A stretch of DNA of 56,087 nucleotides from IMG/VR virus record IMGVR_UViG_3300022074_000048, positions 1 through 56,087 of that record. The stretch is one strand, 5' to 3'. This document shows positions 1 through 56,087 of this stretch, piece by piece. Positions within the stretch are counted from its first letter, which is position 1, and every line of letters begins with the position of its first letter. The translations under genes and the position numbers were made by a program. Source of the DNA: a virus (lineage: Duplodnaviria > Caudoviricetes). The notes under the pieces are model-generated. The model was given only the letters and a program-made list of their open reading frames with translations. It searched no databases and was not told the origin of the DNA.

Positions 1-181
1 TTTGATAAATTCCAGTAGATACATCTGTGACACTGCCAACATTCAGACTATCCCTGATAGCGTTGCTTGAGCCATTAAAGTTGAGATAGACTTTGGCTGA
101 ACCAGAAATAGGGTAGGTTGTATCCACTGAACCCGCAGTCGAGTGCGTCAGGGTATCTGCTTTGAGTGTACCGAATGCCAT
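1..181 (-). CDS. Partial (3'-truncated) small tail-fibre paralogue of the GDLA family
   Basis: Not in ORF track. ATG at 181 overlaps the upstream TAA. My translation MAFGTLKADTLTHSTAGSVDTTYPISGSAKVYLNFNGSSNAIRDSLNVGSVTDVSTGIYQ runs off the window and matches the AK.W/Y...DSLN..S.TD..TG.Y pattern of 999..1415 and 54890..56087. Confidence 0.85.
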   Translation of the reverse strand, partial: MAFGTLKADTLTHSTAGSVDTTYPISGSAKVYLNFNGSSNAIRDSLNVGSVTDVSTGIYQ

Positions 182-1002
182 TACTCACCTGCCTCTAGTG
201 CTGCGACCTTAATCTCAAGGGTTTCAATCTTGGCGATTGCCTCACGCAATGCTCCGGTCAAGAGAGGAACCAACTTAGATTGGTCAATCCCCTGCATCAC
301 TGCATCGCCGTCAGCGTCCACCTCGTTGTGTGTGCCGGTAATTGCTTCTGGCACGACGGTCTGAGCCTCGTGAGCAAGGAAACCATCAACCGTTGTATCG
401 TCAGGGTCAGCAATGAAGTTGAAGCGTTTCGGCGCAAGCTGCTTGACCCTTGCGATTGCGCCGGTCATGTCAGCTACGTTTTCTTTGAGGCGGTAATCGG
501 ACGAGGTGTTATATGCAGTCGATGAACTAGATGTTGCAATACTGCCGACCCTGCCATTCGTATTATAAAAATCGTAATGTATTCTGCTGCTCGTCAGGGT
601 TGTAGATGTTCTGATTGCATACTCCGTGGTACCCTTTTCAATAAATGCACCGCCGGAACCACCTGTAGAACTAAAACTGCCAAACTCAATGTCGCCGCCG
701 CTGTCAATGGTCATGCGGTTTACGTCGTTTGTCATAAACGCTAAATCGTGATTGGACGCATTACCAATAACGGAACTTGTGTCTCCTACAAGAATGTCAG
801 CTTTTACGTTATTTGTTGTGTCCTCAAGACGCAGACGTGCGCTTGAAGCTGCACTAATGTGAAGCGACGTATCAGGGGAACTTGTCCCAATGCCTAATTT
901 ATGACCCGACGCAACTACAACATCGCCCGTGCCATCAGGGTCGAGAGTAATGTCGTTGTTACTCGCAAGGCTGGTGATTTTGTTTGTCTTTACTTCACTC
1001 AT
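181..1002 (-). CDS. Tail fibre/spike with C-terminal intramolecular chaperone (peptidase S74-like) domain
   Basis: GIGTSSP fibre repeat; SSDYRLKENV autocleavage motif; GFLAHE..VVPEA; IDQSKLVPLL followed by a terminal coiled coil. Confidence 0.85.
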   Translation of the reverse strand: MSEVKTNKITSLASNNDITLDPDGTGDVVVASGHKLGIGTSSPDTSLHISAASSARLRLEDTTNNVKADILVGDTSSVIGNASNHDLAFMTNDVNRMTIDSGGDIEFGSFSSTGGSGGAFIEKGTTEYAIRTSTTLTSSRIHYDFYNTNGRVGSIATSSSSTAYNTSSDYRLKENVADMTGAIARVKQLAPKRFNFIADPDDTTVDGFLAHEAQTVVPEAITGTHNEVDADGDAVMQGIDQSKLVPLLTGALREAIAKIETLEIKVAALEAGE

Positions 1003-1415
1003 GCGAGGTCTCCAAAAATACCGGCGTAAGTGCCGGAGAAATCAACAGCATCAGCGTTGCCGCCTGTATTTGCTCCAGTACGAGAACCAAAATCAACACT
1101 GCTCGTAGAATTTGCGTGATTGCCGGTTTGAATAACACCCATAAATCTAGTGTCACTTACGGTACCTGTACCGTCGTTGTTTGTATTCCAAACAGTACCA
1201 AAAAATACTTTATCTGCCGCACCACTAAAAGAACTCGTAAAGGCTGATGTAAAGTCGCCAGTACCATTATCAGTTAAAGTGCTTTGGTTTAGACTGCTAT
1301 CTGTTGTTTGATTAACAGCGTCATAGTTTACAAGAAACTTTATGGCTTCCTGCTTCGTCAGCGTAGCCGCACCGCCGCCTGTACTCTGTATGGTATCTGC
1401 CTTCAATACACTCAT
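999..1415 (-). CDS. Small tail-fibre paralogue (GDLA family)
   Basis: Ends GDLA; SSLNQSTLTDNGTGDF motif shared with 54890..56087. Confidence 0.75.
   Translation of the reverse strand: MSVLKADTIQSTGGGAATLTKQEAIKFLVNYDAVNQTTDSSLNQSTLTDNGTGDFTSAFTSSFSGAADKVFFGTVWNTNNDGTGTVSDTRFMGVIQTGNHANSTSSVDFGSRTGANTGGNADAVDFSGTYAGIFGDLA
1001..1013. repeat. 13-bp junction repeat ATGCGAGGTCTCC, copy 1 of 4
   Basis: Exact copies at 1001, 54892, 55287 and 55709. Confidence 0.95.
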
Positions 1416-1867
1416 AGCGTCACCAATGTTCCACCGCTTTCAACGGTCAGTGTCACGCCACTGGCTACAGTAAACGGGCCAGTCACGTTTGCGTTCTCAG
1501 TTGCAAGGATGGTTGTGTTGGCAGTCAACGACTGTGCGTTGGTACGGAACAGGCCACCACCCTTGAAGTTGCCCTTGTTCTCAGCAGCGGGTGTTACCGT
1601 ACCTAATGTTTTACCGAGGTAATTAACAAAGATGTTATTTCCAGAACTGCTAGAAGGCGCTGCACTAAACGTAAGCGTAGTGCCATTCGGCACTGTATAA
1701 GCGTCTCCTGCTTCTTGGATAACGCCGTCTACGGAAACCAGTATGCTTTGCGCGGAGCTTACAGAAGTCGTAAGGGTAAACGTGGTTGTACTACCATCGC
1801 CGCTAAACTCTTGAACAGACGGAATGCTCTCAAAGTTCGTAGCAGGATTATTACCATAATACGGCAT
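1412..1867 (-). CDS. Tail fibre adaptor/structural protein
   Basis: MPYYGNNP start; FSGDGSTTTFTL and VSVDGVIQ...TLTFSAAP domain; C-terminal GPFTVASGVTLTVESGGTLVTL beta motif typical of marine phage fibre proteins. Confidence 0.7.
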   Translation of the reverse strand: MPYYGNNPATNFESIPSVQEFSGDGSTTTFTLTTSVSSAQSILVSVDGVIQEAGDAYTVPNGTTLTFSAAPSSSSGNNIFVNYLGKTLGTVTPAAENKGNFKGGGLFRTNAQSLTANTTILATENANVTGPFTVASGVTLTVESGGTLVTL

Positions 1868-2196
1868 CAGGTGATCTCCATAATACTCGCTACTGTGTCA
1901 AGGCTGTTGGCCGTGTCAGAGTTTAAGATGAGGCTATGCCCCGTTTCCATAACCACTTTGTTACCTGCCATATACTCAAAGCTAGACGAGGCGGGGATAG
2001 GTATATCTTTAGCAAGATGTACCACCTGTCCAGCGTTGAGCTTAATGTCCACGGTAATCTGACTTGTTGAGGTATTCGCTAGAGTCAGGCCAATAACAAC
2101 CGTAGTCGTGCTACTAGGAACGGTGTAGACGGTCATGTCATTAGCCGCGACTACATTCGACCCGTTGAACACCTTGTTCTTAAACGTATTAGCCAT
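1867..2196 (-). CDS. Conserved tail-associated structural protein
   Basis: MANTFKNK...YTVPSSTTTVVIGL...SIMEIT pattern; translationally coupled in the tail module. Confidence 0.7.
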   Translation of the reverse strand: MANTFKNKVFNGSNVVAANDMTVYTVPSSTTTVVIGLTLANTSTSQITVDIKLNAGQVVHLAKDIPIPASSSFEYMAGNKVVMETGHSLILNSDTANSLDTVASIMEIT

Positions 2197-2207
2197 GACC
2201 CTACCCC

Positions 2208-2675
2208 TTAACCTACATCGTCAAGTAAAGCGATAACAATGGCGTTGGCTGACGCATCACCAGTGCCATCAATATCGGCTGAAATAGCGTGAAGGTCTGC
2301 AACAGTCACATTCGGCAACCGACCAAACCATGTCTGTGATGGACCGATAAAGATACCATCCGCAAGATTATGAGCCGCTGTACCCGCATCAATCGAAAGC
2401 ATGATACCGTCTGCCGTAGACTGATTCTGGACAAACAAGAACTTTACCTTGTCGCCCGTTGCAACCGCTGTCGGAGCCGTATCCTGGTCAACTGCCGTAT
2501 AATCAAGAAATGACCCAGCAATCAAATCAGCCGAAGTGGTCGTAACAATCGTCTTCTTGTAATACCACTTGTCGTTTACATCATCAGGAGTAACGGTCAT
2601 ACTCCCTGATAGCGTTGTCGCTATCTCATCTGGCAACATAGTTGCCGAAATTGAAATACTCGCTGCGTTTGCCAT
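2208..2675 (-). CDS. Putative virion structural protein
   Basis: GGAG RBS; beta-rich; located in the tail module. Confidence 0.6.
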   Translation of the reverse strand: MANAASISISATMLPDEIATTLSGSMTVTPDDVNDKWYYKKTIVTTTSADLIAGSFLDYTAVDQDTAPTAVATGDKVKFLFVQNQSTADGIMLSIDAGTAAHNLADGIFIGPSQTWFGRLPNVTVADLHAISADIDGTGDASANAIVIALLDDVG

Positions 2676-2684
2676 GATTTACTC

Positions 2685-3197
2685 CTATCCCAAAGCTATG
2701 GCTAAAGCCGTTGCCGAACCCGCAACGTCTGCATTGTTTGTTAACTGAAGACTGTCGCCAACACTGACTACACCTCCGCCGGACCCAGCCCCATCAGCAA
2801 ACAAGATCTCCGTGTTGCCGTTCGCAATGGTTACTGTGGTTCCTGAACCCTGTTGGATCTGTGCACTGCGACTACCAGTAAGGGAATTTTTGATAATAAA
2901 AAATTTAGAAGCGGTGTTTGGCGCAATCGTTACTACGTTAGTGCCACCTAGATCAGATCCGCTATCTTTAAGGTTAATAACAGCAAACATGCCTGTCTGA
3001 ACATTGCTTTGCCCAGAAGTAGGAGAGGCTGCTCGTATTGTAAGATCAGTAGTGAGATCGGACGCTGTCAGATCCGCCGCACCTGTTACTCGGTCAAAAA
3101 TATCAAAATTAAAGTTGGTAACGTCACCCCAACTACCAGATAGTTCGCCTGTAGCTGGCTTTTCTATGCCAAGATTTGTACTAAACGAACTAGCCAT
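2685..3197 (-). CDS. Tail fibre proximal/anchor protein
   Basis: MASSFSTNLGIEKPATGE.SGSWG N-terminus and C-terminal ATALAIALG motif. Confidence 0.7.
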   Translation of the reverse strand: MASSFSTNLGIEKPATGELSGSWGDVTNFNFDIFDRVTGAADLTASDLTTDLTIRAASPTSGQSNVQTGMFAVINLKDSGSDLGGTNVVTIAPNTASKFFIIKNSLTGSRSAQIQQGSGTTVTIANGNTEILFADGAGSGGGVVSVGDSLQLTNNADVAGSATALAIALG

Positions 3198-3206
3198 ACG
3201 TTACTC

Positions 3207-3899
3207 CTACGCTGCTTTTTCTATCCAATTCGGAGACTGAGAAGGCGTATCCTCTGCCCAAGTTGTTGTATTTGTTGTTACTGTTGCCCAATTCGGGGTT
3301 TGAGATGCAATAATTTCTGTATAAATGAGAACTATACCAACATTTCCTGTCGCTGTAACCCCACTAATTAAATACTTAGATTCTATAACTGGTACGGTTG
3401 TAGCTAGGCCAGTGCCAACAACACCTGTAGTAGACAACAATGAAGATGCCGTTACAGTTTCTGAACCTAGCGCACTCGTGCCCACATTGCCCGTAACAGC
3501 AACCAACGCTCCAGCGGTAACAGATTCATCACCAAAGCTGACGGTGGCCGTAACGCCTACACCCGCTACATTAGCCGCACAATTAGTCTGCTCATCACCA
3601 ACTGCGGTAGTGCCAACAACATTTGTGGGGGATACAAGAGCGGTGCCAGTAATAGTCTCAGAACCAACAGCACCCGTTGCAGATGAACCAGTTGAAGCGA
3701 CTAAGGCAGAAGCGGTAACAGTCTCAGAACCTAAAGAGGTGGTTCCAGCGACACCAGTTACAGCAATCAATGCTCCGGCGGTAACAGTCTCAGATCCGAG
3801 AGCGGTAGTACCCGTAACACCAGTAACAACAACAGGTATTGCTTGGTTCCAAGTAAGCTGGCCCCAAGTACCTCGGCCCCAACCCGTAATATTCGCCAC
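3207..3899 (-). CDS. Repeat-rich virion structural protein
   Basis: About eight ~22-aa repeats VTGV.GTT.LGSETVTA.AL; N-terminal GWGRGTWG; C-terminal SQ[TS]PNW twice. Confidence 0.75.
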   Translation of the reverse strand: MANITGWGRGTWGQLTWNQAIPVVVTGVTGTTALGSETVTAGALIAVTGVAGTTSLGSETVTASALVASTGSSATGAVGSETITGTALVSPTNVVGTTAVGDEQTNCAANVAGVGVTATVSFGDESVTAGALVAVTGNVGTSALGSETVTASSLLSTTGVVGTGLATTVPVIESKYLISGVTATGNVGIVLIYTEIIASQTPNWATVTTNTTTWAEDTPSQSPNWIEKAA

Positions 3900-3911
3900 G
3901 ATGCTACTCCA

Positions 3912-4364
3912 TTACGCTATGCGGATAATGGCATTACTCGCATCGGCTGTTGGAAACTGAACGGTAAAAGTACCAGAAGTGGACGTTTTGTTAGACGTAA
4001 AATCTAAAACACAGACAGCTTTATCGCTGTTAGTATCATTATAGATTAAAGCCCCCATTGCTGTAATTGTAGCCGTAGTAAAGCTGATATCAGCAAAATC
4101 AGTAAATGCCGTGGTACCAGAAGTGCTTGGTGCTACTTTCGTAAGAGCACCGCCACCAGCGGTATATGATCCGCTATTTGCGACCTCACCAGTTGTGGTG
4201 TAAGTCGTTGTAGCTGCGCCAAGAGTGGCTGTGGTGCCTGACTTGCCACCACCTCCCTCTGCATACAAAGCTAATTTAAAAGCATTACCGTTTGTAGCAA
4301 AATTATGTGTACCAAGCATCAGCTCTTGTTTAAAAGCAGTACACATTGCTTGTGCAATCGCCAT
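3912..4364 (-). CDS. Conserved virion structural protein
   Basis: MAIAQAMCTAFKQEL...FKLALY...GALIYNDT...FPTADASNAIIRIA, a recognisable phage structural family. Confidence 0.7.
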   Translation of the reverse strand: MAIAQAMCTAFKQELMLGTHNFATNGNAFKLALYAEGGGGKSGTTATLGAATTTYTTTGEVANSGSYTAGGGALTKVAPSTSGTTAFTDFADISFTTATITAMGALIYNDTNSDKAVCVLDFTSNKTSTSGTFTVQFPTADASNAIIRIA

Positions 4365-4657
4365 TATAATCTCCTTATAATTTCAGCCAAGTCTTCATGA
4401 CCTGCTTTAGCTAAAGTCTGTGTTATCGTAGCTCTTTCTTGTCTTTTTGTAAATTCAACATAAGAAAACAATACTTCTCGTATTTGATGCTTAAAAAGGA
4501 GAGCCTGTTCTTTTATAGCGGGGGGTGCGTTATTAGAAACAAGTAAAATTTTATCTAAAACTAAATCAACCACCTGTTCGTTAGACAAACCGCCATGGTC
4601 TGACGTCATAACATTTACAGTTCCAACTTCTGAATTACCTAAATCAAGCACGTCCAT
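4364..4657 (-). CDS. Conserved hypothetical phage protein
   Basis: Coupled ORF, 97 aa, helical. Confidence 0.6.
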   Translation of the reverse strand: MDVLDLGNSEVGTVNVMTSDHGGLSNEQVVDLVLDKILLVSNNAPPAIKEQALLFKHQIREVLFSYVEFTKRQERATITQTLAKAGHEDLAEIIRRL

Positions 4658-5414
4658 TTGCGCGATATGTCACGCCCTCTATATCATGCCTTCCAATTAA
4701 AACAGATTCAACTTGTTGCGATTTTGTAAATTCTTCTGGCTCAGGAGACTCTAATGATGTCTGTGGAACTATCATCAGCCCCTCGTCTGAAAACCGCTGT
4801 ACTAATGGATCTTCTAATCTATGGTATCCGTATAATTTTTCGTTTTCTGGAACATTAGAATCTAACAAAGAAGAATTTTGAGACACCTGCATTTTTATGC
4901 CCCTAGTTACACCTACAGCACACCAAAACTCTACACAAGCTCGACCAGCCTCTGCGTAAGCCACGTTTGATTTATAAGTAAAATCTATCCCGTAAAAGCT
5001 AATACTAGCTACTTCGCTATAAATTCCGAACGCAACAGCATAAGCAACTGTGTTATTAAAATAACAAAACCCTAGTTTTTTTACTACATCCTCTAAAGGA
5101 TAAAGTTCAATCTGAGGAACTCTTTTATCTTTTTGACACGAATAAATTGGAGCTTTATTTTTATTTAAAAACTCTCGACCAACGCCTGTTTGTGTTCCTG
5201 CCAGCTCACTATCTAAAAATCGAGAAGCGGGGTCCATCATAAATGTTCGGTCTACGTGAAATATAGCACCGATACTATTAATACCCCAAACTTCGTCAAA
5301 CTCGTGAGAGTTTATTTTAGCATTAACAAAATCAGCATATGTAGCTCCTAACCCTACAAGAGCTATTGATTTTCCTTTTAAAAGATTTCTAGTAACTTTA
5401 GATTTTTTCGTCAT
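4644..5414 (-). CDS. Putative glycosyltransferase-like Rossmann protein (DUF115/Maf/sialyltransferase-like)
   Basis: IALVGLG strand-loop, EVWGINS, NTVAYAVA and ISFYGIDF motifs. Confidence 0.5.
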   Translation of the reverse strand: MTKKSKVTRNLLKGKSIALVGLGATYADFVNAKINSHEFDEVWGINSIGAIFHVDRTFMMDPASRFLDSELAGTQTGVGREFLNKNKAPIYSCQKDKRVPQIELYPLEDVVKKLGFCYFNNTVAYAVAFGIYSEVASISFYGIDFTYKSNVAYAEAGRACVEFWCAVGVTRGIKMQVSQNSSLLDSNVPENEKLYGYHRLEDPLVQRFSDEGLMIVPQTSLESPEPEEFTKSQQVESVLIGRHDIEGVTYRANGRA

Positions 5415-6265
5415 GTTCTAGCTGCTCTCACCATACCGTCTCTATATGTATCGGTGTTCTCTATAGCCTCGCCATAATTTTTAAGTCTAGAAAGTGATTC
5501 GACAAATCTACTTTGATAAAGCGCAAGAACATCCGGCTCACCCTTCATAAACGTATAGGCTTCTATCAGGCTACCATAAAGCATTGCATTTGGAGCATTT
5601 ACACTTAGCCATGTCGTTGTTGTATCGGCTGAAGTAGATACAACTGTACCTGTAGCACCGCTAGTGCTACCTGTAACTGTTTCACCGACTGTAAAATCTG
5701 TGCTTGGTATAATTACCCTAGACGTGGTTGACGTAAGAGCTTCACTAATTGTTGTGGTTGCTCCGCTAGTACCGCCTGTAATAGTCTCGCTATCAACGAA
5801 AGTCCCGCTTACACTACTCAAAGTTAGAACAAAGGAACTAACAGTAAGACTATTGGGTCTGTGAAAATAATGAAGCTCTGCGCTATAAGCTGCATCTGGC
5901 GTAGGGGCTAAGATAAAATTTTGAAAATCATAAAGAGCATAATATTTAGGTGTCCCTGTCGTAGCTGCATTAGGATTATATTCTTGAATAAAGTTTACAT
6001 CTCTATGCAATAAAAATTCTTTAGAGCTTGAATTAGTTACAGATAAACTAAAAGACGCCAGATAATCAGTAGGAACCGCTAAAAATTGATTATTTAAAGT
6101 CGTCGTACCGGACACATTTTTTCGGAAGTAATCAAGATCAACAGCTTTTAAAATCCTTTCTTCAGCAGATGTAATAAAATCTACTAAATGAGAAACGAAC
6201 GCTGTTTCTTGATTTTCGGTGTAATCTTTTATAGATTTTTTTAAATTCGTATAAGTATAACTCAT
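5411..6265 (-). CDS. Head-tail adaptor protein with an inserted beta-repeat domain
   Basis: GTPKYYA, LAPTPD, TTWLS.NAP.A.LYGSL.EAY.FMKGE motifs; insertion of two F..[SG]ET.TG.TSGAT repeats. Confidence 0.7.
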   Translation of the reverse strand: MSYTYTNLKKSIKDYTENQETAFVSHLVDFITSAEERILKAVDLDYFRKNVSGTTTLNNQFLAVPTDYLASFSLSVTNSSSKEFLLHRDVNFIQEYNPNAATTGTPKYYALYDFQNFILAPTPDAAYSAELHYFHRPNSLTVSSFVLTLSSVSGTFVDSETITGGTSGATTTISEALTSTTSRVIIPSTDFTVGETVTGSTSGATGTVVSTSADTTTTWLSVNAPNAMLYGSLIEAYTFMKGEPDVLALYQSRFVESLSRLKNYGEAIENTDTYRDGMVRAART

Positions 6266-6573
6266 GATGTACTTACCGTAACCGTTCCAACCGAAGTCCT
6301 AGCAATAGGGTTTTCTACATAACGTATATTTTCTAAATCAAAAATAGGTAGGGAAATTGTTTCACTTTCAATTCTAGCTGTGTCTGGGCGAGGCTCTTTT
6401 AGAGCAACCGCATCTGATACGTTTGTGCTTGGTGTTAATTGAGGGTGCTTATCCTCAAACTCAGACACATGTACGATATGACCAGTCCATTCTCGTATCC
6501 TTTCAGAATACGGAAAGCGCATTCCGCTTCTATCGGAAATAAAAAATGCGTGTTTTCCCCTAGCAAACGCCAT
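6262..6573 (-). CDS. Conserved structural protein
   Basis: ISDRSG.RFPY...EFE.KHPQL...PRPD; located in the neck module. Confidence 0.65.
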   Translation of the reverse strand: MAFARGKHAFFISDRSGMRFPYSERIREWTGHIVHVSEFEDKHPQLTPSTNVSDAVALKEPRPDTARIESETISLPIFDLENIRYVENPIARTSVGTVTVSTS

Positions 6574-7230
6574 TTAAGTCAATATCCTGGGAACTAATTG
6601 AAGGCTAGTACGGTCTCTATCTTCTGATGCCGCCCTCGCGAACTCTTCGTCATATATAGATTTTAAAACGCTTACTCGATCAGGAGCCACCTTTATAGAT
6701 AAATAATAAGCCAATCCTGCAACTAAACAGGGGTAAAACCTAAAAGGTACATCGAAATCATTTGTGTAAGTATCTGCGTCATCAATTCGAACTAACCGAT
6801 AATAAATAATTTGATCAGTGGAGTTTTCAGGAGTTTGCCATAAATATAAAACAGGATTAACTTGTCGATCAACAAAAAATTGAGAAGGTTTACCAGTGCT
6901 TGTTTTGTTGGGCAGATTTAAATAAGCACTTCGTGATATTCTATCAACGGATGTGTCTGAACCACTCCGGCGTATAACCATCTCTAGAATATCAATAGTA
7001 TCTATTCCGAGTGTATAATTGGCTGTCCCAGCGGTTAGAGTTGTAGTAACTTGTTCAACAGTAAACAAATTAATACCACGATTAGCCCATTCTGCTAACA
7101 TAATATTTAGAGAGCGTCGAGCACTTCTTAAAGAATATCCTGTTTTTCCTTCACCCCCACAACGTTCGTAGGCTTCTTCTATAGCCTCAACAACGTCGAT
7201 ATTAAAATTTCGGGAGTCTGAAACAGCCAT
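6574..7230 (-). CDS. Head-tail adaptor / tail tubular protein A-like
   Basis: IEEAYERCG, ARRSLN...EWANRG, G.PSQFFVDRQ, PFRFYPCLVAGLAYY. Confidence 0.7.
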   Translation of the reverse strand: MAVSDSRNFNIDVVEAIEEAYERCGGEGKTGYSLRSARRSLNIMLAEWANRGINLFTVEQVTTTLTAGTANYTLGIDTIDILEMVIRRSGSDTSVDRISRSAYLNLPNKTSTGKPSQFFVDRQVNPVLYLWQTPENSTDQIIYYRLVRIDDADTYTNDFDVPFRFYPCLVAGLAYYLSIKVAPDRVSVLKSIYDEEFARAASEDRDRTSLQLVPRILT

Positions 7231-7907
7231 TATTCATCTTTCGCGTAAAGATTATCAAATATCTGATTTACATCCATTGTATAGTCTAAATCTGATTTTG
7301 AATAGTGCGTGTGTTGTGACGGTCTAAAATCAGGTGCACCTTTTCCTGTTTCAAACCACGCAGGGTGCGTAACACGAACACGATTGTTTGGCAAAGCTAC
7401 AATATTTCCTGTCCACTTTCCCGCATCAAGAAGCTCAAGAACATGGCTCTGCTTGTGCTGAGCAGGGTCGTCTGCTATTTCGCTTTCAGTGTAATCTACG
7501 GTAAAATAGTATTTTGCTGGAAAAAACTGACCATCTATTTTAGCAAGCCATGGACAGGGGTGCGCACGATCTAAGCGATACACACTGTGCATATGCGACA
7601 TACAATCCCAAGGTTGCGCGAAATGAACGGGCATAGGTTCAGGCCACGCATCAAAGGGTGTGTCGCCAACAAGTGCCGTTATTGGCATCCTCGCCCACAT
7701 TGCACCCCCATGAATATTAGCGTCCTCTGTATTGTCAACCTCAAAACCAGTAAACAACATCTGAAAACTTAAACAACGACTAGGCATTGTTGTTACTGCA
7801 ATAGCCATAGCGTGTAAAAATTCACCATGGTATTTTGCATGGTTATGCGTGTATTCTCTACGCACCCAGCATTTAAAGTGCGTAATATTGCTTTGTAAAT
7901 AAGGCAA
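7230..7907 (-). CDS. Conserved hypothetical phage protein
   Basis: TTG start; His/Trp-rich; GGAMWARMPI, QPWDC, ALPNNR motifs. Confidence 0.65.
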   Translation of the reverse strand: MPYLQSNITHFKCWVRREYTHNHAKYHGEFLHAMAIAVTTMPSRCLSFQMLFTGFEVDNTEDANIHGGAMWARMPITALVGDTPFDAWPEPMPVHFAQPWDCMSHMHSVYRLDRAHPCPWLAKIDGQFFPAKYYFTVDYTESEIADDPAQHKQSHVLELLDAGKWTGNIVALPNNRVRVTHPAWFETGKGAPDFRPSQHTHYSKSDLDYTMDVNQIFDNLYAKDE

Positions 7908-7908
7908 C

Positions 7909-8169
7909 TTACTTGTTAGCCTTAACTCTTTTTATAGCTGCATTAAGACCGCCCATTGCGCCGCCTTTTGCCATGCCTTTTGGCCTACCGCCGCCCATCA
8001 TCCTGTTGACCATTTTATCGTCCATAAAACCGCCATTAGCCATTTCGGTTACATCAACAGTTTTTCCAGGATTCAATTCTTCTGCGACACCTCCCACAGC
8101 ACCGCCTTTTTTCATCTTTTTAACGCCGCCTCTGTAGCCGCCTTTGGCCATTCCTTTTTTCTTCATCAT
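7909..8169 (-). CDS. Small basic protein with repeated MxxGG motifs
   Basis: MAKGG twice, MKKGG, MANGG, MMGGG. Confidence 0.65.
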   Translation of the reverse strand: MMKKKGMAKGGYRGGVKKMKKGGAVGGVAEELNPGKTVDVTEMANGGFMDDKMVNRMMGGGRPKGMAKGGAMGGLNAAIKRVKANK

Positions 8170-8456
8170 GATTTTTTCCTCTTCTTCCTTCTTAGAGGTT
8201 GTACATTACGAGGCTTACCCTTAGAAGGTTGCCCTAACTTGACTTTCTGCCTAACCCTACTTCTTTTTTCACTAGCTGACAATTCACCAGTTGTTTTAGG
8301 AGTTTTAGAAGAAATACGCTTGGAAGGGCGACAGTAAGGAGTTCCGCGTTTTTCACCCTTTTTTCTGCCACATTTTTTGCCAGTGCGTACATCTTTCCAA
8401 TCTTCTTTAAACCATCTTTTTAAAGCTAACCCTGCTTTTGTTTTACGAACAGCCAT
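8166..8456 (-). CDS. Small highly basic conserved phage protein
   Basis: LKRWFKEDW.D...CGR...PYCRP pattern; Lys/Arg-rich. Confidence 0.65.
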   Translation of the reverse strand: MAVRKTKAGLALKRWFKEDWKDVRTGKKCGRKKGEKRGTPYCRPSKRISSKTPKTTGELSASEKRSRVRQKVKLGQPSKGKPRNVQPLRRKKRKKS

Positions 8457-8463
8457 AATTGAC

Positions 8464-8790
8464 TCACAAAATCTTCGTTACTTTACGTCTATCGTTCATA
8501 ACTAAACCACAACCTCTAGCAACATTAGGATTACTGCTAGGACGTTTTGCTACTTGATTCGCAATAGATTTGCCGTACCCCCCGTTAGAGGCTTTAGCAA
8601 CTTTTTTCTTTTTCCCACCTGTCGCGTAATTAGCTGCACCCACTTTTCTGCATTTAGCAATAGCTCCAGAAGCATATGCAGATGGAAAAACTTTATACCT
8701 TGCTTTAACTTTTCGATAACACGCGTCTTTTGGCATTTTTTTAGCCCCCTTGGAAATTTGTTGAGGCATACTAGAACGAGATATTGTCAT
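8464..8790 (-). CDS. Small highly basic conserved phage protein
   Basis: KDACY.KVK.RYKVFPSAYASGAIAKCRK; ARGCG. Confidence 0.65.
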   Translation of the reverse strand: MTISRSSMPQQISKGAKKMPKDACYRKVKARYKVFPSAYASGAIAKCRKVGAANYATGGKKKKVAKASNGGYGKSIANQVAKRPSSNPNVARGCGLVMNDRRKVTKIL

Positions 8791-8799
8791 AAAAGCCTC

Positions 8800-9018
8800 T
8801 TAGAAAAGTTTTTCTAACCCCGCCACTACAACAATCAAGATACCTATACCATAGATTTTTTTATCTAAGTCTTTAAGTTTATCGTTTTGTTCAACAAGTC
8901 GCGATTCAATATGTTGGTAACGTATTGCACACTCTGCTTCATGCTTTTCTAATTTAGAAAAAACTGTTGACGCGGTTGTTGCTGTTTTCTTTCTAACAGG
9001 TTTTTTAACTGTGGCCAT
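8800..9018 (-). CDS. Coiled-coil protein with C-terminal transmembrane helix
   Basis: Start adjusted to ATG 9018; HEAECAIRY coiled coil followed by IYGIGILIVVVAGL. Confidence 0.6.
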   Translation of the reverse strand: MATVKKPVRKKTATTASTVFSKLEKHEAECAIRYQHIESRLVEQNDKLKDLDKKIYGIGILIVVVAGLEKLF

Positions 9019-9020
9019 TA

Positions 9021-9305
9021 TTAACATTTCCACCTTTTACGAGCTTGCCGCAAACGGCTATTAGGGTTTTTTGCCGCCTTCGGAAATTTTTTCATCTGCC
9101 CAGCAGACCTAGCGCAAAATGATTTACGTCTTTTAGCCGCCGCACTACCTTTTTTAACTTTTCCCGTAACAGCCGTTTTTAGCTTACTTCCAGGATTAGC
9201 ACGACGATAAGCCGCTACGCCAGCTTTAGTCATTCCTGCTCCAGACTTAGTGGAGCGAAAGTTCTTTTTATTCCGTTTAGGCATATTAGCTTTTTTACGA
9301 GCCAT
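9021..9305 (-). CDS. Small basic protein (DUF6321-like)
   Basis: GAGMT.AGV..YRRANPGSKLKTAV...RRKSFCARS...RWKC. Confidence 0.65.
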   Translation of the reverse strand: MARKKANMPKRNKKNFRSTKSGAGMTKAGVAAYRRANPGSKLKTAVTGKVKKGSAAAKRRKSFCARSAGQMKKFPKAAKNPNSRLRQARKRWKC

Positions 9306-9307
9306 TA

Positions 9308-9709
9308 TTAGTAACTTTTTCTGACCTGCATAATTACTGTATATGTATCTGCAGAGGTGTGTCCAACTGTTGTAAACATTATATCACCCGTAGATCCTGA
9401 GCTTGCAGGATTAACTAACCCCCCAAAAGTTGTGTAATCATGATGCCCACTTTGATTCTCACCTAATTCAATACAAAAATCATCTGTGCTGGCGTCAAAT
9501 AAAATTTTGACTTTCATGCCATTACACTGCCACCACATTTTTTCTATGGTAGCTCCTGTGCATGCTTGACCTGATTGATTACTAGACAAAGCAGAAACAT
9601 CTACCTTTTTAACAGCACTTTCTCCTGATCCATCAGAAATATTGGTGAATTTAAATATAGCAGTTTTTTGGCCATCAACTAAGGTTTGTGAAGTTACTGC
9701 ATCAGCCAT
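9308..9709 (-). CDS. Putative virion structural protein
   Basis: AGGAG RBS; MADAVTSQT..DG...FTNISDG.GE.AV.KVDVSAL. Confidence 0.65.
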   Translation of the reverse strand: MADAVTSQTLVDGQKTAIFKFTNISDGSGESAVKKVDVSALSSNQSGQACTGATIEKMWWQCNGMKVKILFDASTDDFCIELGENQSGHHDYTTFGGLVNPASSGSTGDIMFTTVGHTSADTYTVIMQVRKSY

Positions 9710-9728
9710 ATCAATCTCCTGTAACAGA

Positions 9729-9748
9729 AGGAGGGGTCTCCCCCTCCT
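9729..9748 (-). terminator. Hairpin / weak intrinsic terminator
   Basis: Minus strand AGGAGGGG-GAGA-CCCCUCCU, then UCUGUU. Confidence 0.55.
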
Positions 9749-9755
9749 AAATCAA

Positions 9756-10304
9756 TTACGCAATCTGAACGTACTCAATAATGAACGTAAACGAACCTGC
9801 TGTTGTGGCATCAACCGTATTGGTGATGTTACAGAAAATTGTTCTTGCGGTGTCTGTGTACTGCACAGAAGCTGGAGCTGTTGTGCCATCTTGCGTCTGA
9901 AGAACCAAACTGGTCACAGTTACGTTGTGAGCAACAACGGTTGTGCCGCCATCAAGGATTTCATCGGTCTGAGCCGCAACAATCTGCGCGCCAGAAGAAG
10001 AAGTACCAACTTCGTAACCAATATCACCCGTTCCAATAACTGGGGCAACGTCACAAAAGATTTTAATGTCGGTGATGATTGTGTTCGCTGGCTGCGTAAA
10101 CTCACCAATAGTTGGGCTGTCACCTGCTGTGGTGTTTACTGTTACACCAGTAGCGTAACCAACATGCTTAATGTATTTATTGGTAAAAACACCAGTAGAA
10201 GCAACAGATGAGGTTTCTGTTATCGCACCCGTGGTCGAGTTTTTATTGATAACTTTAAAACCGTTTTCAGAGCGCACTGCTCCATTAAAAGTAGTAGTAG
10301 CCAT
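9756..10304 (-). CDS. Minor capsid/decoration-type protein
   Basis: MATTTFNGAVRSENGF start, PANTII.DI beta-sandwich; follows the major capsid gene. Confidence 0.6.
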   Translation of the reverse strand: MATTTFNGAVRSENGFKVINKNSTTGAITETSSVASTGVFTNKYIKHVGYATGVTVNTTAGDSPTIGEFTQPANTIITDIKIFCDVAPVIGTGDIGYEVGTSSSGAQIVAAQTDEILDGGTTVVAHNVTVTSLVLQTQDGTTAPASVQYTDTARTIFCNITNTVDATTAGSFTFIIEYVQIA

Positions 10305-10311
10305 TTCAATC

Positions 10312-10353
10312 TCCTGTCGTGGCTAGTGTCAGCTGCGAAATGCGCTGTCAGGA
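10312..10353 (-). promoter_or_regulatory. Leader RNA structure that sequesters the RBS of 9756..10304
   Basis: UCCUG...CAGGA closing stem contains the SD; inner CAGC/GCUG stem. Confidence 0.4.
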
Positions 10354-10370
10354 TAAAATTACTATAAATG

Positions 10371-10400
10371 AAAAAAGGGCGACTCGCAAGTCGCCCTTTT
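10371..10400 (-). terminator. Intrinsic terminator after the major capsid gene (bidirectional type)
   Basis: AAAAGGGCGACT-cgca-AGTCGCCCTTTT with A/T tracts on both sides. Confidence 0.85.
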
Positions 10401-10416
10401 CGTCATTAGTGTAAGG

Positions 10417-11325
10417 CTACGCGCCTTTTGAACCAAACACACAACGTGGGTCTGAAAAACCGAAGCTGTAACGCTCACGAGCCTTGAACCGCATGTTGCC
10501 TGTATCGAAGTCACCTTCCATCTGAGTCTTAATTGGAGCACGTTCAAAATGCTTCAGACCATTAGGTGCGTCAGTCTTAATGAAGAACGCATCTGTATCC
10601 GTAAGGAAATGGTTAACGACATAACCGTCCGACAACATACCCTTGCTACGAATAGCATTGACATCGTTGTCAGCTGTACCGCTTCTCAAGGTAGAAGCCA
10701 TTAGCCTTTCTGCAACAAACTGAAGTGCAGGTGGGATAATTAGTTTCATACCACGAAGTGCGATTTTTAGCCCACGCTCATCGGTAAAGCCAGAGATACT
10801 AATAAGAGCATCTTCCAGAGAGGTTTCGTTCAAATCCGCATCAGTTGATGGTTCGTTAGCAAACGTACCACCGCCTGAAAGAGGGTGAACAAGCGAACAA
10901 AGCTCAACACCATCACCACCAGTAGTACCAGAGGAGAAGGCATTGTTAAGGACGTTAGCGGCCTTAACTTGCTTTGTATGTGCCATTGAACGAGCCAGAG
11001 CGCGAGTGTAACGAGACGCCAAACGGTCGTACAAGTTATCCTCAATAGCTTCCTCAGTAATAGAGAACGCTAGTGCAATGGTTTCGTGAGTAAAGCGAGA
11101 AGTGAATGACTCTTGCGCGTCATCAAAATTTACCGCTCCACCTTCATTTTTGGTTGGTGCGCTACCAAAACCAGCAAGCATTACTTCCTCTTCAAACGCG
11201 CGGTCTGAAGACTCAGTATCAAAAATTTCTGCATGCTCGTTTTCGTAACGATCATATTCCATGCCAAAGAGGGCATTGAGTCCTGGCTCAAGTTCTTTGG
11301 CGAGTTGTGCTCTTGAAATAGGCAT
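10417..11325 (-). CDS. Major capsid protein
   Basis: MPISRAQLAKELEPGLNALFG.EY, SDRAFEEE, ARERYSFG.SDPR; GGAGG RBS and downstream terminator. Confidence 0.9.
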   Translation of the reverse strand: MPISRAQLAKELEPGLNALFGMEYDRYENEHAEIFDTESSDRAFEEEVMLAGFGSAPTKNEGGAVNFDDAQESFTSRFTHETIALAFSITEEAIEDNLYDRLASRYTRALARSMAHTKQVKAANVLNNAFSSGTTGGDGVELCSLVHPLSGGGTFANEPSTDADLNETSLEDALISISGFTDERGLKIALRGMKLIIPPALQFVAERLMASTLRSGTADNDVNAIRSKGMLSDGYVVNHFLTDTDAFFIKTDAPNGLKHFERAPIKTQMEGDFDTGNMRFKARERYSFGFSDPRCVFGSKGA

Positions 11326-11337
11326 TAATCAACCCTC

Positions 11338-11913
11338 CTACTTAGTGCCAGTTGTTGACTTATACGCATGCTCGTTAATAATAACGTATGCATTCGTATT
11401 ATTAGACGCTTGATCGCTATTATCAGGATCTTTAGAGATACCGATAATACGAAGCTGTGCTGTACCAGAAGCCGTAGTTGCTGAAATTTCTCCAGACGAC
11501 TTACCAGTTGTTGTACTACCCGCTGTCATAGATGTGGTGTCAGCGTTTGCACCGACACTAGCCTGAGCCAGCGTACCATCGCACTGAACTTCATAAACGA
11601 TATCCGGATCGTCGTAGATCTGAGCAACAATATCCGAAGCAGTAATGCTTCCTGGATAAAAGTTTTTAAACGTAGGCTTACCCGAAGTAGGATCAGTGTA
11701 GCTACAACCTTGGAACACACCAATGCTGTCGTCTGCAGTATTGGTTCCAGGAAGAATATCTCCCCCACCACCTGCATCCATGATCACAAGCATACCCTGA
11801 AAGATAGGGCCAGTTGCTCCTGACGCAATGACGTATTCGTTAGTAGTAAAGTTAGAAACTCCACTAAGCATACGGACAGGTTTTAGTCCAAAAGCGGCAT
11901 CTTTATTAGCCAT
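11338..11913 (-). CDS. Capsid decoration/cement-like protein
   Basis: MANKDAAFGLKPV, GVF.GC.YTDP, DDPD..YEVQ; directly upstream of the capsid gene. Confidence 0.65.
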   Translation of the reverse strand: MANKDAAFGLKPVRMLSGVSNFTTNEYVIASGATGPIFQGMLVIMDAGGGGDILPGTNTADDSIGVFQGCSYTDPTSGKPTFKNFYPGSITASDIVAQIYDDPDIVYEVQCDGTLAQASVGANADTTSMTAGSTTTGKSSGEISATTASGTAQLRIIGISKDPDNSDQASNNTNAYVIINEHAYKSTTGTK

Positions 11914-11946
11914 TTTTCATACCTTCCATAATTAGAAACAAGTGAC

Positions 11947-12408
11947 CTATTTTGTGTTAGGGCCACCAAAGGTTACACGAGATTGCCGATCTTTACTAAT
12001 CGGCATTGAAGGATGCTGCTCCTTCATAAGGTCATTATCGACAGCCGTCATTTGATCCGCCGTTTGGCTTTCAAAATACTCTTGACGACTTTCAGCAATT
12101 TCCTCTGGCACCTTTGCCAACATCAAACCCCCGACACCAATAACTCCCGCATGCTTACCGTCTTCAATAGTTGGTGCATCGAAGTCTGGATAGTCCTCTG
12201 CGCGAACAGGTTCATATCCTTCTCGAATTCGACCAGAAACATTTTTACGGTCTTCATAACCGCGAGTTTCTGTACGAATCCATCTGAATTTATAGCCTTC
12301 AGGAGGCGTTGGTGCTTCAAGCGATGACGATGGACGCCAAGGTTTTCTGCGCTCTTGCGTTGAGCGTGTTTCAGCAGCGCGAGGAGTTCTTTTTGAAATT
12401 TCAGACAT
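11947..12408 (-). CDS. Conserved head morphogenesis protein
   Basis: PW.P.S.L.AP, RWIR, REGYEPV, GVGGL.LAK.PEE. Confidence 0.65.
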   Translation of the reverse strand: MSEISKRTPRAAETRSTQERRKPWRPSSSLEAPTPPEGYKFRWIRTETRGYEDRKNVSGRIREGYEPVRAEDYPDFDAPTIEDGKHAGVIGVGGLMLAKVPEEIAESRQEYFESQTADQMTAVDNDLMKEQHPSMPISKDRQSRVTFGGPNTK

Positions 12409-13281
12409 TTAAGCCTCCTTCACGTGTCTCGCATATTCCTCTAGAGGAACGCCGAGTTTTTTAGCAATGGCCACTTGACTTTGAGTCAAACGAACAGTCT
12501 TGCGCCCAGTTTTTACATTTCGAGAAGCAGGAGCAACGGTTTGGGCGGGTCTCCGAGTGCCTCCTGATTTTTGTTCCCCAAACTTATGAGGAAATTCATT
12601 GCGAAGTCTACTATTGATTTCGTCATAGTAGTCTTCTGATGCAGGGTCAAAACCCTCTTCTTCAATCAGTTTACGATGAATTGAGAAAGCTGTAAAGGTC
12701 ATTGCTTCATCTTTTCCAAACCATTCGTTTTCTTCAGCCCATTTTTGAGCTCTTGGATCAGGTGTCGCGGGAGCCGGAGCTGAACTGGGGGCTGGAGCCG
12801 TTGCTGGGCTTTCAACCTCAACTTCAGGCGCAGATTCAAGGCGAGCCTGTTCTCTAGCCACCCTGTCGTTTTCTACGCTAAGTTTAGCAACAATTTCTTG
12901 AGCATCTGCCATAGCTTCAGAGTCACCCTCTTCATAAGCCGTTTTCAATGCCCGTTTAGCCTCAGCTAATTGACTTTTAATTCTGCCCCCAGCCTCATTG
13001 ACAAGGGTAGTGTTTGCTTTAGAGAAGTTTGTTTGCAGTTTATCGTTATCTTCTTTTAATTTTTTAGCAAATTCGATAGCTGCTTGTTCACGTCTCTCAG
13101 CCTCACGCATTTTATACGTTAAGCGGTCAATACGTTTTTTTACCCCCTCAGAATATTGCTCATGCTCTTCAGAGGTATCGTCGGAAGCCACAACCTCGGA
13201 AGCTTCATCAGTTTCTTCTTCAACTTGAATATCAATTTCTTCTTCAACAAAAAGATCTTTTTGTTCTTTTTCTTCAGCCAT
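12409..13281 (-). CDS. Capsid scaffolding protein
   Basis: Acidic N-terminus, long coiled coils, WA..N.WFG, C-terminal VRLTQSQVAIAKKLGVPLEEYA; between portal and capsid genes. Confidence 0.75.
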   Translation of the reverse strand: MAEEKEQKDLFVEEEIDIQVEEETDEASEVVASDDTSEEHEQYSEGVKKRIDRLTYKMREAERREQAAIEFAKKLKEDNDKLQTNFSKANTTLVNEAGGRIKSQLAEAKRALKTAYEEGDSEAMADAQEIVAKLSVENDRVAREQARLESAPEVEVESPATAPAPSSAPAPATPDPRAQKWAEENEWFGKDEAMTFTAFSIHRKLIEEEGFDPASEDYYDEINSRLRNEFPHKFGEQKSGGTRRPAQTVAPASRNVKTGRKTVRLTQSQVAIAKKLGVPLEEYARHVKEA

Positions 13282-13290
13282 TTAAATCTC

Positions 13291-13770
13291 CTATACGGAC
13301 ATAATGTCGCGGGGATCAGAAATAGTAGCAATAATCTCGTCATCGTTAAGGATGCGAGGTTCTGCCCCATCTATTTTAAAACGAGAGCCAGCATATCTGC
13401 CAATAAGTACCCAATCGCCCTCTTTGCACCAAGGACCGTCTGGAAACTTATCTTCATCAGCGTATGCGTCTGGACCTAAACTAACCACATAACCTACGTT
13501 TGTAGCAAGCCGATTACGCTCAACCGTTTCGTCCGCAAGAAGAATACCACCTTTAGTTTCTTTTGATGGTGTATACGGAAGGATTAAAATCCTCCAACCT
13601 GTGGGTTTTGGAAGTTTATCCAAAGCCGAGGTTGCGTTTTCATTTTCTTGATTTGGCAAAAATTGTGCCGCATCAAAGCGGTTTGGCGATACTGCCTCTG
13701 TAACAGTTGCAGTTCGGCGTTCCTTTTCCTTTTCAAGGATGTGGTCAGGAACGAATAACCTTTTAGTCAT
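13291..13770 (-). CDS. groES: Co-chaperonin GroES (Cpn10)-like protein
   Basis: P.GWRILI, ETKGGILLA mobile loop, VVSLGP, GD.VL..RYAG, ILNDDEIIA. Confidence 0.9.
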   Translation of the reverse strand: MTKRLFVPDHILEKEKERRTATVTEAVSPNRFDAAQFLPNQENENATSALDKLPKPTGWRILILPYTPSKETKGGILLADETVERNRLATNVGYVVSLGPDAYADEDKFPDGPWCKEGDWVLIGRYAGSRFKIDGAEPRILNDDEIIATISDPRDIMSV

Positions 13771-13954
13771 CTTCGTCAGTCTCCAATCTATTTCTAGTTT
13801 CTTTTAAGAGTTGTTCCATATCGCCGAGAGCAGAAACTCGACCCATAAAGTGCTGGTATTCCTCTATAGTAGAAATACCATTCGACATTAGTAGCTCACT
13901 AATTTCTGCTTGTCGTTTTTCAACTTTATTAAGAAGGTAGGTGACTATGTCCAT
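13763..13954 (-). CDS. Small conserved hypothetical protein
   Basis: Coupled between portal-proximal ORF and groES; EY....G motif. Confidence 0.6.
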   Translation of the reverse strand: MDIVTYLLNKVEKRQAEISELLMSNGISTIEEYQHFMGRVSALGDMEQLLKETRNRLETDEDD

Positions 13955-14325
13955 TATTTAAGGCCAGTAAATCCTGTTCCCCTGATTGCGGCTCCGCCAC
14001 CTTTACAAGAACCTGCAGCTAAAACTTCATCGCCATCATAATTTCCTTGACCACGACCACCGCCAGCAGCCCTTCTTACTTTACCTTTAGCACCTGTAAT
14101 CTTATCTGCATAGGTAATTTCGTCAAAAGGTTCAGCTAAAGCCGCAAATTTCTTTTGTTTATCTGTCATCTCTGAACCCCCTGCTGAGCGTTTTCTAACT
14201 TGTTTATTAGAATCTTTTCGGCCCATAGCTTCGGCTAGATCAAATTGAATAATTTCGATTTTATCTGGATCTGTTTCGTTAGCTAACATTTCCATGAGAT
14301 CTGTTACTCGGGTATTTTCAGCCAT
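13954..14325 (-). CDS. Hypothetical protein with xAxGG motifs
   Basis: RSAGG, RAAGG, C-terminal KGGGAAIRGT.F.G. Confidence 0.6.
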   Translation of the reverse strand: MAENTRVTDLMEMLANETDPDKIEIIQFDLAEAMGRKDSNKQVRKRSAGGSEMTDKQKKFAALAEPFDEITYADKITGAKGKVRRAAGGGRGQGNYDGDEVLAAGSCKGGGAAIRGTGFTGLK

Positions 14326-16686
14326 TTAATTTTTCCTTGTAGCTAGAGTCACGTTAGCACGGAGTGCTGCAATATCTTCATCGGAGGATATTTCGGCTTG
14401 AGCAAGCTCGGCTTGTTGTTGTAGTTTAGCAGCTTCAAGCTGTGCTTTTTGCTGATCAGCCATAGCCTTACGCTGTACTTCTTGTTGCTGTATCTGCAGT
14501 TCCTGTTGTTTAAGCATAACAATCGGATCAGATTGTCCAGTACCTGCCGCCTGTTGAGCAAGTTGACTAATTTGCTGAGTCGCCATAGCCGTGGCTTCTG
14601 CTAAAGCGGCCTCTTGCTGTGGGTCCATAACCATACCTTCAGCAGGTATCGGCTGACCGATTAGCTGTTCGACTTGCTGCTTATATTTCATGCCAAGATG
14701 TTCTTGCATATGCGCCATAAGAACTTGACTTGCGACTTGATTCTTTTGAATATTTGGATCCTGTAAAAACGCTGAATGTGTGGCTACATGAGCGTCGTGA
14801 TTTTGACTTTGAAACGCTTTTAATGGCTTGCCCACTAGAGAATCAATATTCTCGCTTACAGGGTCTTTCGGAATAGCTTCGTCTTTGGGTGGCAAAATAT
14901 CATCAATATTTTGAATACCCAAAGCAGAATACATACGCCTATAAGCCTCGTGTAGATCGTGTATTTGAGGTGCTGATTGCGCCATTTGTAGCTGTGTCTG
15001 CGCCATAGTCACCCGTTGACTCATACTAAACATCGCTGGGTCGCTAACAGGTACTACATCCACACGATCATCAAAATCGTCTACTTTTACTTGAGAATTA
15101 ACATTAGGAACTTGATATGGGTACTCAGAAGGCAGGTAGTTTTTTATAACTTCTGCTAAAATCCGTAACTCTTGGCGTTGCGCATAATGAAGACGTTTAT
15201 GAATAGCCGAAAGTATCTTTGTACCCTGTTCCAATAAAGCAACGGTCGTCCCTACAGGGTTAGCTTGACTTCCTTCACCTACATTAAGATCCGTGACGGA
15301 CGCAAACCGCCGTCCGCTTTCGATAAGAACGCCTAGCATCTGCAAAAGAGTTGCCGACGGTTCTTTATACGGTAAAGGCATTATTGCCTCACGTATCGAT
15401 GATCCAGGGGCATCAACGTCACGGAATTCTCCAGGCTGTAAAGGCAAATCTTCGTCTCGAACTCTAAGACCCCTTGCCTTAAAACCAGCCGGTAAGTTAG
15501 CTAATGTTCCTGCATCAATCAACTGACGAAGGATTGAAGTAGCTGACTTAGTCAACCCCCCTATCATATGGATCAGCCCAAACCCATAAAAACCCAACCC
15601 AGGCATAAATTTATAATGGGTAAAATAACGGATTTTTCTCTTTTTAGCGTCGTCTTTTTTATAATTACGGCGTATAGAAAGGATTTCGTTACTATCTTCA
15701 TGAATAGTAACAATATACGGACAAGCAATTCCCGTTTCTTCGCCATCCTCGTCTAAATGTTGGTATCCCTCAAGATCTATGTCAACATGCATTTCTAAAA
15801 GAGTAACGGAGTCGTCGTTTTGAACTGTTCTACGAAACCCTGTTAATTCAGCAACTTTTTCTTTAGCTTCGTTTTCACTAAGGGACGAACTATCGTCTTG
15901 TAGGTCTGTTTCTCTATAAAACCCATCAAATTGAAGTTTAAGAACGTCATTCGAATTCATAGTTACCGAATGGGTGATACGTGGACAAGTATCTAAGTTC
16001 GATTCAGTATAAGAAACTACCAAATCGTCTGGCATTACAAACTTACTAACAGGGCGGTTTAGTGTAGGATCAAAATATGTCTTTTTAAAAGTAGAACCAG
16101 AAAGAGGTAAATAAAACAACATCTGGTCTAGCTCTGGATCGTATTCTTCCATAACGTCCAAGACCATAAAGTTCATATAATTACGAACACGCTCCGCTTG
16201 TTCTTCAACCTCTCGGGTATGTTCACCAATAATACGAGTTTGAACTGGCCCTCCAGGAGGAATCAGTTCTTTGTAGGCTTGCGCTTGAAATTGAGTTGCA
16301 GCTTCCGCCAATAACGGGTGGGTAACGCCAGAAGAACCTCGAAACGGCTCATCTCTTTCTTCAGTTTTAACGCCCAAGAGGTCCAAACCGCTTGTATAGG
16401 TGTCCAACCAGTCTTGACGCGACTCCAAATCATCTTTATACGATGCAACAAGTTCCGAAGAAAGCGATTGAAGGTCTCTTTCATCCATTTCCTCAGCGAG
16501 GTTAGCGTAGAAATCCCCTTCTTCATTTTCTTCCTCCTCAACATACCCGACAATAGCACTGCCATCTTCGAGCATTACTGTATCTTCTTCAGAAAAAAGA
16601 GAAGGCTGTTCTTCTTCCTCGATTTCAACTTCAAGATCCCCCATCGGGGCGTCAAATATCGGAACGATAGATTTTTCAACAGCCAT
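14326..16686 (-). CDS. Portal protein
   Basis: 786 aa after TerL; HPLLAEA..QFQA.A..EL, GS.FKK.Y, GFYGFGL, LIDAGT.ANLP.GFK, C-terminal coiled-coil barrel. Confidence 0.9.
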   Translation of the reverse strand: MAVEKSIVPIFDAPMGDLEVEIEEEEQPSLFSEEDTVMLEDGSAIVGYVEEEENEEGDFYANLAEEMDERDLQSLSSELVASYKDDLESRQDWLDTYTSGLDLLGVKTEERDEPFRGSSGVTHPLLAEAATQFQAQAYKELIPPGGPVQTRIIGEHTREVEEQAERVRNYMNFMVLDVMEEYDPELDQMLFYLPLSGSTFKKTYFDPTLNRPVSKFVMPDDLVVSYTESNLDTCPRITHSVTMNSNDVLKLQFDGFYRETDLQDDSSSLSENEAKEKVAELTGFRRTVQNDDSVTLLEMHVDIDLEGYQHLDEDGEETGIACPYIVTIHEDSNEILSIRRNYKKDDAKKRKIRYFTHYKFMPGLGFYGFGLIHMIGGLTKSATSILRQLIDAGTLANLPAGFKARGLRVRDEDLPLQPGEFRDVDAPGSSIREAIMPLPYKEPSATLLQMLGVLIESGRRFASVTDLNVGEGSQANPVGTTVALLEQGTKILSAIHKRLHYAQRQELRILAEVIKNYLPSEYPYQVPNVNSQVKVDDFDDRVDVVPVSDPAMFSMSQRVTMAQTQLQMAQSAPQIHDLHEAYRRMYSALGIQNIDDILPPKDEAIPKDPVSENIDSLVGKPLKAFQSQNHDAHVATHSAFLQDPNIQKNQVASQVLMAHMQEHLGMKYKQQVEQLIGQPIPAEGMVMDPQQEAALAEATAMATQQISQLAQQAAGTGQSDPIVMLKQQELQIQQQEVQRKAMADQQKAQLEAAKLQQQAELAQAEISSDEDIAALRANVTLATRKN

Positions 16687-16697
16687 AATTATTTTCC

Positions 16698-18179
16698 CTA
16701 GTAATAAACAAAGCTCTTCAACTTATACTCTAGCTCATCGTCCTCATAATCGGACGGTTGACGTATGAAACCACCTTGCCTGAACCTGAGTAACGCTTGG
16801 GTCGTTGAGTCGACCAAGTCGTCGTTGTCTCCGTTAGGGAATTCGCACAATTCTTCGACAAGTTCTTCCCCGAACCGCGTTTCGGGTATCCAAACCAGTC
16901 CAGACTCGAAAATGGGTGCCACAGCGTTAGTCCGAGCAATTTTATCATTCCCTCTTGTAGGCGTGTAGTTTTGCACAGGGATGCCCATTGCCCGCAATTC
17001 TTGCGTCAAAGGCATTCCAGAAGCCTTCGCTTCGATAATAACTGAATCTGGCTCCCAATGTATATAACTTTCGTAAGCCACTTTCTTTAGTTCGGGAAAA
17101 TCAAGGCGGTCTTTTACAGAATCAAGCAAAATTATTTGATAATTTCCGCTTTCTGACTCGTTTCTAAAAACACCCCATGTCGTTATCGCGCTAAAATCTG
17201 CTTTTTCTGACTTCGAGAACGCTGTATCGTAACTTTGTATGATATATTCGGGAACAGGAGGCGTGGTTTGCTCCCAAAACCGAATCCACTCACGTTTTAT
17301 AATCGCTCCTTCACCGCCAGTGGGCTCTTGCATCCACTGTGCAGCCCATTTTGCGTGCGGTAAAGATGCTCTTACCCCCTCTAATTCCTCAATTTTCCAA
17401 AATTCAGGCCAACAAGGGTTGCCAGAAGGCATAATTGCAGGAAATTCTATAACTTCCCATTGATCGGCCTTTGGATCAAGGGCTTGTGCTTTAATTAACT
17501 GTCCTGTTAGATCCTTTTTAGACCATCTTGTCATAACAAGAATGATCGTCCCTCCAGGCTGGAGACGCTGACGAGGACCAGACGTGTACCATTCATACGC
17601 CGATTCCATCGCCGTTTCACTCATCGCATCTTGTTCCGAGTGGGGGTCGTCAATAATAAGAACATCAGCACCGCGACCAGTAATAGCTCCACCAACACCC
17701 GCTGCAAAGTATTCTCCGCCTTTAGCGGTCTCCCATCTTCCTGCGGCTTTGGAATCTGCTCTAAGTGATACATCTGGAAATACTTTCTTATAATCTTCGG
17801 TATCTACAAGGTCACGAATTTTACGACCAAACCGCACAGCTAGTTCGCCTGTATGCGTTGCCTGGATAATTTTTAAATCAGGTTTAAGACCCAAGAGCCA
17901 AGATGGAAGCATATAGGACGACATCTCTGATTTTGAATGTCGTGGACCCATATTAATAATTACACGTTTTAATTCACCCCTAGCCACGCGATTAAACGTC
18001 TGTGACATTTTACGGTGATGGTAGCCTTCAATAAACGAGGGCCACATGGATTTAACAAAAGTTAAAAAATCATCTCGCGATTGTTTTCGTATCTCGCGTT
18101 GTTTTAATTCCTCCGCAATTATAAATGCTTGTTCAGCCTTTTCGCGAGGAAGGTGAGAAAAATCTAGATCAGTTAGCAT
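16698..18179 (-). CDS. terL: Terminase large subunit
   Basis: Walker A variant GPRHSKS, Walker B IIDDPH, coupling motif MTRW, nuclease motifs SYDTA, IIEAKASG, DDLVDS. Confidence 0.95.
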   Translation of the reverse strand: MLTDLDFSHLPREKAEQAFIIAEELKQREIRKQSRDDFLTFVKSMWPSFIEGYHHRKMSQTFNRVARGELKRVIINMGPRHSKSEMSSYMLPSWLLGLKPDLKIIQATHTGELAVRFGRKIRDLVDTEDYKKVFPDVSLRADSKAAGRWETAKGGEYFAAGVGGAITGRGADVLIIDDPHSEQDAMSETAMESAYEWYTSGPRQRLQPGGTIILVMTRWSKKDLTGQLIKAQALDPKADQWEVIEFPAIMPSGNPCWPEFWKIEELEGVRASLPHAKWAAQWMQEPTGGEGAIIKREWIRFWEQTTPPVPEYIIQSYDTAFSKSEKADFSAITTWGVFRNESESGNYQIILLDSVKDRLDFPELKKVAYESYIHWEPDSVIIEAKASGMPLTQELRAMGIPVQNYTPTRGNDKIARTNAVAPIFESGLVWIPETRFGEELVEELCEFPNGDNDDLVDSTTQALLRFRQGGFIRQPSDYEDDELEYKLKSFVYY

Positions 18180-19059
18180 CTACGAAATCTTTACCAACTC
18201 TAGCTCTATTGCGACCACTACGACGTTCTATCGCCGCTTGTTGCTGTCGAGCAACTTCGAGTTCATATGCGTCTTTATATTTTTGAAATTCTTCTGGATC
18301 CATTTGATAAAAAACGCTAGGATCTATACCGTAAGCCTTACCAATTTCTTCTTGAGGATCAAGACCCGTTTGGTTCGCTCCTGCAATAAGATCCAAGGGT
18401 AAAGCTGCAAGACCAAAACCTCTAGCAATAGAAGGCAATATTTTAGCTGCGCCTTCTTTAGCCGCCAGCGCACCAGCTATACCAACGTTTCCACGCTTAA
18501 ACGTTTCACCAATATCTATAGAACCCTTTTTATCAAAAACTCCTTCTGCCATCGTAGTCTTTAACATAAAATCAAATCTATCAGAGGGCATTTTCCCAGA
18601 AACAACTTGATCTCTCGCTTCTGTCACAAAATCATCTACCCTATTTAAAAAACGATAATATACATCTTCCGCTTCAGCTCTTGGTACTCCTTTTTCTAAA
18701 TTAAGGTTTAACATTGTTTTACCGTGATCATATTGAGCGTTCCGGAACGCATCAACAATTTCTAACGGCGTTACATCCATCGTTCTAGTAACAGCCCCGC
18801 CCATAATTGACGGTGCTCGATCAAAAGGATAACGAGCCGCTTTATCCGGTGTATAACCGTACCACCGACCAGCGGCCTCATCCGTCCCTAACGTTTGTCC
18901 TAATGATTTAATTAAATTTTCACCACGGTATGCCCTTATTTGAGCATTAGGATCAACAGGCTTTGAATCAAGGTCAGAAAATATATCTGCCGTTTTCCCG
19001 CCACTTTCCATTAATGTAGCAAGACCCTGCGTTCTCTGCGTCGGAGTTAAATCAGCCAC
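18169..19059 (-). CDS. Hypothetical protein (possible internal virion protein)
   Basis: 296 aa, coupled to terL; AYRGE and GRWY motifs. Confidence 0.6.
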   Translation of the reverse strand: MADLTPTQRTQGLATLMESGGKTADIFSDLDSKPVDPNAQIRAYRGENLIKSLGQTLGTDEAAGRWYGYTPDKAARYPFDRAPSIMGGAVTRTMDVTPLEIVDAFRNAQYDHGKTMLNLNLEKGVPRAEAEDVYYRFLNRVDDFVTEARDQVVSGKMPSDRFDFMLKTTMAEGVFDKKGSIDIGETFKRGNVGIAGALAAKEGAAKILPSIARGFGLAALPLDLIAGANQTGLDPQEEIGKAYGIDPSVFYQMDPEEFQKYKDAYELEVARQQQAAIERRSGRNRARVGKDFVDAN

Positions 19060-20866
19060 GACCGAAAAATTTTCCTAACCCAAAGGCTTTATCATTAAAA
19101 GGAATCGTATAAATCCCTTTCATACTTTTATTCTTTGGATCTATAGAAAATTGAAACCCGCGATTAGGCTGGTTTTGATTTGTCGGTACTCCACCAATAC
19201 CGTAATTTGGCGGTATATACTGACTTCCTAAAAATTTAGTAGGATCAAAAGTAAAATCACCACTTAACCCTGCGAATTGTTCCTGACCAAAAGGATTAAC
19301 CGTAGAAACCTGATCGCCAGTAGAATCATCAATTACTTCATCATTAGGTTGTATAACAGGAGCTAAAATAGGATCGCTATCACCCGACTGATTATTTAAA
19401 TTAGAAGACGGCGAACTACCACCCCCACTAAATATTTGTTCAAAAATCGAAGGCCGAGACATATCTTCTTGAAGTTGCCCCTGCTCACCGTATCGTTTAT
19501 TAAGCGCATCAACTGCAGGATTACCAGAACTTAAAATACCCTGATTAATTATATTGGACGCGGTTTGAGAAACCTTATCCAAGGCCCGTGTTCCTATACC
19601 CGCCGTCCCGATATTTAAAGCCTGACCTAAAATTCCTGGACCTTCTTCAGCTCTAAATACCTGACCGTCTGGTCCTACTTGACCCTCGATCCCTAACTCT
19701 TTATCCAGATCTGTTGCCGCACTAAGAATACCTAAAGGTAATCCTAACGGAGTTGCTGTTAACGCTCCTCGCGCAAGCATTTCCCCAGTACCAATATCCC
19801 TTGGCCTAGAACCAACGGTTCCAAATTGAGTTATATCACCCTCACCCAACCCAGAACGTATTGTATTAGGCCCACGGTTATAATCCTCGCCTAACCGCGC
19901 TGCACGTTCACTTTCGGTTTCAATCTTAAACGGTTGGTCTACACCCTGAATCCTTTGTTGCCGTTCGTATTCTAATTTTTCCTCAGGGCTAAGATTATAA
20001 TTACCCATATACGTTAATGTTTTTCCTTCGCCAAAAGGATCCATATATTTATCGTACGCATTTTGACGTAAAAAATCTATTTGAGGCTGTGCTAAATTAC
20101 CACGCTTATCAACAGTTAACCCTAACTGATCTGCGACAGTCTGTATCCCCCGACCAAACGCCGTAGAATTACTACTCGAACCATACGGATCTATATCCGT
20201 AATTCCTACAAGTTTTTCATATTCCGATTGCGTTAACGGCGCATTTGAAACTGCCGCCGGATCACTTACCGATACCTCATCGTCTACCGCAAGATTTCCT
20301 ATATAATTTCCCCGCTCATCGAATTGCGGGGTAAAATTTAACCCCGTATCCCCAGCTCGTACTCTATCAGAAAGAAAATCACCAAACGAAGTCGGAGCTG
20401 TTGTTGCATCCTCTACTGTTTGAATAGTCGGAGCAACATCAGTTAAATTATTTAAATTACTAACATTAGCATATTGACCGCGAAGCGATTGTTCTCTAGC
20501 AAAAGCTAATTGATCTTGACGAGCTTGCTCCGCTGCTGCTGCTGCTGCCTGCTGACGAGCTTGCTCCGCCGCCGCTGCTTGACGAGCCGCCGCTTGTTGG
20601 GCTTGTTGGGCTTGTTGGGCGGCTATTGCTCGTTGAACAGCTTGAGCCCGATCCGAACCACCGCCCCGATTTAATTCGTTTTGCGCTTGCTGTGGAGTTT
20701 TACCCGCAAATTCATACGACCCAAATTGAGCCTGTGACCGTCCTGGAGACATACGGTTATCACTGGGACGATCATTATTATTTGAGCGACCCCCGCCACC
20801 GCTACTAACCCCCGAAGGATCGTTAGCCCTACCTGCCTCATTCTCACCAGCAAAACCTCTAGGCAT
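19052..20866 (-). CDS. Large low-complexity protein (possible internal virion protein)
   Basis: GGAGA RBS favours ATG 20866; Gly/Asn-rich N-terminus, Q/A helical repeat, Gly-rich hydrophobic segments. Confidence 0.65.
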   Translation of the reverse strand: MPRGFAGENEAGRANDPSGVSSGGGGRSNNNDRPSDNRMSPGRSQAQFGSYEFAGKTPQQAQNELNRGGGSDRAQAVQRAIAAQQAQQAQQAAARQAAAAEQARQQAAAAAAEQARQDQLAFAREQSLRGQYANVSNLNNLTDVAPTIQTVEDATTAPTSFGDFLSDRVRAGDTGLNFTPQFDERGNYIGNLAVDDEVSVSDPAAVSNAPLTQSEYEKLVGITDIDPYGSSSNSTAFGRGIQTVADQLGLTVDKRGNLAQPQIDFLRQNAYDKYMDPFGEGKTLTYMGNYNLSPEEKLEYERQQRIQGVDQPFKIETESERAARLGEDYNRGPNTIRSGLGEGDITQFGTVGSRPRDIGTGEMLARGALTATPLGLPLGILSAATDLDKELGIEGQVGPDGQVFRAEEGPGILGQALNIGTAGIGTRALDKVSQTASNIINQGILSSGNPAVDALNKRYGEQGQLQEDMSRPSIFEQIFSGGGSSPSSNLNNQSGDSDPILAPVIQPNDEVIDDSTGDQVSTVNPFGQEQFAGLSGDFTFDPTKFLGSQYIPPNYGIGGVPTNQNQPNRGFQFSIDPKNKSMKGIYTIPFNDKAFGLGKFFGRG

Positions 20867-21108
20867 ATTTTTCTCCACGAAAATATATGCGCAAAAAGAT
20901 ACACCAAATTTGTACCTCTGACAAGGGATCTTGGACCATTTAGTAAAGTATGAATAGTTTATTGGAAATTTTTTGTAAAATTTTTTGCCGTGTCTCGAGG
21001 CTGTTATAACACGATGTTGCTTATATAGGAGTCCCGCGCCGATTTAGGGGTGGTGGGGGTCGTGGGCGTCCCAGCCAGATCAGCACCCAGCTGGGACTCA
21101 AAGCAGTG

Positions 21109-21273
21109 TCAGTCAGTCCTAGATAGACCAGCAACGCCCCATACAGCGGACATACAACCGATAGTGAACAAGCTGCATACAAACACCGTGTGCAGATCAG
21201 CCATAAGCTGAAAAGCCAAGAAAGCAAGGACAGAGCCAGCCGACATTACAATTCCAAAAGCAAGTTTAATCAT
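21109..21273 (-). CDS. Small membrane protein (2 TM)
   Basis: GGAGG RBS before ATG 21273; two hydrophobic helices. Confidence 0.55.
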   Translation of the reverse strand: MIKLAFGIVMSAGSVLAFLAFQLMADLHTVFVCSLFTIGCMSAVWGVAGLSRTD

Positions 21274-21285
21274 TTCAAATCCTCC

Positions 21286-21313
21286 AAAAAGGACGGGGAC
21301 CGAAGTCCCCGTC
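21286..21313 (-). terminator. Intrinsic terminator
   Basis: GACGGGGAC-UUCG-GUCCCCGUC then CUUUUU. Confidence 0.85.
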
Positions 21314-21317
21314 AAGA

Positions 21318-21668
21318 TTAGCCAGCAATCAGCATGTCAGCGTCAATCAGCTTCTTGCGGTAAAAGGTCAAGATACGCTCGGGTGTCTGAGTAGTCGACA
21401 GCGAGCTTTCTTTCGAGGCCAACGCATCCAGCAGCTCGCGAGTAGTCGCCGCACCACCAAGTTTATCCAGCTCGAACAAAATCGCCTGTGCTTGCGCGGG
21501 CATAGGATTAGCAGCCAGCAACTCAGCCGCATTTTCAGCAAGACGCAGCTTTACGTTATTGCGTCCTTTAGCAGACGGTGCAGGGATACCGCAACGCGCA
21601 ACTGACTTTGGGTTAACAGTAGGTGTTACAGTCGCACCATTCGAAGTAGGCTTGGAAATTTTAGTCAT
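21318..21668 (-). CDS. Winged-helix-like protein, paralogue 1
   Basis: AGAAAGGA RBS before ATG 21668; P.QA..IL..L..LGG.AT...QTP.RI.TFYRK.L shared with 21992..22402. Confidence 0.75.
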   Translation of the reverse strand: MTKISKPTSNGATVTPTVNPKSVARCGIPAPSAKGRNNVKLRLAENAAELLAANPMPAQAQAILFELDKLGGAATTRELLDALASKESSLSTTQTPERILTFYRKKLIDADMLIAG

Positions 21669-21718
21669 AACTTTCGTCCTTTCTAAATGAGAGAGCCAAC
21701 CCCTCTCGACAAGAATGA

Positions 21719-21747
21719 TCATATGAGATGTTCTTACTATAGTAAAG
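21719..21747 (-). promoter_or_regulatory. Sigma70-type promoter
   Basis: Minus strand TTTACT-N17-TATGAT upstream of 21668. Confidence 0.55.
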
Positions 21748-21812
21748 CATTAATTTACTATTTTATGATCTTTTTTACATGCTGCTCGGTAAACCACAAT
21801 CAGGTTAACAGC

Positions 21813-21848
21813 GTCAGTCAGTCAAACAAACAGTGAATCAATCAATCA
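21813..21848. repeat. Tetranucleotide-type (TCAG/TCAA/ACAA)n tract
   Basis: GTCAGTCAGTCAAACAAACAG...AATCAATCAATCA; related tracts at 21108, 21923 and 22533-22599. Confidence 0.8.
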
Positions 21849-21952
21849 TTACCCTCAGCGCATTCGCACTTATATCAAATGCGCTGCGACATAGGCAGCT
21901 TTCAGATGATGATGAAGGGTACTCAGTCAGTCACTCAATCAATCCGCGCAAC

Positions 21953-21985
21953 AAAATGAAGGGCGGTCAGAGAACCGACCGCCCT
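21953..21985 (-). terminator. Intrinsic terminator
   Basis: AGGGCGGTC/GACCGCCCT stem followed by UCAUUUU on the minus strand. Confidence 0.75.
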
Positions 21986-21991
21986 GTCAAA

Positions 21992-22402
21992 TTAGGCGTA
22001 GGTGATGAATCCATCTTCCATCAAATCTTTGCGATAGAATGTGTAGATCCGCTTCGGAGTTTGAACAGTCGCGAGACCGTTCTCGATCAGACCGTCAACG
22101 ATCTGCTGCTGAGTGGCAGTGCCGCCCAAAGCCTCGAGCGTGTCGAGAATGATCCCCGCCTGTTTTGGCAGCTTGCGGTTTTCGATAGTCTTGGTCAGAA
22201 GCTTGACCTTACGACCGTCGAAACCCTTGGGAGCTGGAGCAGGAATACCAGAGTTACCAGCTGGATCGACAACCTTCAATGCTGCTTTCGCAGCACCACG
22301 AGCACCCATGCTAGGTGCGAGCAGAGAGATAGGATCGGTCTTCTTGGTGACGGTCTTCTTAGCCTTTGTGGAAGTGGCCTTCTTCTGTGTTGCTGCAGTC
22401 AT
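21992..22402 (-). CDS. Winged-helix-like protein with Lys/Ala/Thr-rich tail, paralogue 2
   Basis: CAGGAG RBS; KKATSTKAKKTVTKK tail; GIPAP.. linker shared with paralogue 1. Confidence 0.8.
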   Translation of the reverse strand: MTAATQKKATSTKAKKTVTKKTDPISLLAPSMGARGAAKAALKVVDPAGNSGIPAPAPKGFDGRKVKLLTKTIENRKLPKQAGIILDTLEALGGTATQQQIVDGLIENGLATVQTPKRIYTFYRKDLMEDGFITYA

Positions 22403-22462
22403 ATCATTTCTCCTGTATTAGACTGTTGCGCTGGCCGAGCACCTCGCCCTAACCATGCTCTT

Positions 22463-22491
22463 AATATAGTATAGTAAAGCATCGAAGTAAA
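22463..22491 (-). promoter_or_regulatory. Sigma70-type promoter
   Basis: Minus strand TTTACT-N17-TATATT. Confidence 0.55.
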
Positions 22492-22532
22492 GTACAAAAT
22501 AGATCAAAATTATCAGCCCCAAGAACAGGGCG

Positions 22533-22599
22533 AGTCAATCAATCAGTCAGTCGGTCAATCAACAAACAGCTCGCGTATCGAGTGAGTCAGTCAAACAAA
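22533..22599. repeat. Tetranucleotide-type (TCAG/TCAA)n tract
   Basis: AGTCAATCAATCAGTCAGTCGGTCAATCAACAAACAG; AGTCAGTCAAACAAA (22585-22599) is identical to 21816-21830. Confidence 0.8.
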
Positions 22600-22975
22600 G
22601 CTGATTCAAAACCATGGGCCAATCAACGGGGGCAATCGTTCGGAATGCAGTAGATGATGAAACACCATGGTCCAATAGTCGAAGTGCATCAACCCCGCGA
22701 TGGAGCGTCAAGGCATTGTGTTTTGAATGGGCTACCATGATCCATGAACGGCCTCCCGCTGCTGCTCGGCGCATATGCCATGAACATTGAAAAGGAGTCA
22801 GTGAAACAGTGTCAGTTGTAGTACACTTGAGTTCGACCCAAAACTCATGGCCGCCCCAACAACCATTAACATCAGGAACCCCCTGCTGTAGTGCTCCCGT
22901 CTCGATCCTCTGCCAATGAACCTTGGGCAAATTGTTCTTCAACGCTTGGTATAACTTCTTCTCTGTACGATACAT
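22559..22975 (-). CDS. PD-(D/E)XK nuclease, Holliday-junction resolvase/VRR-NUC-like
   Basis: RIE...GVPDV...FWVELK...Q..W. Confidence 0.85.
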   Translation of the reverse strand: MYRTEKKLYQALKNNLPKVHWQRIETGALQQGVPDVNGCWGGHEFWVELKCTTTDTVSLTPFQCSWHMRRAAAGGRSWIMVAHSKHNALTLHRGVDALRLLDHGVSSSTAFRTIAPVDWPMVLNQLCLTDSLDTRAVC

Positions 22976-23525
22976 CTTCCACCACTTGCATGTTGCTGCC
23001 GTTCAAAAGATCAAGTAACTTTGACTGTAGCTCTTCATCCGACATCGTCTCGACCTTGTTGACTGTTACTTCCTTCTTCTCGATATACAGACCCGCGACC
23101 TTGCCCCTCGAGACCTCAGCAGAGATAGCCGAGGAAATCTGACCAGTATCCACTGCTTCGTCGCGTAGTCTGGAAAGTTCAGTAAGATGCGATTCCACCG
23201 AGACATTCTGACGCTCGCGCTCTTTTTGTAACAGTTCTATGATATGATTAGCGATGAGAGGATTCCTGCGAAGCAAGGCAGACCCTTGAGCTTTCGCTCC
23301 AAACTTATGTTTTGTGAACCCTGCGCGGCGAGCTGCTTCAGCCCCCGACATGCCCTGCACATACAAAGAACAGAACTTTTTATGAGACGGCGTCAGAGGG
23401 CGATGTCTCTTACCGTCGGGAGTCACCCAATATAGTCCACACTCTGAAGGCTCCAGCGGAGTGTATTCCAGAGAGTCTAACGTGGTCGGAGGGTTTTGAG
23501 GACGTGTTGGATTCATGTTTGCCAC
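22872..23525 (-). CDS. terS: Terminase small subunit
   Basis: AAGGAG RBS before GTG 23525; LT...KKFC..Y....SGAEAARRAGF HTH; AI.AE..RGK..GLY. Confidence 0.8.
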   Translation of the reverse strand: MANMNPTRPQNPPTTLDSLEYTPLEPSECGLYWVTPDGKRHRPLTPSHKKFCSLYVQGMSGAEAARRAGFTKHKFGAKAQGSALLRRNPLIANHIIELLQKERERQNVSVESHLTELSRLRDEAVDTGQISSAISAEVSRGKVAGLYIEKKEVTVNKVETMSDEELQSKLLDLLNGSNMQVVEDVSYREEVIPSVEEQFAQGSLAEDRDGSTTAGGS

Positions 23526-23725
23526 AGCAGTCTCCTTGCTTAACAAAGTAAACATACTAGCAAATCTTACCCACCGCAACACCCAAACAATGTGTATCTC
23601 CAGTGAGTTTTAGAATATTATTAGACAGATTGCTCCGCGACGGCTTATCGTTCTACTCTGTTATGATAACCTAAAACACCATTGTCATAACCAAGAATCA
23701 AGGTAAAAGAACCACTTACAAAGAT

Positions 23726-23752
23726 ATTATGACATTATGAGATTATGATGGA
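23726..23752. repeat. Three tandem ATTATGAN 8-mers (iteron-like), locus A
   Basis: ATTATGAC ATTATGAG ATTATGAT GGA; 26/27 identical to the reverse complement of 39678-39704. Confidence 0.85.
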
Positions 23753-23792
23753 GGTTTACGTGAGTCACTCACACAAACCTACGGGGAGAGCA

Positions 23793-23812
23793 TTGGGGGC
23801 CGAAGCCCCCAA
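23793..23812 (-). terminator. C(UUCG)G hairpin after 23820..24056 (no U-tract)
   Basis: TTGGGGGC-ttcg-GCCCCCAA on the minus strand. Confidence 0.55.
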
Positions 23813-23819
23813 GCAAAGA

Positions 23820-24056
23820 TTAATTAATTTCGTGTACCATACGACCGCAATGTTCCCAATCGCCGTGATCGTAGAAATACGAGAACGTATTCATATCGTC
23901 AGTAAGATCAACAGCAACTGCAAGAGTACCATGGGGCCAAGTATTAAGGGCAACGAGTGTGTGGATATAGTTTTTCATTTCAGTAAAACTAATCCAAAGG
24001 CCACCCATGAACTTACGCTCATGGGTGTTAGTGTTTTCAGCGAAGAGCGCATACAT
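23820..24056 (-). CDS. Hypothetical protein
   Basis: Coupled (TAATG) to the DUF932 gene. Confidence 0.6.
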   Translation of the reverse strand: MYALFAENTNTHERKFMGGLWISFTEMKNYIHTLVALNTWPHGTLAVAVDLTDDMNTFSYFYDHGDWEHCGRMVHEIN

Positions 24057-25072
24057 TATGCGGCCTCTGCATACTCGATAGCTTTGGCAAGAGCCTTGGC
24101 TTTGCGGTTAGCCCCTGCGCCAAACCATGCGCTGTGAAGGGCGTTACCCTCAGCTTGACCTTTACGCTGGTGGTCCTCGACAAAGGTCACACCATTAAGA
24201 GCACCCCACCAAGTACCTTTGGCTGATTTAAGTGTCGCTCCTGGAGACTGGTCGACTGCACCCATAACCATCTCGGCTGTGCGTGAGAACTTTTCTTGAA
24301 GGATGAAGTCCTCGTCTGACCGTACCTTGGCTTTTTCGATGAGCAAGTTAGGCTGGTACAACTCTGCAACGTAGTTCATGACGGTCTCGCCTGTAAACTT
24401 CTTTGAAGAGAGGAACTCAGCTTGCTCTTTAAACTCCTTCTGGCGACCCTCGGAAAGACCAAGAGCCTCCTCAGCGGCTTGCCGTACATCCATATCGAAC
24501 TCGCGGATATGAGGCATACGGAACGCTGCACCGCCATCTTTAAGAGCCACGGTAAGTGTATTATTACACACAACTCGAATAGGCGTGAACTTAACGACCA
24601 TAGCCTTACCAGAAATATGTGGCTGGTTTATGAGCAGGTAGCCTTTGACCTCGTCGCCACCTGCTAACTGGAAGTCCGCAGAGATCTTAGCAAGACCCCA
24701 GATCTCAGAACCGCTTTTAAGTGAACCAGCTGTTTCCATCTTCATATGACCAGCGTCTGTAAACTTCTTAAAGAAGTCGAAGATCTGCTCGTTTTGGATA
24801 GGAGTATAATCAGCCCCACAATGCGATAGCACTTTGTTATCGCTATCGCGGGTAAGGAAGTGGTGGTCCTCGACATACATAATATTAGACTCGTCCATAC
24901 CCTCACGATACTCAGCTTCATTGATAGTATAAGCTGGACGCTTAGAAACTGTCCAATCGAGACCAGCGGCTTGCATCATCTGCACAGGCGTAAGGTCATC
25001 TTCGACAGGAACACCGAGACCGTGCCAAGGAACTGCTCCGGCGTATGCCATAGTTTCAACTTCATGTGCCAT
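24056..25072 (-). CDS. DUF932 family phage/plasmid protein (TIGR03299-like)
   Basis: MAHEVETMAY....PWHGLG, AGLDW.V, Y.PIQN, ETAGSL, TPIRVVC.NTL, GTWWG..N. Confidence 0.9.
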   Translation of the reverse strand: MAHEVETMAYAGAVPWHGLGVPVEDDLTPVQMMQAAGLDWTVSKRPAYTINEAEYREGMDESNIMYVEDHHFLTRDSDNKVLSHCGADYTPIQNEQIFDFFKKFTDAGHMKMETAGSLKSGSEIWGLAKISADFQLAGGDEVKGYLLINQPHISGKAMVVKFTPIRVVCNNTLTVALKDGGAAFRMPHIREFDMDVRQAAEEALGLSEGRQKEFKEQAEFLSSKKFTGETVMNYVAELYQPNLLIEKAKVRSDEDFILQEKFSRTAEMVMGAVDQSPGATLKSAKGTWWGALNGVTFVEDHQRKGQAEGNALHSAWFGAGANRKAKALAKAIEYAEAA

Positions 25073-25083
25073 ATCTTTCTCCT

Positions 25084-25320
25084 TTATCTATGATGGCTAA
25101 ACTTACTTCTTACTTTATTAATATAATATACAAAACGCGTCAATAAAACGTCAAAACGCTGGTTTTTATTATCATAATTACCACCGATAACCAGACGGCA
25201 AACAGTGCATTTGAGTTCGCCTTTTTGATTTAACGGCGGTAGTTTTACAAGACAACGAGGGCATCGGTTATTATCCAATGCCCCCTGTATTCGTCCAGGA
25301 TCTCCGAAGGTTTTCATCAA
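25084..25320 (-). CDS. Small zinc-ribbon protein
   Basis: CPRC...CTVC. Confidence 0.5.
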   Translation of the reverse strand: MMKTFGDPGRIQGALDNNRCPRCLVKLPPLNQKGELKCTVCRLVIGGNYDNKNQRFDVLLTRFVYYINKVRSKFSHHR

Positions 25321-25502
25321 ATACCCAAACTTGTAAGGATGAACGACCCTACAATATATAACACGAGCAGTCCTAAAACTACAGTCAAGCCTCGACTATA
25401 CCGAACAGTCGGTTTAGCCAAAGGTGCGCGATTCCCGTTAGTTGTATCATCCATATGAAGATAGAGCAACGAACGCATTCGCGGTTTATTTTCTACTGCC
25501 AT
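25317..25502 (-). CDS. Small membrane protein
   Basis: C-terminal TM helix; overlaps both neighbours. Confidence 0.5.
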   Translation of the reverse strand: MAVENKPRMRSLLYLHMDDTTNGNRAPLAKPTVRYSRGLTVVLGLLVLYIVGSFILTSLGI

Positions 25503-25695
25503 TCATATCTCCTTTTAATTGCCTACCCATTTCTTCGAGACGGGCGGGTATTACTTCTAACGTATTACAATCAGAACAACATTGGCCTTCATTTACAGGC
25601 CATGCATTATGTCCTTTATCCCAGTACGGCTCACCGTTAGGGAGGCACTGCACGTCGATATCACCGTGACATATTGAGCATTTCATTTCTTGCAA
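25486..25695 (-). CDS. Small zinc-finger protein
   Basis: CSIC...GHNAWPV..G.CC.DCN...V.PARL. Confidence 0.65.
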   Translation of the reverse strand: MQEMKCSICHGDIDVQCLPNGEPYWDKGHNAWPVNEGQCCSDCNTLEVIPARLEEMGRQLKGDMNGSRK

Positions 25696-25861
25696 TCTCC
25701 TCTCGCTTTTTTAAGTTACAATGGATAGCCCTGTTAAAAGTGTAGGGTAAAGTCTCACTTTTGGCAAATAAAGCGTCGACCATCAAATCGATATCGACAA
25801 ACGACATGTCGCCGATAATATCAGCAACCTGCTGATAAAGTTTTTCTTTCGTCTCTTTCAT
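25661..25861 (-). CDS. Hypothetical protein
   Basis: Coupled ORF in the early operon. Confidence 0.5.
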   Translation of the reverse strand: MKETKEKLYQQVADIIGDMSFVDIDLMVDALFAKSETLPYTFNRAIHCNLKKREEIARNEMLNMSR

Positions 25862-26106
25862 TACACTCTCCTTAACTTACCGTCGACTAACTGATAAACA
25901 CCATGAAGATAGAATTTCATGCCACGCTTTTTCTTTACAACGAACTTGTCGTCAGCGGCATACTTATTAGGCCAAACTTCCATATGACGGATGATCTTCT
26001 TTTGGATAGCCGAGATAGTTTTATCCATCGCGTAGACAGTGACAATATCACCGGACAGCGGAACGATCCCATCAAGCGGATCAGATTCTTTATGCCAATA
26101 AAACAT
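25861..26106 (-). CDS. Hypothetical protein
   Basis: AAAGG RBS and an AT-rich promoter region upstream. Confidence 0.6.
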   Translation of the reverse strand: MFYWHKESDPLDGIVPLSGDIVTVYAMDKTISAIQKKIIRHMEVWPNKYAADDKFVVKKKRGMKFYLHGVYQLVDGKLRRV

Positions 26107-26189
26107 CAGCTGATACCTTTCTTCTTTCTGGTTGCTCTTACTATATTAGTATAGTAGAGAGCAAAGGCGAATAATATCTCAAAATAATG

Positions 26190-26532
26190 TAAGGTGTTCC
26201 GTAGCTTTGTCGTTGTATGATTTAAGGCAAACCCGACTTTTAATCTTCACCACTTCCGTAAACCAAACCTTCGAGGGCGAAAGCAGGTGGACAGCTACGG
26301 CCTTGTATTTCACTACTCGTTTCCTTCGGTTATCAACTGCTTCCACGGGTCTTTACAGATACCGCTTACCTTCATCACAGAACGATTGCGTTAACAAGTT
26401 TCTAAAAGGCAATCTACAACAACAGTCTCTAACTTTTACCATAGACCCAAACTATGGTGATATCCACTTTTGCTAGGACGAGGACAAACCTTGGCACCCC
26501 GCCCAGAAAGGAGTTTTTTGTTTGCCCCCTCT
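26190..26532 (-). ncRNA. Candidate structured non-coding RNA downstream of tRNA-Leu
   Basis: No minus-strand ORF of 60 aa or more; consecutive stems whose G-U pairs work on the minus strand (see findings). Confidence 0.45.
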
Positions 26533-26540
26533 AAGCTCGT

Positions 26541-26629
26541 TGGTGCGAACGGTGGGACTCGAACCCACACGACCCGTGTCTGTCGACGGATTTTAAGTCC
26601 GTTGCGTCTACCAATTCCGCCACGCTCGC
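26541..26629 (-). tRNA. tRNA-Leu (anticodon UAA)
   Basis: GCGAGCG/CGTTCGC acceptor stem plus ACCA, D-loop AATTGGTA, ACGGA-CTTAAAA-TCCGT anticodon arm, long variable arm, GTGGG-TTCGAGT-CCCAC T arm. Confidence 0.97.
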
Positions 26630-26633
26630 AAAA

Positions 26634-26861
26634 TTATACATCTTGTTGCTCTGGGGCAAATAAACCTTCGCCGTAATCTTTGCGGCCCAGTTCCATGTTC
26701 CAACCAACATTATATTCAGAAATCTCTATTTGAGACAAATCTTCTGTTTTGACCGTATACCCCCGACTGTTGATAAAGTCGACGCGGTGAGGATTGTAGG
26801 ACCGACCGCTGTAACGGTCAGCCCCCCCACGGTCATATGGTGAACCGTGAGCTTTATTCAT
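26634..26861 (-). CDS. Conserved small phage protein
   Basis: HGSPYDRG.AD.Y.GR...PH...EY..G motif. Confidence 0.7.
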   Translation of the reverse strand: MNKAHGSPYDRGGADRYSGRSYNPHRVDFINSRGYTVKTEDLSQIEISEYNVGWNMELGRKDYGEGLFAPEQQDV

Positions 26862-27406
26862 GACGCAGCCCTCATAAACTGACGCTGGTACTGATCTAAT
26901 ATAGTCTGTGTCAAGCGGATGGGGATATTATCGTCAAGATCTTTAGCAACGAACCGACCAAAATCAGTAAGAGACCACTCAAGCTCCCGTGCGGTAACAC
27001 CGATAGCACTTGAAGTAATCAACCCAACATCACGTGGACGGCTAAGAACAGAGGATAAGGAATTATCGTGAGTATAACCTATCGCTGCAGCTAACTGTGG
27101 CGTCCGAAGTGGGCCCAAAGACCTATTCTTATAAAGGCAAACAAGCACCTGCCATGTACGGTATTGAGACCGTGTATCGTCAAGAACTTTATCGTGGTTG
27201 AATGGTACAACTGAGCTACCTAACGTGGGTGCAGTTGTATTTACTTCCATCTCGACATGCTCTTCCCAAATTTCTGGGTACATAGAAGCAATTAAGAAGG
27301 CGATCTGTTTTGAAGGTGTGCGGAACTCTTTATCAGCAACAGCTTTCAATACACGAAACGTAGGCAACTCAACAGCTACCGACTTATGACTTTCGATATT
27401 TGTCAT
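26858..27406 (-). CDS. DNA-binding protein (ribbon-helix-helix plus winged helix)
   Basis: N-terminal KSVAV....F..L...A..E.RT...QI; C-terminal LAAAIG...GLI....WSLTDFG. Confidence 0.65.
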   Translation of the reverse strand: MTNIESHKSVAVELPTFRVLKAVADKEFRTPSKQIAFLIASMYPEIWEEHVEMEVNTTAPTLGSSVVPFNHDKVLDDTRSQYRTWQVLVCLYKNRSLGPLRTPQLAAAIGYTHDNSLSSVLSRPRDVGLITSSAIGVTARELEWSLTDFGRFVAKDLDDNIPIRLTQTILDQYQRQFMRAAS

Positions 27407-27519
27407 TTAGCTTTCTCCCTATATGACAAGATTCAAGTTAATGAACGCTTCATTAACTGCTACTATAGTAAACTAACAAAACTAAGAAGTTTAGTCTCAA
27501 AATAAACTATTTTATGAGT

Positions 27520-27548
27520 AAAAAAAGAGACGGCTCGAAAGCCGTCTC
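27520..27548 (-). terminator. Intrinsic terminator
   Basis: GAGACGGCU-UUCG-AGCCGUCUC then UUUUUUU. Confidence 0.85.
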
Positions 27549-27572
27549 AAGTTAAGGGAGGAATACAAGAAG

Positions 27573-28049
27573 TCATCTTGCTTTTTCAAGTCTGACAGAA
27601 AGCGGATCAAAAAGATAGCCGTCTATTAATCTCGACCACGCATCATGCGATCCAGTGATGTGCCAATATTTTAAATCCTCAAGATTTTTAACCGAGCTAT
27701 TTCGATCGTGTATCACTACACCATGACCATCATCCCAATAAACGCCCCAAGCACAACGCAAATCCCAAGATCCTTGGTTACTAGCGATCCCTAATCCATT
27801 AGGAAAATGGTCAGGATGTATATCAGGAGGTCCGATATAAGTTTCAATATCAGAAAATGCAGCTTCACCGAACCCAATTAACGGGTATCGGCACACTGAA
27901 TCAATAATACGCTCTTGCGGCATTGTCTTGGGATCAAGAAGCATTTGTTTTAATTTACCCATAACTTTTTCCTTTCTATCTGGGTCCATCCATTGACGAC
28001 GAGCTACGCGAATAGCTTCGTCGTCATCGAAATCAATATCCTTCGTCAT
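27573..28049 (-). CDS. Hypothetical protein
   Basis: 158 aa ORF with GAGG RBS. Confidence 0.6.
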   Translation of the reverse strand: MTKDIDFDDDEAIRVARRQWMDPDRKEKVMGKLKQMLLDPKTMPQERIIDSVCRYPLIGFGEAAFSDIETYIGPPDIHPDHFPNGLGIASNQGSWDLRCAWGVYWDDGHGVVIHDRNSSVKNLEDLKYWHITGSHDAWSRLIDGYLFDPLSVRLEKAR

Positions 28050-28224
28050 AGAAAACCTCTACTCTTATGCAAACTGCTTCTTGGTTAAGAGGCATATCCT
28101 CCCAAAAAATTTGAGTAGAAGACACATAGCACTGAGCTATCGTATCAAAATAACCAAGGGACTTAGTTTCAAACTCACTAAACCCCTCGGCAATTATCAA
28201 AAGTAAAACCCACTTAACCATCAA
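28033..28224 (-). CDS. Small protein with hydrophobic N-terminus and a Cys pair
   Basis: WVLLLI...FDT...C...C pattern. Confidence 0.55.
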   Translation of the reverse strand: MMVKWVLLLIIAEGFSEFETKSLGYFDTIAQCYVSSTQIFWEDMPLNQEAVCIRVEVFYDEGY

Positions 28225-28505
28225 GCGGCAACGTGCTGACTTGCACTATCATAATAAGCGTTTTCATGCATCTCGACTAAACGCTTACGATAAACCTCAG
28301 CAAGGCTTAAATAACTTACAGCATTACCACGAAACACTGCTACGTGGTTAAAATGCCAATGATAAAAATGATCTGTAATGCCGCTACGACGTCTTTTAAT
28401 ACAATACTCAACTTGATCTTTAGCGTATTGAATATTAGCGTAGTAATTTTTCATCATGTGGGCGTAGTTTTTAAGAGTAGAATCAAACTCATATTTAGCA
28501 CTCAT
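28221..28505 (-). CDS. Hypothetical protein
   Basis: AAAGGA RBS. Confidence 0.6.
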   Translation of the reverse strand: MSAKYEFDSTLKNYAHMMKNYYANIQYAKDQVEYCIKRRRSGITDHFYHWHFNHVAVFRGNAVSYLSLAEVYRKRLVEMHENAYYDSASQHVAA

Positions 28506-28532
28506 AATAGTATCCTTTCTTAGTGCAAGAGG

Positions 28533-28745
28533 TTAGTGGGACGACTCGACATCCTCTACTAAACCGTGGGCGATAAGGTACTCACGATAAAAGTCTAGAC
28601 CCTCAGCGTTATCCTCGAAGTGCGGCTCGAAACCACTACCGATAATAGCAGAAGCTAGAAGATCAGCCTCAGGTCGATCCTCCTCTCGCAATGCTCGCCA
28701 TAAACAAATGGAAAGCGACTGCGATACTTTAATAGATGAACTCAT
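28533..28745 (-). CDS. Hypothetical protein
   Basis: AGGAG RBS; AT-rich upstream region. Confidence 0.6.
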   Translation of the reverse strand: MSSSIKVSQSLSICLWRALREEDRPEADLLASAIIGSGFEPHFEDNAEGLDFYREYLIAHGLVEDVESSH

Positions 28746-28820
28746 GACTGCTCCTATAATTTACTTTAGTAATTTATTATAGGGGGCAAAATTTAGTCAA
28801 TAAACTACAAAAAGCTGAAA

Positions 28821-29189
28821 CTACTCGTTGTAATATTCTTTACCGCTCGTTATCCACGCTTCAACTTCATCGTCAGTCATGCTGTCGAAGTCCGGTTCGA
28901 CACGGTGAAGAGGCATTGGTTTACGTTTCTTTTTAGGTTTCGGAGCGGCAGTTAATGTTCCCGCTGTATACCCGTTACGGTGTGTTTGTTTCTTTGCTCC
29001 GTAAGAAATAATTTTTTCTTCTGTATGGATTAATAACCCGCATCGTTTACATTTACGTCGACGTCTTAGAATTTCCCCGTCTTTTCTACTATCAACAACA
29101 GTAGTCATCTCAAACGTATGCGTTTTACACGGGTTGGGTTGAGTAAGCTGACTCGTCACCCCTCGTCCACCCTCTTGTGCTTTCGGCAT
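28821..29189 (-). CDS. NrdR-like zinc-ribbon protein (start uncertain)
   Basis: T.VVDSR....I.RRR.C..CG....T.E matches the NrdR N-terminal ribbon; no ATP-cone. Confidence 0.7.
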   Translation of the reverse strand: MPKAQEGGRGVTSQLTQPNPCKTHTFEMTTVVDSRKDGEILRRRRKCKRCGLLIHTEEKIISYGAKKQTHRNGYTAGTLTAAPKPKKKRKPMPLHRVEPDFDSMTDDEVEAWITSGKEYYNE

Positions 29190-31131
29190 GTTTTATCACC
29201 TTTTCCATTTCTTTTGCGTCACCCCAGTTCGGTCCTAAATCAACATCCACTTTGATCGGTACACTAAGTTCAACGCACTCCTCCATAATATCTTTGATCT
29301 TTTTGATTTGTTCAGGTGACTCGATTGAAAAATCAAGTTCGTCGTGAACTTGAATATGAGGAACGATACCCTCAGCGTATAACGACTGCATTGCTTTTTT
29401 AGTCATATCAGCCGCACTACCTTGAATCAGCCTATTCATGGCCTTATGAGTAAATGCTCTTTTGATTGCGTTGCCGTATTCTGCGTATGCCGTCTTATGG
29501 TCCATAATTTTTCGTGTGCCAAATTGAGCTGGTTCCCATTTATCAAATCGACACCGCCGTCCTAAGAGCGTACGAATACTTCCTTGTTTTGAAGCCCTCT
29601 GTACTGCCCGTTCGGATAGAGCTTTTACAAAAGGAACACGGTCGTGGTATTGAGAAAATAACTGTTTACCTTCATCTAGTGTCAGCCCGAGACTGTCGGA
29701 TAACTTCGTAACCCCCATAGAATAAAATAACCCGAGGTTGATATTCTTAGCTTGTTTACGCGGTATACCGGCCATGTCCGCTACGATCTGGTGGAAGTCG
29801 GCATCGTCCTGTTGAAAGGCGTCTACGGCGTCCTGTGCGCCCCTAAGACCCATCATATGGGCGTAGTGTACCACGATCCGTGGTTCCTGTTGCGAGTAGT
29901 CGAAAGCCCCCCATTGGCACCCTTCTTCAGGAATAAATAACGAACGAATTTTTGTTCCTATCTCCGGATCACGGGCGGGTACTTGCTGAAGATTCGGATT
30001 AGAATAACTAAAGCGTCCTGTTACCGTACCACCGTCATCTGAGCGCAAAGGATGTAATTCAGCGTGAATACGACCATCCACTTGGTTAGACATTATCATT
30101 CCGTCAATGAATGTAGTCCGCGCTTTATTCATCTTCCGCGCTTCTACAATCAACTTAGGCATATCGTGTTTATGAGATTCTAGCCAACTTTGTTGAAAAG
30201 AAGGAGAGCCAAGATCGGTTCGGGGGTATTCTATATTCAACCCATCAAATGCTTCCTGGATAGATTTATTAGCCCATACTTCAACGTTTTTGCCACAAAG
30301 TTTTTTTATTTGTTGAAGAGAGGCTTCTTCTTTAGCTCGAAACCATTTAGAGAGTTCATCAGCTTTATCTAAGTCTACTCGTACCCCGCGCCAACGCATC
30401 TCAATAAGTAGAGGCGTAATAGAAGATTCAAGATCAAAGATACTCCATAAGTCTTGCCGAGTCATTTCTCCCTTTTGCCATTCCCAAAGTTTAAGGGTAA
30501 GCAAAGCGTCTTGTTCTGCGTATGGACCTACATACATGGGGGGTAATTGATGTAACCCCCCTTTCGCATCGACATTCCAAGCTTCAGCGGCATCGCGCAA
30601 AAGGGACTCATCTTTTCTTTCTTGAAGATAGCTTTTACCAAGCGCATTAAGAGCATAACTAAACCTGTTTTCATCAATCAAAGGGGCAGACACCATTGTG
30701 TCAATGAGTTTGTTGCCGGACAAGGTAATACCCTCTCTGCGCATCCACCCAATATCATAGGAAGCGTTATGGCAAACGATATCAGCACCACCGTCGATTT
30801 GTGCTTGTAACCAATTTTTAACGAGCTTTTCATTTAAGTTGCCTCCGGCTTCATGTTTAACAGGTAAATAACCTGACCAAGATTCCGTAGCTACCGCGTA
30901 CCCTACAACGTGGCCTTCACCTCGCGCCCAACCTGCACCCTTCTCCTTTAGGGAAGGGTCTCGAGTTTCTAAGTCAATACATATTTCTTTAGCTTTGGTT
31001 AAGTCGGGAAGAACTTCTGGTGGTGTCCAATCACTATCAGGGGTAAAAAGAGGTTGTTGAATCGGGTTTTTTGGCATAGCTGGCTTCTTATCAGGTTTTA
31101 TCTGATTAGAGCTTACTATGTTATTAGTCAT
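29125..31131 (-). CDS. polA: DNA polymerase family A (3'-5' exonuclease plus polymerase)
   Basis: ExoI IDLET, ExoII HNASYD, ExoIII YAEQD, TVTGRFS..NPNLQQ, motif A DYSQQEPR, motif B RKQAKNINLGLFY, motif C VHDEL; start likely ATG 31131 or 31077. Confidence 0.95.
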   Translation of the reverse strand: MTNNIVSSNQIKPDKKPAMPKNPIQQPLFTPDSDWTPPEVLPDLTKAKEICIDLETRDPSLKEKGAGWARGEGHVVGYAVATESWSGYLPVKHEAGGNLNEKLVKNWLQAQIDGGADIVCHNASYDIGWMRREGITLSGNKLIDTMVSAPLIDENRFSYALNALGKSYLQERKDESLLRDAAEAWNVDAKGGLHQLPPMYVGPYAEQDALLTLKLWEWQKGEMTRQDLWSIFDLESSITPLLIEMRWRGVRVDLDKADELSKWFRAKEEASLQQIKKLCGKNVEVWANKSIQEAFDGLNIEYPRTDLGSPSFQQSWLESHKHDMPKLIVEARKMNKARTTFIDGMIMSNQVDGRIHAELHPLRSDDGGTVTGRFSYSNPNLQQVPARDPEIGTKIRSLFIPEEGCQWGAFDYSQQEPRIVVHYAHMMGLRGAQDAVDAFQQDDADFHQIVADMAGIPRKQAKNINLGLFYSMGVTKLSDSLGLTLDEGKQLFSQYHDRVPFVKALSERAVQRASKQGSIRTLLGRRCRFDKWEPAQFGTRKIMDHKTAYAEYGNAIKRAFTHKAMNRLIQGSAADMTKKAMQSLYAEGIVPHIQVHDELDFSIESPEQIKKIKDIMEECVELSVPIKVDVDLGPNWGDAKEMEKVIKHAESTRGWTRGDESAYSTQPV

Positions 31132-31537
31132 CTTGACTACCCCTACCGCACATCTCAGCGTCAATAAGAAACAAGTAACGACGCAAGTCTCGGATATCGT
31201 CCAGGATACCTTCAGGGCGTCTGTCCTCGTCCATAGCTGAGAAAATATCGTAGCTATGCCCTAGAACCTGTTTTTCGATACGATCCCATTTACGAGCCGC
31301 CATCATAAAGGCACCCACACCGCCGCGCTGTTTCCAACTATCGCCATAAGACTGCTCAGCTTTATGAAGCTCGTCGGCATCCTCTATACCAAGACACATA
31401 ACCCGATTAATAATCGCGCTCCGAGGCTCATCGGTAGCGTAGTTCGCACCCTCTAACAGTTTACGCTTCATAAACTCCTCATGGCGTTCTTGTTCTATTT
31501 CTTTCTTTCTAGCCATTCTACACAAGCCTTTCTCCAA
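31124..31537 (-). CDS. Nucleotide-modification-associated (Nmad1/DUF1599, MazG-like helical) protein
   Basis: SYGDSW..RG..G....ARKWDR...DDIRDLRRY; start may be ATG 31516. Confidence 0.7.
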   Translation of the reverse strand: MEKGLCRMARKKEIEQERHEEFMKRKLLEGANYATDEPRSAIINRVMCLGIEDADELHKAEQSYGDSWKQRGGVGAFMMAARKWDRIEKQVLGHSYDIFSAMDEDRRPEGILDDIRDLRRYLFLIDAEMCGRGSQDD

Positions 31538-32538
31538 TCTGACGCTTCTATTTCACGAGCTTTATCAATAGCCTCGTTAATCATTTGTTCTTTCCAGAGC
31601 CACCACGCTTCGACCATAGGTATTGCAGTCTTCGGAAAGATTTGGTTTTGGTATCCCAAAAAGGACTCACCCTTGTGGAGCCAATCGAAGAAGAGACAGA
31701 CTTCAACGTCGAACTCTTCCCATTTATCGACGAGCGGGACGGGTTGAAGCCCATACGCTTCATAAGGGTCTGGATGAATCCCTTGGGGAAGTTTTTCATC
31801 GAGTGGCCTCCATACATCTAAATATACATGAGGGTTATTGCTGACTTGATAATAACGTCCAAGCCCCATTCCCATACAGCTGGCTAGATATTCATGAACC
31901 ATACTAAAGTGCACAGCGTTCGCACCGTACATACCCCAGATTAGATCATTGGATCTATTCGTTACAGTCATGTCTAAATAATATTTATTCTGACGTTCCT
32001 GAGGAGGACGGGTTTTATCTCCGAAATACTCACCCCAATGGGCAACCGGACGACCGCGTAAGAAAACTTGTGTATTGCACGGAACGTCCTTAGATGAAGA
32101 ACCAAGGTCTTGGGTACAATCCCACATCTGAAGTACGGCGCGACGGTCTAATGGGTTCTTACGCAATAAGTCGATAACGGTAGATAATTGGTCGCGCCCA
32201 AACCATTCAGTCCAGCGGTAGCCATACGCACCGTTTACTAAAACACCATCATCCGAAAAGTCCGCCATCTTCTTAGCGAACATCGTTAGCGTTTTTAGAT
32301 CTTGCCGACCCGCGATCATCCACAGCCCTTCGATAAAATGAAAGAAGGGGTTACAGTTACGTTCCGCACTAAACAGAACACGCTCATTCGGTCTTTCGTA
32401 AATAGTCGTAAGTGGTGTCGGAAACGACAACACAGGACCATTGCGGGAGTCTGTCTCTAAAAGAGCTTGGTCTTCTCGCAAGTTCATAACAGCTACTTGA
32501 AATACCTCGTTGACATTTACACCGCGTATTACTTTCAT
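31495..32538 (-). CDS. Thymidylate synthase homologue, probable dUMP hydroxymethylase
   Basis: SRNG, RRAVL.MWD, catalytic KDVPCN, NRSNDLIWGMYGANAVHFS (Asn specificity residue, i.e. dUMP), NN.HVY. Confidence 0.85.
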   Translation of the reverse strand: MKVIRGVNVNEVFQVAVMNLREDQALLETDSRNGPVLSFPTPLTTIYERPNERVLFSAERNCNPFFHFIEGLWMIAGRQDLKTLTMFAKKMADFSDDGVLVNGAYGYRWTEWFGRDQLSTVIDLLRKNPLDRRAVLQMWDCTQDLGSSSKDVPCNTQVFLRGRPVAHWGEYFGDKTRPPQERQNKYYLDMTVTNRSNDLIWGMYGANAVHFSMVHEYLASCMGMGLGRYYQVSNNPHVYLDVWRPLDEKLPQGIHPDPYEAYGLQPVPLVDKWEEFDVEVCLFFDWLHKGESFLGYQNQIFPKTAIPMVEAWWLWKEQMINEAIDKAREIEASDWRKACVEWLERKK

Positions 32539-33362
32539 GGATATCTCCCTCGTGGTGCGCCTTCTCCGTTACGCACTCGTTCGTATTTATCAAACTCGCA
32601 AAGACTATGTTCGATATCCCGCATTTCTAATTTAGGCAAAAAATCTTTTGTTAAATGCAAGGGAGACATACTTAATAAGTCTCTCATTTCTGAATTAAAA
32701 TTATGTTTACGACTTTTAAAGTTCAGGGGTCTACCGTGTATACGGTTCAAGCCTCGCATGGCTCCAGGACCAGCATTAGCCCAAGTATAAATATCATCGG
32801 CTGAATGCAATAAATGTGTATGACGTAAATCAGTAATTAATTCATATGACATAAACGCTCCTAGGTACGGAAATTGCATAAACAAGTTCCAAGAACCACG
32901 GAGGTTGTTCGAACGGATATCATTGGCGAGTTGTTCGCGTTGGGGCCAGATACGGTTTACGCACCAAATCACCCCATCGACTTTATCCATCCCGTCAGGA
33001 GTTTTAATTATGTACCCACCCGTTACATATTTAGATTGCTTTTTGATTTCTTCCCGAGCAACCTCTGGGTTCCAATCTATATGTAAATTATTAGCGAGAA
33101 GAGTTTCACCTGTTTGGATAAGATTAAACCAACGAAAAATAACAGTTGCCATAAGAACAGCATCGTTATCTTTCAAAGGGTCGCGCATATTTTCCCTAAA
33201 CCAAACGGTGGTCTTGTCGTTCTCTCTAAAGGGATTAGTAAAGCGATAGGTCTTTAAAATCTCATCATCTGTCCACTGCTGGCGGGAGAGGCCCATATTC
33301 TTCTTTAGAAAAATACGATGCCTCTCCTCCATCCACCAAAAGAACCTTTCTATTGGTTCCAT
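32535..33362 (-). CDS. aGPT-Pplase1 / 5-hmdU DNA kinase helical-domain protein (stand-alone)
   Basis: F...ERH.I, WTDD.IL..YRFTN..RE.D.TT, FRWFN, G.FM.YE..TDL, GPGA.RGL, EH.LCEFDKY.R. Confidence 0.85.
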   Translation of the reverse strand: MEPIERFFWWMEERHRIFLKKNMGLSRQQWTDDEILKTYRFTNPFRENDKTTVWFRENMRDPLKDNDAVLMATVIFRWFNLIQTGETLLANNLHIDWNPEVAREEIKKQSKYVTGGYIIKTPDGMDKVDGVIWCVNRIWPQREQLANDIRSNNLRGSWNLFMQFPYLGAFMSYELITDLRHTHLLHSADDIYTWANAGPGAMRGLNRIHGRPLNFKSRKHNFNSEMRDLLSMSPLHLTKDFLPKLEMRDIEHSLCEFDKYERVRNGEGAPRGRYP

Positions 33363-34201
33363 TACTTCTTCCTCATAATCCAGTTTACATTATTAGCTGT
33401 TTCTGGATACGCAGTTGCGAGGATTACACGTTGCCAATGTTTATCAAACCGTCCCTCGATATCATCAATAACGTGTTGAGGCCAACGTAAATTAGCGCGG
33501 TGATTACCCTTAAAGTTATTCATTTGGGTAAACGTTCCGTAATGTTTTTCGATAACGAAATACTTTTCGAGGAGTTCTTTGAGTTCTTCATACCCCCATT
33601 CGTAGATGTGGTCTTTTGGCAGAATGTCGTTAGACCCATCGTGGTTCGGCGTCGAGACATACGCAATGCCGTTTGAACGGATTTTACGTGCGGCGGCTTC
33701 GATCCATGGCTCAATAAACTCTCTCCCCATGTGTTCAATAACTTCAGTTGTCATAAAAACATCTATCGACTCGTCTTCTATGGGGGGCTCAGGATCAATA
33801 GTTAAGTCCTGTAAAACGATACGACCTTTATTACCTGACATAGTTTGAAACCATTTATGTTCTGTAACGGGTAAATCGTCGTCCACCCACCAATCTTCTA
33901 AACAAGCAGGATCAATATCCATACCCGTATAGCTATTAACAATCTCAGCCTTACGAGAGACAAAGGCTTTATAGAGATAGCGCAATGTCCAAACTTCCCC
34001 GCAACCTATTTCAAGTATATCTACAGGTCGATCAAGTTTTTTAGCACGTTCCATAATCAGCTGACCCATTTTACAAAAACGACTGATGTGCGCCAGCTCA
34101 TCAGGTCGCCAGTTAGCCAGCGTACCCGCTGAAGCAATGTCCATACGGGTGTTCTTAGAATTATTCGCGTTTACCGCGAGTTTACGACGAATAGATGCCA
34201 T
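33362..34201 (-). CDS. Class I SAM-dependent methyltransferase
   Basis: ILEIGCG, GMDID, TEVIEH, VSTPN, DHIYEW; AGGAG RBS. Confidence 0.9.
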   Translation of the reverse strand: MASIRRKLAVNANNSKNTRMDIASAGTLANWRPDELAHISRFCKMGQLIMERAKKLDRPVDILEIGCGEVWTLRYLYKAFVSRKAEIVNSYTGMDIDPACLEDWWVDDDLPVTEHKWFQTMSGNKGRIVLQDLTIDPEPPIEDESIDVFMTTEVIEHMGREFIEPWIEAAARKIRSNGIAYVSTPNHDGSNDILPKDHIYEWGYEELKELLEKYFVIEKHYGTFTQMNNFKGNHRANLRWPQHVIDDIEGRFDKHWQRVILATAYPETANNVNWIMRKK

Positions 34202-34225
34202 TTATTTCTCCTAATAAAACTGGGT

Positions 34226-34316
34226 GGGGGAAGCTAACACTAAGGCTCAGGTACTTGATGTATTAACCAAACTGGCAAGGAACGCTTTTCCCATACGGCA
34301 CAAGCCAACTTCCCCC
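34226..34316 (-). ncRNA. Candidate structured RNA element in the leader of the modification operon
   Basis: GGGGGAAGUUGGC / GUUAGCUUCCCCC 13-bp closing stem (3 G-U pairs) enclosing two smaller hairpins. Confidence 0.5.
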
Positions 34317-34328
34317 GCATCGGTGAGA

Positions 34329-34739
34329 CTAGCTAAGAATACGAATGTATCCTTTGTCGACCATCTCACGATGATAGTGTTTATAAACGCGATCTACAGA
34401 CTGTTTAGACACGAGCTTTCCTTCAAGCTTTTCCCAAAACATACCGATAGTAATCCCGCCTTCAAACACTTCTAGCTCCTCTAAAATATGAAGCATCTGT
34501 TTTGGACCTTTATCTGGATACTTAACAAACTCGATCTTCGCGCCGACTTTTAAACGACCCGTAAGGCTACGACCCGCTTCAGCTTTTTTTACTTCCGCGA
34601 TAACTTCAGGTTCCATTATCTTCTTTCCTTTGTGATATTCAGAAGGCCATTTATTACGAGGCCACGTTTTTTGCTCACCAAAGTCATGATCAGGAGACCA
34701 CATCCATCCGTCTGACGATGTTTGAATCCAGCCGCCCAT
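34329..34739 (-). CDS. Winged-helix-like protein, paralogue 3 (divergent)
   Basis: GGAGG RBS; PKQM..IL..L....G......KQ...RVY.HY..EM...GYI aligns with paralogues 1 and 2. Confidence 0.7.
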   Translation of the reverse strand: MGGWIQTSSDGWMWSPDHDFGEQKTWPRNKWPSEYHKGKKIMEPEVIAEVKKAEAGRSLTGRLKVGAKIEFVKYPDKGPKQMLHILEELEVFEGGITIGMFWEKLEGKLVSKQSVDRVYKHYHREMVDKGYIRILS

Positions 34740-34807
34740 TTCAACCTCCAGTCCTACTTTCTAAAGAGTTTAGACTAGATATAGTGGCAGATAAAGCTCA
34801 AAATAAT

Positions 34808-36313
34808 CTATATCGGGAAATATTTATTGCTCATCGGCTGTACGATATGCAAGTTTTTCTTTGCTCTAGTAAGGCCAACATAAAAGACGCGGGTGTCGTC
34901 GTCAGGATTTTTTTCAAAACTTTTCCATGTACGGTGAGGAATATCAGTAAGGAGTAAAACGTTGTCTGCCTCCCCACCCTTGGCTGAATGTATTGTAGAG
35001 AGATTTATACGAGGCTTCTTAGTGATTTTTTCGCCGCGACGTAAAATAGAAAGAATATAACTGCGCTCTTGAACTGATATAGCATCGAACATATCGTGCC
35101 ATATCTTTGGTTCGCTTAACTCTGCTATTTCTAAGACTTGCGAAAGCGTGAACCTCTGCGTTGGCTCGAAAGTGTCAAAAACCTTCTTCTTCGCGCTCTT
35201 AATATACGCAACAGCTGATAATGCGTCTTCTGGGTATGCAAGATCGCCACGTCTTAATCGCTCCCAAGCTTGAACAGAGGCAACCTTTTTATCAGAGATA
35301 GAAGGGTCGCCTTTACGCTCGAAATATACCCCAAGATTTCTACAATGGGCATCAATCTCATTTAATAAATAATTAGACCGCGATAAGATTAACCATTCAC
35401 CCGTAGATAGGTCCACATGCTCGAAACTTGCTTCGCTGATAACCTGTCCTTCCTCATGCCGAGGGTTCCAAGTTTTATCTGTTCGTGTCTTAACACGGCG
35501 TATAATGCTGTCAGCTACCCGATGAACACTGCGAGGGATGCGGTAACTTTGATCCAAGACACGAGCGTTACCTTTGCTTATCCCTACCAGATGATCTACA
35601 TCTGCCCCTGCCCATCTAAAAATAGCTTGATCGTCATCTCCGGCAATATAGACACGTTGAGAGTTCTCTGCCAACAATTCTACTAGACGCCATTGTAGAG
35701 GGCTGAGATCTTGCGCCTCATCTACAAACATAACATCTAATTTAGGGGACAACTGTTTTTGAACACACAGATCTAACATATCTGTAAAATCATGTAAGCC
35801 CCTTGAATCTTTAAACTGCTTTAACCCTTTTTGAAATCGTTCTAACGCAAACCAGTCGATATCTTCATCATAATGATCGTGCCACTGTTGTCGTAAAGGC
35901 ACACAGCGTAATCGGGATAAACCTTCAATAAAACTCAGGCGGTCGTCTTTCGATAAAAGAGATATTGCACCTTCCTCAAGTTTATTAGAACCTGTAAGCC
36001 GTAAACCCATCAGATCGTTAAACTCATGAAGTGTTTGTCCATTTAAGACAGAGCTTCTGGACAAACCTAACATACGGTGGCATAAAGAATGAAGCGTTCG
36101 GAAATTAGGCAACTCTTTTTGAGTTAGACCAAAACGCTCCATAGTCCTTTCGCGCCCTTCTTCTGATGCTTTTTTAGTAAATGCGAAATAACCTATGCGG
36201 TCAGGGTGTGTACCTCGCTCCATTTCTAGTTCAATTAAATTCAGAATTGTTGTCGTTTTGCCTGTTCCAGGAGGGCCAAGGATAATAGACCACGTGCTTG
36301 AGTCTCTCATCAA
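34808..36313 (-). CDS. SF1 UvrD/Rep-like DNA helicase
   Basis: GPPGTGKT, AFTKKA, TLHSL, DEAQD, GDDDQAI..W.GA, QSYR, STIHSAKGGE, YVGLTRAK. Confidence 0.95.
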   Translation of the reverse strand: MMRDSSTWSIILGPPGTGKTTTILNLIELEMERGTHPDRIGYFAFTKKASEEGRERTMERFGLTQKELPNFRTLHSLCHRMLGLSRSSVLNGQTLHEFNDLMGLRLTGSNKLEEGAISLLSKDDRLSFIEGLSRLRCVPLRQQWHDHYDEDIDWFALERFQKGLKQFKDSRGLHDFTDMLDLCVQKQLSPKLDVMFVDEAQDLSPLQWRLVELLAENSQRVYIAGDDDQAIFRWAGADVDHLVGISKGNARVLDQSYRIPRSVHRVADSIIRRVKTRTDKTWNPRHEEGQVISEASFEHVDLSTGEWLILSRSNYLLNEIDAHCRNLGVYFERKGDPSISDKKVASVQAWERLRRGDLAYPEDALSAVAYIKSAKKKVFDTFEPTQRFTLSQVLEIAELSEPKIWHDMFDAISVQERSYILSILRRGEKITKKPRINLSTIHSAKGGEADNVLLLTDIPHRTWKSFEKNPDDDTRVFYVGLTRAKKNLHIVQPMSNKYFPI

Positions 36314-37848
36314 AAAGGCTCCTCTTTCATATCCGGTAAATCAAAACTTCCTTCTTGTGCAGAAAACTCTGGTATATACCAAACAGTAACGCCCTTGCCT
36401 TTTACGTGAAAGAAATGGTGGCCCCCGCCTAGCTCACGAATCCGTGCCGCTATATTATTACGACCGTAATCACGAAACTGCTGGCGACTAAAATAATCTA
36501 ATAAATCTTTCAAACGGAAATGAGTTTTACCCTCTTCTGTCCAAGGTTTACCCAATAATAATTCATCGCGGCTTTGAGCTTGCGCTCGTTCAGTGCAAAA
36601 CGCTTCTAGTAGTTCCATAAACTGGCCTTCTACTGAAACGTCTTTTGGAACCTCAATTACAGAAACAGCGTCCAATAACTGCTGTATTATATTTCTCCAA
36701 TTATTCTGCCTTTGCGTTGGTGGCATAAAATTAAGCGCATCCATACAACGCCGTTGGAACTTGGTTTGATTTTGTAATTCCTCTGTAGTTAATTCTAAAC
36801 GATGACCCTCAACATCAAGAAACCAGATCGGAGGTTGAGAATCCTGTTTTTGAAGATTACCAAACTGAGGCATACCGCCTGAACTACCTACACCATACTC
36901 ACATGTTCGACAAACAGCAGAGTTACAAAACGCGGCTATAGGCTGATCATTACATTTGTAGTGATAATCCTTATTATTTAGAGCGCGGATAACTGTTAAG
37001 ACTTCTTGCGCACCTAACGGGGGTTTCATAAACTTGAAGTTAAATTCTTCAACCTTACGTTCCCATGTATCCTGGAACTTTTTACGAACAAAAACCCCTA
37101 GATCAAACAGCCCATTATTACGAGTACCTTCTGGAAAGCCCATTGTACAAAGAGCTTTTAAACAAGGTGGTGCACCTTCAAGATCTGGATCAGTCTCAGC
37201 GTCGTTAACAGCTTTAGCTGTTAAATTTTCTAACTCTCGTCGAGTAATCATTTTACTCTTAACGTGAGCTATAAATTCTTCTAAATCTAAGATGCCTTCG
37301 CCTTGGTCGTTATGACAATACCTTGTCGATGTATTACCACCGAAGTACGGCATATTTAAAATATTACCGCGATCCCCTTTTTCTAAGAGGAGCTTCGTTT
37401 GCTTTGGAAATATCTCAGCTGTTCCATAACCAAGAGCTGATGCTATTTCTTTTAACTTACCCTGCATAACAGAAGCGGGTACTGGCTCTTTTACAAAACA
37501 ATAAACATGTGCTCCGCCCGATTTAGAGCGAGCAACAACAAAAGGTAACTCATTTCGTCGAACTAACCGTTCAACAAGTTCATCAAGTTTTAAGGGGTAA
37601 ACATCAATATCTATTGCCCCCCATACGCAAGAATTATCCTCACGAATAGGAACAATGCCAACCGACTCTTTTCCCTCTAAATGATTAGTCCATAATTCTA
37701 TTAATTTTTCATCGCTTATATCTTCCGATATAACTCGATATTGACCTTTTTGTTTTCCTGGACCGTTATCTTCATTTGGGCGATAACAACCATAAGCTAG
37801 TCTTAAACCAGCAAATAACTGAGCAAAATTTTGGGCAAGGGTACTCAT
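36310..37848 (-). CDS. Archaeo-eukaryotic primase (primase-polymerase)
   Basis: WGAIDID, RSKSGGAH, EIFPKQ, N.P; PriCT-like PPCL...EGTRNN.LF; Cys cluster. Confidence 0.8.
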   Translation of the reverse strand: MSTLAQNFAQLFAGLRLAYGCYRPNEDNGPGKQKGQYRVISEDISDEKLIELWTNHLEGKESVGIVPIREDNSCVWGAIDIDVYPLKLDELVERLVRRNELPFVVARSKSGGAHVYCFVKEPVPASVMQGKLKEIASALGYGTAEIFPKQTKLLLEKGDRGNILNMPYFGGNTSTRYCHNDQGEGILDLEEFIAHVKSKMITRRELENLTAKAVNDAETDPDLEGAPPCLKALCTMGFPEGTRNNGLFDLGVFVRKKFQDTWERKVEEFNFKFMKPPLGAQEVLTVIRALNNKDYHYKCNDQPIAAFCNSAVCRTCEYGVGSSGGMPQFGNLQKQDSQPPIWFLDVEGHRLELTTEELQNQTKFQRRCMDALNFMPPTQRQNNWRNIIQQLLDAVSVIEVPKDVSVEGQFMELLEAFCTERAQAQSRDELLLGKPWTEEGKTHFRLKDLLDYFSRQQFRDYGRNNIAARIRELGGGHHFFHVKGKGVTVWYIPEFSAQEGSFDLPDMKEEPF

Positions 37849-37874
37849 ACTTTATCCTTTCTAACGGTGTACAT

Positions 37875-37910
37875 TAAGGGGGGAATGTACGCCGTTCCCC
37901 CCTTATTTTT
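37875..37910. terminator. Strong hairpin between SSB and primase genes
   Basis: TAAGGGGGGAA/TTCCCCCCTTA; the T-tract lies on the plus strand. Confidence 0.6.
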
Positions 37911-37912
37911 AT

Positions 37913-38716
37913 TTAGAAAGGAACTTCGTCGTTCAAATCTTGCTTACTCTGCTCAGTAGCCTCTTCGTCAGGAGATTTAACCTGTACGTCTCCGGCCTTA
38001 ATCTTACTGAGGAATTTAGCACCTTCTTTAGCCATAGAGCCGTTAGTCGTCGGGCCTTCTAAACCAATAGACCAGCCCATCCATGAACCACGGTCGTTCT
38101 GTTCTTGGACCGTTTTCAAACGGTATTTAAACATGAACATGGGTGCGTCTTGTGTTACACCAGCACTATTAACAACACGCTGTTGTAACATTTGAGCGAG
38201 CCACTTACGAGCTTTACCCAACTGAGTAGAAGTCATAGCTATGACTGCTTGTGACCACTCAGTTTCGTTCTCGTTACAAACCATAACAAAAAACTGGGCG
38301 GTCTCCGCAATGTAGTTACCATTTGATAACACCATCTGACCACGATCGTTTTTTGTGCACTGCGAAAGAATATCACGAGAATCGTGTTCAGCTACTTTAC
38401 CGCCCCCTGCTTCACGCGGTGTCCATTCAAGATATTTTTTGTTGTAGTAACAAGGCACAACGATAATACCTTCATCACCATCAACAACTGTATTAAGGAC
38501 GGAGTTATGAATATTACCCTGCTCCGCGCCTTTGATATATTTACCGTCGTTCTTATTCAACTGTGGGCTAAGAGCCTGTAGAATTTGTATGAACGGAATA
38601 GATACATCATCTGGTGTTACTTCTTCTAAACCAGTTCCATAAGCTAACAGTTCATCGTCCATAATTGCGACTGCGCCGCCTTCTGCTTTTACAGCAACTT
38701 CAGTAATTTTCGCCAT
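37913..38716 (-). CDS. Single-stranded DNA-binding protein
   Basis: AGGAGG RBS before ATG 38716; IPF..ILQ.LSPQ, Y.EW, M.STQL..ARKW; acidic tail ending EVPF. Confidence 0.75.
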   Translation of the reverse strand: MAKITEVAVKAEGGAVAIMDDELLAYGTGLEEVTPDDVSIPFIQILQALSPQLNKNDGKYIKGAEQGNIHNSVLNTVVDGDEGIIVVPCYYNKKYLEWTPREAGGGKVAEHDSRDILSQCTKNDRGQMVLSNGNYIAETAQFFVMVCNENETEWSQAVIAMTSTQLGKARKWLAQMLQQRVVNSAGVTQDAPMFMFKYRLKTVQEQNDRGSWMGWSIGLEGPTTNGSMAKEGAKFLSKIKAGDVQVKSPDEEATEQSKQDLNDEVPF

Positions 38717-38726
38717 GGTAATCCTC

Positions 38727-39293
38727 CTATTTAGCGATTTTAGATTTGAAGCCTGAATACAAACCGAATAAGTCCACAGGTATATCTGTGCCCTTTTCCA
38801 TTTGTTCTTTGGCAAATGCCCTCAGGGTCGAATGATGTACTGCTTCTTTGGTGTCGATTTCGATACCTTTAGCTTGCAGTGCTTCTACTGCGAGCTTCCA
38901 TTTATCGTCATTTTTACCAAATTTAGCTGTTACCTCACGTTTAATTATGTCACCAAAACCGTGCTTAACGAGCCACGTGTGGGCCTCGTCAGCTTTAGCT
39001 TTTGTAATGTGTGCGGTAACGAACGGTTCAGCTTTTACCCTAGAGCCATCCGCAAGACGTATCTCTGATACGCCAGCTTCAGCCAAAGCGTCAGGAAGGT
39101 CGTGCTCTTGTACAGAACGCAATTCTTCTTTTTTCGCTTTCAGTTCTAACTCAAGCGCAGTAACCCCGCGCTCCAGTTCGAGTTGTTTATTTGCCAACTC
39201 AGCAATGCGATGTATTTCACCATCGGTTGCCTCGACTGCTAGGGTATTTATTGCCTCGCCCCCGAGGATATCGTCGAGTATGTCTTTATCCAA
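38727..39293 (-). CDS. Conserved replication-module protein
   Basis: TTG start with GGAG RBS; coiled coil, LP..L...G....L.DGS, WL...G.GDIIK, VH.STL.AF. Confidence 0.7.
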   Translation of the reverse strand: MDKDILDDILGGEAINTLAVEATDGEIHRIAELANKQLELERGVTALELELKAKKEELRSVQEHDLPDALAEAGVSEIRLADGSRVKAEPFVTAHITKAKADEAHTWLVKHGFGDIIKREVTAKFGKNDDKWKLAVEALQAKGIEIDTKEAVHHSTLRAFAKEQMEKGTDIPVDLFGLYSGFKSKIAK

Positions 39294-39295
39294 TT

Positions 39296-39613
39296 TTATT
39301 CTCCGTAAAGACTACAGCTTATAGGGATATATAGTTTTTCTTGCCTATCCCATTTCAGCAAGTTTACCTCCCCTTCCAAGTAGTCTGATGCTATCGCAAC
39401 AGTCAAACCTATAAGGGTCGGATCTCCAGAAAGCAAAACGTAATCGCCTTGCTTTATATTCTTTAGCCCCTGATGAATCTGTTCAATCGCCCACTTAGCG
39501 TTAAAACTGATCTGGTAGTTTGGGGGTAATAGAACTTCTATTTCTCCAAATTTTCTGGCAGGGGCAAAATTGTGCTTGCCCGTCTCTTGCACCAGATAAA
39601 CGCTACTGGACAT
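39296..39613 (-). CDS. Small Rossmann-like protein
   Basis: GGAGG RBS; VY.VQE, A.KFG, DYVLLSGDP, LKWDR. Confidence 0.7.
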   Translation of the reverse strand: MSSSVYLVQETGKHNFAPARKFGEIEVLLPPNYQISFNAKWAIEQIHQGLKNIKQGDYVLLSGDPTLIGLTVAIASDYLEGEVNLLKWDRQEKLYIPISCSLYGE

Positions 39614-39677
39614 TTTTCCTCCGTTTTTTACCCTATATCTATCTGGGTAGGTTTTAAACTACGTTTTAATGTCTAAG

Positions 39678-39768
39678 TCCATCATAATCTCATAATCTCA
39701 TAATTTAGTAGTTAACTGTATGTTATAATTGCTAAACTATCCTATGATATAACATATGACATTATGAG
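39678..39768. repeat. Inverted arrays of ATTATGAN 8-mers around an AT-rich core (candidate origin), locus B
   Basis: ATCATAAT CTCATAAT CTCATAAT (39681-39704), then an AT-rich spacer, then ATATGAC ATTATGAG (39754-39768). Confidence 0.8.
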
Positions 39769-40352
39769 AACGATAAGCCGTCGCGGGGTGAAATCGCCTT
39801 TTGAGAAAAATTATCTGCTAGATATTCATTATAGGCGTCGATATAGCGGATAACATTAGCCCGTACCTTCTTTTCCAAAACTTCAATATCCACAGCGATT
39901 TTATCCCGTATGTTTATGTAAACGTCAGCCAAGAGCCAGTTGCCCATGTACATTTGTTCTAAGCAATAAAACAAAAGCTCGATACGATCTGCTATTTTTA
40001 TATAAAGATTTTCACGCCCCCAAGAGGGGACTCCCCCGTGTTCAGATTTCCAACCCATATCTTTCAAAAAACTTTTTTCACGCTCCTCAAGAGCTTTTTC
40101 TAGATCCGGATTAGCCCACTTTACATTAGCAGGTATATCACCTGTAACAACTTCAGGAATATCATGGCGAAGCGCAAACACTAAACCGTCCTTTGATATA
40201 TCTGGAAATAAGTCTAAGAGGATCATAGACAGCCCCCAAGTGTGGGCGGCTACATTTTGCTCTTCTCCGTTCACAGGACGAATGTGCAAACGCCGTATGC
40301 GTCCTGCCATTCGCGTATTATATATTTTCTCGGAAAGAGAGTATTGGCCCAT
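39762..40352 (-). CDS. HD-domain 5'-deoxynucleotidase (YfbR-like)
   Basis: NVAAHT, ALRHD.PE..TGDIP..VK, KIADR.E. Confidence 0.9.
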   Translation of the reverse strand: MGQYSLSEKIYNTRMAGRIRRLHIRPVNGEEQNVAAHTWGLSMILLDLFPDISKDGLVFALRHDIPEVVTGDIPANVKWANPDLEKALEEREKSFLKDMGWKSEHGGVPSWGRENLYIKIADRIELLFYCLEQMYMGNWLLADVYINIRDKIAVDIEVLEKKVRANVIRYIDAYNEYLADNFSQKAISPRDGLSFS

Positions 40353-40372
40353 AACTCTATCCTTTCTGTGGG

Positions 40373-40409
40373 TTTACTCGAAAGCTATACTATATTATAA
40401 CCGCGTCAA
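40373..40409. promoter_or_regulatory. Overlapping divergent sigma70-type promoters
   Basis: Plus strand TTTACT-N17-TATAAC (40373-40401); minus strand TTGACG (40409-40404) with AT-rich -10 region. Confidence 0.5.
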
Positions 40410-40425
40410 CGTATAGGGGTTTTTT

Positions 40426-41874
40426 ATGAATTTTAAATTTAAGACCAAACCATATAAGCACCAGCTAAAAGCATTAGAGATTTCTTACCTGAAGAAATCG
40501 TTTGCGCTTCTTATGGATATGGGAACGGGTAAATCAAAAGTTCTTATTGATACGATCGCGTATCTTGACGCAACTGATGAAATTAATTCTGTTTTAATCC
40601 TTGCTCCAAAGGGTGTTTATAAAAACTGGGTCGGTAAAGAAATACCAGCACACTTGCCAGACAGCATTGAACATAAAGTTGCGTATTGGGCTTCGCCGTT
40701 AACCAATAAACATAAAGACGCTATCCGCGATATTTGGCGACCAAATAAATACTTGCATATTTTTGTAATGAATATTGAAGCCTTATCCACAGGCAAAGCA
40801 GAAGAAGTCGCGACTAAATTTATTGCGGCACACGGCGGTTCGACTCTTATTGCTATTGATGAATCCACAGTTATAAAGAACCACAAAGCTCGAAGAAGCA
40901 AGGCGGCAATGAGGTTGTCTAAGCGGTGTAAATATAAACGAATCCTTACAGGGTCTCCCATTACAAAAACACCACTTGATTTGTTTTCGCAGTTTCAATT
41001 TTTAGGAGAAGAATTATTAGGCTTTAAGTCGTATTATGCTTTTTGCGCTCGTTACGCAGACATGATAAAACGTAGTGCGTCTGGAGGTGGTCATCAATAT
41101 AATCAGATACTTGGTTTTAGAAATCTTGACGAACTTACTGAATCAATAAAGCCGCACTCGTACCGCGTTACGAAAGAAGAGTGTCTCGACCTACCTGAAA
41201 AAACTTATACAATGCGAACGATAGAGCTAACTTCAGAACAAAAGAACCTGTACGACCAAATGAAAAAGACCGCTGTAACTTTGTTAGACGACATGGAAAT
41301 GGTTACAGCTAATGCAGTTATTACTCAACTATTGCGTTTACATCAAATTAGTTGTGGTTTTATTAATACGGATGACGGTAATGTGGTTGAAATTAAAAAC
41401 AATCGCATGTCCGAATTACTTGCGATCTTAGAAGAACTAAACGGGAAAGCTATTATTTGGGCTAACTATCGACACGATATCCTGGCTATCAAAAACGAAA
41501 TATCGAAAGTTTATGGACCAAGATCTGTTGCTACTTATTTTGGCGACACTGATGGCGAAGAAAGACAAAATATTGTAGATCGTTTCCAAGAGGACGAAGA
41601 ACTACGCTTTTTTGTTGGACAACCTCGCACAGGTGGGTACGGTTTGACTTTAACCGCTGCATCAACAGTAATATATTATAGTAACAGCTATGATCTTGAA
41701 GTAAGGTTACAATCAGAAGATCGTGCGCACAGAATCGGTCAATCTAATGCGGTTACATACATCGACTTAATCGCGCAAAAAACGGTAGACGAAAAAATAG
41801 TCGGTGCACTTCGGAAGAAGATTAACATCGCAACACAGGTATTAGAAGAAGATTGGAAAAAATGGCTGATTTAA
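40426..41874 (+). CDS. SNF2-family (SF2) helicase
   Basis: PY.HQ, MDMGTGKS, IDES..IKN, LTGSP, LRLHQI, GGYGLTL, QSEDRAHRIGQ. Confidence 0.95.
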   Translation: MNFKFKTKPYKHQLKALEISYLKKSFALLMDMGTGKSKVLIDTIAYLDATDEINSVLILAPKGVYKNWVGKEIPAHLPDSIEHKVAYWASPLTNKHKDAIRDIWRPNKYLHIFVMNIEALSTGKAEEVATKFIAAHGGSTLIAIDESTVIKNHKARRSKAAMRLSKRCKYKRILTGSPITKTPLDLFSQFQFLGEELLGFKSYYAFCARYADMIKRSASGGGHQYNQILGFRNLDELTESIKPHSYRVTKEECLDLPEKTYTMRTIELTSEQKNLYDQMKKTAVTLLDDMEMVTANAVITQLLRLHQISCGFINTDDGNVVEIKNNRMSELLAILEELNGKAIIWANYRHDILAIKNEISKVYGPRSVATYFGDTDGEERQNIVDRFQEDEELRFFVGQPRTGGYGLTLTAASTVIYYSNSYDLEVRLQSEDRAHRIGQSNAVTYIDLIAQKTVDEKIVGALRKKINIATQVLEEDWKKWLI

Positions 41875-42086
41875 TTCAAGAATTCAAAGAACTACGAAAA
41901 CAATCGGGGCTGTCTCAAAAAGACGTATCGGAAGACACAGGCGTAAGTTTGATTACAGTGTACACGTGGGAAGCTAAACAACGACAACCCACCTTGTCTA
42001 ATTTCAATAAAGTGTTAAACAAGATGGGTTATGAAGTTACTATCCAACCGCTCGCATCCGTTGAACAAGACGTTCAGCACGGTTAG
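41853..42086 (+). CDS. XRE-family helix-turn-helix regulator
   Basis: LRKQSGLSQ.DVS...GVS..TV..WE....QP. Confidence 0.9.
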   Translation: MEKMADLIQEFKELRKQSGLSQKDVSEDTGVSLITVYTWEAKQRQPTLSNFNKVLNKMGYEVTIQPLASVEQDVQHG

Positions 42087-42483
42087 TTACCTGTTTATAC
42101 CAACGCGAGTCTATCATTTCGTCTGCCGCCTTGTTCCAATCACGGGCGTCGATACCGGCTTTCATACCTTTAAATTTAGATAATCGAGGGTATCCAAGGT
42201 TAAACATCATGTTAGCCACGATCAACTGTACGTCTTCGGGTAAGTCACCGAAGTCTTGGTACAGGTTTTCACAATCATTTATAACGACCTGTATATCCTC
42301 CTCAAACGCTTCTAATACCCGTTCAGACGACACAGCAGAACCAACATCTAATCCATATTCAGGATCGTTCTTTCTAATTAAATGACCAATGCCAAAGGTT
42401 GGAAGGTCAAGATGATCAAGATAGACCGCGTATACACAGCCTTCATCTGCCTCAAGGTCTCTCTTTAGTTTTTCTATATCCAT
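42040..42483 (-). CDS. Endolysin, T4-like lysozyme (GH24)
   Basis: DEG....Y.D....T.G.GH catalytic triad; NM.FNLG; SRWY.Q...RA. Confidence 0.9.
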   Translation of the reverse strand: MDIEKLKRDLEADEGCVYAVYLDHLDLPTFGIGHLIRKNDPEYGLDVGSAVSSERVLEAFEEDIQVVINDCENLYQDFGDLPEDVQLIVANMMFNLGYPRLSKFKGMKAGIDARDWNKAADEMIDSRWYKQVTNRAERLVQRMRAVG

Positions 42484-42869
42484 TATTTTTTCCCGAAAAA
42501 TTTAGTTGCTGACCGAACTCCGAAACTAGCCGCTACGATCACGCCCAACGTATATTGATACCAATCCGGCATTACTTCTAAAGCAGCAAAACCTTCTGCA
42601 ACAATAATTCTCCCCCATTCTCCAGTAAAAGCTAATATAAGTGGGATCGAAAACAAAATAGTTAGCCATTCATCTTTCCAAGACGACTGACTACCTTTCG
42701 CCATCAGTTTTTCCCAGTCAGCTGTTGACGTTGCTGCTGAAACCATTACCTTGGCTTCAGCTTCAGCTTTTGCTTTAGCAACTGCAGATTTACCACGTTG
42801 TTCTTCTGTTTTTGAATCCATCCACGACCCGATTAGGCCAGAAACAGGTCCGATTAGTGCTTGTAGCAT
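42483..42869 (-). CDS. Holin (3TM-holin-like)
   Basis: SWKDEW, two or three TM helices, P.WY, ASFG.R; directly upstream of the lysozyme. Confidence 0.7.
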   Translation of the reverse strand: MLQALIGPVSGLIGSWMDSKTEEQRGKSAVAKAKAEAEAKVMVSAATSTADWEKLMAKGSQSSWKDEWLTILFSIPLILAFTGEWGRIIVAEGFAALEVMPDWYQYTLGVIVAASFGVRSATKFFGKK

Positions 42870-43096
42870 CAGTACACCTTTACTTGTTCTGAATCAACTT
42901 TCCTTGGTACACAATATGCCGTTACTCTATCTTTTGCATCAAGATATTGTGAGTACTGGTAATTACCGTATCTTTTTGACACTTGTGAAGCAAAATAATT
43001 ACATTCTGTTACAGAATAAAAATACATATTTCCTGACTCTAGTTTTCGAAAGTCGCCTGTTCCTAAGTATACAAGAAGTAAAAATACATCAACCAT
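42869..43096 (-). CDS. Small exported/membrane protein with a Cys pair
   Basis: Start adjusted to ATG 43096; FLLLVYLG...YF.S...C...AYCVP. Confidence 0.6.
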   Translation of the reverse strand: MVDVFLLLVYLGTGDFRKLESGNMYFYSVTECNYFASQVSKRYGNYQYSQYLDAKDRVTAYCVPRKVDSEQVKVY

Positions 43097-43097
43097 T

Positions 43098-43415
43098 TCA
43101 TTTTCTTGCCATCCAAGCAGTTGTCCCCATATACGCACCAACAATACCCGCGCCACTAATATAGAATAAACTACTAATTTCACTTAACGCAGAAATACGT
43201 TCAACAGAAACCCACGGGGTAAACATCGCCGCAGTAAACACGCCCATCCCAATCAGAGTGAATCTTGCCATTCTAAGTTGAGCAAGACTCTTTCGTAAAT
43301 CACGCTCTGTTTCTCGGATCTCTTTGGCGTGTTCTAGTTCTTCATCAGTAATTTCACCGTCCCCGTCAAGGTCATACTTAGCGTATGCGGTATCTTTTTG
43401 AAACTTCTTGCTCAT
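43098..43415 (-). CDS. EF-hand-containing 2-TM membrane protein
   Basis: DLDGDGEITDEE canonical loop, then two TM helices. Confidence 0.7.
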   Translation of the reverse strand: MSKKFQKDTAYAKYDLDGDGEITDEELEHAKEIRETERDLRKSLAQLRMARFTLIGMGVFTAAMFTPWVSVERISALSEISSLFYISGAGIVGAYMGTTAWMARK

Positions 43416-44107
43416 TTTTGACTCTCTCGTACGGCTTTAAGAGTCTCCTGTACGGTCATCTCTTTCTTAGCGTTAGGGTCGTACTTGCATTGATACTCTG
43501 ATGGAATAAACTCCATGTATTCAAATATTTGAGATTCAATCGTATTGTTCTGGCCTCGGAAAACACAAATGACCTGTTTGTTCTCCATCTTCTCGCACTT
43601 TACCTTGCGGCAGGTGGTCATTTGATCAGCCGCACTTGCTGCCTTACCCTGTAAAAACATCACAAAGAATGTAAGAGCCGCTGCACCGAAGCCGATCATC
43701 ACTATCCAAGCTACTATCTCGACAAACTTCTGACGACGTTCGCGTTGTTTATATAGCGTTTCTTGTCTGCGTTTCCGGATCTGGCCTTCCATACGAACTA
43801 GCTCGTCCCATTTTGACCTACCCATAGTCAGGCCGATCCACTGCTGAAGTTCGTATCTCTGTTGTTGGGCTTTCTGTTTGTTGGCAAAAGTCATTATGGC
43901 CTCTTGCTCAACGCTTTGACCACCAAATAACTTTTTAAATATTGGGGGATTCTTGGCCTCTTTCTCCATCTGATCTAGATCAGAAAGCGCACCCATCCAA
44001 CGCGAAAGGTCGGATGCCATTGATTCTATATCACGACCAACTGCAAACCCTTTTTTTAATACTCCGAAGGCCGCTGAAGCAGTGGCCATTGCACTTACTG
44101 GATCCAT
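43412..44107 (-). CDS. Membrane-anchored coiled-coil protein with Cys-rich C-terminal domain
   Basis: MDPVSA.A.A..AF, coiled coil, one TM helix, four Cys downstream. Confidence 0.65.
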   Translation of the reverse strand: MDPVSAMATASAAFGVLKKGFAVGRDIESMASDLSRWMGALSDLDQMEKEAKNPPIFKKLFGGQSVEQEAIMTFANKQKAQQQRYELQQWIGLTMGRSKWDELVRMEGQIRKRRQETLYKQRERRQKFVEIVAWIVMIGFGAAALTFFVMFLQGKAASAADQMTTCRKVKCEKMENKQVICVFRGQNNTIESQIFEYMEFIPSEYQCKYDPNAKKEMTVQETLKAVRESQK

Positions 44108-44110
44108 ATA

Positions 44111-47068
44111 TCATCTGTTCCCTGCTTCTAGTTCTTGTAAAATAGCTCTTGCAGCATTCGGTTTATCGACAGGTAAACCTCTATCATCAGGATAGTCGTA
44201 ACGACCTAATAAAACTCGACCCAATGTTTTTTCTACTTCAGCCGCGAATATTGATTTTTTAGATAACTTAGCTAATTCCGCCATAGCCCTTGGATCAGAA
44301 AGAGCGATTGTTAAAGCATCTTGTTTTACGTTTCCTCGAATTTTGTTAAATGCTGTCAAAAAACGACCAGGACGCGTAAACATACCAACATAGCCCCGAA
44401 TAAGACCTGTTAACATATTTCCTTCTTGACGTGCTCCTCGTTTTGGAACTTCTGTAAGAGCTACTTCTGTAGCGTCAACAACAGTGCGAAGATTATTTAC
44501 ATAATCCGCGCCAAAAAGTGTCGTCATCTTATCTCTATTACCATCTATATATTCGCGCATTGCAGCAGGATCTACGACTTCTCGACCGTTAACAGTCTTT
44601 ACCCTACCCGCCGCAGGATCCCACATGTCTTTATAAACGAACGCTTTAAATGTATCTAAAAGATCAGGAGATTCTCGTAGTAACGAATAAACTTGATCGA
44701 ATTTAGCAAACCGATCAGCCTTCCATGTATTTTCAAATATAGTTTCTGGCTCAAGAGCTTTACCACCCCCAAGATCAAATTTATCATTGATTTTAGCTAG
44801 AGTAGCTTTTTGTCGAGCTTGAATTTGAAGCACTTGTTCAGAAAATTCTGTAGCTGAACCTAACGCATTCCTTTCAGCTTGAGTTAAATAAGTGTCCATT
44901 GCCGTACCGTAAGTTTCTATAAAACGATTATGGGCGACAACATCTATTTTTTGTATTTGACCACGGCTATCTGTTTTTACTACTGTATCTAACCATTTTT
45001 TACGAATAGTTGCGCCGACATCCGCAAATAAATCGGCGTTAGCAGGAATATTAAGTTCAGAAGCAATATCTAAAACAGCGGTTTTTCCTGTACGGTCAGG
45101 TTGAAATAATAAATTCCACGCCGCTTCTGGGTTTTTAGCATTACGCAATTTAGCAACGGCAGATTTTGTTGCATTTCTAAACCGAGCAGAAAAATCAGCA
45201 AAACTATCGTCTAGTGCACGTAGTTCATCAGCCATTCCTGCGGGAGCGTCTTTACGAGAAAGAATTCGAGTTCGTGCCGTTTCTAATGCATCAACCATTC
45301 CTGAGATAGTTTCAGGGCTAGGTGCGTCTTCGCCTCTTTGAGCGGCGTTAAACGCCTTACGTTCTAGTCGTCTTAGGTCACGAATATTTTCGTTAAGTGT
45401 ACGAAGAGAAACAGGTTTTACTTTAATAGCCGCGCCAGATTGACTTTCTAAAAAAGAATCAAGAACTCTATTTATGACTTGAGTATCTTGTGGACTTGCA
45501 AAAGGTCGATCAGGTAGTGTTTTTCTTATATCAAGAGCAAAGTTCACAGCTTCAGTGGGCTTTATACCGCCCTTACCAATAACAACAGAGTTGATATCAA
45601 CCCCAGTTGCTGCAGACCAACGACTAAATAAATCTTCGTATTGTTTTCCGATAGCTGCACTAGCAGTTGCGTAAGAATCTCCAATAGCGTCCCTAGCAGC
45701 AGCACCTATAGACGAGGCGTCTGCTACGCTAGATGGTAGATTAACTGCATCGTCGATTGCTGTTTGTACGTTAGAAAGCGAATCATCAATAATTGTTTGA
45801 GTTTGCCTAGTTTGCGTTTCTAACCGGATCGCCGCTTCAGTTTGAATACTTTCGCCTAAACGTAAACGTTCTACTTCACCTGCTTTTGCAGCTGTGCCTT
45901 CTACACCTACAGGCATAGGGGGTTCAGTTGCCGCTTCTTTTAAAGCTCTCTCAGCAGTTAACGCCGCTGTTCGACTCGGGGTTAATATCCCTTCTGCCGT
46001 TTCTCGAGAGGGCGAAGTAATTACACCCGCTTCACGTTCAGCAAGTTCTGTTGCTGATGCTTGCATCGCTGCTGCATCACCTATATTAGTAGCGTCTTTA
46101 GCTCCTGCTTCTAATACTTGCGCTGAAGAAGGTATTATTCCTTTTTTATCCGCTGCTTTACCAGCCGGAGATGTTACATATTTTTCGTAAGCTCGCAAAA
46201 ACGTAGCTTCATCAATATCGAAATTAAATTTTGGATTAGCTAACCCTATACCCCTAAGAACAGGGGCAAACATTTTAAAGGCTAATGCACCTCCAACACC
46301 AAAAGCTCCCGACCATTTTGCTTCTTCAAAAGCCTGACGTAAAATTTGTTCGTCGTTTACGTCTTCGGGTAAGTACCCCATATTTTGAGCAAATTTTAAA
46401 CGAGTTAATGAAGTTGCTCCCGCCGCTAATGACGATGCAATAATAGAAGGCACACCTGTTTGACCAACTCCTGGAATACCTGCAGCTAAAACGCCAGCGG
46501 TTACTTCAGTTGCAATAGGCAATAAAGTATCTGCGGATATATCAGCTAAATCCCCAGGAAGGTCTAAAACGTTATCAAGAGTCGCATAAGGGTCGATAAG
46601 GTTATACTTCCCCTCGAACCTTGGATCTTTAAATTCTAGTTTATTACTAACAGGACCAACACGAAGACCAAAATCATAGTCATCGTTAACAAGACCCTCA
46701 CCCATAAAATAACGTTTTAAGTTATGCTCTACATTTTTCTTTTGAAGCTCTGGATCAAAAAGAGTTGTCGTACTTAATTGTGCACGCAACAGCGTAGGTA
46801 ATCCTTCGTTAAGTATTCCTTCTTGAGCTACTTGTTGAGCAGTGCTTCTTGTAACCTGAGCATCATCTTCATAATCGCCAAGAAAAGATTTAGATAAATA
46901 ATCAGCAACACTTGAACCAATATCAGGTAGTGCATTAAAAGAAGGTGGCCTAGTTTGAACGGGAGGCGTAGCTGTAGGAATAGCAGAGGTCGAAGCTGCA
47001 TTAGCCGACGACTGCGAAAGCCTTTGTAAAATCAAAGGATCAAGATTAACTACATCATCTTCTGCCAT
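44111..47068 (-). CDS. Large internal virion/ejection protein
   Basis: 985 aa, helical, Ala-rich, with a Gly/Ala hydrophobic segment; last of the ejection cluster. Confidence 0.65.
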   Translation of the reverse strand: MAEDDVVNLDPLILQRLSQSSANAASTSAIPTATPPVQTRPPSFNALPDIGSSVADYLSKSFLGDYEDDAQVTRSTAQQVAQEGILNEGLPTLLRAQLSTTTLFDPELQKKNVEHNLKRYFMGEGLVNDDYDFGLRVGPVSNKLEFKDPRFEGKYNLIDPYATLDNVLDLPGDLADISADTLLPIATEVTAGVLAAGIPGVGQTGVPSIIASSLAAGATSLTRLKFAQNMGYLPEDVNDEQILRQAFEEAKWSGAFGVGGALAFKMFAPVLRGIGLANPKFNFDIDEATFLRAYEKYVTSPAGKAADKKGIIPSSAQVLEAGAKDATNIGDAAAMQASATELAEREAGVITSPSRETAEGILTPSRTAALTAERALKEAATEPPMPVGVEGTAAKAGEVERLRLGESIQTEAAIRLETQTRQTQTIIDDSLSNVQTAIDDAVNLPSSVADASSIGAAARDAIGDSYATASAAIGKQYEDLFSRWSAATGVDINSVVIGKGGIKPTEAVNFALDIRKTLPDRPFASPQDTQVINRVLDSFLESQSGAAIKVKPVSLRTLNENIRDLRRLERKAFNAAQRGEDAPSPETISGMVDALETARTRILSRKDAPAGMADELRALDDSFADFSARFRNATKSAVAKLRNAKNPEAAWNLLFQPDRTGKTAVLDIASELNIPANADLFADVGATIRKKWLDTVVKTDSRGQIQKIDVVAHNRFIETYGTAMDTYLTQAERNALGSATEFSEQVLQIQARQKATLAKINDKFDLGGGKALEPETIFENTWKADRFAKFDQVYSLLRESPDLLDTFKAFVYKDMWDPAAGRVKTVNGREVVDPAAMREYIDGNRDKMTTLFGADYVNNLRTVVDATEVALTEVPKRGARQEGNMLTGLIRGYVGMFTRPGRFLTAFNKIRGNVKQDALTIALSDPRAMAELAKLSKKSIFAAEVEKTLGRVLLGRYDYPDDRGLPVDKPNAARAILQELEAGNR

Positions 47069-49422
47069 TAGGGTGTCGCCTGTTGTTTAAATTTATCTAA
47101 AATATCAGCAGGAACTGTGTTTATAATAACGTCTAATTGATCAGGCGTAATATACGAAGGGTCTGACGGATCGAGTTGTGAACGTCTCGCTGCATCGTTA
47201 AGAACGTCAATAAAACTAAGCTCTCTTGCTGAATATGTTGGTTGCCCATCAACGTTACCTGCGCCATCCCCACGATAAGCGTCTACTGATTGGAATTTAA
47301 TTCGACCATTAACTAACCCAACCCGATCAGCAAGACCAGTTCGAATTCCCTCATTATTTTTTAAAAAGCTAGGCAAATTAAATTTAGTTTTATTAGCAAT
47401 CTCATCGTCACTTAACTTTTCAACATCTCTTAAATATTTTATATTCGCGGGAGACTGATGAACACTATCAAAACTAATCGCATAAGCATTAGTTGCTGTA
47501 TCAAGAGCTTGGTTAATACCCGTAATCAACATATCTGCATTAGCAAACCATTTACCTTCTGCTATATCACCGCCACCAAAAGTAACAAGAGCCGCTGCCA
47601 CGTCTTTATCCGTTAGCTTACCTGTTTCACGGCTACCCGCTAAAGCGTAAGCAAAACTCATTAATTGACTTTGTACTTCAGCATTTCCTTGAGCAAGACT
47701 TTGCAAATTAGTAAAGACTTTGCCGACTGTGGTGTTACCAATTCTTTCTGTACTACCTAACATAGACGGCGTAATAACGCCACTAGCATAATTACCAGCG
47801 TTATCGGAAGCCCGTTCGCCAAAGGCTCCAGTTACAGCATCTAGCTGTCCTTTAGCCCCACCGATAAATTTACCAAATTGCGCAACAACACCTACCGAAT
47901 CCGCAGGGGCGGGAGTATTAGATAAAGATCTTAAAATATTGTCACCAAGACCAAAAGCGGCTGCGAGACTATCTCCTTGTTTAGAAAGTGTTACAGCTTT
48001 ACTAGCTGCATCAGCAGCAGTAAATGCTCCTGCCGCACCTTCACCTGCAGCCACCATGCGTCCTTCTACGAAAACATAGCTTTGAGGAGATTTGCGTTCT
48101 GATAGTATATCAATCCGCCCTTCAACTTCATTTAATTCATTAACTATTCGTTTATATTCATCACTATCTGTGTTAGTAATTGCGTTTCTTGCTGTAATTA
48201 GTTCAGCTCTAGCTGTGAATTGCCGACTAAGCTCGTCTTGACCACCTATAGATTTATCTACGCTTAAAACATTCGTCATTGCTAGTTCGGTAGCTGGTTT
48301 AGATTTATCACTAAACCCTTGTACTTTATATTCTTTACCAACTACAAAAGCCTCTGGGAAAGCGGTTGGAAAGGCGGTCTTATAACGATTATAAGTAGCT
48401 TCATCAGAAATAGTAAAAGTAGATTCTACAATATTCGACGCATCAGAAATATTATCTAGTCTTAGACCGTTGTTTTTTAACAAGGCATAAAAAGTCGAAG
48501 GTACTTGATCAACAGAAACGCCTTTAAACGCATTAGGAAAACGAGCGATAATTGGTAACGCTTTTTCTTTTTGATCAGAAGTCAAAGTATTAATCGAAGA
48601 TGTAATCGCTGTTGACCTAGCTTTAGCTTCTGCGTCAGAAATTTTTTCTTCTGCTTGAAAAAATTTAGCAAGATCCATTGCTAAACTAAGTGAGTCAGTT
48701 TTTTGTTTAGCAAGTTGACCTGCGAGCTGAACACCTAATGTTTTACGTGATTTTTCATCCTCTCGGAAAATACCGAAAGCTAATTTATCCATCATGTCAG
48801 ACCGCGCACGTGCTTCTTTTCCTCGCGCTTTACCGACAGCTAAACCTTTTTTACCTGCTCCACCTATATCACCTAAAAACGACCCAGTACTTGTTTTAGG
48901 ATCAAGTAAATCTAAACCAATAGTTAAAGCAACGTCTGCCCACACAGGAACTTCATCGTCTTTCTTTAGATCAAAAAACTTTTGAACTTCAGCTTTTGCT
49001 GCTTCGGGTGTTGCTTTTTCACCGACTAAACTTTTTAAAAGTTGAGTAGACGAGGTATCGTTTTGAAGTTTTACAACAGCCCCTAAAATTTTTGCTATTT
49101 CAGGGTTTTCGTTATGAATATCTTGTACACTAGGGTCGACTTTATTATTATCGTCTGTCGCCATAGTCATAAGTTTGTCGGGATCAGCGTTATCTAACCT
49201 TGGGCCAAATATTTGTTGGCCTACATCTTTTGCAGCTTCATCACTAAGCAACTGGTTCTGTGTAGTTTCAGGAAACATACCCAAACTCATGCCTCTTCCC
49301 GCATCAATTTGAGGCATACTCATTCCTGAAGTATTTTGCGGAAAACCTACACGCGGTGCAGTTTGTTGCAAAAACAAAGATTTTGCAGCTGCAGGAGTCA
49401 AAGTCCGAGGATCAAGAGCCAT
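47068..49422 (-). CDS. Internal virion/ejection protein
   Basis: 784 aa, helical; G.LTDKDV motif. Confidence 0.65.
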   Translation of the reverse strand: MALDPRTLTPAAAKSLFLQQTAPRVGFPQNTSGMSMPQIDAGRGMSLGMFPETTQNQLLSDEAAKDVGQQIFGPRLDNADPDKLMTMATDDNNKVDPSVQDIHNENPEIAKILGAVVKLQNDTSSTQLLKSLVGEKATPEAAKAEVQKFFDLKKDDEVPVWADVALTIGLDLLDPKTSTGSFLGDIGGAGKKGLAVGKARGKEARARSDMMDKLAFGIFREDEKSRKTLGVQLAGQLAKQKTDSLSLAMDLAKFFQAEEKISDAEAKARSTAITSSINTLTSDQKEKALPIIARFPNAFKGVSVDQVPSTFYALLKNNGLRLDNISDASNIVESTFTISDEATYNRYKTAFPTAFPEAFVVGKEYKVQGFSDKSKPATELAMTNVLSVDKSIGGQDELSRQFTARAELITARNAITNTDSDEYKRIVNELNEVEGRIDILSERKSPQSYVFVEGRMVAAGEGAAGAFTAADAASKAVTLSKQGDSLAAAFGLGDNILRSLSNTPAPADSVGVVAQFGKFIGGAKGQLDAVTGAFGERASDNAGNYASGVITPSMLGSTERIGNTTVGKVFTNLQSLAQGNAEVQSQLMSFAYALAGSRETGKLTDKDVAAALVTFGGGDIAEGKWFANADMLITGINQALDTATNAYAISFDSVHQSPANIKYLRDVEKLSDDEIANKTKFNLPSFLKNNEGIRTGLADRVGLVNGRIKFQSVDAYRGDGAGNVDGQPTYSARELSFIDVLNDAARRSQLDPSDPSYITPDQLDVIINTVPADILDKFKQQATP

Positions 49423-50312
49423 TACGGAGTTCCTCCACCAAGATTTAACCCAGTCCCGCCAAACATTTGTGGGCGATAACCTAATTGACCAGCTAATCCT
49501 AGACCCGTTGCAGCAATACCTGCGATTTGGCTTAATGGGCTTTGGCTAGGTGTTGTCCCTACAGAAAGCGAAGACTGAGTAGTTGGTACGCCACGAAGTA
49601 AATCACTAAAGAAGCCTAACCGTTGATACGGTTCATAAGATTGTTGAAGAGCAGTAGCTCGTTGAGCATCTACAACACCTTGTGCTTGTTGCTGATAAAG
49701 CGAACCAATACCCAAAAGATTAGAAATATCTTGCTGACCAAGTTGTTGTTGCTGTGCTCCTAACCCAGCCATTTGTCCACCGAACTGACCTAACCCTTGA
49801 GCGACTCGTTGTTGTTGACCAAGTGCAGACTGATAACCAGCTTCACGTAATTTAGCCGCTGTGTCCGCAAATTGACGACCAGCGGCTCCAGCTAATTCAG
49901 TTTGTGCAAGACGTTCGCGAGACCCACCAAAAGCCCCTCGGGAAACAGCGTTTCCCGCAATACCTTGCGCTTGAATTTGACGATTACGTTCGATATCTTG
50001 ACCAACTTGGTCAATAACATCTTGCGTATACGGACTCATAAATTGACGATAAGCAGTCGGGTCTGCAAGTATTCCGGCACCCTGCGTAGTCAAGTTTGTC
50101 GCAGATTGCATAAAAGGACTATATGCACCAACACCTTGGTTAGCTAATTGACCAGCTTGAATTTGTTCTGGGGTTAGCCCTGCAACTTGTATATTAGGAA
50201 CGTTTTGAGGGGTCTGAACTCGCTTATAACCCGATTCAAGGAGCTTACGAGTATAATCCTCCATAAAAGGAGCAAGGCGGGTAATATTTTCTACTGTTTG
50301 TGTTTCAGCCAT
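49422..50312 (-). CDS. DNA transfer/ejection protein
   Basis: FMSPY.Q.V, GAFGGSR, Gln-rich helices, terminal Gly-rich hydrophobic helix. Confidence 0.7.
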   Translation of the reverse strand: MAETQTVENITRLAPFMEDYTRKLLESGYKRVQTPQNVPNIQVAGLTPEQIQAGQLANQGVGAYSPFMQSATNLTTQGAGILADPTAYRQFMSPYTQDVIDQVGQDIERNRQIQAQGIAGNAVSRGAFGGSRERLAQTELAGAAGRQFADTAAKLREAGYQSALGQQQRVAQGLGQFGGQMAGLGAQQQQLGQQDISNLLGIGSLYQQQAQGVVDAQRATALQQSYEPYQRLGFFSDLLRGVPTTQSSLSVGTTPSQSPLSQIAGIAATGLGLAGQLGYRPQMFGGTGLNLGGGTP

Positions 50313-50321
50313 AAATCGCTC

Positions 50322-51401
50322 CTACGCTTTTGCGTTAGCATCTGCTTTACGCTCGAACGCTCTCATAATTCCCATCATAGTTTTTGCACCACGGTCGGGG
50401 TTGTTTTGTCCAGTCGGATCCGCCCCAGCTACCGCTTTGCCCGTTTGAACAAATTCTGTATTAGAAAGTAACGTTGGAATTTTATCGTCCCTTGGTCCTC
50501 CTGGACCTGTAATATAACCACCGTAAGCGGCTTGCCTAAACATAGGGCGTCCAAGCGGATCACGTTGGAACGGTTGGTAATCAGTTACATAATCAGCAGG
50601 ATTAGAAGATGCTATTGTTTGTTCTAAACCAAATAGAGAATTTTGTGGTGGAGGCGTTAATTCATCCGGTAAACGGGGGTTTTCACCTCTAGCTAAAGCA
50701 GCATAATATTCATCTACGATACTACGTTTATTTGGAGAGGCTACTTCATCTGGTTTCATAGCGTCTGTAAACACCCCACCAATAGCAGGAGATAGAGCTA
50801 ACGCCGCCGCTGTTCCTGCGGGTACAGCGGCTAGTTGTCCCATAATCCCAGTTCCTGCGGCCTGTGGTAAGGCTCCTGCGGCGGCGTTACCTGTTAAGCT
50901 ACCTAAAGTAGGCGAACCGCCCCCAGCGGCGGCTATACCGCTATCTAATCCTGGACCAAGAAACTTTGCCCCTGCAAAGCTCATACCCGCTGTAAGAAGA
51001 GCCTGTTCGGGTGATTGACCAGCGGCTAACCCTCCGATACCACCGCCAATAGCGGCTCCTGCAGGACCACCTACTGCAAAACCTACAATAGAACCAATCA
51101 TAGGTGCGGCTTTTTTAAGGGTTTTTCCTAAAGATTTAAAGAAAAATTCAGGTTGTCCTGTATCGGGGTTAATTGAATTAAGTTCGTTACCAACAATATA
51201 ACGCTCAGGATTTGTAATCCCGACAGCTTTCATTTGTTTAAATAAACTATTTTTTAATTTGGGGTTTGCTTCTAAAACTTCAGCAGGAACTACCGTCTCA
51301 CCTTCCGCCGCATGAACAATATAATTGTCCTCATAGCGACCAAGAGAAGCTAAACCTTTAGCTATATTTTCATATTGAGCCGTTTGCTGCATATTCATCA
51401 C
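50322..51401 (-). CDS. Internal virion protein
   Basis: GR.ED....H...GE.VVP, SINP.TG.PEFF, Gly-zipper, GG.I.GPGG..DD.IP..LS..EFV. Confidence 0.65.
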   Translation of the reverse strand: MMNMQQTAQYENIAKGLASLGRYEDNYIVHAAEGETVVPAEVLEANPKLKNSLFKQMKAVGITNPERYIVGNELNSINPDTGQPEFFFKSLGKTLKKAAPMIGSIVGFAVGGPAGAAIGGGIGGLAAGQSPEQALLTAGMSFAGAKFLGPGLDSGIAAAGGGSPTLGSLTGNAAAGALPQAAGTGIMGQLAAVPAGTAAALALSPAIGGVFTDAMKPDEVASPNKRSIVDEYYAALARGENPRLPDELTPPPQNSLFGLEQTIASSNPADYVTDYQPFQRDPLGRPMFRQAAYGGYITGPGGPRDDKIPTLLSNTEFVQTGKAVAGADPTGQNNPDRGAKTMMGIMRAFERKADANAKA

Positions 51402-51445
51402 CTTTTTAGAAAGATACCTCTTTCTTCATTATGACGCAACTGTTG

Positions 51446-51733
51446 TTAAGAAACAGTCACGGTCACTGTACCGACAGAAGTCGTTGCGCTAACACTACCA
51501 GAAAATATATCCGTAGTCGCAACCACCCTTAAAAACCCTGCTTCTCCGATATAAAAATCTCCATTTTCCAAAGTATTTGCTGCGCCTGAACTAGGAATAC
51601 CTTGGAAATTAACTTTTGCATCTCGAACCTCATCTATTAACCGATCTAAAGCCCGAGCTAATTGATTAACGTAAACAGGATCATATTGATCAGGAGCGAT
51701 CGGTAGTATAGGTCGTACAACTTTTTTAGTCAT
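51446..51733 (-). CDS. Small tail protein
   Basis: LP.AP..YD..Y..QL...L; coupled to the nozzle gene. Confidence 0.6.
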   Translation of the reverse strand: MTKKVVRPILPIAPDQYDPVYVNQLARALDRLIDEVRDAKVNFQGIPSSGAANTLENGDFYIGEAGFLRVVATTDIFSGSVSATTSVGTVTVTVS

Positions 51734-53598
51734 CGTCTACCATCCGGACGAACATCCATCCGAGGTGCGCCTAACCGCCATTTTACTCCTGTTCCTGTAT
51801 TTTCGACTCTAATCGACATTTGCCGACCACGTGCTCTAAGATCAATTTTATCTGTGTATTGTTCTACAGGAGACGTAGCTGTTCTTATCGCAGAATCTGA
51901 AGGTGACTCAGTAAAATTATCACCTCCGAAATCCCTACTACGAATTGTAAATAAAGCAGCAGGATTAGCGGCAGACGATCCACTAAAACTTAAATCAGGA
52001 AGAATCCTATTAACCAGCATAAATTGATGACCGTCTCCGATATCAAAATCAGAAGATTCAACAAAAGCATTTATTGCTACAGCACTACCGCTACTATAAT
52101 CGTCTAACCCATTTTCATGGTCATATAAATAAAAGTCTGTACCTGTGCCTTGAGGAAAACTACGCAAACCTGTGGCGCGATCATTCCAAGTAGTCCGTAC
52201 TAAAGTGCCATAATACCAGACTTGCTGTCCGTAATTATAAACAACGTATCTATCAATTTCAGTTGACCCCGAAGAACAATAATGCCACCAAATTTCTGTC
52301 TGACTAGCAATCGAACCGCCATGAAATTTAAACGACTGTTGGTTATTCATGTCGTTAAAAACATAATCACGAACGCTACACGGTATAGCTTGTATCCGAC
52401 CGTCATAAACATAAAAATTTTCTTGGCCCATCCAAAATACAACATCGTTTACACCTACGACTGTATTTGGTCCTGCAATACGAATATTATCGCCTAGCAT
52501 TGAAACGCCGAAAGTAAACGGTGGCCCTAGAAACTGCATGGAATACAGAGCTTGGTCTGTCCAAACCAGTATCTGACGGCTTGTTTGAATCGCTGTAATA
52601 ATTTCACTACCTTTAGATAAGCGTAAATCTCCAGCGGTATTAGTTGCTTTAGGTGTCCAATCGACTACAGATTCTTGACTAGAAAACCGGATAAGAAGTG
52701 GGTCTTGAACAGCTGAACCTATTTCATTAGTACCGAAAGCAATACAATGACGATCAACGTCAGATACTAAAATCTTACGAGCTACTGTAGGAACATCACT
52801 TGCTCCTGTAAGACTTGTTAATGATACGGCTCTTGTACTTGTTCCGTTCGTAGCGTCCCAATAAAAAATTTCTCCGTTCATAACGTTAAAGATCAGGTCT
52901 TCACCAAAGTTGTCTGCGGCCCACAGGCGTAATGTCTGACCAGCAAGAGCACCAGAACTAGACCCCCACTCAAAGCGGCCCCATGTGCCTGCACCCCAAC
53001 CTGTGCCAAGGATCGTGGTTGTTATGCCGATGTTGATCTGAAAAGCGGCAGTACCAGACGATCCGCCACCTGCTGTACTGCCAGAAGAAGCAGATCCTGC
53101 GGTGCTAATAGTAAATGTGGTGGTGGTTGGTACACTTGTAATTTTGTGCTCAATATTTAACTGCGCCGCCGTAACGCCATCAGTGGTTGCAAGACCCGCA
53201 AGTGTAACAAAGTCGCCTGTGATTGCGCCATGTGCAGATTGCGTGGTTACGGTAACTACGCCGCTACCCGCTCCGCCTGTTGTGTTTACAGGATTTGATC
53301 CAAGGCTAACGGTAGATCGAATCGGAGTGATGTCGTTAAAGACGCCGGAGTCTTCAAGAAAGACCTTTTGCTCTGTGCCTATAAACAACAGATTGGCCGA
53401 AGCCAAGGTAACGAAATCGTATATCTTACGAGCTATGCCGGTAAACTTGTTGTTTGATACACGAACCCAACCGCCTATGCGCTCGACATAGCCGTTACGA
53501 AACCTGATTTTGTTCCCATCAAACCAGCCACCTTCATTAGAGTAGTTTGTGCCCTCTCTGTTGATGCCCGGTTTGAATTGCAGTTTGCTTAGTGGCAT
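51730..53598 (-). CDS. Tail nozzle / tail tubular protein B-like (packaged-DNA stabilisation)
   Basis: MPL.KLQFKPGINRE.T.Y..EGGW, DNFGE.L, IRFS.QE, NTAG..RL, C-terminal RARGRQ...WRLG..R.D..PDGRR. Confidence 0.75.
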   Translation of the reverse strand: MPLSKLQFKPGINREGTNYSNEGGWFDGNKIRFRNGYVERIGGWVRVSNNKFTGIARKIYDFVTLASANLLFIGTEQKVFLEDSGVFNDITPIRSTVSLGSNPVNTTGGAGSGVVTVTTQSAHGAITGDFVTLAGLATTDGVTAAQLNIEHKITSVPTTTTFTISTAGSASSGSTAGGGSSGTAAFQINIGITTTILGTGWGAGTWGRFEWGSSSGALAGQTLRLWAADNFGEDLIFNVMNGEIFYWDATNGTSTRAVSLTSLTGASDVPTVARKILVSDVDRHCIAFGTNEIGSAVQDPLLIRFSSQESVVDWTPKATNTAGDLRLSKGSEIITAIQTSRQILVWTDQALYSMQFLGPPFTFGVSMLGDNIRIAGPNTVVGVNDVVFWMGQENFYVYDGRIQAIPCSVRDYVFNDMNNQQSFKFHGGSIASQTEIWWHYCSSGSTEIDRYVVYNYGQQVWYYGTLVRTTWNDRATGLRSFPQGTGTDFYLYDHENGLDDYSSGSAVAINAFVESSDFDIGDGHQFMLVNRILPDLSFSGSSAANPAALFTIRSRDFGGDNFTESPSDSAIRTATSPVEQYTDKIDLRARGRQMSIRVENTGTGVKWRLGAPRMDVRPDGRR

Positions 53599-53601
53599 TC
53601 A

Positions 53602-53805
53602 TCAATCCGCATCTGCTATGGTCAGTGTACCGGCTGCGACCTGACGCATGATTTCTGCGTAGTGGCGGTTGCCGGGTGCGAGAGGTACGTCCATTTCCAC
53701 ATTGTCAATCGTGGCTATAATTGCTTTATTTACCCCATCAAGAACTAACTCATCGCTATCATTTAAGATTCTGTTTTGCGCATATCTGGCTGATGTAATG
53801 TTCAT
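53602..53805 (-). CDS. Small tail-fibre-associated protein
   Basis: VPL.P.NRHY.EI......G..TIADAD. Confidence 0.65.
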   Translation of the reverse strand: MNITSARYAQNRILNDSDELVLDGVNKAIIATIDNVEMDVPLAPGNRHYAEIMRQVAAGTLTIADAD

Positions 53806-53807
53806 TA

Positions 53808-54893
53808 CTATAACTCCGCATCTAATCTAACACTGTTTGACGTACATATAGCAGTATATGTATAGGCTCCAGCATCAGAGCCGGGCTGCGCTTCAATTAT
53901 TACGCTATGATTCGTCCGACTTAATGCCCCCCAAGAACAGCTAGTAGTATGTATAGAGGGCAACAAAACACTAGCAGAAGCGTTTTGAAAAGTTAAAGTT
54001 GGCTGCGACCTCATTGTTACTGGATAGTCAAGCTGACCATAGTAATAGTTAAGGTTGTTGTAACTTCTTTGCAAATGAACTGAGTTTTCACTATCATTAG
54101 TCTGATAATAATATCTCTGACATCTACGCAACTCATCGCCAAATGACCGATGCTCAAACGGCGTGGCCTGTTCGCCGACTTCCATCTGGACTCCGGTGAT
54201 GTACCATTCGTTACCAACAGTATCAGCAAGATTTACTTGATTGGGGTGTACGGCATTAGCATCAACATCGCCACCCCAAGTTCCATTAAAAAACGTACCG
54301 CTTTTAAGGTCTGCACCACCAAGAAGAGCAAAGTTTAAACGCAGAGATAAGTTATTATCATTAGTAAATGCCCCAGTGGTATCTGGATTGAAAGTAAGCG
54401 ATTTCCGTTCCCAAGTATTTGCACTGTTGATGGTGTATGACAAAGCGTTTTGTCTATCATTATCTGTGTCAAAAAGTCCTACTGTGTATACGCCTGTCTT
54501 GTTGGACTTTACATAAAAAGAAATAGTAAATGCTTTGGCATCCGATGTGCCTTTAGCAAGAGACTGTAAATCTTGTCCTTCAAAACCGTATCTGAGATGC
54601 CAAAACTGTGTGGCAGCCAGAGAGGTGTCGGCAGTTGTTACTTCAATCTTTGCGCTATTAGAAAACCCAGATGGGGCATCTGTACTTTGTGAAAATGTAG
54701 ATACTTGGTCGCCGCTTAGAGAAATTTGAAATCTATCCAATACAGTGTAACCTTCACCAGTTCCGTTTGGTCCTACGTTAGTTTTACTTGTAGCCCTCTG
54801 GGCCACCTGCATCGCACCGTTGATAATCAGGTTCCTGTTCGACAACGCCGTCTGCGAACCAATCAGGGCGGCGAGTTCTGCTGCCTTACTCAT
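53808..54893 (-). CDS. Tail fibre with carbohydrate-binding-like domain
   Basis: NRNLIINGAMQVAQR, ITGVQ.EVG..ATPFEHR...EL..CQRYY. Confidence 0.8.
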   Translation of the reverse strand: MSKAAELAALIGSQTALSNRNLIINGAMQVAQRATSKTNVGPNGTGEGYTVLDRFQISLSGDQVSTFSQSTDAPSGFSNSAKIEVTTADTSLAATQFWHLRYGFEGQDLQSLAKGTSDAKAFTISFYVKSNKTGVYTVGLFDTDNDRQNALSYTINSANTWERKSLTFNPDTTGAFTNDNNLSLRLNFALLGGADLKSGTFFNGTWGGDVDANAVHPNQVNLADTVGNEWYITGVQMEVGEQATPFEHRSFGDELRRCQRYYYQTNDSENSVHLQRSYNNLNYYYGQLDYPVTMRSQPTLTFQNASASVLLPSIHTTSCSWGALSRTNHSVIIEAQPGSDAGAYTYTAICTSNSVRLDAEL

Positions 54894-55285
54894 GCGAGGT
54901 CTCCCATGTTCTGAAGAGATACGTAGGTTGCATCTACAACCTGACCGCCGCCTGAAGTGTTATTTACATACAGCGTGTTCATCCTGTAACTACCTGTTGC
55001 AATATACGAAGAACTACCAACCCAATGCTGGTTCATGCTTGAACCTGAGATTGCGCTAATACCAGATATTGAATAATTGGTGCTTGCCATAGAACTCGTG
55101 TAGGCGGCTGTGTAATCACCTGTGCCGTTGTCTGTCATGCTGGCAACATTCAATGAGTCAGGAGCCGCTGCACCTGCATTGGTAAGCAGCCATACTTTTG
55201 CACTGCCCTGTGCAACAAAGCTGGTGGCAATGCTGTTGTTCCCGCTGGCATCCTTCAGGGTGTTTACTCTCAGTTCACTAGCCAT
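54890..55285 (-). CDS. Small tail-fibre paralogue (GDLA family)
   Basis: QGSAKVW, DSLNVASMTDNGTGDY, ends GDLA. Confidence 0.8.
   Translation of the reverse strand: MASELRVNTLKDASGNNSIATSFVAQGSAKVWLLTNAGAAAPDSLNVASMTDNGTGDYTAAYTSSMASTNYSISGISAISGSSMNQHWVGSSSYIATGSYRMNTLYVNNTSGGGQVVDATYVSLQNMGDLA
54892..54904. repeat. 13-bp junction repeat, copy 2 of 4
   Basis: ATGCGAGGTCTCC. Confidence 0.95.
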
Positions 55286-55707
55286 TATGCGAGGTCTCCC
55301 ATGAGAAGAAGGGTGGCAATGTCTTGGTCTACAAGAGTACCTGCATCGTTTGCGACGCTGAAACCCGTATCGCTAGTGCGTAGTTCGTTTCCTTGTGAGT
55401 CTAACCCAACAATACATCCCCGCGAACTTCCGCTTCTACGGGCTATACCAGCCCCTGCTTGCTGTTTTTCTGTAGAAAAATTATTTGTATAGTTAAGTTG
55501 ATAGCGTCCTGTTGCAGTATCGGTTAGTGAGGCAGCATTTAAGCTGTCTCTTATGGATGGCGGAGAGGCATCGCCATCTACATTTATCCATGATTTACAC
55601 AACCCCTGCTGCAAATTCGTTGTGGTCGAGTTGCCCTCGCCCGTCACCGCAATAGAGCCAGCCGTGGTTACGCCTGTGATTGTATCGACTTTGAGTTGGC
55701 TTGCCAT
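55285..55707 (-). CDS. Small tail-fibre paralogue (GDLA family)
   Basis: QGLCKSW, DSLNAASLTDTATGRY, ends GDLA. Confidence 0.8.
   Translation of the reverse strand: MASQLKVDTITGVTTAGSIAVTGEGNSTTTNLQQGLCKSWINVDGDASPPSIRDSLNAASLTDTATGRYQLNYTNNFSTEKQQAGAGIARRSGSSRGCIVGLDSQGNELRTSDTGFSVANDAGTLVDQDIATLLLMGDLA
55287..55299. repeat. 13-bp junction repeat, copy 3 of 4
   Basis: ATGCGAGGTCTCC. Confidence 0.95.
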
Positions 55708-56087
55708 TATGCGAGGTCTCCGTGGACTGAACTTACAACATCCGTGCTGTCTTCATTGCCGCCACCGCTGTTGTAAACAATAATTCTAAATTCATCTGTT
55801 TCTAGACCAATACCGCCACCGCCAGCGTTTCTATCTCCACCCGCACAAATAGTTGAGGTAGGAGCATAATTGGCGTTGGCCATATTATTCGTAAAATTCA
55901 TATCGTAATCACCAGCATTTACGTCTGTGGCTGAACTGTAATTAAATGAATCCTGAAATGTGGTGCCAGAACCGTCATAATTACCCCAAGCCTTCGCTAT
56001 ACCCTGTACAGTGTTCTGCGTGACATTGCCGCCATCAGACACATAGGTAGAGGTATTGCCAACCTTGACATTCGTACCGCCAGAACC
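55707..56087 (-). CDS. Partial (5'-truncated) small tail-fibre paralogue (GDLA family)
   Basis: Frame stays open to the window end (GSGGTNVKVGNTSTYVSDGG...); QGIAKAW, DSFNYSSATD..AGDY, ends GDLA. Confidence 0.8.
   Translation of the reverse strand, partial: GSGGTNVKVGNTSTYVSDGGNVTQNTVQGIAKAWGNYDGSGTTFQDSFNYSSATDVNAGDYDMNFTNNMANANYAPTSTICAGGDRNAGGGGIGLETDEFRIIVYNSGGGNEDSTDVVSSVHGDLA
55709..55721. repeat. 13-bp junction repeat, copy 4 of 4
   Basis: ATGCGAGGTCTCC. Confidence 0.95.

Follow-up and report, generated by a model that had tools for sequence, protein, structure and literature searches.

A Hen1-like methyltransferase of a marine phage, genetically linked to predicted pyrimidine hydroxymethylases, as a possible O-methyltransferase of 5-hydroxymethylated bases

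The window analysed is the 56,087-nucleotide sequence of the marine phage record IMGVR_UViG_3300022074_000048 (95% complete). It encodes a Hen1-like class I SAM-dependent methyltransferase within a string of genes (Table 1), which is headed by the helicase and primase genes (34808..37848). The protein encoded immediately upstream of the methyltransferase is poorly conserved, with a homologue in 26 of 82 loci. On the downstream side, the ATG of the PF18723 gene overlaps the methyltransferase stop codon (TAATG), and the two genes are translationally coupled in the window lineage; the start of the gene encoding a thymidylate synthase (TS)-fold enzyme overlaps, in turn, the PF18723 gene by 4 nt. 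The 137-aa protein encoded between this enzyme and the DNA polymerase was found in 77 of 80 related IMG/VR loci and has conserved core motifs. Between positions 28500 and 38500, predicted promoters and terminators were no more numerous than in shuffled sequences, and the 5.5-kb region gave no megablast match among GenBank phages.

Table 1. Genes and sequence features of the methyltransferase locus (positions in the window)
Feature	Position	Strand	Size or basis
Family A DNA polymerase with 3'-5' exonuclease	29125..31164	-	Pfam
Conserved protein between hydroxymethylase and polymerase	31124..31537	-	137 aa; no Pfam match, E 10
TS-fold enzyme, predicted dUMP 5-hydroxymethylase	31495..32538	-	347 aa; PF00303, E 1.1e-15
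PF18723 (HMUDK_hel, formerly aGPT-Pplase1) HhH-fold protein	32535..33362	-	275 aa
Codons of Cys255-Glu256 (LCEFDKY), PF18723 protein	32595..32600	-	
Hen1-like class I SAM methyltransferase gene (P0001)	33362..34201	-	279 aa; ORF and translation
DHIYEW codons, residues 197-202 (D197, H198, E201, W202)	33596..33613	-	
STPN codons, residues 183-186, at the beta5 end	33644..33655	-	
EVIEH codons, residues 153-157 (E153, E156, H157: three of four putative metal ligands)	33731..33745	-	
LEIGCG codons, residues 63-68, SAM-binding motif I	33998..34015	-	regex
AGGAG ribosome-binding site, 6 nt ahead of methyltransferase ATG	34208..34212	-	read from sequence
Protein immediately upstream of methyltransferase	34329..34739	-	136 aa; no Pfam or PHROG match
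UvrD-like helicase	34808-36313	-	Pfam; synteny in 77/80 related loci
AEP primase	36310-37848	-	Pfam; synteny in 73/80 related loci
HD-domain YfbR-like nucleotidase or dNTPase	39762..40352	-	Pfam YfbR-like, E 3.2e-12

The methyltransferase matches the Pfam families Methyltransf_23 (E 2.5e-9) and Methyltransf_11 (E 5.1e-6), and its AF2 model (mean pLDDT 92.1) is a single domain of 279 aa. The protein has the class I SAM-dependent fold and the motif I of the Hen1 family. An initial annotation had read EVIEH, STPN and DHIYEW as HEN1-like metal-binding motifs, present in place of the motifs of DNA methyltransferases (DPPY/NPPY and PC). All three were located by regular expression search, which detected neither [DNS]PP[YFWH], the catalytic motif of N6-adenine/N4-cytosine DNA methyltransferases, nor the PC dipeptide and ENV of the C5-cytosine enzymes; likewise, there was no Pfam match to PF00145 (DNA_methylase). 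The putative ligands of EVIEH (E-x-x-E-H) are placed after beta4, and the fourth, the distal His H198 of DHIYEW (D-H-x-x-E-W), after beta5. A lone E..EH is a weak signal, arising in 11,486 of 200,000 shuffles of the protein (5.7%), but conservation lifts it above chance. Among 38 representatives sharing 24-62% identity, G66, E156, H157, H198 and G222 are invariant, while conservation of E153, T184, P185, N186, E201, C67 and G68 reaches 90% or more. In a set of 115 distinct family members from viral loci, E153, E156, H157, H198 and P185 are each present in all 115 and E201 in 114, and N186 occurs in 88, with Cys at that position in 24. Features particular to the methyltransferase are a conserved segment at the N-terminus (N-x-N-D-S-K-N-T-R, H38) and a helical C-terminal part.

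The family looks phage-specific. The ten nearest Atlas clusters all consist of 95-100% viruses, and a scan of 185,579 species genomes matched only 2 MAG contigs. Members are abundant in ocean viromes and are carried by two cultured phages, AXL3 and PW916; PHROGs contain no family for the methyltransferase. In the window, the pI is 5.76 for the methyltransferase and 8.77 for its HhH neighbour. As a clue to a DNA or nucleotide substrate, pI was dropped: the values scatter among relatives, from 4.7 to 9.62 (median 7.07) for the methyltransferase and from 5.15 to 9.88 for the HhH protein.

Comparisons were made with Arabidopsis HEN1 (3htx), Hen1 of Clostridium thermocellum and Anabaena (3jwg-3jwj) and of Capnocytophaga (4xrp), and human HENMT1 (4xcx, 5wy0). 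A PDB search with the single methyltransferase sequence returned nothing under E 0.18. With the family profile, the best single-stretch matches were Hen1 chains (4xrp_C, 41.1 bits; 3jwi_A, 42.8 bits; human HENMT1 4xcx, 41.6 bits), with all three motifs inside the alignments: EVIEH is aligned with EVIEH of 4xrp_C and 3jwi_A, and DHIYEW with DHHFEW and DHRFEW of Hen1. The annotation's account of HEN1 metal binding through E-x-x-E-H and a distal His was confirmed (ligands E796, E799, H800 and H860), and the complete retention of the corresponding tetrad in the phage family, together with the alignment, supports its HEN1-like reading of these motifs. The term "Hen1-like" should be taken as a common subgroup and not as orthology, because UbiG/Coq3, which are O-methyltransferases acting on hydroxyls, score equally with the profile (about 43 bits; 4kdc/4kdr/5dpm). 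The phage protein differs from UbiG in its viral context and in that the alignment covers only profile positions 56-174, which do not reach the distal His motif. An NCBIfam scan (E up to 1) yielded no Hen1-named model, and its sole match, UbiG, reached 15.7 bits against a cut-off of 102.95.

The fold comparison suggested in the same annotation placed HEN1 in the top group and did not single it out. Foldseek on PDB matched only generic class I methyltransferases, and in two VIA-align runs HEN1 (3htx_D) was tied with CmoM, METTL6, PH0226 and others, having the highest identity in that group (19%). Structure search with the model is unable to decide the family, and class I methyltransferases sharing this fold use acceptors of many kinds. 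CmoM (4htf, 8joz; SmtA/YecP-type, E. coli tRNA cmo5U34), which O-methylates a side chain on C5 of uracil in nucleic acid, has a top structural Z (17.5-17.6, tied); however, this is a fold-level match at 11% identity, not separated from dozens of class I enzymes, and neither single-sequence nor profile PDB searches gave a sequence-level match to it.

The top solved relative of the TS-fold enzyme is the CMP 5-hydroxymethylase MilA (E 9.7e-13), compared with 1.6e-6 for the best thymidylate synthase. Cys154 is aligned with the catalytic Cys, and Asn207 occupies the position of Asp in MilA and of Asn in thymidylate synthase; the enzyme is predicted to be a hydroxymethylase of the uracil (Asn) type. 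For the PF18723 protein, a profile search of PDB sequences returned nothing meaningful and Foldseek gave only weak matches (E about 1), while VIA-align produced a consistent list of HhH proteins. Its Cys255-Glu256 pair is invariant in 19 of 19 sequences and present in 95% or more of 68 sequences from the lineage, and recalls the Cys and Glu that are essential in amino-acid:DNA transferases (AADT). The protein may be an enzyme, and the final base may differ from methoxymethyluracil. Six-frame searches of the whole record (E up to 1) detected neither a 5-hmdU DNA kinase (PF18748) nor an AADT (PF18724). The HD-domain protein, which matches PHROG 7076 (dATP triphosphohydrolase, E 2.1e-17), is a candidate for clearing canonical dTTP/dTMP.

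The trio of methyltransferase, PF18723 and TS-like genes is kept in 79 of the 80 IMG/VR loci of the window lineage. In 12 dereplicated divergent loci, a PF00303 gene lies at most about 2.5 kb away in nine and ThyX is adjacent in one, the companions being MazG, dUTPase_2 or NUDIX, a P-loop kinase and dCMP deaminase. When the methyltransferases were clustered at 60% identity (n = 16), a TS-fold gene was found in the flank in 12 clusters, the median gap ranging from 7 to 1522 bases. The base-specificity residue of the partner is Asp (cytosine type) in 10 clusters and Asn (uracil type) in two, the latter found in the lineage of the window phage. The partner in one locus (L086) is a homologue of T4 dCMP hydroxymethylase (1b49, E 4.4e-45), and that in L090 is closest to MilA. 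Judged from such matches, the TS-fold partners that were tested are predicted hydroxymethylases, and the feature common to the Asp and Asn types would be the 5-CH2OH group.

The TS-fold gene is missing from the flank in four of the 16 clusters. It lies about 57 kb from the methyltransferase in L102, L129 has ThyX, and L161 and L106 are fragments with a completeness of 13% and 10%. In L266, the methyltransferase gene has a ParB_N gene on one side and a radical-SAM-like gene on the other, and the MAG has no PF00303 match. A 202-codon frame upstream of ParB_N was considered there as a dioxygenase and rejected; it is probably not a gene, because it has no Pfam match at E 10, is unusually rich in Cys, Ser and Leu, and is overlapped by an opposite-strand ORF. 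The cultured phages AXL3 and PW916 carry the methyltransferase along with MazG, a kinase, an Asp-type TS-fold hydroxymethylase (predicted) and dCMP deaminase. The DNA of AXL3 is reported to resist 35 of 37 restriction enzymes (PMC7504290), which indicates that modification is present and does not reveal its nature.

Given what was observed (invariant motifs, fold class and linkage of the genes), we consider it somewhat better than an even chance that the enzyme performs metal-assisted O-methylation of a 5-hydroxymethyl group, that of hmdU in this phage. The annotation had proposed a hydroxyl acceptor, either this hydroxymethyl or an RNA 2'-OH; the former is preferred in view of the hydroxymethylase linkage in 12 of the 16 clusters, and the latter is unlikely. 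The methyltransferase would be a tailoring enzyme of a pyrimidine-replacement pathway, in which (i) 5-hydroxymethyl-dUMP would be made by the neighbouring Asn-type enzyme, (ii) this nucleotide would be built into phage DNA, and (iii) a divalent metal held by E153, E156, H157 and H198 would capture the 5-CH2OH hydroxyl, perhaps in a chelate that includes O4, and remove its proton, so that this hydroxyl would receive the SAM methyl. The product would be 5-methoxymethyluracil. Hydroxymethylase activity, acceptor atom, metal use and product are what we infer here, as is any contact with the HhH protein, which may present hmU in DNA to the methyltransferase or catalyse a further step. Methyl transfer could take place either on the nucleotide or on DNA. 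In relatives located beside Asp-type (dCMP) hydroxymethylases, the same reaction would act on 5-hydroxymethylcytosine. A broader reading, which we hold tentatively and at rather less than even odds, is that this widespread, phage-only family converts 5-hydroxymethyl- to 5-methoxymethyl-pyrimidines, giving 5-methoxymethyluracil here and 5-methoxymethylcytosine in AXL3-like, pelagic podovirus-like and other phages. With the same reserve, Hen1 metal-assisted O-methylation may have moved from RNA ends to DNA bases, and in the uracil lineage PF18723 would serve as an HhH base-flipping partner, replacing the kinase and transferase. That O-methylation might substitute for phosphorylation as the activating step for group transfer was rejected for a chemical reason, since methanol leaves no more readily than water.

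The methyl could instead be placed on a group already attached at the pyrimidine C5 methylene by another enzyme: an appended amino acid carboxylate would be esterified, in the manner of CmoM on cmo5U in tRNA, or an appended amine N-methylated, and in this phage the Cys-Glu protein PF18723 would install the group. In L083, a full kinase/AADT cluster surrounds the methyltransferase, and an appended amino acid would be the alternative methyl acceptor there. However, an Asp-type hydroxymethylase is accompanied by no PF18723-like gene in 10 of the 16 clusters, and in seven of these 10 a Pfam scan found no AADT either; a transferred group is therefore not the common substrate of the family. Moreover, the genome lacks a kinase to activate hmU for transfer, and the metal tetrad is that of the hydroxyl-activating Hen1. 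We regard this explanation as unlikely.

Another possibility is that a different small molecule or a protein is methylated, such as a UbiG-like phenol or catechol, a folate-cycle intermediate or a nucleotide ring nitrogen, and that only regulation is common with the nucleotide genes. The equal profile score of UbiG, its position as the sole NCBIfam match, one nearby Atlas cluster auto-named UbiG and the range of acceptors within the fold are consistent with this; it is nevertheless improbable, given an essentially virus-only family whose genes accompany predicted hydroxymethylases of the uracil and the cytosine type alike, and a UbiG score far below its cut-off. We know of no use of quinone methylation in phages.

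Least probable, and very doubtful, is a true Hen1-type RNA 3'-terminal 2'-O-methyltransferase, which would shield tRNA of the phage or its host, or other RNA ends, from anticodon nucleases or renewed cleavage, its place among nucleotide genes being incidental. The Hen1 profile matches with their aligned motifs, the position of 3htx_D in the fold group and the single tRNA gene of the phage favour it, but the protein has neither the extra domains of bacterial and plant Hen1 (ligase-activating or dsRNA-binding) nor the Pnkp partner known from bacteria, Pfam scans of the 67 ORFs of the 95%-complete genome detected no kinase-phosphatase-ligase (Pnkp), RNA ligase, other RNA-repair gene or RNA-binding domain, and no Hen1-named NCBIfam model was matched. 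Hydroxymethylase linkage recurs amid unrelated replication modules, so that chance placement is no explanation. The phage enzyme further differs from Hen1 in being phage-specific and linked to DNA-precursor enzymes, which makes a hydroxymethyl group on a base, and not the 2'-OH of a ribose, its probable acceptor.

If O-methylation of the hydroxymethyl group is correct, the product would be a DNA base not yet described and, with the cytosine form, one of a new pair of natural DNA bases; in the literature searched, no natural methoxymethyl-pyrimidine is reported in DNA. To our knowledge, hydroxymethyl-pyrimidines of phage DNA are, in all characterised cases, tailored in one of two ways: they are glycosylated, or they are phosphorylated and then receive an amino acid or a polyamine. 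Hiding the hydroxymethyl group as a simple methyl ether would add a third route at much lower cost, and could evade nucleases and glycosylases reading hmC, hmU or their sugar adducts. The Hen1 active site would then be a general device for methylating poorly acidic nucleic-acid hydroxyls, and an enzyme selective for hmU or hmC methylation could be a labelling tool. Since two cultured phages carry the family, the prediction is directly testable by mass spectrometry.

The T4 pathway to 5-hydroxymethylcytosine comprises the gp42 dCMP hydroxymethylase, dCTPase, dNMP kinase and dCMP deaminase, followed by glucosylation. Thymidine hypermodification, described for phages M6, ViI, PaMx11, PhiW-14, SP10 and SH-Ab 15599, employs a dUMP hydroxymethylase, a 5-hmdU DNA kinase, an AADT and tailoring enzymes (Lee et al. 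2018, 2021; PMC8989533, PMC5889632 and PMC13458397). As far as these papers were used here, they do not mention a SAM O-methyltransferase among the tailoring enzymes; Dataset S10 of PMC13229309 covers domains that co-occur with phage dioxygenases, "O-methyltransferases" among them, and may already include this family. As in thymidine hypermodification so described, a predicted TS-fold dUMP hydroxymethylase stands beside a PF18723 gene in the replication module, and the modification would be built on the 5-hydroxymethyl group; unlike those systems, the window phage has a SAM methyltransferase in place of the PF18748 kinase and the PF18724 AADT. Most relatives resemble T4 in combining an Asp-type hydroxymethylase with the MazG, dUTPase_2 or NUDIX, P-loop kinase and dCMP deaminase genes. 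In the 12 loci scanned, ORFs of 100 codons or more over a distance of about 5.5 kb included no glucosyltransferase family, and in contrast to T4 the methyltransferase holds the tailoring position, with the window phage being of the uracil (Asn) type.

The methyltransferase (MTase) gene belongs to a compact gene string (see table below) on the - strand, which carries nearly all genes of the window (an entire virus record; 56,087 bases; CheckV completeness 95%). An AGGAG site lies 6 nt upstream of its ATG, and its TAA stop has one base in common with the ATG of the following gene (TAATG).

Gene string around the methyltransferase of the window
Feature	Position	Strand	Basis
AEP primase	36310-37848	-	Pfam
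UvrD helicase	34808-36313	-	Pfam
Orphan protein, 136 aa	34329-34739	-	
Methyltransferase, 279 aa	33362-34201	-	ORF
PF18723 protein (HMUDK_hel, formerly aGPT-Pplase1)	32535-33362	-	Pfam
Thymidylate-synthase-fold (TS-fold) protein	31495-32538	-	Pfam
Conserved 137-aa protein (p137)	31124-31537	-	
Family A polymerase	29125-31164	-	Pfam

The core of p137 is strongly conserved (AE.sYGdSW..RGG.GAFMM.ARK.DR); it matches no Pfam family at E values up to 10, and to our eye it looks like DUF1599/MazG-type all-alpha nucleotide pyrophosphatases. Other features of the window include: (i) its single tRNA gene (tRNA-Leu, anticodon TAA; 26541-26629, -), placed in a small-ORF region between a DUF932 gene and the polymerase block, (ii) a SNF2-family helicase (40426-41874), one of very few sizeable + strand genes, and (iii) a Cpn10/GroES-like co-chaperonin (13291-13770, -; Pfam E 5.2e-12) between portal-region and capsid genes. 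Two paralogous SU10-adaptor-like genes (5411-6265 and 6574-7230, -) and Pam3 gp32-34-like genes (37913-39613) suggest that the phage is a podovirus with an SU10/Pam3-type structure.

Regular expressions matched LEIGCG (63-68), EVIEH (153-157), TPN (184-186; STPN from 183) and DHIYEW (197-202) in the MTase, recovering the TEVIEH, STPN and DHIYEW motifs of the initial annotation, and found no (D/N/S)PP(Y/F/W/H), PC or ENV in the protein, as had been stated for DPPY/NPPY and PC. Since 5.7% of MTase shuffles (11,486/200,000) contain an E..EH, this motif by itself is weak proof; conservation, rather than motif presence, carries the weight of the case. When 1.84 billion representatives were scanned in full with HMMER, 323 relatives had an E value of 0.001 or lower. 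Across 38 full-length relatives (24-62% identity), G66, E156, H157, H198 and G222 are invariant and at least 90% of the sequences retain E153, T184, P185, N186, E201 and E206, while the putative metal ligands E153, E156, H157 and H198 are each present in 115/115 distinct family members from viral loci.

The Pfam matches of the MTase are generic (Methyltransf_23 and Methyltransf_11 only), no match was found in PHROGs, and NCBIfam gave only a sub-threshold UbiG match (15.7 bits; cut-off 102.95). A profile built from 38 family sequences was searched against all PDB chains. The best single-stretch matches include bacterial Hen1 [Capnocytophaga 4xrp_C (41.1 bits); C. thermocellum/Anabaena 3jwi (42.8 bits), 3jwg, 3jwh and 3jwj], human HENMT1 (4xcx, 5wy0), Arabidopsis HEN1 (3htx) and UbiG (about 43 bits); two plant phosphoethanolamine methyltransferases (about 29 bits per domain) rank first solely because the scores of two domains add up. 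The family motifs EviEH, sTPN and dHiyEW align with EVIEH, TPN and DHHFEW/DHRFEW of Hen1, which bears out the HEN1-like reading of the initial annotation, whereas the UbiG alignment stops short of the distal His. In Hen1, as described in the available excerpts, a short helix that joins beta4 to alpha4 carries the first three metal ligands, and the fourth follows beta5; metal dependence is confirmed across the family, according to an excerpt of a paper on animal Hen1. In the AF2 model of the MTase (pLDDT 92.1, pTM 0.90), beta4 spans 146-152 and beta5 spans 174-185, which places the putative ligands as in Hen1 at the level of secondary structure. Judged by sequence, the MTase has the Hen1 active-site signature, and we infer that it works like Hen1.

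The TS-fold protein of the window retains the catalytic Cys (C154) and is nearer to the CMP hydroxymethylase MilA (E 9.7e-13) than to the best thymidylate synthase (1.6e-6). Its N207 corresponds to Asn in thymidylate synthases, whereas MilA has Asp there; this is the predicted uracil-specific state. Asp-type partners at related loci are, by kinship, putative hydroxymethylases: that of L086 matches T4 dCMP hydroxymethylase (E 4.4e-45) and that of L090 matches MilA (E 4.1e-23; best thymidylate synthase 3.9e-12).

Within the window lineage, a relative is encoded on 182 IMG/VR stretches, of which 80 loci (50-99% identity) were kept. Homologues of the PF18723 (79/80), TS-like (79/80), p137, polymerase and UvrD genes (77/80 each) accompany it, and the misses inspected (L009, L015, L021, L025, L032, L036) are loci truncated by the contig end; being one lineage, the 80 loci count as one observation. 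In 12 dereplicated divergent loci (about 25-30% identity; 143 ORFs Pfam-scanned), PF00303 lies within about 2.5 kb of the MTase in nine (L083, L086, L090, L092, L093, L103, L104, L107, L110) and ThyX adjoins it in L129; the scan found neither near the MTase of L102 and L106. Recurrent companions are MazG, dUTPase_2 or NUDIX pyrophosphatases, P-loop kinases and dCMP deaminase, and the replication modules vary (T7-like primase-helicase, Pol III alpha, prim-pol, UvsX).

Pooling gave 216 loci, a figure that includes the window itself as well as repeat copies of the same contigs; they encode 115 distinct proteins, which form 16 clusters at 60% identity. A TS-fold gene flanks the MTase in 12/16 clusters: ten have the Asp type without a PF18723-like gene, and two, the window lineage (175/180 loci) and L083, combine the Asn type with one. 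Among the remaining clusters, L102 comes from a 273-kb record in which a TS-fold gene lies about 57 kb from the MTase, L129 has ThyX, and the L161 and L106 records are 13% and 10% complete. A quick maximum-likelihood tree built on 31 members of the family groups the Asn-plus-PF18723 contexts in a single clade (SH-aLRT 90), nested among the Asp contexts. This fits one putative switch from cytosine-type to uracil-type pathways, which, as a lone event, is beyond statistical testing.

Several loci showed further gene arrangements. On the marine viral contig L083 (4660-9885), the MTase lies within a complete hypermodification cluster of overlapping genes, in the order PF18723 protein, Asn-type TS-fold protein, amino-acid:DNA transferase (AADT, PF18724), MTase, dual-specificity-phosphatase-like gene and 5-hmdU DNA kinase (PF18748); the phosphatase-like gene is absent from the pathway in the published excerpts. 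In the related contigs L092 (1383-5606) and L093 (1245-5373), an Asp-type hydroxymethylase and the MTase are flanked by cytidylyltransferase-like, dCMP deaminase, UDP-glucose/GDP-mannose dehydrogenase and NAD epimerase/dehydratase genes, which suggests a sugar-nucleotide branch alongside methylation. A uracil-DNA-glycosylase domain adjoining the MTase is fused to a thymidylate-kinase-like P-loop protein in L110 (8627-9538) and to a Pol III alpha subunit in L129 (2057-5812).

The family looks viral: the ten nearest named Atlas clusters are each 95-100% viruses, and a pattern scan of one genome per species (185,579 species) yielded 2 relatives, both on MAG contigs. The first, L265, repeats the window gene order as far as the contig end; its MTase is 49% identical to that of the window, marking a close relative of the window phage, and a 2OG-Fe(II) oxygenase (AlkB-like, PF13532; 1949-2530) lies between AEP primase and UvrD helicase, where the window has no gene. 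The second, on the gut MAG contig L266 (1794-4517), is 35% identical, has a ParB_N gene on one side and a 434-aa radical-SAM-like gene on the other, and directly precedes terminase and portal. No PF00303 match or TS-fold gene was found in this MAG, a context that does not fit the hydroxymethylase linkage rule.

The MTase thus belongs to the class I SAM methyltransferases; its Hen1-type E/E/H/H set is invariant, and its gene is tightly and recurrently linked to those of predicted pyrimidine 5-hydroxymethylases of both base types. The partner products would have a 5-CH2OH group in common, and hydroxyls are what the closest active sites of characterised enzymes (Hen1, UbiG) activate, which makes O-methylation of that hydroxyl the most likely activity. 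We consider it somewhat probable that the MTase, assisted by a divalent metal, methylates the 5-hydroxymethyl group to give a 5-methoxymethyl-pyrimidine, which would be 5-methoxymethyl-uracil in the window phage and 5-methoxymethyl-cytosine in Asp-type phages. In Asp-type loci the gene order, with the MTase placed among enzymes of nucleotide metabolism, hints at a nucleotide-level substrate, and the coupled HhH (PF18723) protein of the window, which carries a Cys-Glu pair, hints at DNA.

Methylation of a group first added by another enzyme, for which L083 offers a setting, is unlikely: according to excerpts of PMC8989533 and PMC13458397, every characterised thymidine hypermodification pathway requires the 5-hmdU DNA kinase and AADT, whereas a six-frame search of the whole window record (E up to 1) found neither PF18748 nor PF18724. 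Another small molecule or a protein as acceptor, with UbiG among the PDB matches on one side and the hydroxymethylase linkage on the other, seems improbable. True Hen1-type RNA-end methylation is still more doubtful despite the common signature, the MTase not being in the Hen1 orthologous group because it has no curated-model match, Pnkp partner or extra domains. Of the two hydroxyl acceptors initially proposed, comparative genomics favours the hydroxymethyl of hmdU/hmdUMP and leaves the RNA 2'-OH little room.

The enzymes named in the consulted portions of the hypermodification papers are kinase, AADT, PLP decarboxylase, radical SAM isomerase, flavin oxidoreductase and acetyltransferase; a SAM O-methyltransferase is not named in these portions of the thymidine literature. 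In the text available, a 2026 study of thymine dioxygenases from phages lists 'O-methyltransferases' among co-occurring domains without studying them (PMC13229309), and a full-text literature search (including O-methyltransferase plus hydroxymethylcytosine in phages) found no report of a natural methoxymethyl DNA base. By this search the predicted product is undescribed, and cultured phages allow direct testing: Stenotrophomonas phage AXL3 and Pseudoxanthomonas phage PW916 encode the MTase together with MazG, a 327-aa P-loop protein, an Asp-type TS-fold gene and dCMP deaminase. The available part of the PW916 paper reports no DNA modification test, and that on AXL3 states that its DNA was cut by only 2/37 restriction enzymes, both with A/T-only sites (PMC7504290).
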